NCBI GenBank assembly: GCA_030390025.1
Contig: CM059431.1
Coordinates: 145,020,001-145,084,000 of the forward strand
Length of the DNA: 64,000 bases
Direction: 5' to 3'
From: Squalus acanthias
Lineage: Eukaryota
The notes beneath the pieces were generated by a model that worked only from the letters and a program-made list of their open reading frames with translations, had not been told where the DNA came from and did no database searches. Numbering within the stretch: position 1 is the first letter of the stretch; every line of letters starts with the position of its first letter. Shown piece after piece: positions 1-64,000 of the stretch. Position numbers and translations under genes: made by a program.

Positions 1-1715
1 ATCTCCATCTCCCTTGATTCCCTTAATATTCAAAAATCTATCGATCTCTGTCTTGAATATACTCAACGACTGAGTCTCCACAGTCATCTGGGTAGAGAAT
101 TCCAAAGATTCACCACCCTCTGAGTGAAGAAATTTCTCCTCATCTCAGTCCTAAATGGCCGACCCTTTATTCTGAGACTGTGACCCCTGGTTCTATACTC
201 CCCAGCCAGGGGAAACATCCTCCCTGCATTTAACCTGTCAAGCCCTGAAGAATTTTGTATATTTCAATGAGATCACCTCTCATTCTTCTAAACTCTAGAG
301 AATATAGGCCTAGTCTACTCAATCTGTCCTCATAGGACAATCCCCCCATCCCAGGAACCAGTCTGGTGAACCTTCGTTGCTCTCCCTCTATGGCAAATGT
401 ATCCTTCCTTAGGTAAGGAGACCAAAACTGTACACAATACTCAGGTGTGGTCTCACCAGGGCCCTATATAATTGCAGGTTTACATCTTGATTCTTAAATG
501 TCTTAGTCCTCTTTTGCTGAATTCTAAAATCCTCCCAATCCTCAGGCTTACTACTCTTCTTGGCAGCATTAAAAGCCTCTTCCTTTGACCTAATACTATC
601 TTTAACTTCTCTTGTTAACCACGGTTGGACCACTTTTCATGTGGAGTTTCTGTGCCTTAAGGGAATGTATATTTGTTGTAAATTATGTATTAATTCTTTA
701 AATGCTAGCCATTGCTCGTCCACTGTCATACCTTTTAATGTATTTTCCCAATCTACATTAGCCAAATCGCCCCTCATACCTCAGTAGTTTGCTTTGTTTA
801 GATTTAAGACCCTAGTTTCGGATTTAAATAAGTCACTTTCAAACTCAATATAAAATTCTATAATAATATTGTCACTCTTTCCTAAGTGCCCCTTTACTAC
901 GGGGTTATCATTTAACCCTTTCTCGTTGCACAATACTAGATCTAAGTTCCTGTTCCCTGGTTGGTTCCTCAACATACTGATCTAGAAAACTATCTTACAT
1001 ACATTCCATGATTTCGTCCTCCACGCTATGACTGCAAATTTGGTTTGCGCAGTCCATATGTAGATTAAAGTCCCCCATCATTACTGTATTACCCTTGCTT
1101 GATTCGCCTCTAATTTCCTGATTTATAATCTGCCCTACATTACAACTAATGTTTGGGGACCTATAAACAACTCCCACCAATGTTTTCTGCGCCTTTCTGT
1201 TTCTTAGCTCCACCCAAACTAATTCTCGTTCTTGATTTTCAGAGCTAAGATCCTTTCTCTCTAATGTCTGCATCCCATCCTTTATTATCAGGGCTACCCC
1301 TCCTCCTTTTTCATTTTGCCTCTCCCTTCTAAATTTATGTATCCTGGAATATTTATTTCCCAACCTTGGCCACTTTGCAACACGTCTCCGTTATGGCTAT
1401 TAGATTAAACCTTTTAACTTCTATCTGCGCTATTAATTGATCTATTTTGTCGCGAATGCTTCACGCATTTAGATATAATGCCTTTATCTTGGACTTATTT
1501 CCCTTTTTCCCTGCAGTCACCTTAGTCACTGATGCCTTATTACCTTTGTTACTCTCTCTGTCCCTTCCTGACCAACTCTGTTTATTTTTACCCAAAACTC
1601 TACTCTGTTCTAGTGACTTGACATTTCACTGCTTTTAAATGTACTCTTTCTGAACTCTCCCGCCCCCGCCCACCCCCCCCCCCCCCCCCCCACCCCTGCT
1701 CCTTCATTAGTTTAA
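1..1715 (-). mobile_element. Degenerate CR1-clade LINE; endonuclease region joined directly to the ORF2 C-terminus/3' end (RT core missing)
   Basis: ORFs 995-1363 (GGGVAL, GVVYRSP, MGDFN) and 781-975 (LDLVLCN, LGKSD) are APE endonuclease; ORF 409-633 jumps from QQKRTK to LQLYRALVRPHL; colinear with the full-length copy at 49844-54281. Confidence 0.9.
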
Positions 1716-1754
1716 TTCCATTGACATTAATGGGCGGACAACGCAAGGGGCACA

Positions 1755-2640
1755 GAATCATAGAATCAGAAAGCACATAAGGAGACCATGCGGCCTATCG
1801 TGCCTCTCCCGGCTCTTTGAAATGGGTATCCAATTATTCCAACTACCCTGCTTTTTCCTCAAAGCCCAGCAAACCTTGCCTTTCAAAGTAAATATCCGGT
1901 TCTCTTTTAAAGTTGCTATTTGTATAAGGGTGTCAGCAGTGGCTCTGTGGTAGCACACTCGCCTCTGAATCAGATGGTAGTGGGTTTGAGTCCCGCTCCA
2001 GAGGCTTGAACACAAAATCTAGGTTGACATTCCAATGCAGTACTGAGGGAATCCTGCACTGTCGGAGGTGCCGTCTTTCAGATGGGACGTTAAACCGAGT
2101 CCCCGACTGCCCTGTCAGGAGGACGTAAAAGATCCCACAGCACTATTTGACAGAAGAGCTGGGGAGGTCAGCACAGCGTCCTGGACAATATTCATCCCTC
2201 AACCAACATCCCTGGTCATCATCTCATGGTTATTGGTGAGACCTGGCTGTGTACAATTTGGTGTCTCGCTTCCTACATGACAACAGTATCTACACTTCTA
2301 AAGTATTTCATTGGCTGTAAAGGGCTTTAGGATGTCTTGGAACTTTAAAGGAGCTGTAAACATGTAATATTTATTTTTTATTATTGAATTCGCTTCCATG
2401 ACCCTTTCAAACAATGCATTCTGGATTATAACAGTTCGCTACGTATAAAAAAAATCTCCTCAACTCCTCCTTGGATCATTATCTAATTGCCTTAAATACG
2501 CGTCCTCTGATTACTGACCCTCCTGCCAGTGGAAACAATCTCTCCTTATTTACACTAAACCCCTTATAATTTTGAACATCTCTGTTAAATCTCCCCTGAA
2601 CATTCTCTGCTCTATGGAGAACGATCCCAGCTTCTCGCCA
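1755..2640 (-). mobile_element. CR1 3'-end fragment interrupted by a SINE
   Basis: Tail-like atcatagaatc at ~1757; 2385-2640 encodes RLFPLAGGSVIRG (ORF 2479-2697); split at tatt|...|tattgaat by the SINE. Confidence 0.65.
1928..2372 (+). mobile_element. tRNA-headed SINE with Deu-domain-like core (SacSINE1/AmnSINE1-like)
   Basis: A-box-like gtggctctgtggtagc and B-box-like ggtttgagtccc, then gcactgtcggaggtgccgtctttcagatgggacgttaaaccgag...gtaaaagatccc, recalled as the Deu domain; T-rich tail. Confidence 0.8.
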
Positions 2641-3027
2641 TGTCGGCAGTTTCAGGTCTTTCACCCGCTGTGGGCGAGGGCCCGCCCGAGACCTCACATG
2701 CGGGTACCTCCAGTCTTGCCTTGATCTCTTCCTTGCTCAGTTCAGCAGATTATTCTTAATTTTTTTTCTTATAATCAACAATTTAAGAATCACATTTTAA
2801 ATATGTTAACAAATTCCCCTTTTGAAAGGATCCAATCTCTTCCTTTACCGATTTGATCGAATCCCTTTTCATTTCATTTGACTGAACGGTTCAAAAAGTT
2901 GAAAAAAAATATGATTGATGTTTTATCAATTCATAGTGGAGCTCTTTCCGTCTTTGGAATTGTTCGACTCTTCCCGCTCTCCTTCACATCTTGGCCCCGC
3001 TCTCCTGGTCCCCTTTCTTTCTTTCGG

Positions 3028-3606
3028 ATCCCATACTCTGCCAGATCCCAGTCCCACGGGTTCCCACACTCTGCCAGATCCCAGTCCCACGGGTTCCCAC
3101 ACTCTGCCAGATTCCATCCCACGGGTTCCCGCACTCTGCCAGATTCCATCCCACGGGTTCCCACACTCTGCCAGATTCCATCCCACGGGTTCCCGCACTC
3201 TGCCAGATTCCATTCCACGGGTTCCCTCACTATGCCAGATCCCAGTCCCAAGGGTTCTTACAATCTGCCAGATTCCATCCCACGGGTTTCCACACTCTGC
3301 CAGATCCCAGTCCCATGGGTTCCCACACTCTGTCGAATCCCAGTCACACGGGTTTCCACACTCTGCCAGATTGGAGTCCAACGGGTTCCCACACTCTGCC
3401 AGATTCCATCCCACGGGTTCCCGCACTCTGCCAGATCTCAGTCCCACGGGTTCCCGCACTCTGGCAGTTTACTGTCCCACGGGTTCCCGCACTCTGCCAG
3501 TTTCCATTCCCACGGGTACCCGCACTCTGCCAGATCCCAGTCCCACGGGTAACCGCACTCTGCCAGTTCCCAGTCTCACGGGTTCCCACACTCTGCCAGT
3601 TCCCGA
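3028..3606. repeat. Minisatellite, ~30-31 bp unit (cccacgggttcccacactctgccagattccat / ...atcccagt), ~19 copies
   Basis: Directly visible tandem units; explains the overlapping repetitive ORFs at 2878-3826. Confidence 0.97.
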
Positions 3607-4781
3607 TCTCCCCTTTGTTCGAGAATGGCTCCATGAATATCAGAGGAATAGAGTTCCAATGAAATCTATCATTGTTGTCACAAGAAGAGTTGTGTTCTTT
3701 CATTTGGACTGTGTGAGCAGTTCTGATAAGCTAATCATGGAAAGTATATTTCTGCACTTTATAGGTCACACAGCTCTGTACCAGAGATTCCAGGGATTCA
3801 CAATTCCTGTTTGGAACAAATTATAGAAAATCCTACTTTCTATCTTTAGAAAAGAGGAAACCCCCCCAGGGGATCTCATGTCAGTTTTAATGTAACGAGG
3901 AGAATGCACAAATTACCCAAATTCTTCACTGTAGCAAGGAGTTCAATCATAAAGATCTATAAGTTCAAAATGTGAAATTAGGAGTAAGAAGGGGCGCCGG
4001 GCGGAACATTTCAGCTCACTGGGATACTGTATTCTGTATGTTATATATTGAATTACCAAGAGGATCATTCGGCACGCACCTATTTTTCTGGCTCTGAAGT
4101 TGACAACTATATTATCGTAAGTTTCTCACATGCCAAACATAAGCTTCTGTAAACAAACTGCAAAATCCATGTGCTGCATAACACAGGCAAAGGTAAACTG
4201 ATGAATTTCGAACTGAGGAGTTTAACAGTCAAGATATACAACGAAGAAAGCAAGAAAATTACCTTGAAAGAAGGGAGGATTATCAAAAAGTACACCTATA
4301 AATGGTGTACACCTGTCACTACATTTACTGGAGTTTAGGAGGCAATAATAGGAATGTTATTGTTTAACCTTTTTTTGTTAAGTTGCCGATTTATCCTAAT
4401 CATCCTCCCAGTTGTTAATGGGATAGTCTGTGTTGCCTGTCCCTACTTTAACAAATGAAAAGCTGGCAACCCAGTTATATGCACTCTATTGAAGTACAAA
4501 CAGAGGAATTCTGTTGTGTTGTGTTGAAGGGGCCCTACACAGCATCAAATGCACGAAATCTCCTGTGTTGTGAATAAAAATATTTTCTCACGTCGTGGAG
4601 ATCCCATTGTTGGAAAGCTGGATTTTATTACCCTGAGAGATAAATGCTGAGGAAGAAGATGAATCCTTCATTCACTCCTTTAAATTCTCACTAAGGAATT
4701 GGACTGAAGAGGAGTAGGGCCGGGGTTATGCTGCTTTGCAGAATTGAGAGTTACACAGGTTGACATGCACTGCGACTCTGC

Positions 4782-4844
4782 TGCATTCTGGGACTTGTAG
4801 TCCTCCCGTGACAGAGACTTAAACAGACTGGCGCATTATGGGAG
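4782..4844 (-). promoter_or_regulatory. Pair of ZNF143/Staf-type binding motifs (candidate promoter)
   Basis: Minus strand reads ACTACAAGTCCCAGAATGCA (4782-4801) and CTCCCATAATGCGC (4831-4844), matching the known ACTACAnnTCCCAnAATGCn motif. Confidence 0.6.
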
Positions 4845-5382
4845 ACCTGTGCTTGGCTGATTATCTTGATTTTAAAAATTTAGCAAACTATAAGGATGCA
4901 GCTCCAGAAAGAGATGCAAGGTTGGGGTGAAACTACAGGAGGCATTTCTCACAGATAATTGCTGAGAAACCCCTAATGTTTAGTTTCAATTCCAATTTTA
5001 AATGTTTATTATGAATTTATTACCTTTACTAATGTATTGGAATGATTGGATATAGTGCGTGATGCGCTTCAGTTGGACAACTACCAATAATAAAATATTT
5101 TTTATAGTTTTCTGATTGACTCCAATTTATCTTAAACGAAATTAAAAGCCCTTTCACCCTTACTTAAATGTTAGTGCGAATTGGTGAGAAAGGTTTCGCG
5201 GAGGGTTCACGTGAATTTGTGTCTTTCTCTGCAGTCTGAGCTCTTCACTGTGAGCCCACATCTCCCAAAGTTACTCCAAGACCCCACGTCCGCTTCCCAC
5301 AATCAGTCTCTCCGCTTTCTTCGTGCAGCATTTGTTAAATTTACACCCTACACTGCGACTCGCTACGACAATGGCACGGGGA

Positions 5383-6650
5383 TCATAGAACCATAGAATC
5401 CTAGAATTATACAGTACAGAATGAGGCCATTTGGCCCATTGTGCCTGTGCCGGCTCTTTGAAATAGATAACCAATTAGTCCCACTCCTCTGCTACCTATT
5501 TTTTTCATTTATTTTTACCTCATGTCCCCGCTGGTTTTTGTGCCAATTATCTTAAATCTGTGTCCTCTGGTTACCGAGCAAACTGCTCCTGGAATCAATT
5601 TCGTCGAATTTACTTTATCAAAACCCTGCCTAATTTGTATTCAGCTTGGTGCTCCACTGAATTATTTACCTAACAATTATCTTAAGCATCCTTTTTTTCT
5701 GTTATCAATTTTGAATTCAATTTTGGCTTCAATTTTGCTAACAGGTCTATCATGTAGTACTTTGGCAAACGCCTTTTGAAAGTCCATATACACAACATCA
5801 ACTGCACTATCATCAACAATCCTCTCAGTTACTTCATGAAAGGACTCGATCAACTTAGTAAAACATGATTCCCCATTAAAATATCCGTGCTGGCTTACAT
5901 TGATTAACCCACATTTTCCAAGTGCCAATTAAGTTTCTGTCGGATTATTGTCTCTAAATGTTTCTGCACGACGTTAGGTTGACTGGCCTGAGTTTCCAGA
6001 TTATCCCTCTCCCCTTTTTTGAACGGGGTGCAATATTTGCGATGCACCACTACCCTGGCAGCACTCCCATATCTAAGGTGGAATGGAACATTTTGTGACT
6101 CCAGAGCCTCTGCAATTTCAACCCTTACTTCCATCGCCTACCGCGGATACAGCCCATTTGGACCAGGTGACTTTTGTACTTTGAGCGCTACCAACCTTTC
6201 ATGTACCTCATTTTTATTTATGTTTTTCCTATCCAATTTCTCAACTATCGCCTACTTTACTGTAACATTGGCAGCATCCTTTTCTTTAGTGAAGTCACAT
6301 GCAAAGTATTGATTTAGAACCTAAGCCATGCCCCCAGCCTGCACAAGAAAATCTCCTTTTTGGTCTGTAATCGGCCACATCCTTGAGATTGTCACGTTCC
6401 AGGACGATCCCTGCACCACCAGCCACTTCGCACCGTGCCGATGGCGACCAACTTACTATCCTCCTGAACTCACTGTGGCTGCGGGGTGACCACCCCCTGG
6501 AACATCTGATCGAGCAAATTCTCAGCCCTGCAATGACTCCAGCCGCCCCTCAAGCTCAGAAACTCTGAGCTTATGTTCGAGCAGATGGAGGCACTTCATG
6601 GACACGTGATTATCATGGATAGGTGAAGCGCCCTGGAGTTCCAACATGTC
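5383..6650 (-). mobile_element. Fragmented CR1 LINE (3' tail, partial RT, possible ORF1 5' remnant)
   Basis: ORF 5677-5928 SQHGY...VDVVYMDFQKAFAKV; tail catagaaccatagaatc at ~5384. Confidence 0.8.
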
Positions 6651-9502
6651 ACCTGAATATCCATTGTTGTTATCAATATAAGTTGCAGCATTTAAATTCA
6701 GCAGTGACAGAAATCACGATGTAAGCTTAAAGAGATTTTGAAAATAAAATACCATTAATTGAAATTAAACGAAAGTTCATAAAACTAAATTTAATTTGAA
6801 ATAAATTAAATGAACTGAAATTAAATTAATTACATTATAGTGAATCTAGTTTATTATATAGCACTTTAGGCATTACAGAATTAATATCCGATTTGCATTG
6901 CCCAGTGATATTTGTTCCAATTCTCTTGTATCCTTTGCCTGAAGAGTTGTAGAGTGAACTGATATCCTGGGACTGACGGACTTGGTGTTGGGTTTTACTC
7001 CCCTAACTTGTTGGTCCGGCAGAATTCCGGGACTGGGGGAAATTACATCTGATCACTGAGAAAGTCGAAGCATTCTGACACAGACACTGATGGCGGCAGC
7101 ATTTCCTGTTCTAAGACAATCAGACTGTGACCTCACTTCCTGCGGCCCATCGTGAAAAGTGCCACATTCTGGAGTAAGGGGCTCCTGATGACGTAGCGAG
7201 TGCTTCAAAAGTGAATCTGGTTCGTCACACTTCTGTCACTAACAGCCAATGGGTGCCACGCTCAAGCGATTCTGTGACGTGTCACCAATTATATTCCTGA
7301 GCTCCTGCATCTTTCACTCCTCGCAGTTTGTTTGCTCAGCAGCTTTATTTTACTTTTTCAGTTCAAGGATAGTAAATAAATCACTAATATTTATTCCTAC
7401 TGTTTTTTTGGGATCATTAGAATTGTGGACATCAGCTCTGGGCATTGATTTTCTTAACATTAATATAAATCAAGATGTACTTAATTCCGGCTGTGTAAAG
7501 ATTCCTTTACATTCTTCTAGCATTGAGTGGAACAAGAGACAAATTCCGATGTTAAGGACGGCCGTCAGCCTCTGGATGGAGCTCTGTAATCCTCCACTAA
7601 CAGTCTACAAACACAGAGCACTGTTATACAAACACATCCAACGCGATCATCGTGTTCCGACATGTCGATACGCGATGGAGAACTTCGCGTGAGTTACACC
7701 ACAAATTTTTAAGACTGTCTTTCGATCCGAATATGCAATACACTTTTAATAACATTTAAATCTGTTACTGAGTCTAAGAATTTATGAGAGACTAGGTTTC
7801 ATCGACAAGAACTAAAAACGGACCCACAATCCAAATACTGGCACTGCCCAACTGACTCTGACAGTAAAGAGTCTTGAAACAATTGCTGGCGGCTTCCAAA
7901 GTTTCTGTATTTTATCAATTACTATTCGGAAATAGGATACACGTCAATAATTCCGTGATTTCACTGTACTTTCCTTCGCTTCAGTGAATTCTGTCGATTG
8001 GCAGCAGCGTATTTTACACCCACCCAATTTTCTTTTTCATTATAGTCAATGAAAAGGGAAATTCGGTCGAGGTGTATGACTGGCGGACAGTCCGCTCCAG
8101 CCTGATTTCCGCCCAGGCCGAAATTGAAAATGCCCTTAGTTTCAGAATATTCAGATTCCACTAATCCCAAATGGACTGATAACTACAGGCATGCAGTAGA
8201 TGGAAGGCACCGCGATAAAAGTACAATCCGACTGGGCGAAAGAAAATGCATGCAAGCCAATCATTTTAAAATTAATATAAACCGACAGAACCATTAATAT
8301 CTGCGGCGCCCATCAATCGCAGAAGATGCGTAAAGATCGAGCTGACACAGCGCTGCCTGTTTATATGTGTAACCCGGGATACTGAATAGAACAGCAGAAG
8401 CAGTCAGAGACAGTCCTCTGACTCTCTTACACATCCTGCAGTGTGAACAATGGATTTACCCAGTTCGAGGGACAGCTTCTCTTCGACATCTTCCAACCTG
8501 CAACTCATGTACTGCAGAACAAATTAGAAAACAGTTTCAACCGAGGCACTGAAATTAGCGGGCGGACAAAATGCTAGTTAATTGGCTCGAATCCTCATCT
8601 GTAGCATTTGCACCGAGAAACGCTCTCAAACCCAGGTTCCCAGTGGTGCTGGACGAAGCGATGAATACACCGCCTTGCACTGAGGGTACCCGTTCAATGC
8701 CAGCTGGTAAAAGGGACGATGTTATACACGGCACTGTCTGTGCACCAACACACACAGCGGATTATTCCATGTAAATATCTGAGAGTCCTGATTACTGATC
8801 CTTGTCTGAAATGCCCCGTTTATAAATTCTTATTTCTTACTCTGTGTTACCAGGTTACATGGTCGCTGATTCACATTATTAGCAGTCAGATTCACCATGA
8901 TACATTTAGTAACAGCAAGTAACAACTTTATTTAATGTTGCTGGGCAGACTTCAACTATTTCTCATTAATAGAGACGTCAGAAGGAAAGGTAAAACGAGG
9001 CAACTCCAGTAAACATTCAAAAAATGGTGAAACATCGCAACACTGTGAAGGGGACAGCGGCACCGCTCCTTATTCCAGGAGAAGGGATGAAGCGGCCCTT
9101 GCAGCTGCAATCAGTCCAAATAACATTTTCACCAAACCTGTGAGAAAAAAGTAACTGGACCGAGAGTTTTAAACGACAAAATCTTTCCCTAAAACTGTTG
9201 ACTGATCCGGTCAATATATGATAGAACTAATTACAGTCCTCGCAGGATCAGATATTAAACCCGTTGATTAACTATTATATTCCACTATTAAATTTCACTT
9301 CATCACTGACATTTTGCATACTTAAGTGGGAATGTCCTTGTTTGGGATGAGACACTCAGCCAAACAACTGCGGAAACCCACAGTCCTTGTTGGCGTTAAA
9401 TGCTACAAAGGGCTCCAAATATACTTGCGTACCTGTGATTTTTTACAACAATCCTTATGTAGCGGTTAGCAGAGAGAACCCCAGTCTAAGCTGGAACAAA
9501 AG

Positions 9503-10945
9503 CTAGAACGGAATTCTAATGTCCCAACCGAAGCTCCAGTTCGGCTTTCTTTCATGTTTAACCAATCTTAGAATCAGTGTCCAGGGAGATTTCAGCAGCT
9601 TCTTCAGCTCTTCTCTGAACTTCCTCTGGGTCGCTGCATAAATACACGTGTTCGGACAGGAACTCAAAAGCTTCAACAGATCTCCGGTTTCAGTGGCGAT
9701 ATAGGCTGGGTTTGTGCGGTCGCCTCGGTAGTAAGTGGTGTTCGACATTCTGGTAGTTACAAAACTCACGGCAGCTGTCAGCCACAGCAATATAAAACTG
9801 CCCGATATAGCGAAGAGCAAAATGATGGATTTCCTTCGGTTCTCCATCTCTGGATCGCTCTGATTCTCACAGCTCTGACCCCGGAGTCCCCTGCGGGCTC
9901 TGCTGGCCATTAATATACGTCTGACGGTAAAACAATTAAACAAAGCCATTAAGGTAAAGGGAAGCCAAACGCGCCATATGGTGTGAAACCAGAGATACGC
10001 TTCACCTTCAGTTGAGGAAAAAAAAGCAACACTTGACCGACAGCCCCACTGCACCTTGTTAATTATTTGCTGAGATTCAAATGCAAACCAAAAGGGGATG
10101 CCTTTTAAAAAGATTAGGACCGAGAACGTTGTTATAACCGCGGCCGCAGTTCTCTCGGTGCAATACTTTACTTTAAACTTCTGGCAGCAGATAACTATAA
10201 AACGGTCAAATGTGAAGGAGACAGTGAACCAAACAGACAAATCGAAGGTGACAGCATTCATGTATAGATTGAACTTACACACGGGAGTGTGGGACAGGAA
10301 TGAAAGTGGAAAGTGATAACTGAGAATATAATACACCATTACATTAAAGATCATGACCAGTAGATCTGCTGTTGCCATGGCCACCATGTAGACAGAGATA
10401 CACTTAGAAAGGCTGCAGTTTCCTCGGGAGAGATCACGATAGTCACCAAGTTCGCTGTAAGAAAGAGAGAGGAGAGAAATAATGTTCCAGTGTCTGATTG
10501 AAATAGATATGGCAATACCTGTGGAGAGCATTTTACTCCATTCAGTTTAATTATCAACACGGAGCAGTGAGAGAACAGGATTAGTTTTGGAACCATTACC
10601 TGGGAAACCCACCCACACATTTACTGAGCTGCTGCAGCGCTCACTCTGCACGGGGGGACAAGACGGTCCGGGAATCCGCTAAAATCCTTGTGTTGGAAAC
10701 CCAAAAACATTGCAAAATCAGTAATGTTATGGTATTAAGGGAAACGTGGAAAGTGTGGACACCCGGTTCACTGTGTCATGCTGACATTTGATAAAACTGT
10801 TACCTTATTCAACATGCAATATGGACAGGGAGAAAGTTAAAACTGATTAACAATGAACAGGTTACAATGGCTCACCGGGGACACCGAAAGCTGCGAGAAT
10901 CGGGTAGTAAATCTCTTTTATCAGCAGTATAGCTGGTCGCCCCTT
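9503..10945 (-). pseudogene. Two-exon GPR139/GPR142-like rhodopsin-family GPCR, apparently disabled (exon 1 10876-10945; intron 10455-10875; exon 2 9503-10454)
   Basis: Exon 1 KGRPAILLIKEIYYPILAAFGVP ends ccccg|gtgag; exon 2 starts cttacag|cgaac (ANLVTIVI); ORF 9503-10531 has TM segments, MATADLLV, FTFDRFIVIC and NTCIY; frameshift near 10432; AAG at the expected ATG. Confidence 0.85.
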
Positions 10946-11021
10946 TTCCTGTGAGAATGGATGAATTCTGTAGGAGATGAAAGACTCTGACTGGCGCACG
11001 GCTGAGACAATGGAAGGGAAC

Positions 11022-11031
11022 CTATATTTAT
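11022..11031 (-). promoter_or_regulatory. TATA-like element upstream of the GPCR exon 1
   Basis: Minus strand gataaatatagg ~80 bp upstream of the expected start codon. Confidence 0.35.
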
Positions 11032-11393
11032 CCACACAACAATCCGCCAGGGAGTCAATCAGGCTACATCATTATAGCATTAGTTACAGTCATTTAACAA
11101 ATAGACTGACAAAGTTGTTTTTTTTCTTACTGATACGTCAGTTTAAGAGAAATATGTGAAATTATTATTGAACAGTTTCAAAAACACGCCCAATACAAAC
11201 ATTCTTTAAAAATAAAAACTGGAATCACCCAACACTGGTGCTGACCCTATTCCAGCAGGACTGGTGGAAGCAGCTACACTGGCAGCCATCGCCATGACCC
11301 TGCCCTTCACTGACTCCTAGTGCTCCAACACCTCCAGAACAGGCGCTGAAACAAATCCTGCAAAATAGGAAACAGTCCTGCAGCGTTAGAGAT

Positions 11394-11870
11394 GACCATG
11401 TTCCAACGGTAGTTGTAGTTCCCAAAACTTACACTAGACGATACCGTGCTCCTCCACTACTAGTGATAATCTACACTTACACTAGGGTTGACCGTGCTCC
11501 ACCTGTACTATTTATATCCTACACCTACAGTATAGATGACCGTGCTCCTCCGGTACTCGTGATAGCCTATATATACACCAGGGTGAGCGCGCTCCTGTGG
11601 TAATAGAGGTTTGCTAAACATACAGAAGAATGGACCATGCTCATTCACCACTTGTCTTACTTCTACACTTATACTAGCGGTGCCAGTGCTTCTCCGCTAC
11701 TAGTATTACACTACCCTTACAGTATAGGTGAACGTGCGTCTCCGGTACTATAGGTATCCTACACTTACAATAGAACTGACCGTGCTTCTCCGATATTAGT
11801 GGCAACCTATACTTACACTAGAGTTAACCATCCTCCTCTGGTACTAGTAGTTCCACTGAACTTACAATGT
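11394..11870. repeat. Degenerate 48-bp tandem repeat (gaccgtgctcctccggtactagtgataatctacacttacactagggtt), ~10 copies
   Basis: gaccgtg/gaccatg-like starts recur at 11394, 11442, 11490, 11538 and onward. Confidence 0.85.
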
Positions 11871-12820
11871 GGTTCAGAAGCTAGGCTCTGATTTTCATAT
11901 TATAAGAAGAAAATAGAGGCAGTGAAAGAGGTGAAGAAGATATTAAATGTTTTACACCAGAAATGAGAGATTATACCTATCAGGAAAGATTGAACAATCC
12001 AGTGGCTCTTTTGTCTAGACAAGAGAGTGCTGACGGCTGACCTGATAGAAGTCTTTAAAATTATGAATGGGTTGGTAGGGTAAACGAAGCGAAGACATTC
12101 CCACTTGTGAGGAGAATGAAACTAGTGGCCATGAGTATAAGATAGACACTAATCCATCAACAGGGAGTCCAGGAGAAACTTATTCAACAAGAGACTGATT
12201 AGAATGTGAAATTCGCAACTACAAGGATTAGTTGTGGCGAGTGACATAGATACATTGAAGGGGAAGCTAGGTAAGTACACAAGAAAGAATGGACTAGAAG
12301 GATATGCTGATAGGTTTAGTTGAGTGAGGTGGGAGGAGTCTCGTGTGGAGTATAAACACCGACATGGACCAGTTGGCCCGTATGGTCTGTTCCTGTGCTG
12401 TACATTCTATATAAATCTATATAAACAATATCATAAACAATCTTTAGAACAGGCTCCCTGGAAAGACCGTGGAATCAGTTAGAAATAATTAACTCAAATG
12501 AAAATTAGAGTGATTGCTTTCAGAAAGTAACATTTTGGGAAAAGGTATATGAATATTTTGAGACATGACCTAAGTGTGCAAGCTTCTGATGAACTGCTGA
12601 CTTTGAACCGATGGTCCACACAGCGCTGCGTCACTGGGGATTTTACTCTTGTCTTTACTGGGTCTGTTGTAGACTAATCGATGGAGATCGATTGCGATGA
12701 TTAGTAAACAACTGTATTATGTAACATGCAACGAGCAGGATGGTAGAAGGTGAACTAGATGAACTGTGTTCATTTTTCCTCTAGCAGTTCCTATGTTTCT
12801 TTGTTCTTTGTCCCCTCGTA
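11870..12820 (+). mobile_element. Two degenerate CR1 3'-end fragments
   Basis: gacctgatagaagtctttaaaattatgaa (DLIEVFKIM); tails tctatataaatctat (~12410) and ctatgtttctttg (~12795). Confidence 0.65.
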
Positions 12821-12859
12821 TTTCTCATTTATAATCTGCCCTTCAGCGACATCATCACC

Positions 12860-13920
12860 AGTGAATGGAGTAGATTTGGATTTTCAAAAATATTTCGCTT
12901 AGTTGCCACACTAAAGGTTATTACACAAAATGTGTGCTCATGGGATTGGTGGTAACATATTAGTATGGACTGAGGATTGGTTAACGGACATAAAATAGCG
13001 AATAGGAATAAACAGGTAATTTCGGGATAGCAGGCTGTAACTAGTGGGCTGCCGTAAGGATCAGTGCTTGGGCCTCAGCTACTTACAATCTATATTAATG
13101 ATTTAGATGAAGGGCCCGTGTGGAATGTATCCAAGTTTGTTGACGAAACAAAGCTAGATGGAAAAATAAGTTGTGAGGAGGACACAAAGAGGCTGTAAAC
13201 GGCCATAGACAGTTTCAATGACTGAGCAAGAACATGGGAAATGGAATATAACGTGGAGACGTGTAAAGTTATCCACTTTGGTAGGAAACATAGAAAAGCA
13301 GAATGTTTTAAATGGTGAGAAATTGGGAAACGTTAGTGTTCAGAGGGACACGGGTGCCTTGTACACTAATAATAGAAAGTTAACATGCAGGTAAAGCAAT
13401 ACATTAGGACAGCAAATGTTATGTTAGCCTTTATTACAAAATAATTAGAGGATAAGAGTAAAGACGTCTTACTGCAATTATAAAGCGCCTTGGTGAGACC
13501 ACACCTGGAGTACTGTGTACAGTTTTGGTTTCCTTACGTAAGGGAGGATATACTTGCCTCGAGGGAGTGTCACGGAGGCTCACTAGACTGATTCCTGGGT
13601 TGGGGGGATTGCACTATGAGGAGAGATTGAGTAGACGTAGGCCTATATTCCCTACAGTTTAGTAGAATGAGAGGTGTTTTCACTGAAACGTTTACAATTC
13701 TTAATGGTCTTGACAGGGTATGATGCTGGGTGGATGTTCCCCTGGCTGTGGAGTCTGGAACTAGGAATCACCGTCTCAAAATAAGTGCTGGGCCATATAG
13801 GACTGAGATGAGGAGACGTTTCTTCACTCAAAGTTTGTGAATCTTTGGAATTCTCTACCCCAGAGGGCAGTCTATGCTCAATCATTGACTATATTCAAGA
13901 CAGAGATCCATATGTTTTTG
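12860..13920 (+). mobile_element. Degenerate CR1 RT and 3' region
   Basis: ttggattttcaaaaa (LDFQK), ggatcagtgcttgggcct (GSVLGP), ttggtgagaccacacctggagtactgtgtacagttttgg ([13 protein letters not shown]). Confidence 0.9.
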
Positions 13921-14229
13921 GAAAGTCTTGGAAAGGCGAGGTAATCCACTGAGAATCCCATCATTAAAGGATTTGTTCAAGGTGAGAGTCTAACAAGCTT
14001 TTGGGTGCCGCTTGATTTCAGACAAAGGGCTTGACAATTGATGCTGCAATTTGACTGTAGATTCACTGGTATATAAAGCTAGCCCATACCTCACCTGCGA
14101 ATACGTGATGCTTTTATGTACAGGGATTTTTGTCTTGTATTCATACCATGCTGTACGTGAGATGGTGTGCATCACTCTGCGAGGTGAACGAATATACAGT
14201 GAGATTTACATAGTATCTAAATCCCTGTC

Positions 14230-15245
14230 TACCTCATCTGAAAGTGTTTGATTGAACAGTGTCGAGGTAACTTTAATCTGTATGGGTCCCGTGCTGTTCC
14301 TCACCCGTGAGTGTTTTCTGGGACAGTGTCGAGGGAGCATTATTCTGTATCTAGCCCGTGCTGCAACTGCCATGGGAGTGTAAGATGGAAATTTTTTGAG
14401 TAACCTTTACTCTATAGTTAACCCAGAATGTACCTAACGTGGGCGTGTTTGATGGGACAGTGCTGACTGAACTTTAGTCTGTACCTAACTCGTACTATAC
14501 CTGACCTGGGAGTGTTCGAACTCACCGACTATGCTGCACGTGAGATGGTGTGCTTAATTGATCGTGTCAGGTGAGCTGTACGTTGCATTGGCCACAAGCT
14601 GTACCTGAGATGTCAGTACTTGCGAACCACTATAGAGTGAGAATTATACTGTATCTAACCCTGTCTACTTGCAATTCGACTTTTTAATTGGCAGTGTAGA
14701 GGGAGCTATTCTCCTTAACTAACCCAAGCTGTACCTGCGTTGGAGTGTTGATGGGACAGTGTCCAGGGAGCTTTACTTTTTATCTAATCCGTGCTGTACC
14801 TTTCATGTGAGAGTTTGTTGGAACAGCGTCAAGGGAGCTTTATTCTGTATCTGACCCGTGCTTTTCCTGACCTGGGAGTGTTTCTGGGAATTTGTAAAAG
14901 GACCTTTACTCGGTATTTAATATATACTGTGCCACACCTATTTGTGTTTGATGGGACAGTTTAGAGAGAGATTTACACGATATCTAATCCGTGTTGTAGC
15001 TGACCTGGGCGGGTTTGATGGGGCAGTGTAGAGGGAGCTTTACGCAGTATCTAGCCCGTGCTAGATCTGACGTGGGAGTGTTTGATGGGACATTTTAAAG
15101 TGTGCTCTACAGTGTATCTAACCCATGACGTACATGATTTGGTAGTGGTTGATGGGACAGTGTAGATGTAGTTTTACTCTGCATGTATCTCTTGCCGAAC
15201 TGAACTGCGAGTGTTTGATGGGTCAGTGTAGACGGAGCTTTATCT
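14230..15245. repeat. Diverged array of the 67-bp satellite (gggacagtgtagagggagctttactctgtatctaacccgtgctgtacctgccctgggagtgtttgat)
   Basis: Repeated gtttgatgggacagtg and gagctttactctgtatctaacc motifs; same unit as at 21950-22410. Confidence 0.9.
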
Positions 15246-15964
15246 ATTATCGCCCATGATTTCCACTTCAATTATTGCTCCAATGGCCCCACACACTCAT
15301 AGCCCTGATGATCCCCACAATGTGCCTCTGACGCCTCTTCCTGTTACAGGGAATAGACTGGTTTTAGAACACAGAGGTGCTTGTTATATCTTCATTCAAG
15401 CACCAATGCTTCAAACTGCATTTCACTGCCAAGGCAGGAGCGAGACACACTGCCGGATTTATGCGAGGGAGCCTTTGGCGCGCATAAATCAAAACAGGAA
15501 CACAAGAGCCAGTGAATAGTGGGTATTCATATTTGGAGATGTGAGGAGAATGCGTAAGGGGCATTTATGCGCGGTTCTGCTCCCTGCCTGGTATATGAGT
15601 ACATGTATACGGATTTTGAAACGGGACTAAATGTTCAACAATTGTTCATCCCCAGTGAGACTGCGCACCAGGAGCAGAGCATAGTCATGTGATCCTGTGA
15701 CACTTCGACTGGGCGGAGCTCCGGCTGCTTTGTGACATTGTTACTGGCTGCTGTGTGATTGGCGCCTGGCTCCTTTGTGATGTCACATGTTGACATTTTC
15801 CTCCCCTGGTTACGCACCGTCAGTGGTGAGTTACTGTGGGCGGAGCTGGAGTTGGCATCAGATATTGTGAGTGAGTACAGCCCCTATAAATAGGGGCAAA
15901 GAAAAAAACGAACAATTTAATAATAAAGTGAGTAATTCAACCAAATGTCATTAATTGTAATGTT

Positions 15965-17858
15965 TTTATTATTCATTCCTGGGATGTGAGCGTCGCTGGC
16001 AAGGCCAGCATTTATTGCCCATCCCTAATTACTCTTGAGAAGGTGGTGGTGAGCCGCCCTCTTGAACCACTGCAGTCCGTGTGCTAAAGGTACTCCCTCA
16101 GTGCTGTTAGGTAGGGAGTTCCAGGATGTTGACCCGGCGACGATGAAGGAATGGCGATATATTTCCAAGTTAGGATTGTGTGTAACTTGGAGGGGAACTT
16201 GCAGGTGATGGTGTTCCCATGCGCCTGCTGCACTTGTCCTTCTAGGTGGTAGAGGTCGTGGGTTTGGAGGTGCTGCCGAAGAAGCCTTGGCGAGTTGCTG
16301 CAGTGCAACTTGTAGATGGTAAACACCGCAGCCATGGTGTGCTGGTGGTGGAGGGAGTGATAGTTTAAGGTGGTGGATGGAGTGCCAATCAAGCTGGCTG
16401 CTTTGTCCTGGATTGTGTCGAGCTTCTTGAATGTTGTTGGAGCTGCACTCATCCAGGCAATTGGAGAGTATTCCTTCACACTCCTGTCCATGATTGGCCC
16501 AAGTTCTATTGAGGTCAGGAGCCGAGTGTTCCTGGAGGAACCCAAACTGAGCGTCGGTTAGTAGGTTATTGGTGAGAAAGTGCCGCTCGATAGCACTGTC
16601 GACGACATCTTCCATCACTTTGCTGATGATTGAGAGTAGAATGATGTGGCGGGAATTTGCTGGATTGGATTTGTCCTGCTTTTTGTGGACAGGACATACC
16701 TGGGCAGTTTTACAAATTGTCGGGTAGATGCCAGTGTTGTAGCTGTACTGGAACAGCTTGGCTAGAGGCACAGCTAGTTCTGGAGCAGAAGTTTTCAGCA
16801 CGATAGCCAGGATGTTATCAGGCCTCGTAGCCTTTGCTGTATCCAGTACGCTCAGCCGTTTCTTGATATCACGTGGAGTGAGTCGAATTGGCTGAAAACT
16901 GGCTTCTGTGATGGTGGGGACCTCAGGAGCAGGCCGATATGACTCATCCACTCTGCACTTCTGGCTGAAGATTGTTGCAAACGCTTCAGCCTTGTCTTTT
17001 GCACTCGCGTACTGGGTTCCAACATCATTGAGGTTGAGGATATTCATGGAGCCTCCTCCTCCCGTTAGTTGTTTAATTGCCTACCACCATTCACGACTAG
17101 ATGTGGCAGGACTGCAGAGCTTTGATCTGATCCCTTAATTGTGGGATCGCTTAGCTCTGTCTATAGCATGCTGCTAACGCTGTTTAGCATGCATGTAGGG
17201 ATATGCCGGGCCATGAGGTTACAGATTGTGCTGGAATGCAATTCTGCTGCTGCTGATGGCCTACAGCGCCTCATGGATGCCCAGTTTTGAGCAGCTGGCA
17301 CTGTTCTCAATCTATCCTATTTAGCACGGTTATAGTGCCACACAACACAATGGAGGGTGTCCTCAGTGTGAAGACCAGATTTCGTCTCCACAAGGACTGT
17401 TGTCAATGCTGTCATGGACAGATGCATCTGCGACAGGTAGGCTGGTGAGGACGAGTTCAAGTAGATGCATCCTTCGTGGTAGTTATCTCACCAACTGTTG
17501 CAGTCCTAGTCAGGCAGCTACATCCTTCAGGAGTTGCCAGCTCGCTCAGTAGTGGTGCTACCGAGCCACTCTTGGTGATGGACATTCAAATTCCCCACAT
17601 TCTGGGCCATTGCAGCGCTCAGTTCTTCTTCCTAGTGGTGTCCAACGTCATGGGGTCCGGAGTCAATGTTGAGATCTCCCAGGGCCACTCCCTCACGACT
17701 GTATACCACCTCTGGAGGGTCTGTTCTGCCGTGGGACAGGACATACCCAGGTGATTGTGATGGAGGAATCTGGGACATTGGCTGAAAGGCACGACTCTGT
17801 CACTATGTCAGGCTGTTGATTGACTAATACTGGGACAGCTCTCCCAATTTTGGAACTC
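15965..17858 (-). mobile_element. Non-LTR retrotransposon (CR1/L2 group, distinct family), internally deleted
   Basis: ORF 16025-17047 KAEAFATIFSQKC...PVHKKQDKSNPAN...DAQFGF; ORF 16084-16545 KKLDTIQDKAASLI; most of the RT core missing near 16500; same family as 25405-26575. Confidence 0.85.
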
Positions 17859-18394
17859 ATCAGTACAGGATTTCTTCAAAGTTAGATTGTAACAAGCTAT
17901 TAGATGCCGTTTAATTTCTGGTAAAAGGCTCAGCATTTGAGGTGACAATTTGATTATGGAATTTCTGGTATGTAAAGCTAGCCCATACATCACCAGGGCG
18001 TGTGTGATGCTTACAGGACGATTTCCCTGAAAATGTATCAATACCACGTTGTACGTGAGATGGCGTGCTTCATTGGGTAGTGTCAGAGGAGCTGTACGCT
18101 TCATTAACCACATGCTGTATGTGATAAAACAGGAAGCATCAGCAAAGATTATAAGGACGAGGAGCTCCACTGAGAATCGATCAGTACAGGATTTTTTCCA
18201 GGTGAGAATCTGACAAGCTATTGAGTGCCTTGGGCCAGGCCTGAGTTGGCAGCAAATATTGTGAGTGAAGGGCAAGGAAATAAAATAAAGGAAAATATTA
18301 AAGTAAGTAACTCAACCAAATGTAATTAAGTGCAACTTTATTCAACTTAGATATAAAAAATCAAATCAAAAATGGGCCCATTTTATTCTGATTA

Positions 18395-21365
18395 TAAGAA
18401 CATAAGAATTAGGAGCAGGAGTAGGCCATACGGCCCCTCGAGCCTATTCCGCCATTCAATAAGATCTTGCATGATCTTCGACCTCATCCACACTTTCCCG
18501 CCCGATCCCCATAGCCCTTGATTCCCTTAGAGTCCAAAACCTATCGAACTCAGCCTTGAATATACTTAATGACTGAGCATCCACAGCCCTCTGGGGTAGA
18601 GCATTCCAAAGATTCAGAACCCTCAGTGAAGAAATTCCTCCTCATCTCAGTCTTAAATGGCCGACCCCTTATCTTAAGATTCTGACCCCTAGTCAGGACT
18701 CTCCAGCCAGGGAAAAAAAGCATCTCAGCATCTACCCTTTCAAGGATCTCAACATCGTATGTTTCAATTAGATCACCACTCATTCCAGAGAGTATAGTCC
18801 CATTCTGCTCAATCTCTCCTCATAGATCAACCATCTCATCCCAGGAATCAATCTAGTGAAGCTCCGTTGCCTCTCAGTATCCTCCGATTAATTGTGTATT
18901 CCCTTGCCATTGTGCCCCTCCCCAAATGCATTACCTCACACTTTTCCGAATTGAATTCCATTTGCCACTTTTCTGCCCAACTGACCAGTTGATCGATATC
19001 TTCCTGCAGTCTAAAGCTTTCCTCCTCACTGTCAACCTCACGGCCAGTTTTTGTATCATCTGCAAATGTCTTTATCATGCCCGCTCATTAAAATCTAAAT
19101 CATTAATATATATTACAAGAAGTAAGGGACCAAGTACTGAGCCCTGTGGAACCCCACTCGAAACGGCCTTCCAGTCGCAAAAACTCGCCTCAACCATTAC
19201 CCATTGCTTCCTGCCACTGAGGCAATTTTGGATCCAATTTGCCACTCTCCCTTGGATCCCATGGGCTTTAACTTTATTGATCAGCCTGCTATGTGGGACC
19301 TTGTCAAAAGCCTTGCTGAAATCCATGTGGACTTCACAACCGCACTGCCCTCATCGACCTTTCTTCTTACCTCCTCAAAGAATTCAACCAATTAGTCAGA
19401 CACGACCTTCCCTTAACAAAACCATGCTGACTGTCCTTGATTAATCTGTGTCTTTCTAAATGAAGGTTTATACTGTCCCTCAGAATTGATGCCAGTAATT
19501 TGCCCGCCACCGAGATTAAACTAACTGGCCTGTAATTGCTCGGTTTATCCCTTCCTCCTTTTTAAACAATGTTACAACGTTAGCAGTTCTCCAATCCTCT
19601 GACACCACTCCTGTAGCCAGGGAGGATTGGAAAATGATTGTCAGAGCCTCCGCAATTTCCTCCCTTGCTTCTTTTAATAGCCTCGGATATATTTCAGCCG
19701 GCCCTGGCGATTTATCTACTTTCAATGATGCTAAACCCCTTAATACTTCTTCTCTTACTGTGTTTATCCCGTCCAATATTTCACTATTTCTCCTTAACTT
19801 CAACGTCGGCAACGTCCTGCTCTATTGCGAATACAGCTGCAAAGTATTCATTAAGTACCTTCCCCACATCCTCCACCTCTGCACATAGATCACTATTTTG
19901 GTCCCTGATAGGCCCTACTCTTTCCTTAGTTATCCTCTTGCTCGTTATGTAATTATAAAAGATCTTTGGGTTTTCTTTGAATCTACTTGCGAGCATTTTT
20001 TCATGCCCTCTTTTTGCTTTCCTGATTTTCTTCCTAATTTCACCTCTACACTTTCTATACTCTTCTAGGCTTTCTGCAGTATTGAGTTCACAATATCTGA
20101 TATAGGCTTCCCTTTTTTGCCTTAACTTAACCTGTGCGCACCTTGTCATCCAGGCGGCTCTAAGTTTGTCAGTTCTACCCTTTTTCTTTGTGGGAACATG
20201 TTTACCCTGAACTACATGTATCTCCCTCTTGAATGCCTCCCACTGCTCTGACACTGGTTTACCTTCAAGTAACTGTTTCCAGTCCACTTTTACTAAATCA
20301 CTTCTCAACCTATTAAAATTGGCCTTCCCCCAATTTAGAACCCTTACTCATGTTTTTTCTTTGTCTTTATCCATAATTATGCTAAAACTATCTAAATTTT
20401 GATCACGACCACAAAATTGTTCTTGCACTGATGCTCCTTCCACCTGCCCAGCTTCATTCCCTAAAACTAAATCTTGAACTGCTCCCTCCCCCCTACCCTC
20501 TTGTTGGGCTTGCTACGTATGTCTAAACAAAGTTCTCCAGAATGCTTTTTTTATGAATTCCGTGCCCGCTATACCTTTAACACTGGTAATATCCCAGTTA
20601 ATATTGGGGTAATTGAAATCCCCCACTATTACTACCCTATTGTTTTTGCACTTGTCAGAAATGTACACACAAATTTGCTCTTCTATCTCCATCGGACTGT
20701 TTGGGGTTCTATAGTACACTCCCAGCAGTGTGATTGCCCCTTTTTTGTTCTTTAGTTCAAACAATATGTCCTCATTTGATGATCCTTCGAACACATCATC
20801 CCTCCTCACTGCTGTAATTGTCTCTTTAATCAATACTGAGACCCACCCTCCTTTTAAACCCCCTCTCTATCTCGCCTGGAGACCCTGTAAACAGGAATGT
20901 TGAGCTGCCAGTCCTGACCTTCTTTCAGCCATGTCTCAGTAATAACCAAAATATCATAGTACCACCTGTTTATCTGTGCCCTTAGTTCATTTCCCTTATT
21001 TCCTAGACTCCTTGCATTAAAGTATACACCATTTAGCATTGCCAAACTGGATTGTTGTCTATTTCTCAGCACTTGTTTCCTCTGCCTTCCAAACTCGCGT
21101 ACTAATTTACTGGCTTCCATTTCCAACTTTGCTTCTCGCCCTTCTGAAAATACTCTCCTTTTCCCATCCCCGTGCCAAGCTAGTTTAAACCTCCCAACAG
21201 CACGAGCCATCCCCCCCGCCACCCGCCCCCGCCCCCCGCCGAGAGGATATTGATCCTGGCTCTGTTGAGGTGCAACCGTCCGGCTTGTAAAGGTTCCAAC
21301 TCCCCCAGAAACGGTCCCAATGCCTCAGGAATCTAAAGCCCTCCCACCTGCACCATCTCTCCAGC
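18395..21365 (-). mobile_element. Composite CR1: near-complete degenerate ORF2 (EN+RT) plus ORF1 3' end, joined at ~18870 to a CR1 3' tail
   Basis: ORFs 20854-21222 (ITETWL), 20513-20833 (VGDFNYP), 19075-19326 ([19 protein letters not shown]), 18848-19078 (FADDTK); tail ataagaacataagaa at ~18395. Confidence 0.92.
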
Positions 21366-21949
21366 CAATAAAATAGCTTTAAAAAGGACCAGCCAACTGA
21401 GCAACTGTCACCGGATTCACCAGCTCAGCTTCTGACCAGTGAGGGAGAGCGTCAGTGGGACAAGAGGACAACTCCCCATCCGCCATTGAACGGTTTGTAC
21501 GCAAACAATTAACATAAACAAATCCATATAGTTTATGGAATTAATATGAATCATTTTTATATTGACAGTTTCATGGAGTCAGTAGTATCTCAGGAAGGTG
21601 GAGAGAGAGAGAAGTCGAATCATCACCACATTAACTGGGACCGGAGAAATGTCATTAGGTTCTCGGAACAGATCTGGTGGTACCTGGACACTCAGTGTCA
21701 AAGACAGGATAAAACAGGAAGCTTCAGCAATGATTGGCAGGATGAGGATCTTTCCTGAGAATGCAATCAGTCCAGGATTTTGCCGAGCTGAGAGTCGAAC
21801 CCGGTAACGGCAGCTGTTCAACATTTGCCATAAGGCTCGGCCTCTGATGCGGCACTTTGACTGGGGATTCACTCCTGTGTGATTCTTGCCCATAACTCAC
21901 CTGGGAGAGCTTTAAAATTACATGCACGTGAGATTTTATCCTGAAACCG

Positions 21950-22410
21950 TACCGTGCTGTACCTGAGTTAATTTGCTTCATTGGACAGTTTCAGAGGAGC
22001 GTTACGCTGCAATGACCACATGCTGTATCTGAGTTGAAATTTCTTGCGGGACCAAAATATAGCGAGATTTACACTGTATTTAACCCCTGCCGTACCTGCC
22101 CTTGTAGTATTTGACGGGACAGTAGAAAGGAAGCTTAATATCATATCTAACCCGTGCTGTACCAGTCCTGTGATTATATGATGGGCAGTGTAGAGGGAGC
22201 TTTACTCTGTATCTAGCCCGTCCTGTACCTGCCTTGGGAGTATTTGATGGGACAGTGTGGTGGGAGCTTTACTCTGTATCTAGCCCGTCCTGTACCTGTC
22301 CTGGGAGTGTTTGATGGGAGATTGTAGATGGAGCTTTACTCTGTATCTAACCCGTGCTGTACCTGCCCATGGAGGGTTTGATGGGACAGTGTAGAGAGAG
22401 CTTTACTCTG
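21950..22410. repeat. 67-bp satellite, left part
   Basis: Unit starts at 22249, 22316, 22383 (period 67). Confidence 0.92.
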
Positions 22411-24140
22411 GTGAGACTCTAAACAATTATTTTGGATCGGTCTTCACGGTAGAAGACACTAAACACATACCAATAATAATAGATAATCAAGGGGCTATAG
22501 GGAGGGAGGAACTTAAAACAATCTCTATCACTAGAAAAAAGTATTAGTCAAACTAATGGGTCTAAAGGCCGACAAGTCCACTGGACGCGATTGCCTGCAA
22601 CCTAGGGTCTTAAAAGAAGTGGCTGCAGAGATAGTGGATGTGTTGGTTGTAATCTACCAAAATTCCCTGGATTCTGGAGAGTTCCCAGCGGATTGGAAAA
22701 CCGCAAATGTAACGCCACTATTCAAGAAAGGAGGAAGACAGAAAGCAGGAAACTATAGGCCAGTTAGCCTAACATCTGTCATTGGGTAAATGCTGGAATC
22801 CATTATTAAGGTGGTAATAGCAGGACATTTAGAAAATCATAAGACAATCAAGCAGAGTCAACATGTTTTACGAAAGGGAAATCGTGTTTGACAAATTTGC
22901 TAGAGTTCTTTGAGGATGTCACAAACAGGATGGATAAAGGGGAACCAGTAGATGTAGTTTATTTGGATTTCCAGAAGGCATTCGATAAGGTGCCACATAA
23001 AAGGTTACTGCACAAGATGCGAGCGTACGGGGTTGGGGGCAATATATTGGCATGGATAGGAATTGGCTAACTAACAGAAAACAGAGATTCGGGAATAATG
23101 GGTCATTTTCTGGTTGGCAATCAGTAACTGTTGGGGTGCTACAGGGATCAGTGCTGGGGCCGCAACTATTTACAATCTATATTAATGACTTGGATGAAGG
23201 GACCGAGTGTACTGTAGCCAAATTTGCTGATGACACAAAGATAGGTGGGTTACCAAGTTGTGAGGAGGACACAAAGTGTCTGGAAAAAATATACATAGGT
23301 TAAGTGAGTTGGCAAAAATTTGGCAAATGGAGTATAATGTGGGAAAATGTGAGGTTATCGACTTTGGAAGGAAGAATGAAAAAACAAATTATTATTTAAA
23401 TGGAGTGAGACTACAAAATGCTGCGGTACAAAGGGCACATGAAACACAAAAATTTAGCATGCAGGTACAGCAAGTAATTAGGAACGCTAATGCAATGTTG
23501 GCCTTTATTGCAAGGGATATGGAGTATACAAGTAGGAAAGTTTTGATGCAACTTCACAGGGCGCTGGTGAGACCGCACCTGGAGTACTGCATACAGTTTT
23601 GGTCTCCATATTTATGGAAGGATATACTTGCATTGGAGGCAGTGTAGAGAAGGTTCACTCAATTGATTCCTGGGATGAAGGGGTTGACGTATGACGAAAT
23701 TTGGAGCAGGTTGGGCCTATACTCATTGGAGGTTAGAAGGATGAGAGGTGACCATATTGAAACATATAAGATTCTGAGGGGGATTGACAGGGTGGATGCT
23801 GAGATGATGTTTCACCTAGTGGGGGTATCTTGAACTAGGGGGCATAGTTTCAGAATAAGTGGTCGCCCATTTAAGACGGAGATGAGGTGGAATTTCTTCT
23901 CTCAGAGTATCGTGAACCTTTGGAATTCTCTACATCAGAGAGCTGTGGAGGCGGAGACATTGAATATACTCAAGGCAGAGATTGAAATACATTTGAACTG
24001 CAAGGGAATCAAGGGGTATGGGGATAGAGCGGGAAAGTGGTGTGTAGGCCAAGATTGGATCAGCCGTGATCTTATTGAATGGCGGACAGGCTCGAGGGGC
24101 CGATTGGATACTACTGCTCCTGTTTCTGATGTTTTCCTTA
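22410..24140 (+). mobile_element. 5'-truncated CR1 inserted in the 67-bp satellite
   Basis: ORFs 22556-23647 with [35 protein letters not shown]; 3' UTR to ~24140. Confidence 0.93.
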
Positions 24141-24352
24141 TGTATCTACCTCGTGCTGTACCTGCCCCAGGAGTGTTCGATGGGACAGTGAAGATGGAGC
24201 TTTACTCTTTATCTAACCCGTGCTTCACCTGCCCTCGGAGTGTTTGAGCAGAGATTGTAGATGGAGCTTTACTCTGCATCTAACCCGTCCTGTACCTGCC
24301 CTCGGAGTGTTTGAGCGGAGATTGTAGATGGAGCTTTGCTCTGTATCTAACC
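24141..24352. repeat. 67-bp satellite, right part
   Basis: Resumes tgtatct...gtgctgtacctgccc after the CR1. Confidence 0.9.
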
Positions 24353-24384
24353 ACTTCTGATACAGAACAACGGGTATTATCCCG

Positions 24385-25400
24385 TTTTCAGATGATACAC
24401 TTGGAAAAGTAGATGATAGTGATGAGGATAGGTATAGTCGTCAGGGTGACATAGCAAGGATGGTGCGATGGGAAGAAGCCTGGCAGAGAAGTGCGGAGAA
24501 GTGTGAAGTGATGCACTTTGGGAAGACTAAAATTGAAAGACAGTGTGCTATAAATGGCTCAGTGACAGGAAGCCAATGGTGGAAGTGAATGGATGTTTTT
24601 TCAGACTGGGGCGAGGGCAGGGGGGTGGGATAGCTGTCCATGGTGTTCATCAAGCGTCAATTTGGGTCTTCAACTATTCACCACATTTATTAATGACTCA
24701 TTGTACAAAGGATCATCCACTTTGGAAGCAAGTAAGATAATTCGGAGTATTTTCTAAATGATGGGAAGATATTAACTTGAGGAGCAAAGAGGTTTGTGAG
24801 TCCCAGTTCACAAATCATTAAAAACTAGTAGACATGTACAAAAATGTGTTTGATAAAGTCCGGCATAAGAGAAAGTTAGCTAACTTGATGCTCGTGGAAT
24901 TGAAGGCAAATTATTGTCCTGGTTAGGAAATTGGTTGAGTGACAGGATTCAGAGTGTACAGATAATGGGCAGGTACTTCAGTTGACAGGATATGACTAGT
25001 GGTGTCCCGAGGGTTCTGTGTTGGGCCTCACCTATTCACCGTATTTATTAACGACTTAGATGATGAGATTGAGAGCCACATATCCAAGTTGGATGATGAC
25101 ACAGATAGGCGGCATTATAAGCAGTGTAGATGGAAGCATAACATTACATCGAGATATTAATAGATTAAGTGAATGGGCAAAATTGTGGCAACTGGATTTA
25201 AGTATTGAGGAAGGTTGTATTAGCTTTGGAGATATTAAGGTGAACTAATAGGGGAGATATAAAGAAACAATTTCTGATGGTTGTGAAGTCTAGGACTAGA
25301 GGACAAATCCTCAAAAATTAGAGCCAGGAGTGAAGTTAGGAAACAATTCGACGTGTAAAGGGTGGTAGAAAGTTGGAAATTCTTTTGGCAAATGGCAGTT
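24385..25400 (+). mobile_element. Patchwork of old CR1 RT fragments
   Basis: aagtgtgaagtgatgcactttggg (KCEVMHFG), tttgataaagtc, actagtggtgtccc, gatgacacacag, in non-colinear order. Confidence 0.7.
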
Positions 25401-25404
25401 TTTC

Positions 25405-26575
25405 AGAGGTGAGGTGAGAGTGACTGTCCTTGACATCAAGGCAGCATTTGACCGAGTGTGGCATTAACGGGCACTAGTAAAATTAAAGTCGATGGTAATC
25501 AGGGGTAAAACTCTTCACTTGTTGGAGTCATATCGAGCACAAAGGAAGATGGTTGTGGCTGCTGGAGACCAATCATTTCAGCCCCAGGACAGCGCTGCAG
25601 ATGATCCTCAGGGCAGTGTCCTAGCACCAATCATCTTCAGCTGCTTCATCAATGACCGTCCCTCCATCATAAGGTCACAAGTGGGGATGTTCGCTGATGA
25701 CTGCAGTGTTCAGCGCCATTCACAACACCTCAGATAATGAAGCAGTCCATACCCGCATGCAAAAAGACCTGGTAGACATTCAGGGTTGTGTTGATAAGTG
25801 GCAAGTAATATTCGCGCCACACAAGTGCCAGGCAATGACTACCTCCAATAAGCAAGATTCTAACCACGGTTTCTTGAAATTCAACATGATTACTGTCGCC
25901 GAATCCCTGACCATCTACATCCTGGGGGTTACCATTGACCAGAAACTAAACTGGACCAGCCACTTAAATGCTGTGGCTACAAGAGCAGGTCAGAGGCTGG
26001 CTATTTCTGCGGCATGTGTCTCACCTCCTTACTCCCCAAAGCCTTTCCACCATCTACAAGGCAGAAGTCAGGAGTGTTGTGGAATACTTTCCACGTGCCG
26101 GGACGGGTACCACTCCAACAACACTCAAGAAGCTCGACACCATCCAGGACAAAGCAGCCCGATTGATTGCCACCCTATCCACCACCTTAAGCGTTCACTC
26201 CCTGTAACACCGGCGCTCCTGCAGTGTGTATCATCTACAAGATGCACTGCAGCAACTTGCCAAGGCTTCTTCGAAAGCACCTCCTAAACCTGCGACCTCT
26301 ACAACCTAGAAGGACAAGGGCAGCAGGTGCATGGGGACACCATCACCTCCAAGTTCCCTCCATGTCACATATGATCCTGACTTGGAAATATATCACCGTT
26401 CCTCCATCGTTGCTGGGACAAAATCCTGGAAATCCCTTCCTAACATCAATGTGGGAGTACCTTCACCAGACGGACTGCAGCAGTTCAAGAAGGTGGCTCA
26501 CCAAGGGGCATTACGAATAGGAATTAAATGTTGGCCTTGCCAGCGACGCCCACATAACAAGAATGAAGAAAAGAA
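25405..26575 (+). mobile_element. 5'-truncated LINE, same family as 15965-17858
   Basis: LDIKAAFDRVWH, PQGSVLAP, MFADDC (ORF 25492-25737), LGVTIDQKLNW, KKLDTIQDKAARLI. Confidence 0.9.
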
Positions 26576-27009
26576 GTGTTATTGGTAAAGATTAAAAAAA
26601 TTAATAAATAGTTATTTTTTAACTTTTTCTTTTGTCTCTTGTAACTTTCCCTCTCTCCTAATCACATCTTTGTTTTGTCTCTTTATTTCGCACTTTGTAC
26701 GTGATTGGTCACTGAATTAACTATTCTGGAATACACTTTCTGGTTCAGATCCTGAGAGCCTCGTTAAGGATTCTTTAATCTGATTGGTTGAGGAGATGCA
26801 CAGTTGCTTGTCCTGTTCATCCGGGTCCCAGATCCCCTGTAGAGGGCGCCGCTGTTTTGGATTTCTAATCACCGCGACTTCCAGAGCAAAAGCCCGGAGA
26901 AATTTTGTTGTCAAGAGGAAGTGTAATGAACGGCGAGCGCCGTCAGTTCACTGCTGACTGCAAAATACAGGCCAAAATTTAGGACAGACGACCAAACCTT
27001 GATCACGCT

Positions 27010-27630
27010 GGTTGGTTTTAAGGAGCGTCTTAAAGGAGGAGTGAGAGGTGGAGAGCTTTAGGGAGGTAATGCCAGAGTTTAAGGACCAGACAGCTGTGGG
27101 CACGGCCACCAAAGGAGGGCCGAAGAATGTGATGGATGCACAAGAGGCCGGAGTAGGAGCAACGCAGATTTCTCGGAGACGTTAAAAAGCAAACCTGTCC
27201 ATCTCTGCTCTTGTAAGGCAGTAACTGCACATTATAGGTCTTGTAGAGCTGGGGGAGGGGCGAGTCAATGATGGAAATTTTTCAAATCGAGACGTTTCTG
27301 GACCGGGAACCATTGTACATCAGCGGGCACAGGGTTGACCTGTGATTCGGAGTTAGTGCCAATTAGGTTAGAGGCAGCAGTGTATTGGATGAGGTCCTGT
27401 TTATGGAGAGTGGAAGATTCGAGGCAGTTCAGGAGAGCATTGGCTAAGACAAGTCTGAAGGTGACAAAGATATGAATGTGGAATTGGTGCCAGATGGAGC
27501 GGAGATGATCGAAGTGACACAGTATTTCTGATGGACAGTATCTGGGGTCAGAAGCTCAGCTCAGGGTCAAACATGACAGAGAGGTGCACAACAGTACGCT
27601 TCAAGCTGAGACACATGGCCAGGGAGGGGG
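27010..27630 (-). mobile_element. Degenerate L2-like LINE 3' fragment
   Basis: Resembles 36100-36290 and 46420-47050 (tttagggagg...ccagagttt...cagctg; aagctcagctcagggtcaaa). Confidence 0.55.
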
Positions 27631-27746
27631 ATGCGCAGTGCCGATGTTCAGTTCCATTGACTGCAACAGAATGGTACATCAGGTGCTGCGTTTAACGGAG
27701 ACCGATCCAATTCCGTCCGCTTTGAACCACCGCCCGAGACGAATAG

Positions 27747-28825
27747 TGACTGTTTAATTAGAAACAGTGAGCAGGGGAAGTTAGGGGAACACGGTAACTG
27801 TTTAATTAAAAACAGAGAACAGGGGAAGTAATGGGAACACGGTAACTGTTTAATTAGAAACAGTGAACAGGCGAAATAAGGGGAACACAGTAACTGTTTA
27901 ATTAGAAAGAGAGAACAGGGGAAGTAAGGGGAACACAGTAACTGTTTAATTAGAAAGAGAGAACAGGGGAAGTAAGGGGAACACAGTAACTGTTTAATTA
28001 GAAACAGAGAACAGGGGAAGTAAGGGGAACACGGTAACTGTTTAATTAGAAAGACAGAACAGGGGAAGTAAGGGGGACACAGTAACTGTTTAATTAGAAA
28101 CAGAGAACAGGGGAAGTAAGGGGAACACGGTAACTGTTTAATTAGAAACAGAGAACAGGTGAACTTTGCGGAACACAGTAACTGTTTAATTAGAAAGAGT
28201 GAACAGGGGAAGTTAGGGGAACACGGTAACTGTTTAATTAGAAACAGAGAACAGGGGAAGTAAGGGGAACACGGTAACTGTATAATTAGAAACAGAGAAT
28301 AGGGGAAGTAAGGGGAACACAGTAACTGTTTAATTAGGAACAGTGAACAGGGGAAGTTAGGGGAACACGGTAACTGTTTAATTAGAAACAGAGAACTGGG
28401 GAAGTTAAGGGAACACAGTAACTGTTTAATTTAAAACAGAGAACAGGGGAAGTAAGGTGAACATGGTAACTGTTTAATTAGAAACAGAGAATAGGGGAAG
28501 TAAGGGGAACACGGTAACTGTTTAATTAGAAACAGAGAACAGGGGAAGTAAGGGGAACACGGTAACTGTTTAATTAGAAACAGAGAACAGGGGAAATAAG
28601 GGGAACACAGTAACTGTTTAATTAGAAACAGAGAACAGGGGAAGCAAGGCGAACACGGTAACTGTTTAGTTAGAGATAGCAGACAGGACGATTATGGAGA
28701 ACACAACAACTGTTTAAATAGAAATAGAGGACTGGGAAGTTTAGCGGTAAACAGTAAATGTTTATTTGGAAATAGAGAACAGGAGAAGAAAGAGGAACAC
28801 GGCAACTTTTCAATTAGAAATAGAG
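27747..28825. repeat. 48-bp minisatellite (taactgtttaattagaaacagagaacaggggaagtaaggggaacacgg), ~22 copies
   Basis: Starts at 27795, 27843, 27891 and onward; degenerates at the right end. Confidence 0.97.
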
Positions 28826-28834
28826 GACAGAAGT

Positions 28835-31255
28835 ATGGGTCTTCAAATATCCTAATATAGACTAGGATTGTAATCGTGTAAAGGGCAGAGACGGGAACGA
28901 ATTTCTGAAGTGTGTTCAGGAGAACTTTCTTAATTAGTATGCTTCCAGCCCAACGAGGAAGGGGACATTGCTAAATCTGGTTCTGGGGGTGAGGTGAGTC
29001 AAGTGGAGCAATGTCTGTAGGGGAACATTTAGGGAGCAGTGATCATAGAATCATAAGGTTAGATTAGATATAGAAAAGTAAAGGGAGCAATCTAGAGTAA
29101 AAATACTTATTTGGAGGTAGGCCAATTTCAGTGGGTTGAGAACTGATCTGGCCCGGGTAAATTGGAATCAAACATTGGCAGGCAAAACTGTAATTGAACA
29201 AGGGGCTGCCTTTAAAGAGGAGATGGTTTGGGTACTGTCGTGGTACTTTCCCACAAGGGGGAACGGTAGCGCAACCAAAGCCAGAGCTCCCTGGATGATG
29301 AAAGAGATAGAGAATAAGATGAAGCCAAAAAAGGGGGAGTATGACTGATGTCTGGTTGAGAATAAAAGTGAGAACGAGGCTGAAGATATAAAGTTCAGAG
29401 GAGAAGTGAAAAAGTAAATAAGAGGGGCAAAGACAGAGTATGAGAATAGACTGGCAGCTAACATAAAATGGAATCCAAAAGTCTTATATAGGCATATAAA
29501 TAATAAACCGGTAGTAAGAGGAGGGGTGGGGCTGATTAGGGATCAAAAGGAGGAACTACACATGGAAGCAGAGGGCATGGCTGAGGTACTAAATTAATAC
29601 TTTGCATCTGTCATTACCAAGGAAGAAATGCTGCCAAAGTCATAGCGAAAGGGGAGGTAGATGAGATACTGGATGGAATAAAAATTGCTAAAGAGGCGGT
29701 AGTAAAATGGCTGGCAGAACATAAAGTAGATAAGTCACCTGGACGGGATGGGATGCATCCTAGGATACTGAGGGAGGTAATGGTGGAAATTGCGGAGGTA
29801 CTGGCCATAATCTTCCAATCCTCTTTAGATGCAAGGGTGATGCCAGAGGAAAGGAGAATTGCAAATGTTACACCTTGATCCAAAAAAGGCTGGAAGGATA
29901 AACCCAGCAAATACAGACCAGCCAGTTTAAACCCGATAGTGGGGAAGCTTTTAGAAACGATAATCCGGAACATAAGTAACAGTAACTTGGACAAGTGTGG
30001 ATTAACTAAGGAAAGCCAGCACGGATTTGTCAAAGGCAAATCGTGTTTAAATAAATTGATTAGTTTTTTGATGAGGTAACAGAGAGGGTTGATGAGGGCA
30101 ATGCGGTTGATGTGGTTTACATGGACTTCCAAAAGGCGTTTGATAAATTGCCAGATAATAGGATTTCCAGAAAAGTTGAAGCCCATGGAATAAAAGGGAC
30201 AGTGGCAGCATGGTACGAAATTGGCTAAGTGACAGTACACAGTGAGTAGTGGTGAACGGTTGTTTTTCAGACTGGTGGAAAGTATGCAGTGGTGCTCCCC
30301 AGGGGCCGGTACCAGGACCACTGCTTTACTTGATATATATTAATGACTTGGACTTGGGTATACAGGGCACAATTCCAAAATTTCAGATGACACAAAACTT
30401 GGAAGTATAGTGAACAGTGATAGGATAGTGATAGACTTCAAGAAGACATAGACAGGCTGAGGGAATCGGTGGACACCTGGCAGATGAAATTTAACGCAGA
30501 AACGTGCGAATGATTCATTTCGGTAGGAAGAATGAAAAGAGGCAATATAAACTAAAGGGTACAATTCTAAAGGGGTGCATGAACAGAGCGACCTGGGGGT
30601 ATATGTGCACAAATCGTTGAAGGTGGCAGGGTAGGTTGAGAATGCAGGATCCTGGGCTTCATAAATAGAGGCACAGAGTAGAAAAGCACGGAAGTTATGA
30701 TGAACCTTTACAAAACACTATTTCGGTCCCAACTGCAGGATTGTGCGCAATTCATGGCACCGCACTTTAGGAAGGATGTGAAGACCTTAGTGAGGATGCA
30801 GAAAAGATTTACAAGAATGGTTCCAGGTATGAGGGACTTCAGTTACATGGATAGACTGGAGAAGCTGGGGTTGTTCTCCTTAGAGCAGAGAAGTTTGAGA
30901 GGAGATTGATAGAGGTGTTGAAAATCATGAGGTGTATAGTCTGAGTAATAGCGGGAAACTGTTCCCATTGGCGGAAGCGTCCAGAACCAGAGGGCACAGC
31001 TTTAAGGTGATTGGCAGAAGAACCAAAGACGACAACAAAATTATGCAACGAGTGTTTATGGTCTGGAAGGCCCCGCCTGAAAGGGTGATAGAGGGAGATT
31101 CAATTGTGGCTTTCAAAATGGAATTGGAAAAGTACGTGAAGGAAGAAATATCAGGGCTACGGTGACAAGGAAGGGGATTGGATCTAGTTGCAGTTCTCTT
31201 GCAGGCTGGACGGGCCGACTGGCCTCATTATATGCGTGTAAATTTCTATGATTTT
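28835..31255 (+). mobile_element. Degenerate CR1 ORF2 (EN C-terminal part, RT, 3' UTR)
   Basis: gagcagtgatcat (SDH), atggacttccaaaaggcgtttgataaa (MDFQKAFDK), ORFs 30697-30909 and 30932-31165; tail tttctatgatttt. Confidence 0.92.
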
Positions 31256-31260
31256 ATTAT

Positions 31261-31540
31261 TGTCCTTTGCAATGGAATAGCACTTTACAATGGAGTAGAA
31301 CTTTGCAATATAAGAGTACTTTACAATGGAATAGCACTTTGCAATATAATAGTCCTTTGCAATGGAATAGCACTTTGCAATATAATAGTCCTTTGCAATG
31401 GAATAGCACTTTGCAATGGACAAGTCCTTTGCAATGGAATAGCACTTTGCAATATAATAGTCCTTTGCAATGGAAGAGCACTTTGCAATATAATAGTTCT
31501 TTGCAATGGAATAGCACATTGCAATATAATTGCGCTTTGC
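31261..31540. repeat. 36-bp minisatellite of two related 18-mers (gtcctttgcaatggaata / gcactttgcaatataata), ~8 copies
   Basis: Directly visible. Confidence 0.95.
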
Positions 31541-32610
31541 GGCAGACTGTGATTTTAAATGGGCGCCACTTGTGTTGCAGGATGGGCTCCCGCCCCGCTG
31601 CTTTGTGCCATTGTCTGGAGCCGCTCACAGGCTGTGCTGCTGCTCACACATACTCAGGCAGGCAGCACATGGTGCAGGAAGGAAGGAAGGAAGGAATGGT
31701 GGCTGCAGATCGCCAGCTCGGCTCCTGTATGTGAGTAGTGAGTGTGGAGATCAGGACCACAAGGGGCTGGGGGATTGGAGGGGGTGAAAATGCATGTAGG
31801 GGGTGATTGACGCCCCAGGAGATGAGCATGGAGGGAGGGTGAAAAGAAGCAAATACAATAAAGAATAAAGAATAATAATAATAACTTATGTACTTTACTT
31901 CTGCAAACGAAATGTCTGTCTGTCTGTGATTTGAGTGGAGTGGAATAAAATGAATGGAAAGATCCCACAGCAGCTTTTGCTCTGAAAACACTCCACAAAC
32001 ATTAGCCAATAAATCCGAGTCCAGAAAAACATCAAATGTATTATTGTGAAAATAATAATAAAATAAATATAACATATATATATTTGTTTTTACAAAAGTC
32101 TTGTCTTGTCTTGGTTGGGTTGGGAATTAAAGCGAGAGTAAGGTCACATAGCAGGATATGCTCTGACACTTCTGACAAACATTCCCCGATAAAGTCCAGC
32201 CCAGAAAAAAATCATATGGCTTGGGGTATATATGTAGCTTTGAGTTTTACAAGTCTTGAAAGAAAGGCAAAGTAAGATCCCACAGCTGTGCGGTCTTGAA
32301 TTAAATCAGTATAATCTAATGGTGTATACTTCCTGCTTTTTTCAGACATGAGATGCAGTACCAATGCACACGGCAGATAACTTGAATACAGACAAGCCCT
32401 GCATACACAGCAGCTTTTGCTGTCACTCTCTCTCTCTCACTCAAACACAGGTCAGCCTGCAAAATTGCCACACAACACTGTCAGCAATGAAAGCAAGTTG
32501 ATGTTCTCTAATTGCTCTGCTGTGTTTGGCAGTTTAAAAGCAAAAAAACAATTGTCAGTATCTTATCTTTTCATTTTGTGGCCTACAGAATTAAGCTTTC
32601 TATTCTGCAT

Positions 32611-32861
32611 CAAAAGCAAAATACTGACGATGCTGGAAATCTGAAATTAAAACAGAAAATGCTTGAAATACTCAGCAGGCCAGGCAGCATCTGTGGAGAG
32701 AGAGAGAGAAACAGAGTTAATGTTTCAGCTCGATGACCTTTCGTGAGATTCTGGCAAGGTTCTGACGACAGGTCATTGAACTGAAATGTTAACTCTGTTT
32801 GTCTCTCTCTCCACAGATGCTGCCTGACCTGCTGAGTATTTCCAGCATTTGCTGTTTTGAG
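32611..32861. mobile_element. Palindromic Penelope-terminus-derived mini-element with two hammerhead-like motifs and 13-bp TSD (copy 1)
   Basis: Arms ~32649-32750 and ~32759-32858 are reverse complements and match the termini at 41127-41235 and 61605-61705; flanks ttctattctgcat (32598-32610) and ttctattctgcct (32862-32874). Confidence 0.85.
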
Positions 32862-33187
32862 TTCTATTCTGCCTGTTGTCTTGATTTCATGTGTCTCTCT
32901 CATTGCCTACCTGCCTTGTCTTGTTTTGAGTGGAGTGGAATAAAAAGAATGCAAAGATCCCAGAGCAGCTTTTACTGTCAGGCAGTCCACAAAGACATTT
33001 TTCAGTATCTCACTGACTGACTGTCTGTCTTGAAGTGAAGTGAAGTGAAATAAAGTGCAATAAAGTGATACACAGCAGCATTACATGTGGAACAGGCAAG
33101 AATGAAATCAATAGGGTTTAATACAACAACAGCAGATAATAAGAAAGCAGACCACATCTCGCACAAACACCAGCTTTTGCTCTCTCC

Positions 33188-33223
<36 letters not shown>

Positions 33224-35385
33224 GACCCTGGCCAGCCTGCAGAGGGATGACTGCCGTGTTGGAAAATTAAAACCAAAAATACTCTTTTCTGTACCGTATC
33301 ATTTCACTTTGTGGCCTACAGAAACAGGCTTTCTATTCTGCATCTGCCTTTTGATTTCATGTCTCGCCCTTGTCACTGGCTGTCTGTCGGTCTGTCTCTC
33401 ACTCACACACTCTCTCTCCCATCCACATTGAACAAAACCTTACAGTGACATTACTCACAGACTCACACAAACTCTGCAATTTGCAGAAAAATAGACATCC
33501 ACTCACATACAGACTCACTCACACAGACACTGCAATTTGCAGAAACACTCACTCATACATCCATTTTGAAAGGGGTGCAGCCCGGGAGTGTTAATTTTTG
33601 ATGATGTCCCTTCCTGGCTGTGTGGCCATGTTTGATGAGGGCAATCCAACAGGAAGAATTGAAGCCGAGGCCCCAGAAATCCGGGTCCCTGAGAGGAAAT
33701 GAAAGCCCAGAGGGTGAAAGGAAGGAAATAAAATCAGGAATAAATAATAATATATATACTTCGCTTTTATAAAGGAAATGGCTGCCTGTCTGTCACTTGA
33801 GTGGACTGGTATAAAATGAAGGAAATATCCCAGAGCAGCTTTTACTGTCGGACAGTCCACAAATACATTTTTCAGTATCTCACTGACTGACTACCTGTCT
33901 TGAAATGAAGTGAAATAAAGTGCAATGAAATGATACACAGCAGCATTACATGTGGAGCAGGCCAGAAGGAAATCAATAGGGTTTAATACAACAACAGCAG
34001 GTAATAAGACACCAGACAGACACAAACACGAGCTTCTGCCCACTCTCTCTCTCTCACACACACTCCCAGCCTGGCCAGCTTGCAGAGGGATGACTGCCGC
34101 ATTGGAAGATTAAAACCAAAAAGACACTTTACAGTATCTTATCTTTTCACTTTGTGGCCGACAGAAACAGGCTTTCTATTCTGCAACTTGCCTTTTGATT
34201 TCATGTCTCTCTCACTCTCACGGACTGTTTGTCTCTCTGTCACTCACACAGTCTCCCTCCCACCCACATTGAATTAAAATTTACAGTAACGTGACACACA
34301 CACTCACACAGACGCTGCAATTTTAAGACTCACAGACACCCACGCACATACAGACACACTCACACAGACTCTGCAATTTGCAGAAACACAGACACACACT
34401 CATATACATGCACACTCAGACAGACACTGCAATTTGCAGAAACTCACACTCACACACACATCCATTTTGAAAGGGGTGCAGCCTGGAACTGTCTATTTTT
34501 GATGATGTCCTTTCCTGGCACTGCGGCCATGTTTGATGAGGACAAGCCAACAGGAAGATGTGAAGCCAACGCCGTAGAAATCCGGGTCCCCAAGAGGAAA
34601 TGAACGACCGGGAGTGTGAAAAGAAGGAAATACAATCAGGGATAAATAATAATATATCTACTTTACTTTTGTTAACTAAATGTCTGCCTGTCTGTGATTT
34701 GCGTGGAAAGGAATAAAATGAATGGAATGATCCCACAGCAGATTTTGCTCTGAAAACACCCCAAGCCCATTCCCCAATAAACGCCAGTCCCGAAAAACAT
34801 GAAATGGATTATGCTGAAAATACTTTTAAAAATCAATAATATATATACTTTGTTTTTACAAAAACTTGACTTGGTTTGGTTGGCTTGGGCTTAATGGTAG
34901 AGTAAGATCCCACCACAGGATATGCTCTGAAACACCCCACAAAAACTCCACCATAAAGTCCAGTCCAGAAAAAATCAATTGGCTTGAATTATATATGTAG
35001 CTTTGATTTTTACAAAAGTCTTGAAATAAAGGCAAAGTTAGATCCCACAGCATTGCAGTCTGGAATTAATTCAGTATGATCTAATGGTGTATCCTTTCTG
35101 TTTTTTTCAGACATGAGATGCAATATCAATGCACACAGCAGGTAACTTGAACTCAGTCAAGCCCTATATATACACCCGCATTTGCTGTCTCTCTCTCTCT
35201 CTCACACATACACACACACACACAGGCCAGCCTGCAAAATTGCCACACAACACTCTCAGCAATTAAAGAAAGTTAATTTCTCTCATTGCTCTGCTGTGTT
35301 CGGCAGTTTAAAAGCAAAAATACACTTTTCAGTATCTTATCTTTTCATTTTGCGGACCTACAGATACAGGCTTTTTATTCTGCAT

Positions 35386-35629
35386 CAACAGCAAAATACT
35401 GCTGATGCTGGAAATGGGAATAAAAACTGAAAATGCTGGAAATACTCAGCAGGTGAGGCAGCATCTGTGGAGAGAGAGAGAAACAGAGTTAACGTTTCAG
35501 CTCGATTACCTTTCGTCAGATTCTGTCAAGGTTCTGAGGAAAGGTCATCGACCTGAAACATTAACTCTGTTTCTCTCTCCGCAGATGCTGCCTGACCTGC
35601 TGAGTATTTCCAGCATTTTCTGTTTTGAT
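35386..35629. mobile_element. Palindromic Penelope-terminus-derived mini-element (copy 2)
   Basis: Same inverted arms; flanks ttttattctgcat (35373-35385) and ttctattctgcat (35630-35642). Confidence 0.85.
35530..35566 (+). ncRNA. Minimal type I hammerhead ribozyme motif
   Basis: ggtt-CTGAGGA-a-aggtc-atc-gacct-GAAA-catt-aact: core boxes, 5-bp stem II, stem I ggtt/aact; palindromic ACGT decayed to ACAT. Confidence 0.65.
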
Positions 35630-35987
35630 TTCTATTCTGCATGTTGTCTTGATTTCATGTGTCTCTCTCGCTGCCTGCCTGTCTGTCTGTCTGTCTTGTC
35701 TTGATTTGTGAGGAGGGAAATTAGAAGAATGCAAAGATCCCACATCAGCTTTTTACTGTCAGACCTACTTCATAGGAGACCGAACGAGGCCTCGTCCAGA
35801 GGGGACCGACCGAGGCCTCCTCCAGAGGGGACTGACCGAAATCTCCCTTAGAGGGGGAGAAGGTGGGATGTACTTTAGAGAAACGTTTATTTAATATATT
35901 AAAACAATGAATCCAGTTATTGAAAAAGTCGAGGAGACCAGGCGTGAGCTGAAGTAAGCGGTGGAGTTTTATTAACACAACACAGGG

Positions 35988-36295
35988 ACAACAACAATAA
36001 CTTGCATTTATATAGCGGCTTTAATGTAATGAAACGACACAAGGCAATTAGCAGACAAAATTTGACACTGAGCCACATAAAGAGATTTGAGGAGAGGTGG
36101 CCCAAAGCTCGGTGAAAATGGGAGGTTTTTAAAAGCGTTTAAAGGAGGGGAGAGAGAGGTAGAGCTGCGAAGAGGTTCAGGGAAAGAATACCAGAGTTTA
36201 GGGCCTTGGCAGCTGAAGTCATGGCGCCAATGTGGAGCAAAGTAAATCGAGGATGTGCAACAGGTCAGAGGAGTGGAGAGATCTCGGAGGGTCGT
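35988..36295 (-). mobile_element. L2-type LINE/SINE 3' tail fragment
   Basis: caacaacaataacttgcatttatatagcg terminus, similar to 46273; ORF 36008-36358 FSCQGPKLWYSFPEPLR. Confidence 0.7.
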
Positions 36296-36298
36296 TGT

Positions 36299-36862
36299 GA
36301 CACTTGTTACAGAGTCTGACTCCTCACTGGGAGAGACACACACTGTACACAGGGACACTTGTTACAGAGTCTGACTCCTCACTGGGAGAGACACATACTG
36401 TACACAGGGACACTTGTTACAGAGTCTGACTCCTCACTGGGAGAGACACATACTGTACACAGGGACACTTGTTACAGAGTCTGACTCCTCACTGGGAGAG
36501 ACACACACTGTACACAGGGACACTTGTTACAGAGTCTGACTCCTCACTGGGAGAGACACACACTGTACACAGGGACACTTGTTACAGAGTCTGACTCCTC
36601 ACTGGGAGAGACACACACTGTACACAGGGACACTTGTTACAGAGTCTGACTCCTCACTGGGAGAGACACACACTGTACACAGGGACACTTGTTACAGAGT
36701 CTGACTCCTCACTGGGAGAGACACACACTGTACACAGGGACACTTGTTACAGAGTCTGACTCCTCACTGGGAGAGACACACACTGTACACAGGGACACTT
36801 GTTACAGAGTCTGACTCCTCACTGGGAGAGACACACACTGTACACAGGGACACTTGTTACAG
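36299..36862. repeat. Near-perfect 55-bp minisatellite (gacacttgttacagagtctgactcctcactgggagagacacacactgtacacagg), ~10 copies
   Basis: Starts at 36299, 36354, 36409 ... 36849. Confidence 0.98.
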
Positions 36863-37230
36863 TGTACGACTCCACACTGGGTGACTCCCAGGAACACTGA
36901 GTGCAATTGTCAGTGTCCCACTGCAGCACAGACTGAGATCCACCCTGGTCTCTTCCTGTGTGTTCATTTCCCCAGTGACCCCATTGGGGAACATTCAGCC
37001 CCGGATATCCTGCAGAATCAGCGCTCTGACGCCGGGCGGATGAGTCTCCTGACCCTGTGGCTGGGCGTCTGACCTCACAATGGGAGATGACGCGCGCTCA
37101 GCTCGAGCTGGAAACCGTTAAAGGGGCCGTCAGTATTTAAACCCGGAGCGCGGCCGCTTAAAGGGGAGGAACAAAAAGTCGGCTAAAAATGCTCATATAA
37201 TGAGACCAGTGACGTCATCAATTGAAATCT

Positions 37231-38804
37231 TCACACATTCACACTCAGTTCGCGTCTTGTTCCCTGAAGTGACATCAGCTGATTCTTTCCGGTTGAACTG
37301 AACTGATTCCAGCCCAGCCTGAAACAGATTAAAGATTAAACAGGAAATAAACGGATTGAACAACAGTATAAATGACAGGGAGACTGGGATTAATATTTCA
37401 ATAATCATTACAGACAAATATTACCCATAAAATTGACTGAGTCCCATTTATATTTTAATTATTACATTAAACATTAACACAAACACTCACCAGATCCGCT
37501 CCAGACTTCTGCAGGTCAGTACGAGGAGACGGAAAGCGGTCTGTGAAGGAGTTTGATTCCAGGTTCACATCCGTCAGTGACCGGATTGTACTGAGAGCGG
37601 AGGCGAGATCCTCGCCACAAGAATCTGTGAGACCGACAGCATTCAGCCTGGGGATCATTTAGCGAAATAACAGGAATCAGGGTAAATCCCCAGAGTTTAT
37701 CAATAACACTATTACTGATAATAATAATGTTCAGTGTCAGACATCCAGCTATTATAAGCACAATCTCATACAGTCTGGTACTTACACCAGTTTCTGTATT
37801 TTACACTCCGGGTTCCTCAGAGCCGCAGACACTAGTTTCACTCCTGAATCTCCCAGTTTATTATAACCCAGGTTCAGATCGATCAGTGAGCGGTTTGTGC
37901 TGAGAGCGGAGGCGAGATTCTCGGTACAATAATCTGTGAGCCCGACATCAGGCAACCTGCGGATCAGAGAGAGAAATCACAGGAATCAGAGTAAATCTCC
38001 AGTGTTTATTAATAACACTATTACTAATACTAATAATCATGTACAGTGTAAGACATACACTTATTATAAACACAATCTCACACAGTCTGGTACTTACACC
38101 AGTGCCTGTATTTTACAGTCCGGGTTCCTCAGAGCCGCAGACAGCAGTTTCACTCCTGAATCTCCCAGTTTATTTTTACCCAGGTTCAGAACCGTCAGCG
38201 ACCGGTTTGTAGTGAGAGCGGAGGCGAGATCCCCGGCACAAGAATCTGAAAGACCGTTACCCCACAGCCTGGGATCAGAGAGAGAAATACAGGAATCAGA
38301 GTAAATTCCCCAAGGTTTATTAATAACACTATTACTGATACTAATAATAATGTACATTGTTAGACACCCAGTTATTATAAACACAATCTCACAGTCTGTT
38401 ACTTACTGCAGCTTCTGTATTTTACAGTCCGGGTTTCTCAGAGCCGCAGACATTAGTTTCACTCCTGAATCTCCCAGTTTATTATTATTCAGGTTCAGAA
38501 CCGTCAGAGACCGGTTTGTACTGAGAGCGGAGGCGAGATTCCCGGCACAAGAATCTGTGAGACCGACAGACCATGCACTGAGGATCAGAGAGAGAAATAA
38601 CAGGACTCAGAGTAAATCCCAGTGTTAATTAATAACACAACTACTGATCCTAATAATAATGTCCAGTGTCAGACATCCAGTTATCATAAACACAATTTCA
38701 CACAGTCTGGTACTTACTCCAGTTTCTGTATTTTACAGTCCGGGTTCCTCAGAGCCGCAGACAGTAGTTTCACTCCTGAATCTCCCAGTTTATTGTAACT
38801 CAGT
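37231..38804 (-). pseudogene. Six LRR exons of the NLR (87, 171, 171, 171, 157 and 88 coding nt)
   Basis: [28 protein letters not shown] and GLTDSCAxDLASALSTNRSLTxLNL repeats; phase-2 introns; last exon LGWNQFSSTGKNQLMSLQGTRRELSVNV*. Confidence 0.93.
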
Positions 38805-38943
38805 CTAAACACAGAGAGTGAGAAACAAACTGAGTCAAAGCACGGATCTGATATATGTTTCTCTCTCGGATATTACAGCAATCACTGAAAGTAGTTCAGG
38901 AAATATGTAAACCGGTTTCCCCCCGCGATTTCCCTCCCTGTGC

Positions 38944-39250
38944 GGGTCGGGTGCGGCCGGGGTCGGTGGCGGGTCGGGTGCGGCCGGGGTCTGTGGCGGG
39001 TCGGGTGCGGCCGAGGTCGGTGGCGTGTCGGGTGCGGCCGGGGTCGATGGCCGGTCGGGTGCGGCCGGGTTCGGTGGCGGGTCGGGTGCGGCCGAGGTCG
39101 GTGGCGTGTCGGGTGCGGCCGGGGTCGGTGGCGTGTCGGGTGCGGCCGGGGTCGGTGGCGGGTCGGGTGCGGCCGGGGTCGGTGGCGTGTCGGGTGCGGC
39201 CTGGGTCGGTGGCGGGTCGGGTGCGGCCGGGGTCGGTGGCGGGTCGCGGC
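38944..39250. repeat. GC-rich 27-bp minisatellite (gggtcgggtgcggccggggtcggtggc), ~11 copies
   Basis: Directly visible; period 27. Confidence 0.97.
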
Positions 39251-39289
39251 CTCGCTCTGGAGAATTGGAGGAAGCGGGTTTGATGAAGC

Positions 39290-40815
39290 CATTTGATGAC
39301 GCACACATTTAGTTTGACATTTGTGCTGTCAGTGATATAAAGTATTGAGGTGCTGCAAACACTGACAACCTCTGCACAGATTAGTGCGCCTGCACCCAGG
39401 CTCTCCCATAACTCCCACCATATGCTTATGGAGGGAGCCACTGCACGCAGGGAGGTTCTCTTCACTTCCAATTGTTGGATGAGACAAACGCAGCCTCGTT
39501 GCACATTCCAGAGTTGGGCTCAAGCAGGAATGTCGTCAGGAGGACCAGGCTGCAGTGGTGCAAACCTTTCAATGATCTCAGTAGATCACGAAACGTTACT
39601 GCAAAGCCACACTCAACCTCATCCTGCTGTGCCACTCATCACATCCCCTTCACACTGCCTTCCCTACCCTACACCTGCATAGTTTTACTCACACCAAATT
39701 TACTGGCACCTCCACCAATCCCTCTCTATCTATATAATCACATCCCCATCACACTAACCATCCCTCACACTCACCCGCATCCTAGTTCAATCATACCAAC
39801 TACCAACACACAATTGTAGGAAATTGTGTGTTTTAGCCAATGTTCATGTGAAGTTTCTGTTAATGTGCTGTAAATCATTGAAATCTTTATTTTAAACACT
39901 TTCCGTTCTTCTACAGGGTTGTGTTCACCTTTGGATGTGGCTTAGTGAGTTGCAGTGAATGGGGAGACATAACGGTACCCCCCGCAATGCTGATGAGTGC
40001 GACAGGAATGGTTTGGGCATTGTAGGGATGCTTTATCTTTTTGCTGTGGGCTGGTGGCAACCTGGCGCTAGATGTGGCATCCAGGGCGTGCAGCGTCAAG
40101 TGTATAAAATCTGGCCATGGTGAGGCCATCTCTGGCGTCCCGGTCAGCAATGTCAAGGGGTGTTGATGCCCTCTGTGCTGTGCAGCATCAGAAGTTGCGG
40201 AACAGGTTGGTGGTGTTGTTGGTGCTGCTGGTGTGCCTGGTACTGCTGGTGTTAGGGCTGATGGTGGTGGGACTCTGAGGCCTAAGTGAGGCATTATAAA
40301 CCATACCCATGCTGATGTAATAGATGGCAGTTGAACTTGAGATGACAGAAGCCATCTGTCAATGGTGAGAGTGTTTGCTCCAATGAGGGGTCACAGGATA
40401 GAGAGTTTGCTCCAAACACTTGCAACCTGCATAAAGCTCAATCTGTCTTCCAAATGCAGTAAGCAAGTGCTTCTGTGCTTGGAAAGTGAACAGCTGTGAG
40501 ATGGGATCTTTTATAGCACATTTCCAGCTGTCAAGTAATGAGATGATTCCATGGCCATTCAACTCCCGCCCTGCTTATCTGACGTGAGCCCCGAGCAGCG
40601 TGGACTACGTGGGCGACCTGATAAACTCTGAAGTTGAGATAAAATAGTTGTCAATATTCTGTTAACAAAGGTCATAATGAACTGAATTGCCTCCCGCGCC
40701 GCTGCATGTCGGATCTGCTCAGCGCTGACAGACCCGACATTTGGGAAAGGCGGGTTGCCGGGGTTAGACAGCGGGGTCCCGATCCGCTGGGAAAAATTCC
40801 AGTTTCCACCCGTCT
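39290..40815 (+). mobile_element. Degenerate PIF/Harbinger-type DNA transposon relic with Myb/SANT-like coding remnant
   Basis: PAPRLSH...ARREVLF (ORF 39350) and RRTRLQWCKPFNDL (ORF 39472) resemble the Myb/SANT trihelix partner protein; GC-rich end at 40690-40815. Confidence 0.55.
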
Positions 40816-41126
40816 GTGTGACGCCTTTAAATGTCCCTCAGTCCGGTCTCATTCCCTGATGATCAGAATTACCATCCTGCAATTCAGTGACCTGCTCCGT
40901 CAAGTTTGGAGAAATTTGTCTCAATTCTGCTGTTCCTTAAATCCCGGATTTTATGGGAATGGGGCGATTTTCCCACAATTAATGCTAAAGCGGTTATTCC
41001 CTGTACGTTATACTCTGTGCATTATAATAATCTGTATAGTATCTCTGTGTGAGTTATAATGTGGAAAGCAAACTGCTGCTGTAAAATCCGTCCCCCAGGA
41101 TTTTATATAACAAGGAGAATTTATGC

Positions 41127-42440
41127 TGAAATAAAAACAGAAAATGCTGGAAATACCCAGCAGGTCAGGCAGCATCTATAGAGAGAGAAAAACAGAGTTA
41201 ATGTTTCAGGTCGAGGACCCTTCGTCAGAACTGGAAAAAGTTACAGATGTAACAGATTTTTAAGCAAGTATCGGGGCAGGGAAAGGTGAAGGGAGCGGAG
41301 GAAAGAACAAAAGGGAAGGTCTGTGATAGGGTGGAAGACAGGAGAGTTTAAAAGACAAAAGGGATGATGGTGCAATCAAAAGGAGATGGTAATGGGACAA
41401 GTTATGCAGCAAAAGATGAATCTAGATGATGTGTGAATGTCAATGGCAGAATCATCAACAGCCATCATGCGAGAGCAAAAAAGGGAAAAGGAAAAACAGT
41501 TATGAGAAAAATAATATAGGGGCCGAGTTTATCGTGTGAAATTGTTGAACTCGATGCTGAGTCCAGAAGGCTGTAAAGGGCCTAATTGAAAGACGAGGCA
41601 CTGTTCCTCGATCTAATGTTGTACTTCGTTAGAAGAGTGTAAGAGTCCGAGAACGGAGAGATCAGAGTGGGAGTGGTTCAGAGTATTAAAGTGCTAGGCG
41701 ACCAGAAGCACGAGGTCACAATTCCGGACTGAGTGGAGGTGTTCCGCAAAGCGATCACCCAATCTGCATGTGGTTTCCGCAATGTAGAGGAGACCGCATC
41801 GTGAGCAGCGAATACAGTATACTAAATTGCAAGAAGTAAAAGTAAAGCGCTGTTTTACCTGGAAGGAATGTTTGGAATCCTGGCCAATGGGGAGGGAACA
41901 TGTAAAAGGGCAGGTGTTGCATCTCATGCGCTTGCATGGGAAGTTGCCATGGGAAGGGGAAGGGGTGTAGGGGGTGATTGAGGAGTGGACCAGGCTGTCG
42001 TGCAGGGAGTGGTCCCTTCGGAATGCTGAAAGGGGAGGTGAGGGGAAGATGTGTTTGGTAGTGGGATCACGCTGAACGTGGCGGAAATGGCGGAGGATGA
42101 TCCGTTGAATGCGGTGGCTGGTGGGGTGAAAGGTGTGGACAAGGGGAACCCTATCGTGGTTCCGGGAGGATGGGGAAGGGGTGAGAGCAGAAGTGCGGGA
42201 AATAGAATGGACACGGTCAAGAGCCATGTCAACTACGGTAGAGGGGAATCCTCGTTTGAGGGAAAAGGAAGACATGTCGGAAGCACTAGTATGGAACGTG
42301 GCATCGTCAGAGCAGATGCGGCAGAGACGGAACAAAATGGGAGAACGGACCAGCATCCTTACAGGAATCAGCGTGGGAGGAAGTGTATTCCAGGTAGCTG
42401 TCGGAGTCAGAGGGCTTATAGTAAATGTTTGTCAATAGCA
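41127..42440 (-). mobile_element. 5'-truncated Penelope-like element (RT C-terminus + GIY-YIG endonuclease + terminal repeat)
   Basis: ORF 41694-42356: RLCRICSD, PLVHTFHP, CKRMRCNTC, NLVYCIRCSRCGLLYIAET...RFAEH. Confidence 0.92.
41196..41232 (-). ncRNA. Minimal hammerhead ribozyme motif in Penelope terminus
   Basis: agtt-CTGACGA-a-gggtc-ctc-gacct-GAAA-catt-aact on the minus strand. Confidence 0.65.
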
Positions 42441-43318
42441 GCAATAGAGTTTATTCTGTCCCGTTGCAAGTTTTAAAAGTCCCTGTACTCCTAGTTTATA
42501 GGGGAGGGGAGTCTCACACTTTATTCCCCATTACACTGGCACTTCATTTATTTCAGGTGGAACTGGCCCGACAGTTTTGGGGGAATTTTCGGAAGTTCCC
42601 TCCCCGAGTGGAGCCTCACACACAGGGGGCGGATTATGGGGAATTACCGGGTCACTGCCCCCGCTTTAACCAGGAGCCGCCCGCTGTGTGCGAGGCCCCA
42701 CCGCTAGCCGGTATGTGTCTGTACTCCAGGGCTAATATCCCTCCGGCAGATTTAAGATCCTGAATATCAATGTTTACTTCATGTTCACGACTTTGTATAG
42801 TTGTAAACATTTACAGCTGAAGAATTCCATGTTCCCCAATATTCCCAATCCAGAAAACTAACCCCTCGACAGGACAAACCCTGTACGGTATTGGAGTAAA
42901 TATCGAACTGTTAGTGATTTAAACTTGGGTTTCTCTCCTGTTTACAGTTGAAATGGTGGATGTGGAAAATATTTTAATTTAATTTTATCTTTACTGCCGG
43001 ATTATATTTTATGTTTATCTTCCGCTGTCCAGCATTATTAAATATGATTTATTGTAATTAAATTATCAGACTCTCAGTGACCTGTATTTGCTGAGCTGAT
43101 AAAGATTGTAAAATCCTGACTTGTTCAATTGGATTCCTTTTAGATTCTCCAGTCCTTAGGGAATTGCTAACCGACCCTCTTATTATTGGTCAAAGTTGTG
43201 TTGAATCTGCTTCTCTCTGGTTTAACTGAACTGTTTGTTTACCTTCATTACGGATCAACAACACAATCCTTGACTGTTCTACAATTCACCCAACAGTTAG
43301 AGACAAATAAAGAGTTAC

Positions 43319-45053
43319 CTCAACGCTCGGCATTTGTGCAGTACGGATCCCAGACGCAAGAATCCTTCACACTGAATGTAGCAGTTCTCCAGATCGAGGT
43401 ATTTTACTGTATCACAGAGTGCAATGACATGAGACAGGACCGCACAGTCAATTGGGGTCAATCTCAATCCACGAAATGTAAGAGATTTCACAGATCTCAC
43501 TGTTTTCCGAGCCAGTGCTTTATTCTGAGACCCAAACAGATAGTGGAATGTGTTCAGGAGGTTCCTTTTACCAGTTTCACTCTCTGTGTTTTCAATCTGT
43601 CCTTCCAGCTTCTCCTTCAATCAATCAATCACTCGGCAAATGGTTTTATAAAGAAATCGACCCAGAAACTCCTCCAGGGGCCGAGCTGCCTGTGGGGAGG
43701 AGAGACCAGCAACAAAACGGAGAAATATCTCAAATCGCCCATCTTCCTTGCTGTGGGATTCTGTGAGGCGTTTCTGGATGTCCCCGGGATCTGGAGTCAG
43801 GAATTGTGCGAGTGCGGCTACAAACTCTTGGATGGTGAGGTGCGGGAATGTGTACACCACACTCTGGACAGAATCATCTCTCTCCAAAAGTTCCTTCATG
43901 AACCCAGACAGGAACTGGGAAGGTTGCAGATTGTATTTGTTCAAATCTCCATTCCAAAATACAATCTTCTTCTCGGAGACTCCTGTGAAGGCCATCTCAC
44001 CAAGTTTCAGTAACGCATGGGGGCTTTCAATCGCTCGGCCATGGTTTTTCAGAATGTTGTAAATATAGTAGGAATATAGTTGGGTGATGGTCTTGGGAAC
44101 TCGCTGCTGATTCCTGTCTCTTTCTGTAAAGAAGGGACCCAGTGAGAGCCCGAGGATCCAGCAGTAGGAAGGGTTGTAGCACATGGTGTACAGCATCTCG
44201 TTCTCCTCCACGTGTTTGAAAGCAGCTGCTGCCACCGTCTGATCTTCAAAAAACTTGTTGAAATATTCCTTCCGTTCTTCACCAACAAATCCCAGGATTT
44301 CAGCCCAGACACTGATCTCAGCCTTTTCCAATAAATGTAATGCAGTGGGGCGGCTGATCACGAGCACTGAACATCCTGGGAGCAGCTTGTGCTGTATTAA
44401 ACTGTACATAATGTCAGACACTTCACACCAGCATTCGGGATCTGTGCACATGGACTGAGGTTCTGTATTTCTCCGATTGTCAGCAAAATCGATGCTGTCC
44501 TTGAATTCATCCAATCCATCGAATATAAACAACAATCGCTTCGGGTTCTTCCAGAGCTCTCCAAGAATTTTCCCAAAGTAAGGATACTGATCCAGTATCA
44601 GATTCCTCAGGTTTATTCTACAGTTAATAGCGTTCAAATCGCGGAATTTAAAGCTGAAAACAAATTGAAAGTGTGGGTATATTTTCCCAGTGGCCCAGTC
44701 ATGAATAATCTTTTGTACCATTGTTGTTTTTCCAATCCCCGCAACTTCGCTCACTGCTGCTGATCTCCCAGATTTGGATTTTCTCCGGGAAAATCTGCTC
44801 TGGAAGAATTGATCAGTTCGGATTTTTTCCAGCTCTCTCCGGAGATGTTTCTCTCTCCACTCATCATGGTCTCGGCCTCTTGCCAGCAGTTTATGTTCTA
44901 CAAGTGTCCGATCTCGAACAGTAGAAATGATCGTTAGCTCAGCCTATCGATCAACCAGCTGGAAAATCTTAACCTTATCCTGTATTAGGATGGTGTTCAC
45001 TCTCAATGTTTCAGTTTGTTCCCGGAGTATTTGCTTGTGTTTCTGTTGAACAT
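43319..45053 (-). pseudogene. Large NACHT exon of the NLR
   Basis: actgaag|atgttcaacag start (DVQQKHKQILREQTETLRVN); EVAGIGKTT (Walker A, first G lost), LLFIFDGLDE (Walker B), VLVISRP, FPHLTIQEFVAA; ends ttgag|gtaac. Confidence 0.95.
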
Positions 45054-45464
45054 CTTCAGTTAGAACAGACAGAAAGTGGTTTCAATTTTAGTTATATTGT
45101 CAAAGAAATCTCCGATGTACTGCTCTGCTTTTCAGTAAAATGTAACACGAACTATTTTTAAAGTTTAATCGTATACAGTAAGAAAGCCAAAACAGTTCAC
45201 GTGAATCTTGGTTGACAGGAAATTGCTGAGAGAAGTTTCAAATCTACATGGGACACTAATATTTACTTAACATGGCGAGCTGGGTGAAGGTGAAATGTTC
45301 CCTCTGATGGTGAATACTATCTGTCGCACAATGTACTGCAGACATCTCAGTACAAATCCACAGGTGATTCTGGTTATATGGCTGTAGCGGTTATAATGGA
45401 TAAATGATTGAACCCCCCACCCAGCAGAGCTGAACTTTTGTAAAAATAGCAAATCGGGAATTGG

Positions 45465-46156
45465 ACAGTACTGAGAGGGACAGGCTCACAATGTACTGAT
45501 TGGGCAGCATTGAGAGAGGGACAGGCTCACAATGTACTGATTGGGCAGCACTGAGAGAGGGACAAGCTCACAATGTACTGATTGGGCAGCACTGAGAGAG
45601 GGACAGGCTCACAATGTACTGATTGGGCAGCACTGAGAGAGGGACAAGCTCACAATGTACTGATTGGGCAGCACTGAGAGAGGGACAGGCTCACAATGTA
45701 CTGATTGGGCAGCACTGAGAGAGGGACAGACACACAATGTACTGATTGGGCAGCACTGAGAGAGGGACAGGCTCACAATGTACTGATTGGGCAGCACTGA
45801 GAGAGGGACAGACTCACAATGTACTGATTGGGCAGCACTGAGAGAGGGACAGGCTCACAATGTACTGATTGGGCAGCACTGAGAGAGGGACAGACTCACA
45901 ATGTACTGACTGGGCAGCACTGAGAGGGGGACAGGCTCACAATGTACTTATTGGACAGCACTGAGAGAGGGACAGGCTCACAATGTACTGATTGAGCAGC
46001 ACTGAGAGAGGGACAGGCTCACAATGTACTGATTGGGCAGCACTGAGAGGGGGACAGGCTCACATTGTACTGATTGGGCTGCACTCAGAGAGGGACACGC
46101 TCACAATGTACTGATTGGACAGCACTGAGAGAGGGACAGGCTGACAATGTACTGAT
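45465..46156. repeat. 41-bp minisatellite (gcactgagagagggacaggctcacaatgtactgattgggca), ~16-17 copies
   Basis: caatgtactg at 45489, 45530 and onward (period 41). Confidence 0.98.
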
Positions 46157-46269
46157 GTTCCCCAAATATTTGATCAGTTCTTGGGTGAGCTCTTGCGAAT
46201 TTCTTTCCATTCCCAGTTAACATTTCACTGGGAGATGTTAATATTATTGAGAAGATAATAAGGGGATTA

Positions 46270-47350
46270 ACATCAACAACTTGAATTGATATAGCCCCTT
46301 TAACTTAGTACAAACGTCCCAAGAGGCTTAGCGGGAGCGTATTCAGATAACATGAAACACCGAGCCAAATAAAGAAATATTAGAAATGGAACCAAAAGCG
46401 TTGCAAAAGCTAGAATTTTAAGAGTGAAAAGGCGATAATTTGAGGTGGATAGCTTTGGAGAGGGAATTCCAGAGTTCCGGGTCGAGGCTGCTGAGAACAC
46501 AGCCGCCAATAGTGGAGAGGTGAAAATCAGAGATGCACACATTTCAAAATTCAGGATTGCGGTCATCTGGAAGGGTTGTAGATCTGGAGCAGATTGCAGA
46601 GATAGGGATGGATGAGGTCATGGAGGGATTGAAAACAAGGATGATAATTTCAAAATCAAGGCTTTTCCAGACAGGCAGCTAAAAATGGTCAGTGAGCCTA
46701 TGGGTGATGGGTGAACGGGACTCGGTGCGATTTCCGATAGGCACAGCAGAGTTTTGGATAAGCTCAAATTTACAGAGGATGGAACGTGGTTGGTTGACAA
46801 GCCTTAGAGTGTTGGAATAATTGAGACTGGAGATAACAAAGGCATAGATGAGGATTTCAGCATTAGGTAGGCTGAGGCAGGGGCACAGACAGCGAATGTT
46901 ATTGATTTGGAAGTAAGTGGTCTTGTTGATGGAGAGGGGATGGGAGCGAAAGGTCAGCTCAGCATCTAATAGGATGCTTTGGTTGCAAACAGTCTGGTTC
47001 AGACTCACACAGTTGGCAAGGAGAGGGTTGGAATCCATGGCTAGGGAATGGAGTTTGTGGTCACGACCAACGATAATGGCTTTGGTCTGCCCAATATTTA
47101 ACAGGAGGAAGTGTTTGCTCAGCCAATACTGGATGTCGAACAAGCTGCGTGACGCATCAGAGACAGTGGAGGGACTGAGAGAGATGGTGGTGCGGTAGAG
47201 CTGAGTCTCTTCAGTGGAATGTGACACTGTGTTTAGGGATGATGTCGCCAAGGGGCAGAATGTAGATCATAAATAGGAGGGGGCCAAGGATATATCCTTG
47301 AGGGATACCAGACGTAACATTGAGGGAGCGGCTAGAGAACAATGTGCAGG
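46270..47350 (-). mobile_element. L2-clade LINE 3' portion
   Basis: ORF 46679-47251 DIQYWLSKHFLLLNIGQTKAII...LIYAFVISSLNYSN...LIQNSA; tail caacaacttg at ~46273. Confidence 0.85.
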
Positions 47351-47381
47351 ATATTCGATTCTCTTGCTGCAATTGGATGAA

Positions 47382-49540
47382 TCATAGTCATAGAGTCATA
47401 ACGGCACAGTAGGAGGCCATTCGGCCATTGAGTCCGTGCCAGCTCTCTGCAGAGCAATCGAGTCAGTCCCATTCCCCCGCTCTATACCCGTAGCCCTGCA
47501 AGTTTATTTCCCTCAAGTGCCTATCCAGTCTTCCTTTCAAAACATTGAGTATCTCCGCTTCCACCAATTCCGTCGGCAGCGAGCTCCAGGTCCTCATCAC
47601 TCGCTGCGTAAAAAGGTTTTTCCTCACAACCCCCCTGTATCTCTTACTGTTTACATGATGGTAGAAGATTTTTAGGTTCTCTTTTATGTTAACCGCCATT
47701 CTACTCTCATATTCTCCCTTTGCCAATCTTATTTTCATCTTCACTTCCCCTCAGAACTTATTGTATTTTGTCTGGTTCTCCCTTGAAGAATTCACCTGAC
47801 ATGCGCCATATACGCTCTTCTTTGTTTCATCATCTTCTCTTTCTCCCTCGTCAGCCAAGGAGCCCTTGCTTTGGTTACCTTACCCTTCCATCTTCTTGGA
47901 ATGTACCTAGCCTGTACTTTGAACATCCCCTCCTTAAAGATCACCAATTGCTCCGTTACAGTTTTTCCTGTCAGTCTTTGATTCCATTTTACTCTGGCTA
48001 GATCTTTTCACATCCCATTGAAGTTGGTTATATTCCAGTTCAGAAGTTCCACTCCAGAATGTTCCTTGCTCCTCTCCATTGCTAATCTAAAACATATGAT
48101 ACGATGATCACACGTACCCAAGTGTTCTCCCACAGACACTTGGTCGACCTGGACCACCTCATTCCCCAGCACCAGATCCAGCAATGCCTCCTTCCTAGTT
48201 GGGCCAAGAACATACTGGTCAAGGAAATTCTCCTGAACACAATTCAGAAATTCCACCCCCTCCTTTCCCTTTACTCTAGCATTATCCCAATCGATATTTG
48301 GATAATTATAGTCCCCCAATATCACCACTCTATAGCTCTTCTACCTATCTGCTCCTCTACCTCTCTCACTATTTGGAGGCGTATAGAATACCCCCAATAG
48401 CGTGATCATAGCCTCTTTGCTCCTCAACTCTAACCAAATGGATTCTGTCCTTGTCTCCTCAAGAACATCCTCCGTTTCCAAACTACAATGTCTTCCTTAA
48501 TCAGCACTGCCACCCCAACTCCATTTTCTCCTTCACTACCTTTTCTGAACATCTTGTATCCTTGAATATTAAGTGCCCAGTCCTCACCGTTTGTATGTCA
48601 CGTTTCCGTTATTGCCACAACATCATATTGCCACACGGCTAATTCTGCTTGTAGCTCACCAAACTTATTCAGCACACTTTGTGCGTTTATGTACATACAT
48701 TCTAAACACACTTTTGATTTTTACGTATTCATTTTTAGTCTGTTCCTATCTAATATGTTACTACTTCCGCCTCTAGTAATACTTTCTTCTGTAGTACTAT
48801 GCAACATACTCATTCTTTCAAGCACATTATCCCTCTTATATGCCCCTATATGCTGGTGCTGGTGCACATAAAGTTTAAACCGTCCGGCTTGTACAGGTCT
48901 CACCTTCCGCAGAAACGGTCCCAATGCCTCATGAATCTAAATCCCTCCTTCCTGAAACATCTCTCCAGCCACGCATTTATCAGTTCTACCCTCCAATTCC
49001 TGTACTCACTAGCGTACGGCACCGTGATTAATCTGGAGATTACTACATTTGAGGTCCTGCTTTTTAATCTCTCTCCTAGCTCCCTAAACTCTACCTTCAG
49101 GACCTCATCCCTCTTTCCCCCTATGTCTATGGTACCAATATGGACAACGACATCTGGCTGTTCACCCTCCCTCCTCAGTGTGTTCTGCAGCCGCTCAGTG
49201 ACAGCCTTGATGCTGGCACCAGGGAGACAACATACCATCCTGGAGTAACGTCTACGGCCGCAGAAACGCCTGTCTGCTCGCCTAACTATCGAATCTCCTA
49301 CCACTGTTGCTCTTCCACACTTTTTTCCACCCCGTGCAGCTGAACCACCAGTGATGCATTGGATCTGACTCTGGCTGCACTCGACAGAGGAACCATCGCC
49401 CCCACCAGTACTCAGATCAGAATAGCGGTTGGGGAGCAAGATGCACTCTGGGGACTCCTGCATTACCTGCTTGGTTCCCCTATTCTGTCTGGCGGTCAAA
49501 AAATTCCCTATCTGCCTGCTTGAATTATGAGCGGGATGCA
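47382..49540 (-). mobile_element. CR1 with ORF1 SGNH-esterase domain and endonuclease, RT deleted, 3' tail retained
   Basis: ORF 48900-49589 VVGDSIVR...VCCLPGA...VVHIGT; ORF 48008-48328 GDYNYP; ORF 47463-47744 jumps from HVNSKR to RKNLFTQRV. Confidence 0.9.
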
Positions 49541-49544
49541 AGGA

Positions 49545-52500
49545 GTCATCAAGTCGATTTCGACAAGTTGAGTGAGTGGGAAAATACATTGCAGATGGAG
49601 TAAAACGTGGATAAATTTGAAATTATCCACTTTGGTAGGAAACACAGAAAGGCAGAGTAATATTTAAATGGTGATAGACTGTGAAATGTTGATTTACAGA
49701 GGGACCTGGATATCCTTGTACACCAGTCACTGAAAGCAAACATGCAGGTGCAGCAAGCAGTTAGGAACACAAATGGTATGATGGCCTTCATTGCAAAAGG
49801 ATTTGTGTAGAGGAGCAACGATGTCTTACTACAGTTATACAGGCCGGTGTCGGGAGCGGAGAGAGCGACGGTACAGTGATTATTTAAACTCGCTTTCCCG
49901 GGCTTTATTTGCAGAGGCCGATGTCGGGAGTGGAGAGAGCGACGGTACAGTGAGTATGTAAACTCACTTTCGCGGGCTTTTTTTCTGATGCTTACCAATC
50001 TCGCAGACCAGCGGCAGCATTCCAGAGCCACGTCACGATTCAAAAAGTGACGCGGGCAAGAGGAAGCAGCTGATTGGGTGAGTACGGCCAGATGAGTATG
50101 TATACTACTCTATAGTTTGACAGTTAAGTTTAATAGTTTATAAAGTTTAGAAGCTCTTAATTTTGTGGTTATAGTTTCTCAGGTCTCTGTTCTGTAGCGG
50201 GGAGTGCTAGTAAACAAGGGCCCTTGATTATATCATTTAATTGTAGTGTAATTTGTGGTATGAATTTGATTTAATTTAATTCAAATTAATTAAAGGGTAA
50301 GTCATGGCAGCGCAGCTCGGCCCCGTGGCATGCTCCTCCTGCATTATGTGGGAAATCAGGTACACTTCCTGTGTCCCTGACGACCATGTGTGCAGAAAGG
50401 GTATCCAGCTGCAGCTACTGGCAGACCGCATTGCTGAGGACGTCGTGGATATCACGTTTAATTTTTTGGTCACAGCGCAGCTAATGGCTGCACAGGCAGG
50501 AAGGGAATGGCTGACCGCCAGGCAGAGTAGTAAGCGCAGACAGGTAATGCAGGTTTCCCCTGTGGCCATCCCCCTCTCAAACAGATATACCGCTTTGGAT
50601 ATTGTTTGGAGAGATGGCTTATCGGGGGAAGGCAGCAGCAACCAACTTCCTGGCACCATGGGTGGTTCTGCTGCACAGGACGGGAGGAAAAAAAGCGGGA
50701 GAGCTATAGTGATACGGGATTCTATTGTAAGGGGAATAGATAGGCGTTTCTGCGGCAGCAAACGAGACTCCAGGATGGTATGTTGCCTCGCTGGTGCAAG
50801 GGTCAAGGATGTCTTGGAACGACTGCAGGGCATTCTGGAGGGGGAGGGTGAACAGCCTGTTGTCGTGGTGCATATAGGTACCCACGATATAGTTAAAAAA
50901 CGGGATGAGGTCCTAAACGCTGAATATAGTGAGTTAGGAGGTAAATTAAAAAATAGGACCTCAAAGGTAGTAATCTCAGGATTGCTACCAGTGCCACGTA
51001 CTAGTCACAGTAGAAATAGAAGGATATTTCAAATGAATATGTGGCTAGAAGAATGGTGCAAGGTGGAGGAATTCAAATTCCTGGGACATTAGAAACGGTT
51101 CTGGGGGAGGTGGGACCAATACAATGTGGATGGTTTGCACCTGGGCAGGACCGGGACCGACGTCCCAGGGGGCGTGTCTGCTGGTGCAGTTGGGGAGGGT
51201 TTAAACTAAAATGGCAGGGGGTTGGGAACCTGTGCAGGGAGACAGAGGAAAGGGAAGCAAGGATAGAAGCAAAAGACAGGAAGGAGCAAAGCAAAAGTGG
51301 AAGTCAGAGAAATTAAGGGTGTAAATCAAACATGGCCACAGTAATCAATAATTCTAAAAAGTCTAAGAGTGTTAAAAAAACAAGCCTGAAGGCTTTCTGT
51401 CTTAATGTGAGGAGCAGTCGTAACAATGTTGATGAATTAGCTGCGCAAATAGATGTAAACGGATATGATATAATTGGGATTACAGAGACATGGCTCCAGG
51501 GTGACCAAGGCTGGGAATTCACCATCCAGGGGTATTCAATATTCAGGGAGGACAGGCAAAAAGGAAAAGGAGGTGGGGTAGCATTGCTGGTTAAAAAGGA
51601 GATTAACACAATAGTACAGAAGGATATTAGCTCTGATGATGTGGAATCTGTATGGGTAGTGCTGAGAAATACCAAGGGGCAGAAAACGTTAGTGGGAGTT
51701 GTATACAGACCCCCGAACAGTAATGCTGAGGTTGGGGATGGCATTAAACGGTAAATAAGGAAGCGTGCAATAAGGGCACAGCAGTTATCATGGGTGACTT
51801 TAATCTACATATAGATTGGGCTAACCAAATTAGTAACAATACTGTGGAAGAGGAATTCCTCGAGTGTATACGGGATGTTTTCCTGGACCAATATGTTGAG
51901 GAACCAACTAGAGATCAGGCCAACTTAGACTGGGTATTATGCAATGAGAAAGGATTAATTAGCAATCTTGCTGTGCGAGGCCCCTTGGGGAGAAGCGATC
52001 ATAATATGATAGAATTCTTCAATAAGATGGAGAGTGAAGTAGTAGTTGACTCAGAGACTAGGGTACAGAATTTAAATAAAGGAAACTACGATGGTATTAG
52101 GCGCGAGTTGCTAGGATGGATTGGGGAATGTTACCTAAAGGGTTGACGGTGGATAGGCAATGGCAAACATTTAAAGATTGCATGGATGAACTGCAGAATT
52201 TGTTCATCCCTGTTTGGCATGAAAAATAAAACAAAAATGGTAACTCAACCGTGCCTAACAAGTGAAATTAGGGATACCATAAGATCCAAGGAGAGGACAT
52301 ATAAATTGGCCGGAAAAAGCAGCAAACCTGAGGTTTGGGAGCAGTTTAGGATTCAGCAAAGGAGGACAAAGGGATTAATTAAGAGGGGGAAAATAGAATA
52401 TGAGAGTGAGCCTTCAGGGAACATAAAAACTGACTGTAAAAGCTTCTATAGATTGTGAAGAGAAAAAAGATTGGTGAAGGCAAGCGTAGGTCCCTTGCAG

Positions 52501-54855
52501 TCAGAATCAGGGGAATTTATAATGTGAAACAAAGAAATGGCAGAACAATTAAATACATACTTTGGTTTTGTCTTCACAACTGAGGACACAAATAAACTCC
52601 CAGAGATGTCGGGGAACATAGGGTCTAATGAGAGGGAGGAACTGAATGAAATCAGTATTTGTAGGGAAGTGGTGTTAGGGAAATTGACGGGATTGAAGGC
52701 CGATAAATACCCAGGGCCTGATAATCTACATCCTAGGGTACTTAAGGAGGTGGCCCGAGAAATAGTAGATGCATTGCTGGTCATCTTCCAAAATTCTATA
52801 GACTCTGGAACAGTTCCCATGAATTTAAGGGTAGCTAATGTAACCCCACTATTTAAAAAAGGTGGTAGAGAGAAAACGGGGAATTATAGACCAGTAAGCC
52901 TGACATCGGTAGTGGGGCAAATGCTAGAGGCCATTATAAAAGATGTAATGGCAGAGCACTTGGATAACAGTGACAGTATCGGAATAAGTCAACATGGATT
53001 TACAAAAGGTAAATCATACTTGACGAATCTACTGGAATTTTTTGAGGATGTAACTGGTAGAATAGATAAGGGTGAACCAGTGGATGTGGTGTATTTGGAC
53101 TTTCAGAAGGCTTTCGATAAGGTCCCGCATAAGAGATTAGTGTGCAAAAGTTAAAGCACATGGGATTGGGGGTAAGGTACTGAATTGGATAGAAAACAGT
53201 TTTGCAGACAGGATGCAAACAGTTGGAAGTGACGGGTCTTTTTCCGAGTGGCAGGCAGTGACTAGTGGGGTACCGCAGGGATCGGTGCTAGGACCCCAGT
53301 TATTCACAATATATATTAATGATCGAGACGAGGGAACTAGATGTAATATCTCCAAGTTTGCAGACGACACAAAGCTGGGTGGGCGTGTGTGCTGTGAGGA
53401 GGATGCAGATAAACTCCAGTATGATTTGGACAGGTTGGGTGATTGGGCAAATGCATTGCAGTTGCAGTATAATGTGGATAAATGCGAGGTTATCCACTTT
53501 GGTGGCAAAAACAGGAAAGCAGATTATTATCTGAACGGCAATAGATTGGGAAAAGTGGATGTGCATCAAGACCTGGGTGTCGTTGTGCACAAGTAGCTAA
53601 AGGTAAGCATGCAGGTGCAGCAGGCGGTTAAGAAGGCAAATTATATGTTGGCCTTCATAGCGAGAGGATTCGAGTACAGGAGCAAGGATGTCTTGCTGCA
53701 GTTGTACAGGGCCTTGGTGAGACCACACCTTGAGTATTGTGTGCAGTTTTGGTCTCCTTATCTGAGGAAGGATGTTCTTGCCATGGAGGGAGTGCAGCGG
53801 AGATTCACCAGACTGATACCTGGGATGACAGGAATGACGTATGAAGAGAGATTGGGTCGATTAGGCTTATATTCGCTAGAGTTTAGAAGAATGAGAGGGG
53901 ATCTCATTGAAACTTTTAAAATTCTAACAGGACTAGACAGACTAGATGCAGGAAGGCTGTTCCCGAATCAAGGGTCACAGTCTAAGGATAAGGGGTAAAC
54001 CATTTAGGACGGAGATGAGGAGGAATTCCTTCGCCCAGAGAGTGGTGAACCTGTGGAATTCTCTACCACAGAAGTCAGTTGAGGCCAATCCATTTAATAT
54101 ATTCAAGAAGGAGTTAGATATATTTCTTAAGGCTATGGTGATCAAAGTATATGGGGAGAAAGCAGGGACAGGGTACTGAATTTGGTTGATCAGCCATGAT
54201 CATTTTGAATGGCGGAGCAGGCTCGAGGGACCGAATGGCCTACTCCTGCTCCTCTCTTCTATGTTTCTATGTTTCTATGTTTACAGGGCCTTGGTGAGAC
54301 CACACTTGGAATACTGCGTGCAATTTTGATCTCCTTATCTATGAAAGGATGTACTTAGCACAGAGGAAGTGCAGCGTAGGTTCACCAGACTGATTCCTGG
54401 GATGGCAGGCCTGTCGTATGAGAAGAGATTGGATCCATTTGGCATGTATTCACTTCAGTTTCGAAGAATGAGAGGGGATCTCATTGAAACATATAAAATT
54501 CGGACAGTGCTAGACAGACTGGATGCAGGGAAGATATTTCCCATGGCTGGAGGGTCTCGAACGAGGGGTCACAGTCTCCGGATACGGGGCAGGACCTTAC
54601 GGACTGGGATGAGGAGAAATATCTTCACTCAGATTCTTTGGAATTCTCTAACACAGAAGGCTGTGGAGCCAAGTCACGAAATATATTAAGAAGGAGATAC
54701 ATAGATTTTACACACAAAAGGCATCAGGGGGTATGGGGAGAGCGCGGGAATATGGTATTGAGATAGAGGATCAGAGAAGATAATATTGAATGGCGGAGCA
54801 GGCTCGAAGGGCCGAATGACCTACTCCTGCTCCTATTTTTCTATGTTTCTATGCA
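49545..54855 (+). mobile_element. Older CR1 3' fragment (49545-49843 and 54282-54855) split by a full-length CR1
   Basis: Left part ends cagttatacagg; right part resumes tacagggccttggtgagacc (LQLYR|ALVRPHL). Confidence 0.88.
49844..54281 (+). mobile_element. Full-length CR1 LINE (~4.4 kb): 5' UTR, ORF1 (Cys-rich N-terminus + esterase), ORF2 (EN+RT), (ttctatgt)n tail; ORFs interrupted
   Basis: ORF 50304-51092 CSSC...DDHVC, RDSIVR, VCCLAGA; ORFs 51332-54179 cover EN and RT; TSD tacagg at 49838-49843 and 54282-54287. Confidence 0.95.
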
Positions 54856-55129
54856 TACTCTTAAGCTGCGGGGTGAAAACCTCCAGAAATCTGCTATTCA
54901 CGTAACTCTGAGCCTCGTGGATGCACCGCAGTGACTCCAGCTGGCGCTCAAGCTCTGAAACACGGATCTCGAGCTGACGTAGCTGGTGACACTTCCTGCA
55001 CATGTTGTCGTCCAGGCTACGTGAAGTGTCCTGGACATTCCACCTGCCATGCGTCTATTTGAAAGACTAGGGAATGGAATGGAATTAAGAAAGATGATTA
55101 ACGGCATCAGGAATTTAAGATGAGGAATG

Positions 55130-55535
55130 ATCGAGAGGATTTGGCTATAAGAGTAAAGACGTCATACTGGAATTATATAGGGCCCTGATGAGACCACACC
55201 TGGAGTATTGTGTACAGTTTTGGTCTCCTCGCCTAACGAAGGATATACTTGCCATAGAGGGAGTGGGGTTTGTCCTATGAGGAGAGATTAAGTAGACCAA
55301 CCCTATATTCTCTAGCGTTTAGAAGAATGAGAGGTGATCTCATTGAAACATAAAAAAATTCTTATAGAGCTTGACCGGGCAGATGCAGGGAGGATGTTTC
55401 CCCCGACTGGGGAGTCTAGAACTAGTGGGGTCACAGTCTCAGAATAAGGGTCGGTAATTTAGAACTGAGATGAGGAGTAATTTCTTCTCTCAGAGGGTGG
55501 TGAATCTTTGGAATTCTCTACCCTGGAAGGCTGTT
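55130..55535 (+). mobile_element. CR1 3' fragment
   Basis: agaccacacctggagtattgtgtacagttttgg; MRSNFFSQRVVNLWNSLP. Confidence 0.85.
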
Positions 55536-55661
55536 AATGCCCTAGAGGCCCTGGTAGTGGCAGTGGACAAGAGGAGGGACATGCTCTGTCCCCTCGTTGG
55601 CAAGAAACCCTCCAGTCATCAACTCCATCGACAGTGGGAAGAGGTGGCCGAAGACAAGGAA

Positions 55662-56030
55662 TCAGAGAATTATAATTGTTTACAGCATAGAAGTAGGCCA
55701 TTCGACTCATCGTGCCTGTGCTGGTCGATAAGAAGCTATCCAGCCTAATCCCACTTTCCCGCTCTTGGTCCGTAGCCTTGCTGTTCATGGCACCTCAAGT
55801 GAACATCCAAGTCCTTTTTAAATGCAATGAGGGTTTCTGCCTCTTCTACCCTCTCAGGCAGTGAGTTCCAGACCCCCAGCACCCTCTGGGTGAAAAAAGT
55901 ACTCAACTCCCCTCTAATCCTTCTACCAATTACTATAAATCTCTGCCCCCTGGTTATTGACCTCTCTTCTAGCGAAACAGGTGCTTCATATCCACACTAT
56001 CAAAGCCCCTCATAATTTTATACACCTCCC
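55662..56030 (-). mobile_element. CR1 3'-end fragment
   Basis: gtaggccattcg...tctaccctctcaggcagtgagttccagacccccagcaccctctgggtgaaaaa (antisense of FTQRVLGVWNSLP). Confidence 0.8.
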
Positions 56031-56849
56031 TGATAATTTTAGCAGTGCTGGAGGCTTAGCTCCTAGGATATGGCTGCGGTTCCGTAATGACCCCACTGGA
56101 GTTGTCAAGGTAAGAACGCCGCTCTCTTACTCTCTGCTCACACCTCCCCCATCGTCAGCCTCAATACTCACTATACTGCTAATACTCCCCTACCCACTTC
56201 GTTACAGCCCCCTACAAACGCTGCACGACACTTCACTATATATTCTTCCCCTCAAAGTCACACACCCCAAATCTAAGATCTCACACGCTGCATACCAGCT
56301 TTTCTACCATGACATGCGCATTTTCAAACACCTCACACGAATGTTACGAAAACATTCCCTTCTGTTTTGCAGAAGTTGAAGTGGACTTGAGACAGGAAGC
56401 TGTCACCAGAAGAGGCCGAGCCTGCGTGCACACACTCTCCCCCCGCAGAGAATATGTACTGACCATCAACGGCAGGGACAGAGCCAGGTTCGTGGCGACT
56501 GGCATCACTGGAACAAACGTTGCAGATTGTCTCCCACTTTTTCCTATTTTTCGCTTCTTACATCTATTTCACCCTGACACTGTGCACGACAAACTCCAGG
56601 TGCTTTCACCAGAAACGTCTCTCTCTCTCTCTCTATCTCTCTCTGCTCCAACTTTAAAATAAAATATAACAATTGGCTGTCTCTTTCAGTTCAAATGCTG
56701 AAGATGTTGACATCCTTCTGCCAGTAGAGGAACAAGAGGACAGTCTTCCTGGGGAGTCGAGCTAACCATCGCAAGCAGCAGCTCAAATATTGGCACCACA
56801 TGTACTTTAGAGGCTAGGCTAGATAAGGGGTCCTCACATGGTGATTGTC

Positions 56850-58490
56850 AAGAAGAGCTAAACACGATTAAAATCACTAAGGAGATGGTGCTCGGTAAGA
56901 TAATGGGACTTAAGGCGGATAAATCCCCTGGACCTGATGGCTTACATCCTATGGTCTTGAGAGAAGTTGCGGTAGGGATTGCGGATGCATTGGTGGTAAT
57001 TTTCCAAAACTCCCTGGATTCGGGAAAGGTCCCAGCAGATTGGAAAACTGCTAATGTAACACACTTATTTAAAAAGGGAGGTAGACAAAAGGCTGGAAAC
57101 TATAGACCAGTTAAACTAACATCTGTGGTTGGTAAAATGTTGGAGTCTATTATTAAGGAAGCAGTAACAGGACATTTGGATAAGCATAATTTAATCGGAC
57201 AGAATCAGCATGGTTTTATGAAGGGGAAATCATGCTTGACAAACTTGCTCGAATTCTTTGAGGACGTAACAAACAAGGTGGATAAAGGGGAATCCGTGGA
57301 TGTGATGTATTTGGACTTCCAAAAGGCATTTGACAAGGTGCCACACAAGAGATTACTGCACAAGATAAAAAATCACGGGATTGGGTAATATACTGGAATT
57401 GGTGGAAGATTGGCTATCTAACAGAAAACAGAGAGTTGGGATAAATGGTTCATTCTCGGGTTGGCAATCAGTAACTAGTGGTGTTCCGCAGGGGTCAGTG
57501 CTGGGACCCCAACTCTTTACAATCTATATTAACGATTTGGAGGAGGGGACCAAGTGCAACGTATCCAAGTTTGCAGACGATACAAAGATGGGAGGGAAAG
57601 CAGTGAGTAAGGAGGACATGAACACCTGCAAAAGGACATAGACAGGCTAAGTGAGTGGGCAGAAATTTGGCAGATGGAATATAATGTTGGAAAGTGTGAG
57701 GTTATGCACTTTGGCAGAAAAAAATCAAAGAGCAAGTTATTATCTAAATGGAAAGAAACGGCAAAGTGCTACAGTACAAAGGGATCTGGGTGTCCTGGTG
57801 TTTGAAACACAGAAGGTTAGTACGCAGGTACAGCAGGTGATCAGGAAGGCCAATGGAATCTTGGCTTTTATTGCAAGGGGGATGGAGTATAAAAGCAGAG
57901 AAGTCTTGCTTCAGCTATACAGGGTACTGGTGAGGCCACACCTGGAATACTGCGTACAGTTTCGGTTTCCATATTTAAGAAAAGATACACTTGCTCTTGA
58001 GGCAGTTCAGAGAAGGTTCACTCAGTTGATTCCGGAGATGAGGGGGTTGACTTATGAGGAAAGGTTGAGCCTCTACTCATTGGAATACAGAAGAATGAGA
58101 GGCGATCTTATCGAAACATATAAGATTGTGAGAGGGCTTGATCGGGTGGATGTGGGGAGGATGTTTCCACTGATGGGTGAGACTAGAACTAGGGGGCATA
58201 ATCTTAGAATAATGGGCTGCCGTTTCAAAACTGAGATGAGGAGAAACTTCTTCACTCAGAGGGTAGTAAATCTATGGAATTTGCTACATCAGAGAGCTGT
58301 GGAAGCTGCGACATTAAATAAATTTAAAACGGAGATAGACAGTTTCCTAGCTGATAAGGGAATTAAGGGTTATGGGGAGCGGGCAGGGAAGTGGACGTGA
58401 GTCGAGGTTCGGTCAGCCATGATCCTATTGAATGGCAGAGCAGGCCCGAAGGGTCGTATGGCCTACTCCTGCTCCTAATTCTTATGTAAA
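56850..58490 (+). mobile_element. 5'-truncated CR1 (RT + 3' UTR), relatively well preserved
   Basis: ORFs 56885-57388, 57381-57641 and 57651-58400 with the RT motifs; ends ttcttatgtaaaaaaa. Confidence 0.95.
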
Positions 58491-59134
58491 AAAAAGATGG
58501 GGATGGAGGATTTGGCACATGCACACTGGAGAGCGAGATCGCATTCTAGCTTTGCTGGAGTGGACTCAGATATTGACTTCGAGGGGCCCACCTACCGAAT
58601 AAGACATATATAGGAAATGCTCGGTGCAATGGGCAGCCTGCCAGTGAGCTTATGCACAATGCTGCAGAGCATAGAGGTGTCCAGCCCCAACATGCGTCAC
58701 GGCTTTGCGCAGGCATGGATCCCACTCTGTGCAATATGGGCTGAGTGATCAGCTCCATCAGCACACCAGAGGCACCCACCATGATGGAGCTTCTGCTGGC
58801 ATCTTCCATGGCATCTCTCATTGCTGCTCGGAGTGCTGAGGCACAGTCCCAGGAGGATGGCCTTTCCTCCATGGGAGAGGCACCTGCTGTCATCTCTCAG
58901 GAGGACAGCATGCCTGCTCCCTCAGCAGCCAGTCCACCAGTGCTCCTGTTAGTGCCACACAGCCACCTGGGCCAACGTCAAGATGCCACAGTCTGCAGCC
59001 GGCCATTCTAGGCACAGATCTCATCGAGGTCACCCATCACAGCCATCTGAAATGTCCACAATGGTCATTCAGCAGCGTTCCAGTTCGCAAGCTGCAGCCA
59101 CTGGTGAAATACCTCACAGGAGCTGCAGGATAGT

Positions 59135-59438
59135 GGGCAGCACGGTGGCATAGTTGTTAGCACTGTTGCCGCACAGCGCCACGGACCCGGGTTCGAATCC
59201 GCCCTCGGGTGACTGTCTGAGTGGAGTTTGCACATTCTCCCCGTGTCTGCGTGGGTTTCCTGCTCCGGTTTCCTCCCACAGTCCAAAGATGTGCGGGTTA
59301 GGTTGATTTGGCTATGATAAGTTGACCCTTAGTGTTAGGGGGATTAAATACGTGGGGTGGCTGGGATATGTCTCGGTGCAGGCTCGATGGGCCGAAATGG
59401 CCTCTATCTGCACTGTGGGGATTCTATGATTCTGTGAT
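59135..59438 (+). mobile_element. tRNA-derived V-SINE (HE1-like)
   Basis: A box tggcatagttgttag, B box ggttcgaatcc, V-domain-like gtggagtttgcacattctccccgtgtctgcgtgggtttcc, tail ctatgattctgtgat. Confidence 0.85.
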
Positions 59439-59579
59439 AGGGAAACGAGCACGCAATACAGACAGAAAGGCCTCGATTTCCCCTCCCGAGGCGAGCTAAG
59501 TGAAACCGAGCTTAGAGATAACAATCCAAGACAAACATTTTACTTGGAATAATATTGGTTAATAAATTACAGGCACCAC

Positions 59580-60675
59580 GGATATGATAAATCGTGTCTA
59601 ACAAACTTGACTGATTTCTTTAATGAAGTAACTGGGAATGTTGATGGCAATAGTGCTGTTGATGTTGTGTATGTGGACTTTCAAAAGGCGTTTGATCAAA
59701 TGCCACATAATAGAATTGTTTGCAAAATTGAAGCCCTCAGGGTTAAATTGATCGTGGCATCATTGTAGCAAAATGGCTGACGGTCAGAAAGCAGGGAGTA
59801 GAGGTGAATAGCTGTTTTTCGCACTGGAAGGAACTGAGCAGTGGAGTTCAGCAGGCGTCGGTATTAGGACCACTGCTGTTTTTAATCTATATTAATAAAC
59901 TGTATTTCGGTGTACGAGGCATAATTTCAAAGCTTGCTGATGATACGAATCTCGGAAGGTAGTAAACAGTGAGCAGGATAGTAGCAAACTTCACGAGGGC
60001 ATAGGCAGACACATGGCAGATGAAATTTAATGCAGAGAAGTGTGATGTGACACAATTTGGAAGGAAGCATAAGGAAAGGCAAAATAAACTAAATGTTAAA
60101 ATTTTAAATGGGATTCCGGAACAGGGAGACCTGGAGGTTTACGAACAGAGATCTTGAAGGTGGCAGAACAAGTTGAGAAAGCTGTTAAAAAATCACACGG
60201 GATTTTTTGGCTTTATAAATAGAGACATACACATGGAAGAAAGTTATGCTAAACATTGATAAAACGCTGGTTAGGACTCAGTATGGTGTCTAATTCTGTG
60301 GACCACACATTAGGAAGTATGTCCAGGTTTGGATAGGGTGCAGAGGAGATTTACAAGAACAGTACCAGAGATGAGTCCAAAAATGTGTGGGTTAGGTTGA
60401 TTTGGCTATGATAAATTGACCCTTAGTGTTAGGGGGGATTAAATATGTGGGGTTATGGGGATAGGATGGGATATGTTAGGGGGAATTAAATACGTGGGGT
60501 TACGGGGGTAGGGTGGGATATGTGTACTGTGGGGATTAAAGCAGGGACAGGGTACTGGATTTGGATGATCAGCCATGATCGTATTGAATGGCGGAGCAGG
60601 CTCGACGGGCCGAATGGCCTACTCCTGCTCCTAGATTCTATGTTTCTATGTTTCTATGTTTCTATGTTTCTATGA
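59580..60675 (+). mobile_element. Degenerate CR1 RT followed by a SINE fragment (60375-60540) and a CR1 tail with (tttctatg)n
   Basis: gtggactttcaaaaggcgtttgat, gctgatgatacg; 60375-60440 repeats 59281-59350. Confidence 0.85.
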
Positions 60676-61411
60676 GCAACTATACCGGTCTGTTTGACTC
60701 CCCTATTCTAGGTAAATAAATACAGTCACTTTCAGTAATTATTTGATATCCCGTGCTGAGAACTCGCCTGGATTGGTTCGTATTCATAGACTCGAAGGAT
60801 ATCCCCCTAGCAAGTATTAACGTATAATTTGCTGGAACATCTTGAGGATATTAATACAACTAAGAAGTTGATTTATCTCCGGTATCTGAATCAATAGAAT
60901 TTGGATTAATCTATTCGCTTGACCCAACACTCCATAAAGGTATTTTGGGTTCTTTCTGCTTTTTGGGTCAAATAAATGTTCACCAGTTTAGCATTTTCTT
61001 AAATATCTCTCATTTACCGCGCTGATTTTGTCGTCATAAAACAGTTCCCCGATTTACTTTAAGTAGTTTGTAGGTCAGTAAACTCATGAACATCCCTCCA
61101 ACTCCTGTCTGTTGTTTCTCCTCTCTCTTTTTCCCAGTGCGACTAAAATTCTTGGTTCCCTTTGATTTCAGTCCATGAGGAGTTATATCATACCCGTTAC
61201 CCTGTCCTTTCCTTGTACAGAGACTGACGGATCCGCTGGGTATTTTCGTCTTTTTGTGTCCTTTCAGATTCACAATATTATCAGTTTTATTCATTTCTTT
61301 CTTATTTGGCCTTTATCTGTTTTGTGACATTCTGTGATTTTATGATCTGACATCCTGTCAGTTCTGTGATGTTTAAATAAACCAAACTCATTATGTGTCC
61401 CTCCCACTCAC

Positions 61412-61578
61412 CCGATGTTCTTGCCCACTGAAAAGCCTCTCGTATGTTAAAAAAGAGCTGAGTCCGTCCACCCCTCCTGCAATCGCCTGTTCCAGTCTGT
61501 CCCGGTAGAATTTCGTCAGCTGGAACAGCTGGTAATCGTTGATCTCTGTCAAGAATTCAGTGAATGCAGAGTTCGGAT
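61412..61578 (-). CDS. CARD/death-fold-like NLR N-terminal exon (open, 167 nt)
   Basis: ttttcacag|at...cgg|gtgagt; DPNSAFTEFLTEINDYQLFQLTKFYRDRLEQAIAGGVDGLSSFLTYERLFSGQEHR resembles the N-terminus recalled for shark NLRs. Confidence 0.75.
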
Positions 61579-61599
61579 CTGTGAAAACAAAGGGAGAAA

Positions 61600-64000
61600 A
61601 ATAAAATGAAAGCAGAAAATGCTGGAAATGTCCAGCAGGTCAGGCAGTATCTGCAAAGAGAGAAACAGAGGTAACGTTTCAGGTCGATGACACTTCATCA
61701 GAACTTGAAAAGTTTAGATATGTAACAGGTTTTAGGCAAATAGAGAGGCAGGAAAAGGGGGAGGAGGGGAACGCATAAAAGGGAATATCTGTGATAGGAT
61801 GGAAGGGAGGAGAGATTAAAAGACAAAAGGGGAGATGGTGCAAGGCAAATGCAGATAGTAATGGGACAAATTAAGAAACAAAAGCTGACTTTATATGTGG
61901 TGTAAATGGCAAATCATCAACAGCTGCGACGTGAGAGACAAAAAAAAGGCAAGGAATTAAAAAAAAAGTGTCCAAGGTTAAAATCTGAAATTGTTGAACT
62001 CGATGTGGATTCCAGAAGGCTTAACGTGCCTCATCAAAAGATGAGGTGCTGTTCCTCGAGCTTACGTCGAGCTTCGTTGGAACAGTGTAAGAGGTCGAGT
62101 ACGGAGAGATCAGAGTAGGATTGTAGCGGAGAATTAAAGTGACCGGCGACCAGAAGCTCGCGGTCATGCTTACAGACTGAACAGAGGTGTTCCGCAAAGT
62201 GTTCATCCAATCAACGTTTGGTCTCTCCAAAGTAGAGGAGACGGCATCGTGAGCATCGAATACAGGATACTAAATTGCAAGAAGTAAAAGTAAATCGCTG
62301 TTTCTCCTGGAAGGAGTGTTTGGGCCCTGAACAGTCGGAAGGGAGGAGGTAAAAGGGCAGGTGTTGCATCTCCTCCGCTTGCACAGGAAGGTGCTGTGGG
62401 AAGGGGAAGGGGTATTGGTGTGATAGAGGAGTGTACCAGGGTGTCGCAGAGAGAGCGGTCCCTTCGAAATACTGAAAGGGGAGGGGAGGGGATGATGTAT
62501 TTCGTGGTGGGCTCACGCTGGAGGTGGTGGAAACGGTGGAGGATTATCCGTTGAATGTGAAGGTTGGTGTGGTGAAATGTGAGGACAAGGGGAACATTAT
62601 CGTGGTGCTGGGAGGGAGGGGAAGGGGTGAGATCAGAAGTGAGGGAAATAGAACGGACACGTTCAACGGCATTGTCAAACATGGTAGAGAGGAATCCAAG
62701 GTTGAGGAAAAAGGAAGACATGTCGGAAGCACTAGTATGGAAGGTGGCATCGTCAGAGCAGATGTTGCGTAGATGGTGAAACTGGGAGAATGCGATAGAG
62801 TCCTTCCAGGAAGCGGGCTGGCAATAATTGTAGTCCAGTTAGCTGTAGCAGTCAGTGGGCTTATAGAGAATGTTTGCCAATAGGCTATCCCCAGAAATAG
62901 AGTCAGAGAATTCGAGGAAGGGAAGGGAATAGTCGGAAATGGACCATGTGAAGGAGAGGGAAAGTTGGAAATTGGAAGCAAAGTGGTTAATTTTTTTAGT
63001 ACAGGGTGAGAGTAGGAATCGGCACCGATCCTGTCATCAATGTACCGGAAAAAGAGGTGAGGGAGGGGATCTGAGTAGGACTGGAACAAAGAATGTTCCA
63101 AAAATCCCACGAAAGGGCAGGCATACCTAGGGCCCATGCGGGTTCCCATAGGAACACCATTAATTTGGAGAAAGTGAGCGGTGTGAAAGGAGAAGTTGTT
63201 TAATGTGAGAACAAGTTCAGCTAGGCGGCGGAGGGTGGTGGTGGATGGGGGCTGGTTGGGCCTCTATTCAAGGAGGAAGCGGAGCACCTTCAGGCCATCC
63301 TGGTGCGGGATGGAGGTGTTGAGGGATTGGACTTCCATAGTGAAAAGGAGACGTTTGGTGCAAGGGAACTGGAAACTGTTAACGTGGCAGAGGGCGTCGG
63401 AAGAGTAAGGGATGTAGGTGGGAAGAGTCTGGACAAGGGGAGAAAATATTGTGTCGAGATAGGAAGAGATATGTTCTGTGGGGCAAGAACAGGCTGAAAT
63501 GATGGGTCTACCAAAGCAATCCTGTCTTTGTATCTTGAGAAGGAGGTAGAAGCGGGATGTACGTTGTTGGGGAACTATGAGATGGACAGCCATGGAGGGA
63601 AGATCTCCAGAGGAGATGATGTTAGTGACCATCTTGGAAACAATGGCTTGATGTTTGGTAGTGGGGTCATGGTCCAGACGGAGGTAGGAGGAGGTGTCGG
63701 AGAGTTGGTTTTCAGCCACCGCTAGTTAGAGGTCGGTTCATCAAACAACAACAGCGCCACCCTTGTCAGCAGGTTTAATGACAATGTTGGGGTTGGATCT
63801 GAGAGAATGGAGTGCTGCAAGTTCAGTGGGAGGTAGCTTAGAGTGAGTGAGAGGAGCAGAGAAATTGAGCTTGCTGAAGTCATGCCGGCAGTTAGCAATG
63901 AAAAGCTCCAGAGAGTGTAAAAGGGCAGAGGGAGCGATCCAGCTGGAATGAAAATTCTGAAAATGGGTAAAGGTTCCGTTGTGCGGGGGAAGACTCCTGG
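61600..64000 (-). mobile_element. Penelope-like element (degenerate RT + GIY-YIG), runs off the window
   Basis: ORFs 63264-63719 (GRPIISAC, LFTMEVQSLNTSIPH), 62544-63149 (MGTRMGPRYA, RYIDD), 62211-62516 (NLVSCIRCSRCRLLYFGETKR). Confidence 0.93.
61669..61705 (-). ncRNA. Minimal hammerhead ribozyme motif in Penelope terminus
   Basis: agtt-CTGATGA-agtgtc-atc-gacct-GAAA-cgtt-acct; retains palindromic ACGT; mismatches in stems I and II. Confidence 0.6.

What the first reader, a model, noticed from the sequence alone, without database searches (positions are those of the whole stretch)
32598..32874. Fold-back ~250-bp mini-element carrying back-to-back hammerhead motifs, with a 13-bp TSD and paralogous empty sites
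Seen: two ~100-bp arms in inverted orientation around a spacer of ~8 bp, each a copy of the Penelope terminus at 41127 and 61605. Each arm has a CTGAnGA-stem II-GAAA-(C/T)(G/A)TT-AACT motif reading outward, one per strand; the minus-strand motif in this copy has decayed to CTCACGA. The unit is flanked by ttctattctgcat/ttctattctgcct, and a second copy with the same TSD lies at 35373-35642. The paralogous B blocks show the uninterrupted site once (ttctattctgcatctgccttttgatttcatg at ~33331, similar at ~34174). Known: Penelope termini carry minimal hammerheads and often integrate with inverted ends. Inference: this is a protein-free, hairpin-forming non-autonomous unit with a ribozyme motif on either strand, either a retrozyme/MITE-like family or a one-off inverted truncation. 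The two local copies share one site, so they reflect one insertion plus duplication.
Basis: partly seen in the sequence, partly recalled or inferred. Interest (0 to 1): 0.72.

Follow-up and report, generated by a model that had tools for sequence, protein, structure and literature searches.

The report
Duplicated fold-back Penelope retroelement stub
This 250-base hairpin in a shark-type genome is two head-to-head copies of the end of a Penelope-like jumping gene, likely laid down in one insertion and then copied along with the surrounding DNA; it follows a known insertion pattern, and its damaged ribozyme motifs are predicted to be trapped in the hairpin.

Summary
The unit (32611-32861) is two inverted copies of a Penelope-like element (PLE) end, flanked by a 13-bp TSD. 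A second copy sits at the same site of a duplicated host block, and two paralogous blocks are empty. One correction: the arms are unequal, because only the left carries the ~32-bp PLE 'tail'. Inverted copy + one-sided tail + TSD is the published PLE insertion pattern, and opposite-strand minimal hammerhead pairs were reported in 2014. None of the four hammerheads is intact. The minus-strand stem I is broken in both copies, and folding buries every core in the upstream antisense arm. In public shark-type contigs, 73 different joints were found across the arms, so fold-backs recur with varied centres. However, 25-31 contigs per DNA run (of 10,656-15,393 laid) cross this unit's own spacer. I could not tell whether these are co-amplified host blocks or a mobile subfamily, because no genome was available. 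The scan has already reported many such stubs on other DNA of this and other genomes. Verdict: an ordinary PLE by-product, neither a retrozyme nor a MITE.

The parts
32598..32610 (+). Left copy of 13-bp target-site duplication, unit 1
32611..32642 (-). ~32-bp Penelope 'tail', present on the left arm only
   Evidence: the same sequence is the majority loose end beyond the tail-less terminus at 41126 in public contigs
32643..32747 (-). Left arm: Penelope end read on the minus strand, with a decayed minimal hammerhead (core CTCACGA at 32747-32741; stem I broken)
32748..32761 (.). 14-nt centre between the two hammerhead cores (inversion junction; its last 4 nt are the stem I 5' strand of the plus-strand motif)
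32762..32861 (+). Right arm: tail-less Penelope end with a minimal hammerhead core at 32762-32786 (stem II 4 of 5 pairs, helix III not palindromic)
32862..32874 (+). Right copy of TSD, unit 1 (first 3-4 nt also fit the element end)
35373..35642 (.). Unit 2 with TSDs (element 35386-35629): same insertion in the duplicated host block; 220 of 243 identical to unit 1
33331..33343 (+). Empty paralogous target site 1
34174..34186 (+). Empty paralogous target site 2
31833..35762 (+). Host array of four related non-coding blocks (filled, empty, empty, filled); blocks 1/4 85% and 2/3 86% identical
41127..42429 (-). Truncated, broken Penelope-like element (end of RT region, GIY-YIG region, hammerhead-bearing end without tail)
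61600..64000 (-). Longer broken Penelope-like element (RT and GIY-YIG remnants, hammerhead-bearing end without tail); RT-like sequence runs towards the window end

Best explanation
The unit is two head-to-head copies of a Penelope-like retroelement end inside a 13-bp target-site duplication, likely a dead by-product of one insertion that was later copied with its host block, and its hammerhead motifs are predicted not to cut. Shown: both arms are PLE ends; only one has the tail; the TSD and empty sites; one shared site; motif damage. Inferred mechanism: the RT-endonuclease of an autonomous PLE nicked both strands 13 nt apart and primed a cDNA from each nick. One cDNA began at the distal internal start site (arm with tail) and the other at the proximal one (arm without tail). 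Both stopped within a few bases upstream of the hammerhead core and were joined. Within this explanation I put two-ended priming at about 60%, snap-back self-priming at about 30%, and other routes at about 10%. Any read-through transcript meets the antisense arm before the ribozyme, so the core is predicted to be locked in a ~100-bp duplex on either strand.
For: Arms match two termini in the window that lead into RT + GIY-YIG remnants. The shark homologue P0001 (61% identical) carries RVT_1 and GIY-YIG. The layout equals the published PLE pattern: inverted 5'-truncated copy, one-sided 30-40-bp tail, 8-10-bp TSDs (PMC8557442; PMC3846280). A Poseidon protein nicks and extends both strands and starts RT at two internal sites that define the tail (PMC11167929). 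Opposite-strand minimal-hammerhead pairs 100-700 bp apart were reported and related to truncated PLEs (PMC4209133). One insertion then duplication: unit 1 vs 2 90.5% (220/243), adjacent flanks 89.6% (215/240); 6 columns shared only by the same arm of both copies, 0 by arms of one copy, 0 crosswise. Varied junctions: 73 joints across the arms, 15 shown, all different; 6 of the 15 resume within 3 nt upstream of the plus-strand core or at it. Folding: probability that core bases pair with the upstream arm is 0.88-0.90 and that stem II forms is 0.00, on 4 of 4 strand/copy combinations and also for the co-transcriptional prefix.
Against: Contigs do cross this unit's own spacer. The T>G variant at 35526 (the unit-1 state) alone is in 25, 31 and 27 contigs of runs X1, X2 and X8 (X8 is a different organism code), and the other spacer positions mostly agree with the window. 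That is what a fixed-junction family would give; I explain it by co-amplification of the host block but could not test that. The listed joints have short sides (19-26 letters) and were called at 80% likeness, and their left-arm ends are biased by private mismatches of unit 2. The single-arm PLE controls also fold poorly into the hammerhead in silico (stem II 0.18 and 0.02), and the anole ribozyme needs protein help, so folding alone cannot prove inactivity. The priming mechanism is not tested here.
Confidence: 0.8

Rival explanations
1. The fold-back, once formed, became a non-autonomous mini-element that PLE proteins copy as a whole, so it forms a family with a fixed centre at many independent sites.
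For: 25-31 contigs per DNA run with the spacer variant, in two organism codes, and 4 in a possible RNA run; spanning pieces differ from unit 2 at 7-16 letters in 81-105. PLE pLTRs can mobilise unrelated sequence in trans (PMC3846280).
Against: The only two copies whose flanks I could see share one site. The host block is itself a four-copy array next to an NLR gene, and a nearby flank (40950-41110) is also multi-copy in the same runs (summed depth 1,254-21,106 in X1), the same order as the spacer (about 16,000). Spacer depth is under 1% of arm depth, and 291-541 contigs per DNA run leave each arm into ordinary PLE sequence (depth is not a copy number). A 100-bp RNA duplex is a poor RT template (inference).
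Confidence: 0.13
2. It is a retrozyme-like unit whose two hammerheads cut both strands to give small linear or circular RNAs.
For: A core-like motif on each strand; 3 of 4 cores match CTGAnGA. Non-LTR retrozymes are PLE-derived and occur in a chondrichthyan (10.64898/2026.07.22.740005).
Against: Retrozymes are head-to-tail tandem repeats with same-strand hammerheads; this unit is head-to-head with one motif per strand. Single minimal hammerheads showed no cleavage in vitro. 0 of 4 motifs has core, stem I, stem II and palindromic helix III all intact, and all are predicted to be sequestered.
Confidence: 0.03
3. It is a MITE moved by a DNA transposase that recognises its inverted ends.
For: Short, non-coding, inverted arms, flanked by a TSD.
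Against: The termini are not inverted repeats, because the left end has 32 extra bases. The arms are retroelement ends and are joined at the centre.
Confidence: 0.02

Closest known systems
Complex insertions of endonuclease-bearing Penelope-like elements: inverted 5'-truncated pLTR, one-sided 30-40-bp tail, TSD (PMC8557442 passages; PMC3846280 passages)
   Same: Head-to-head inverted copies, tail on one end only, TSD, empty site at a paralogous or allelic locus.
   Different: Here both halves are cut down to ~100-140 bp with no ORF between; the TSD is 13 bp against 8-10 bp in the rotifer examples.
Minimal type I hammerheads of metazoan PLEs, including opposite-strand pairs 100-700 bp apart (PMC4209133, parts 1-2 of 4)
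   Same: [quoted passage not shown]
   Different: The cores are only 14 nt apart, and all four copies in the units are damaged.
Poseidon of Anolis carolinensis, PAc (PMC11167929, parts 1-2 of 4)
   Same: RT then GIY-YIG order, hammerhead in the pLTR, tail corresponding to two RT start sites, AT-rich target.
   Different: Clade placement of the shark element was not tested by a tree; that paper does not describe ORF-less fold-back stubs in the parts I read.
Non-LTR retrozymes (PMC7229834 passages; 10.64898/2026.07.22.740005 part 1 and passages)
   Same: Non-coding, PLE-related, type I hammerhead, a few hundred bp, long TSD.
   Different: Retrozymes are same-strand tandem repeats that yield circular RNA; this unit is an inverted pair with one damaged motif per strand.

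Membership tests
Truncated EN+ Penelope-like insertion | Sequence derived from the end of an element encoding RT followed by GIY-YIG endonuclease | tested here: met
   Pfam gave no direct hit on the window's own broken fragments, so the domain call comes through homologue P0001
Truncated EN+ Penelope-like insertion | Inverted 5'-truncated copy joined head to head | tested here: met
Truncated EN+ Penelope-like insertion | 30-40-bp tail on one end only | tested here: met
   ~32 bp on the left arm only; optional in the family (loose ends)
Truncated EN+ Penelope-like insertion | Target-site duplication with empty site | tested here: met
Truncated EN+ Penelope-like insertion | Placement in the Penelope/Poseidon clade by RT phylogeny | not tested
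   no tree built
Minimal PLE hammerhead | Core, extra nucleotide, helices I and II, palindromic 15.1-16.1 | tested here: inconclusive
   The architecture is recognisable, but each of the 4 unit copies fails at least one element; no Rfam hit
Minimal PLE hammerhead | Self-cleavage | not testable with these tools
   needs an in vitro assay
Non-LTR retrozyme | Head-to-tail tandem units with two or more same-strand hammerheads | tested here: not met
   definition
Non-LTR retrozyme | Circular RNA expression | not testable with these tools
   only contigs, no raw RNA reads
MITE | Terminal inverted repeats at both very ends | tested here: not met
   left end has 32 unpaired bases
Mobile non-autonomous family | Same internal junction at independent loci with different TSDs | tested here: inconclusive
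   the junction recurs in 25-31 contigs per DNA run, flanks not visible; 2 of 2 window copies share one site

The most novel reading that the evidence does not exclude
This centre marks a true fold-back mini-retroelement family of sharks: a ~250-nt hairpin RNA with an embedded hammerhead motif on each strand, copied whole by Penelope proteins into many independent sites and shared by at least two species.
Probability: 0.13. Interest if true: 0.55.

Novelty: new member of a known kind. Interest (0 to 1): 0.18.

Why it matters
As found, it matters little: it is one more footprint of how Penelope-like elements insert. It is a tidy example, because filled and empty paralogues fix the boundaries. 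Collections of such junctions could help settle an open point, namely how the inverted half is primed and why copies stop just before the hammerhead. If the shared centre proved mobile, it would be a hairpin-type non-autonomous partner of PLEs, unlike the tandem retrozymes in the papers I read.

Tried and rejected
No whole genome was held, so the genome-wide count of same-junction copies with different TSDs could not be run. Rfam at E<=10 gave no hammerhead family; the only hits on the units were weak miRNA-hairpin matches far below their gathering scores. Pattern scans: metagenome contigs gave 1 locus, L001, a GC-rich bacterial-looking coding stretch at a contig end, rejected as unrelated; viral contigs gave 0 for the exact centre; GTDB genomes gave 0. 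Pfam on the window's broken PLE fragments: 0 families for the 4 fragments among 18 proteins and for 5 of 5. Run search: no RNA holder listed; X14 is only guessed to be RNA, so nothing is claimed on expression. Origin of the centre: it scores best against the empty target site (P 0.03-0.14 against random window stretches, post hoc, uncorrected) and not significantly against the upstream PLE sequence (P 0.25-0.79); no match longer than 6 nt lies within 1.2 kb. This is inconclusive and not used. Arm-to-arm gene conversion: no columns shared only by the two arms of one copy. Earlier-findings look-ups by sequence and by nearby place were empty. Literature searches listed no paper on shark fold-back Penelope stubs; the library lacks most subscription papers and Repbase/Dfam entries, and I read no supplements, so this is not proof of absence.

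Full report
Observation. Unit 1 is 32611-32861, between a 13-bp duplication at 32598-32610 and 32862-32874 (12 of 13 identical). Unit 2 is 35386-35629, with the duplication at 35373-35385 and 35630-35642. The same target occurs once, uninterrupted, at 33331 and 34174 in two paralogous blocks. The hairpin is far beyond chance (z about -20 to -23 against 100 shuffles). A 12/13 flanking repeat arises in 0.4% of 200,000 random 250-bp spans of the window. Two details differ from the finding. The left arm is about 137 bp and carries about 32 bp that the ~104-bp right arm lacks, and the two cores are 14 nt apart.

Source of the arms. A blastn of both units against the window finds only each other and the two termini at about 41127 and 61600 (77-90% identity), apart from one 24-bp simple-repeat match. 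Those termini lead, on the minus strand, into broken reading frames with RT-like and GIY-YIG-like motifs. Pfam did not hit these fragments directly. A search of longer proteins returned 3 of 1,098 candidates, two of them shark proteins at 61% identity. P0001 and P0003 carry RVT_1 followed by GIY-YIG, and P0001 aligns to both window elements by tblastn. The arms are therefore ends of an endonuclease-bearing Penelope-like element in a cartilaginous-fish-type genome. I built no tree, so 'Poseidon-like' is a resemblance only. The terminus is very abundant: 22,545, 45,257 and 52,719 contigs were laid on an 801-bp stretch holding it in three runs. The tail is optional: the majority loose end at 41126 is the tail (516-822 contigs per DNA run), while loose ends at 41129-41130 show no such consensus.

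One insertion, then duplication. The units are 220 of 243 identical, their immediate flanks 215 of 240, and the host blocks 737 of 869. The two arms within a unit are 88% and 91% identical. Six alignment columns are shared only by the same arm of both units, none by the two arms of one unit and none crosswise. An earlier, stricter count gave 0 in both classes tested, because it required the other arm to be identical in both copies. The insertion thus came not long before the block was duplicated.

Hammerheads. The motif fits the published minimal type I hammerhead of metazoan PLEs (PMC4209133, parts 1-2 of 4 read), although Rfam finds no hammerhead in the window. Of the four copies in the units, three have an intact core and two have an intact 4-bp stem I. 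One has a full 5-bp stem II and one has the palindromic ACGT; none has all four. Both minus-strand copies share the broken stem I, so that defect predates the duplication. On either strand the antisense arm is transcribed first. Computed pairing of the core with that arm is 0.88-0.90 and of stem II 0.00, for whole units and for prefixes ending just past the cut site. Against over-reading this: single-arm controls also fold poorly (stem II 0.18 and 0.02), and the anole ribozyme cleaves only with protein present (PMC11167929). Single minimal motifs did not cleave in vitro.

Family or by-product. No genome was available, so I laid contigs of four public runs on the 120 bp around the centre of unit 2. 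The results go both ways. For a recurrent by-product: 73 joints were found across the arms, and the 15 shown are all different. Six of the 15 resume at 35531-35534, at or just before the plus-strand core, five at 35539-35542 and four further in. Between 291 and 541 contigs per DNA run leave each arm into ordinary PLE sequence, and summed depth over the spacer is under 1% of that over the arms (the tool warns that depth is not copy number). On the single-arm reference, 3 of 15 shown joints (152 in all) change strand, one at 41229, next to the core. These joints have short sides and were called at 80% likeness. For a shared junction: contigs do cross this very spacer. The T>G variant at 35526 alone is in 25 of 10,656, 31 of 13,808, 27 of 15,393 and 4 of 698 contigs laid, including run X8 of another organism code, and other spacer positions mostly agree with the window. 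The contigs are too short to show flanks. I favour co-amplification with the host block. The block is already a four-copy array beside an NLR gene (NACHT exon 43621-44943; LRR-type exons 37.5-38.8 kb, read by eye), and a nearby flank is multi-copy at a similar depth in the same runs. This remains untested and is the basis of the novel case.

Mechanism (inferred). A Poseidon protein nicks and extends both strands of AT-rich DNA and starts reverse transcription at two internal sites whose spacing is the tail (PMC11167929, parts 1-2 of 4). Two nicks 13 nt apart, each priming a short cDNA from one of the two start sites, would give this anatomy: TSD, tailed arm, junction, tail-less inverted arm, TSD. 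Snap-back self-priming, proposed for palindromic junctions in rotifer PLEs (PMC3846280 passages), is the main alternative. Earlier scan notes suggest that short arms run off a capped RNA start just before the hammerhead. The clustering is compatible with that, but I did not test a start site. The origin of the 14-nt centre is unresolved.

Comparison and verdict. Inverted 5'-truncated copies with a one-sided 30-40-bp tail are a standard PLE layout (PMC8557442 passages; PMC3846280 passages; PMC8969392 passages). Opposite-strand minimal-hammerhead pairs were noted in 2014. Retrozymes are defined as same-strand tandem units (PMC7229834 passages; bioRxiv 10.64898/2026.07.22.740005 part 1 and passages), which this is not. 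Six literature searches listed no paper on such stubs in sharks, but repeat databases and supplements were not seen. The scan itself already holds many similar findings on other DNA of this genome (8 shown) and 26 findings in at least 7 genomes; these are unchecked notes and are not counted as support. The finding is real and ordinary: a new member of a known kind, interest 0.18.

Noticed in passing
window 37467-44943, minus strand: NLR-type gene: NACHT/WH/HD2 exon at 43621-44943 and LRR-type exons in ~309-bp tandem exon-intron repeats at 37.5-38.8 kb. The Penelope copy at 41127-42429 lies between them.
   Followed up: partly
window 31833-35762: Array of four related ~0.9-1.1-kb non-coding blocks with internal sub-repeats and splice-site-like stretches; the insertion site follows a pyrimidine tract ending in CAG. 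Nature of the block unknown.
   Followed up: no
window 32748-32761 and 35520-35533: The 14-nt centre begins with the same 6 nt that lie inside the TSD and aligns 9 of 10 with empty site 2; this may be a target-templated filler, but significance is marginal (P 0.03-0.14).
   Followed up: partly
window 9503-10546, minus strand: Intronless-looking 347-aa ORF with a rhodopsin-family 7TM domain.
   Followed up: no
window 41127 and about 61600: Both longer Penelope copies end without the tail and have no inverted partner next to them; each hammerhead has at least one defect.
   Followed up: partly
window 36299-36884, 45460-46156, 27745-28839, 31265-31540, 38935-39250: Several minisatellites (55-bp, ~41-bp, ~48-bp, 18/36-bp and a GC-rich ~20-bp unit).
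   Followed up: no
window 35467-35586, run X1 loose ends: 56-69 contigs per run (X1, X2) leave the arm at 35579 with a different downstream consensus, suggesting a second Penelope subfamily that shares the hammerhead region.
   Followed up: no
L001 601-657: Bacterial-looking contig end with a short inverted repeat that matched the search pattern; unrelated, possibly an assembly fold-back.
   Followed up: no
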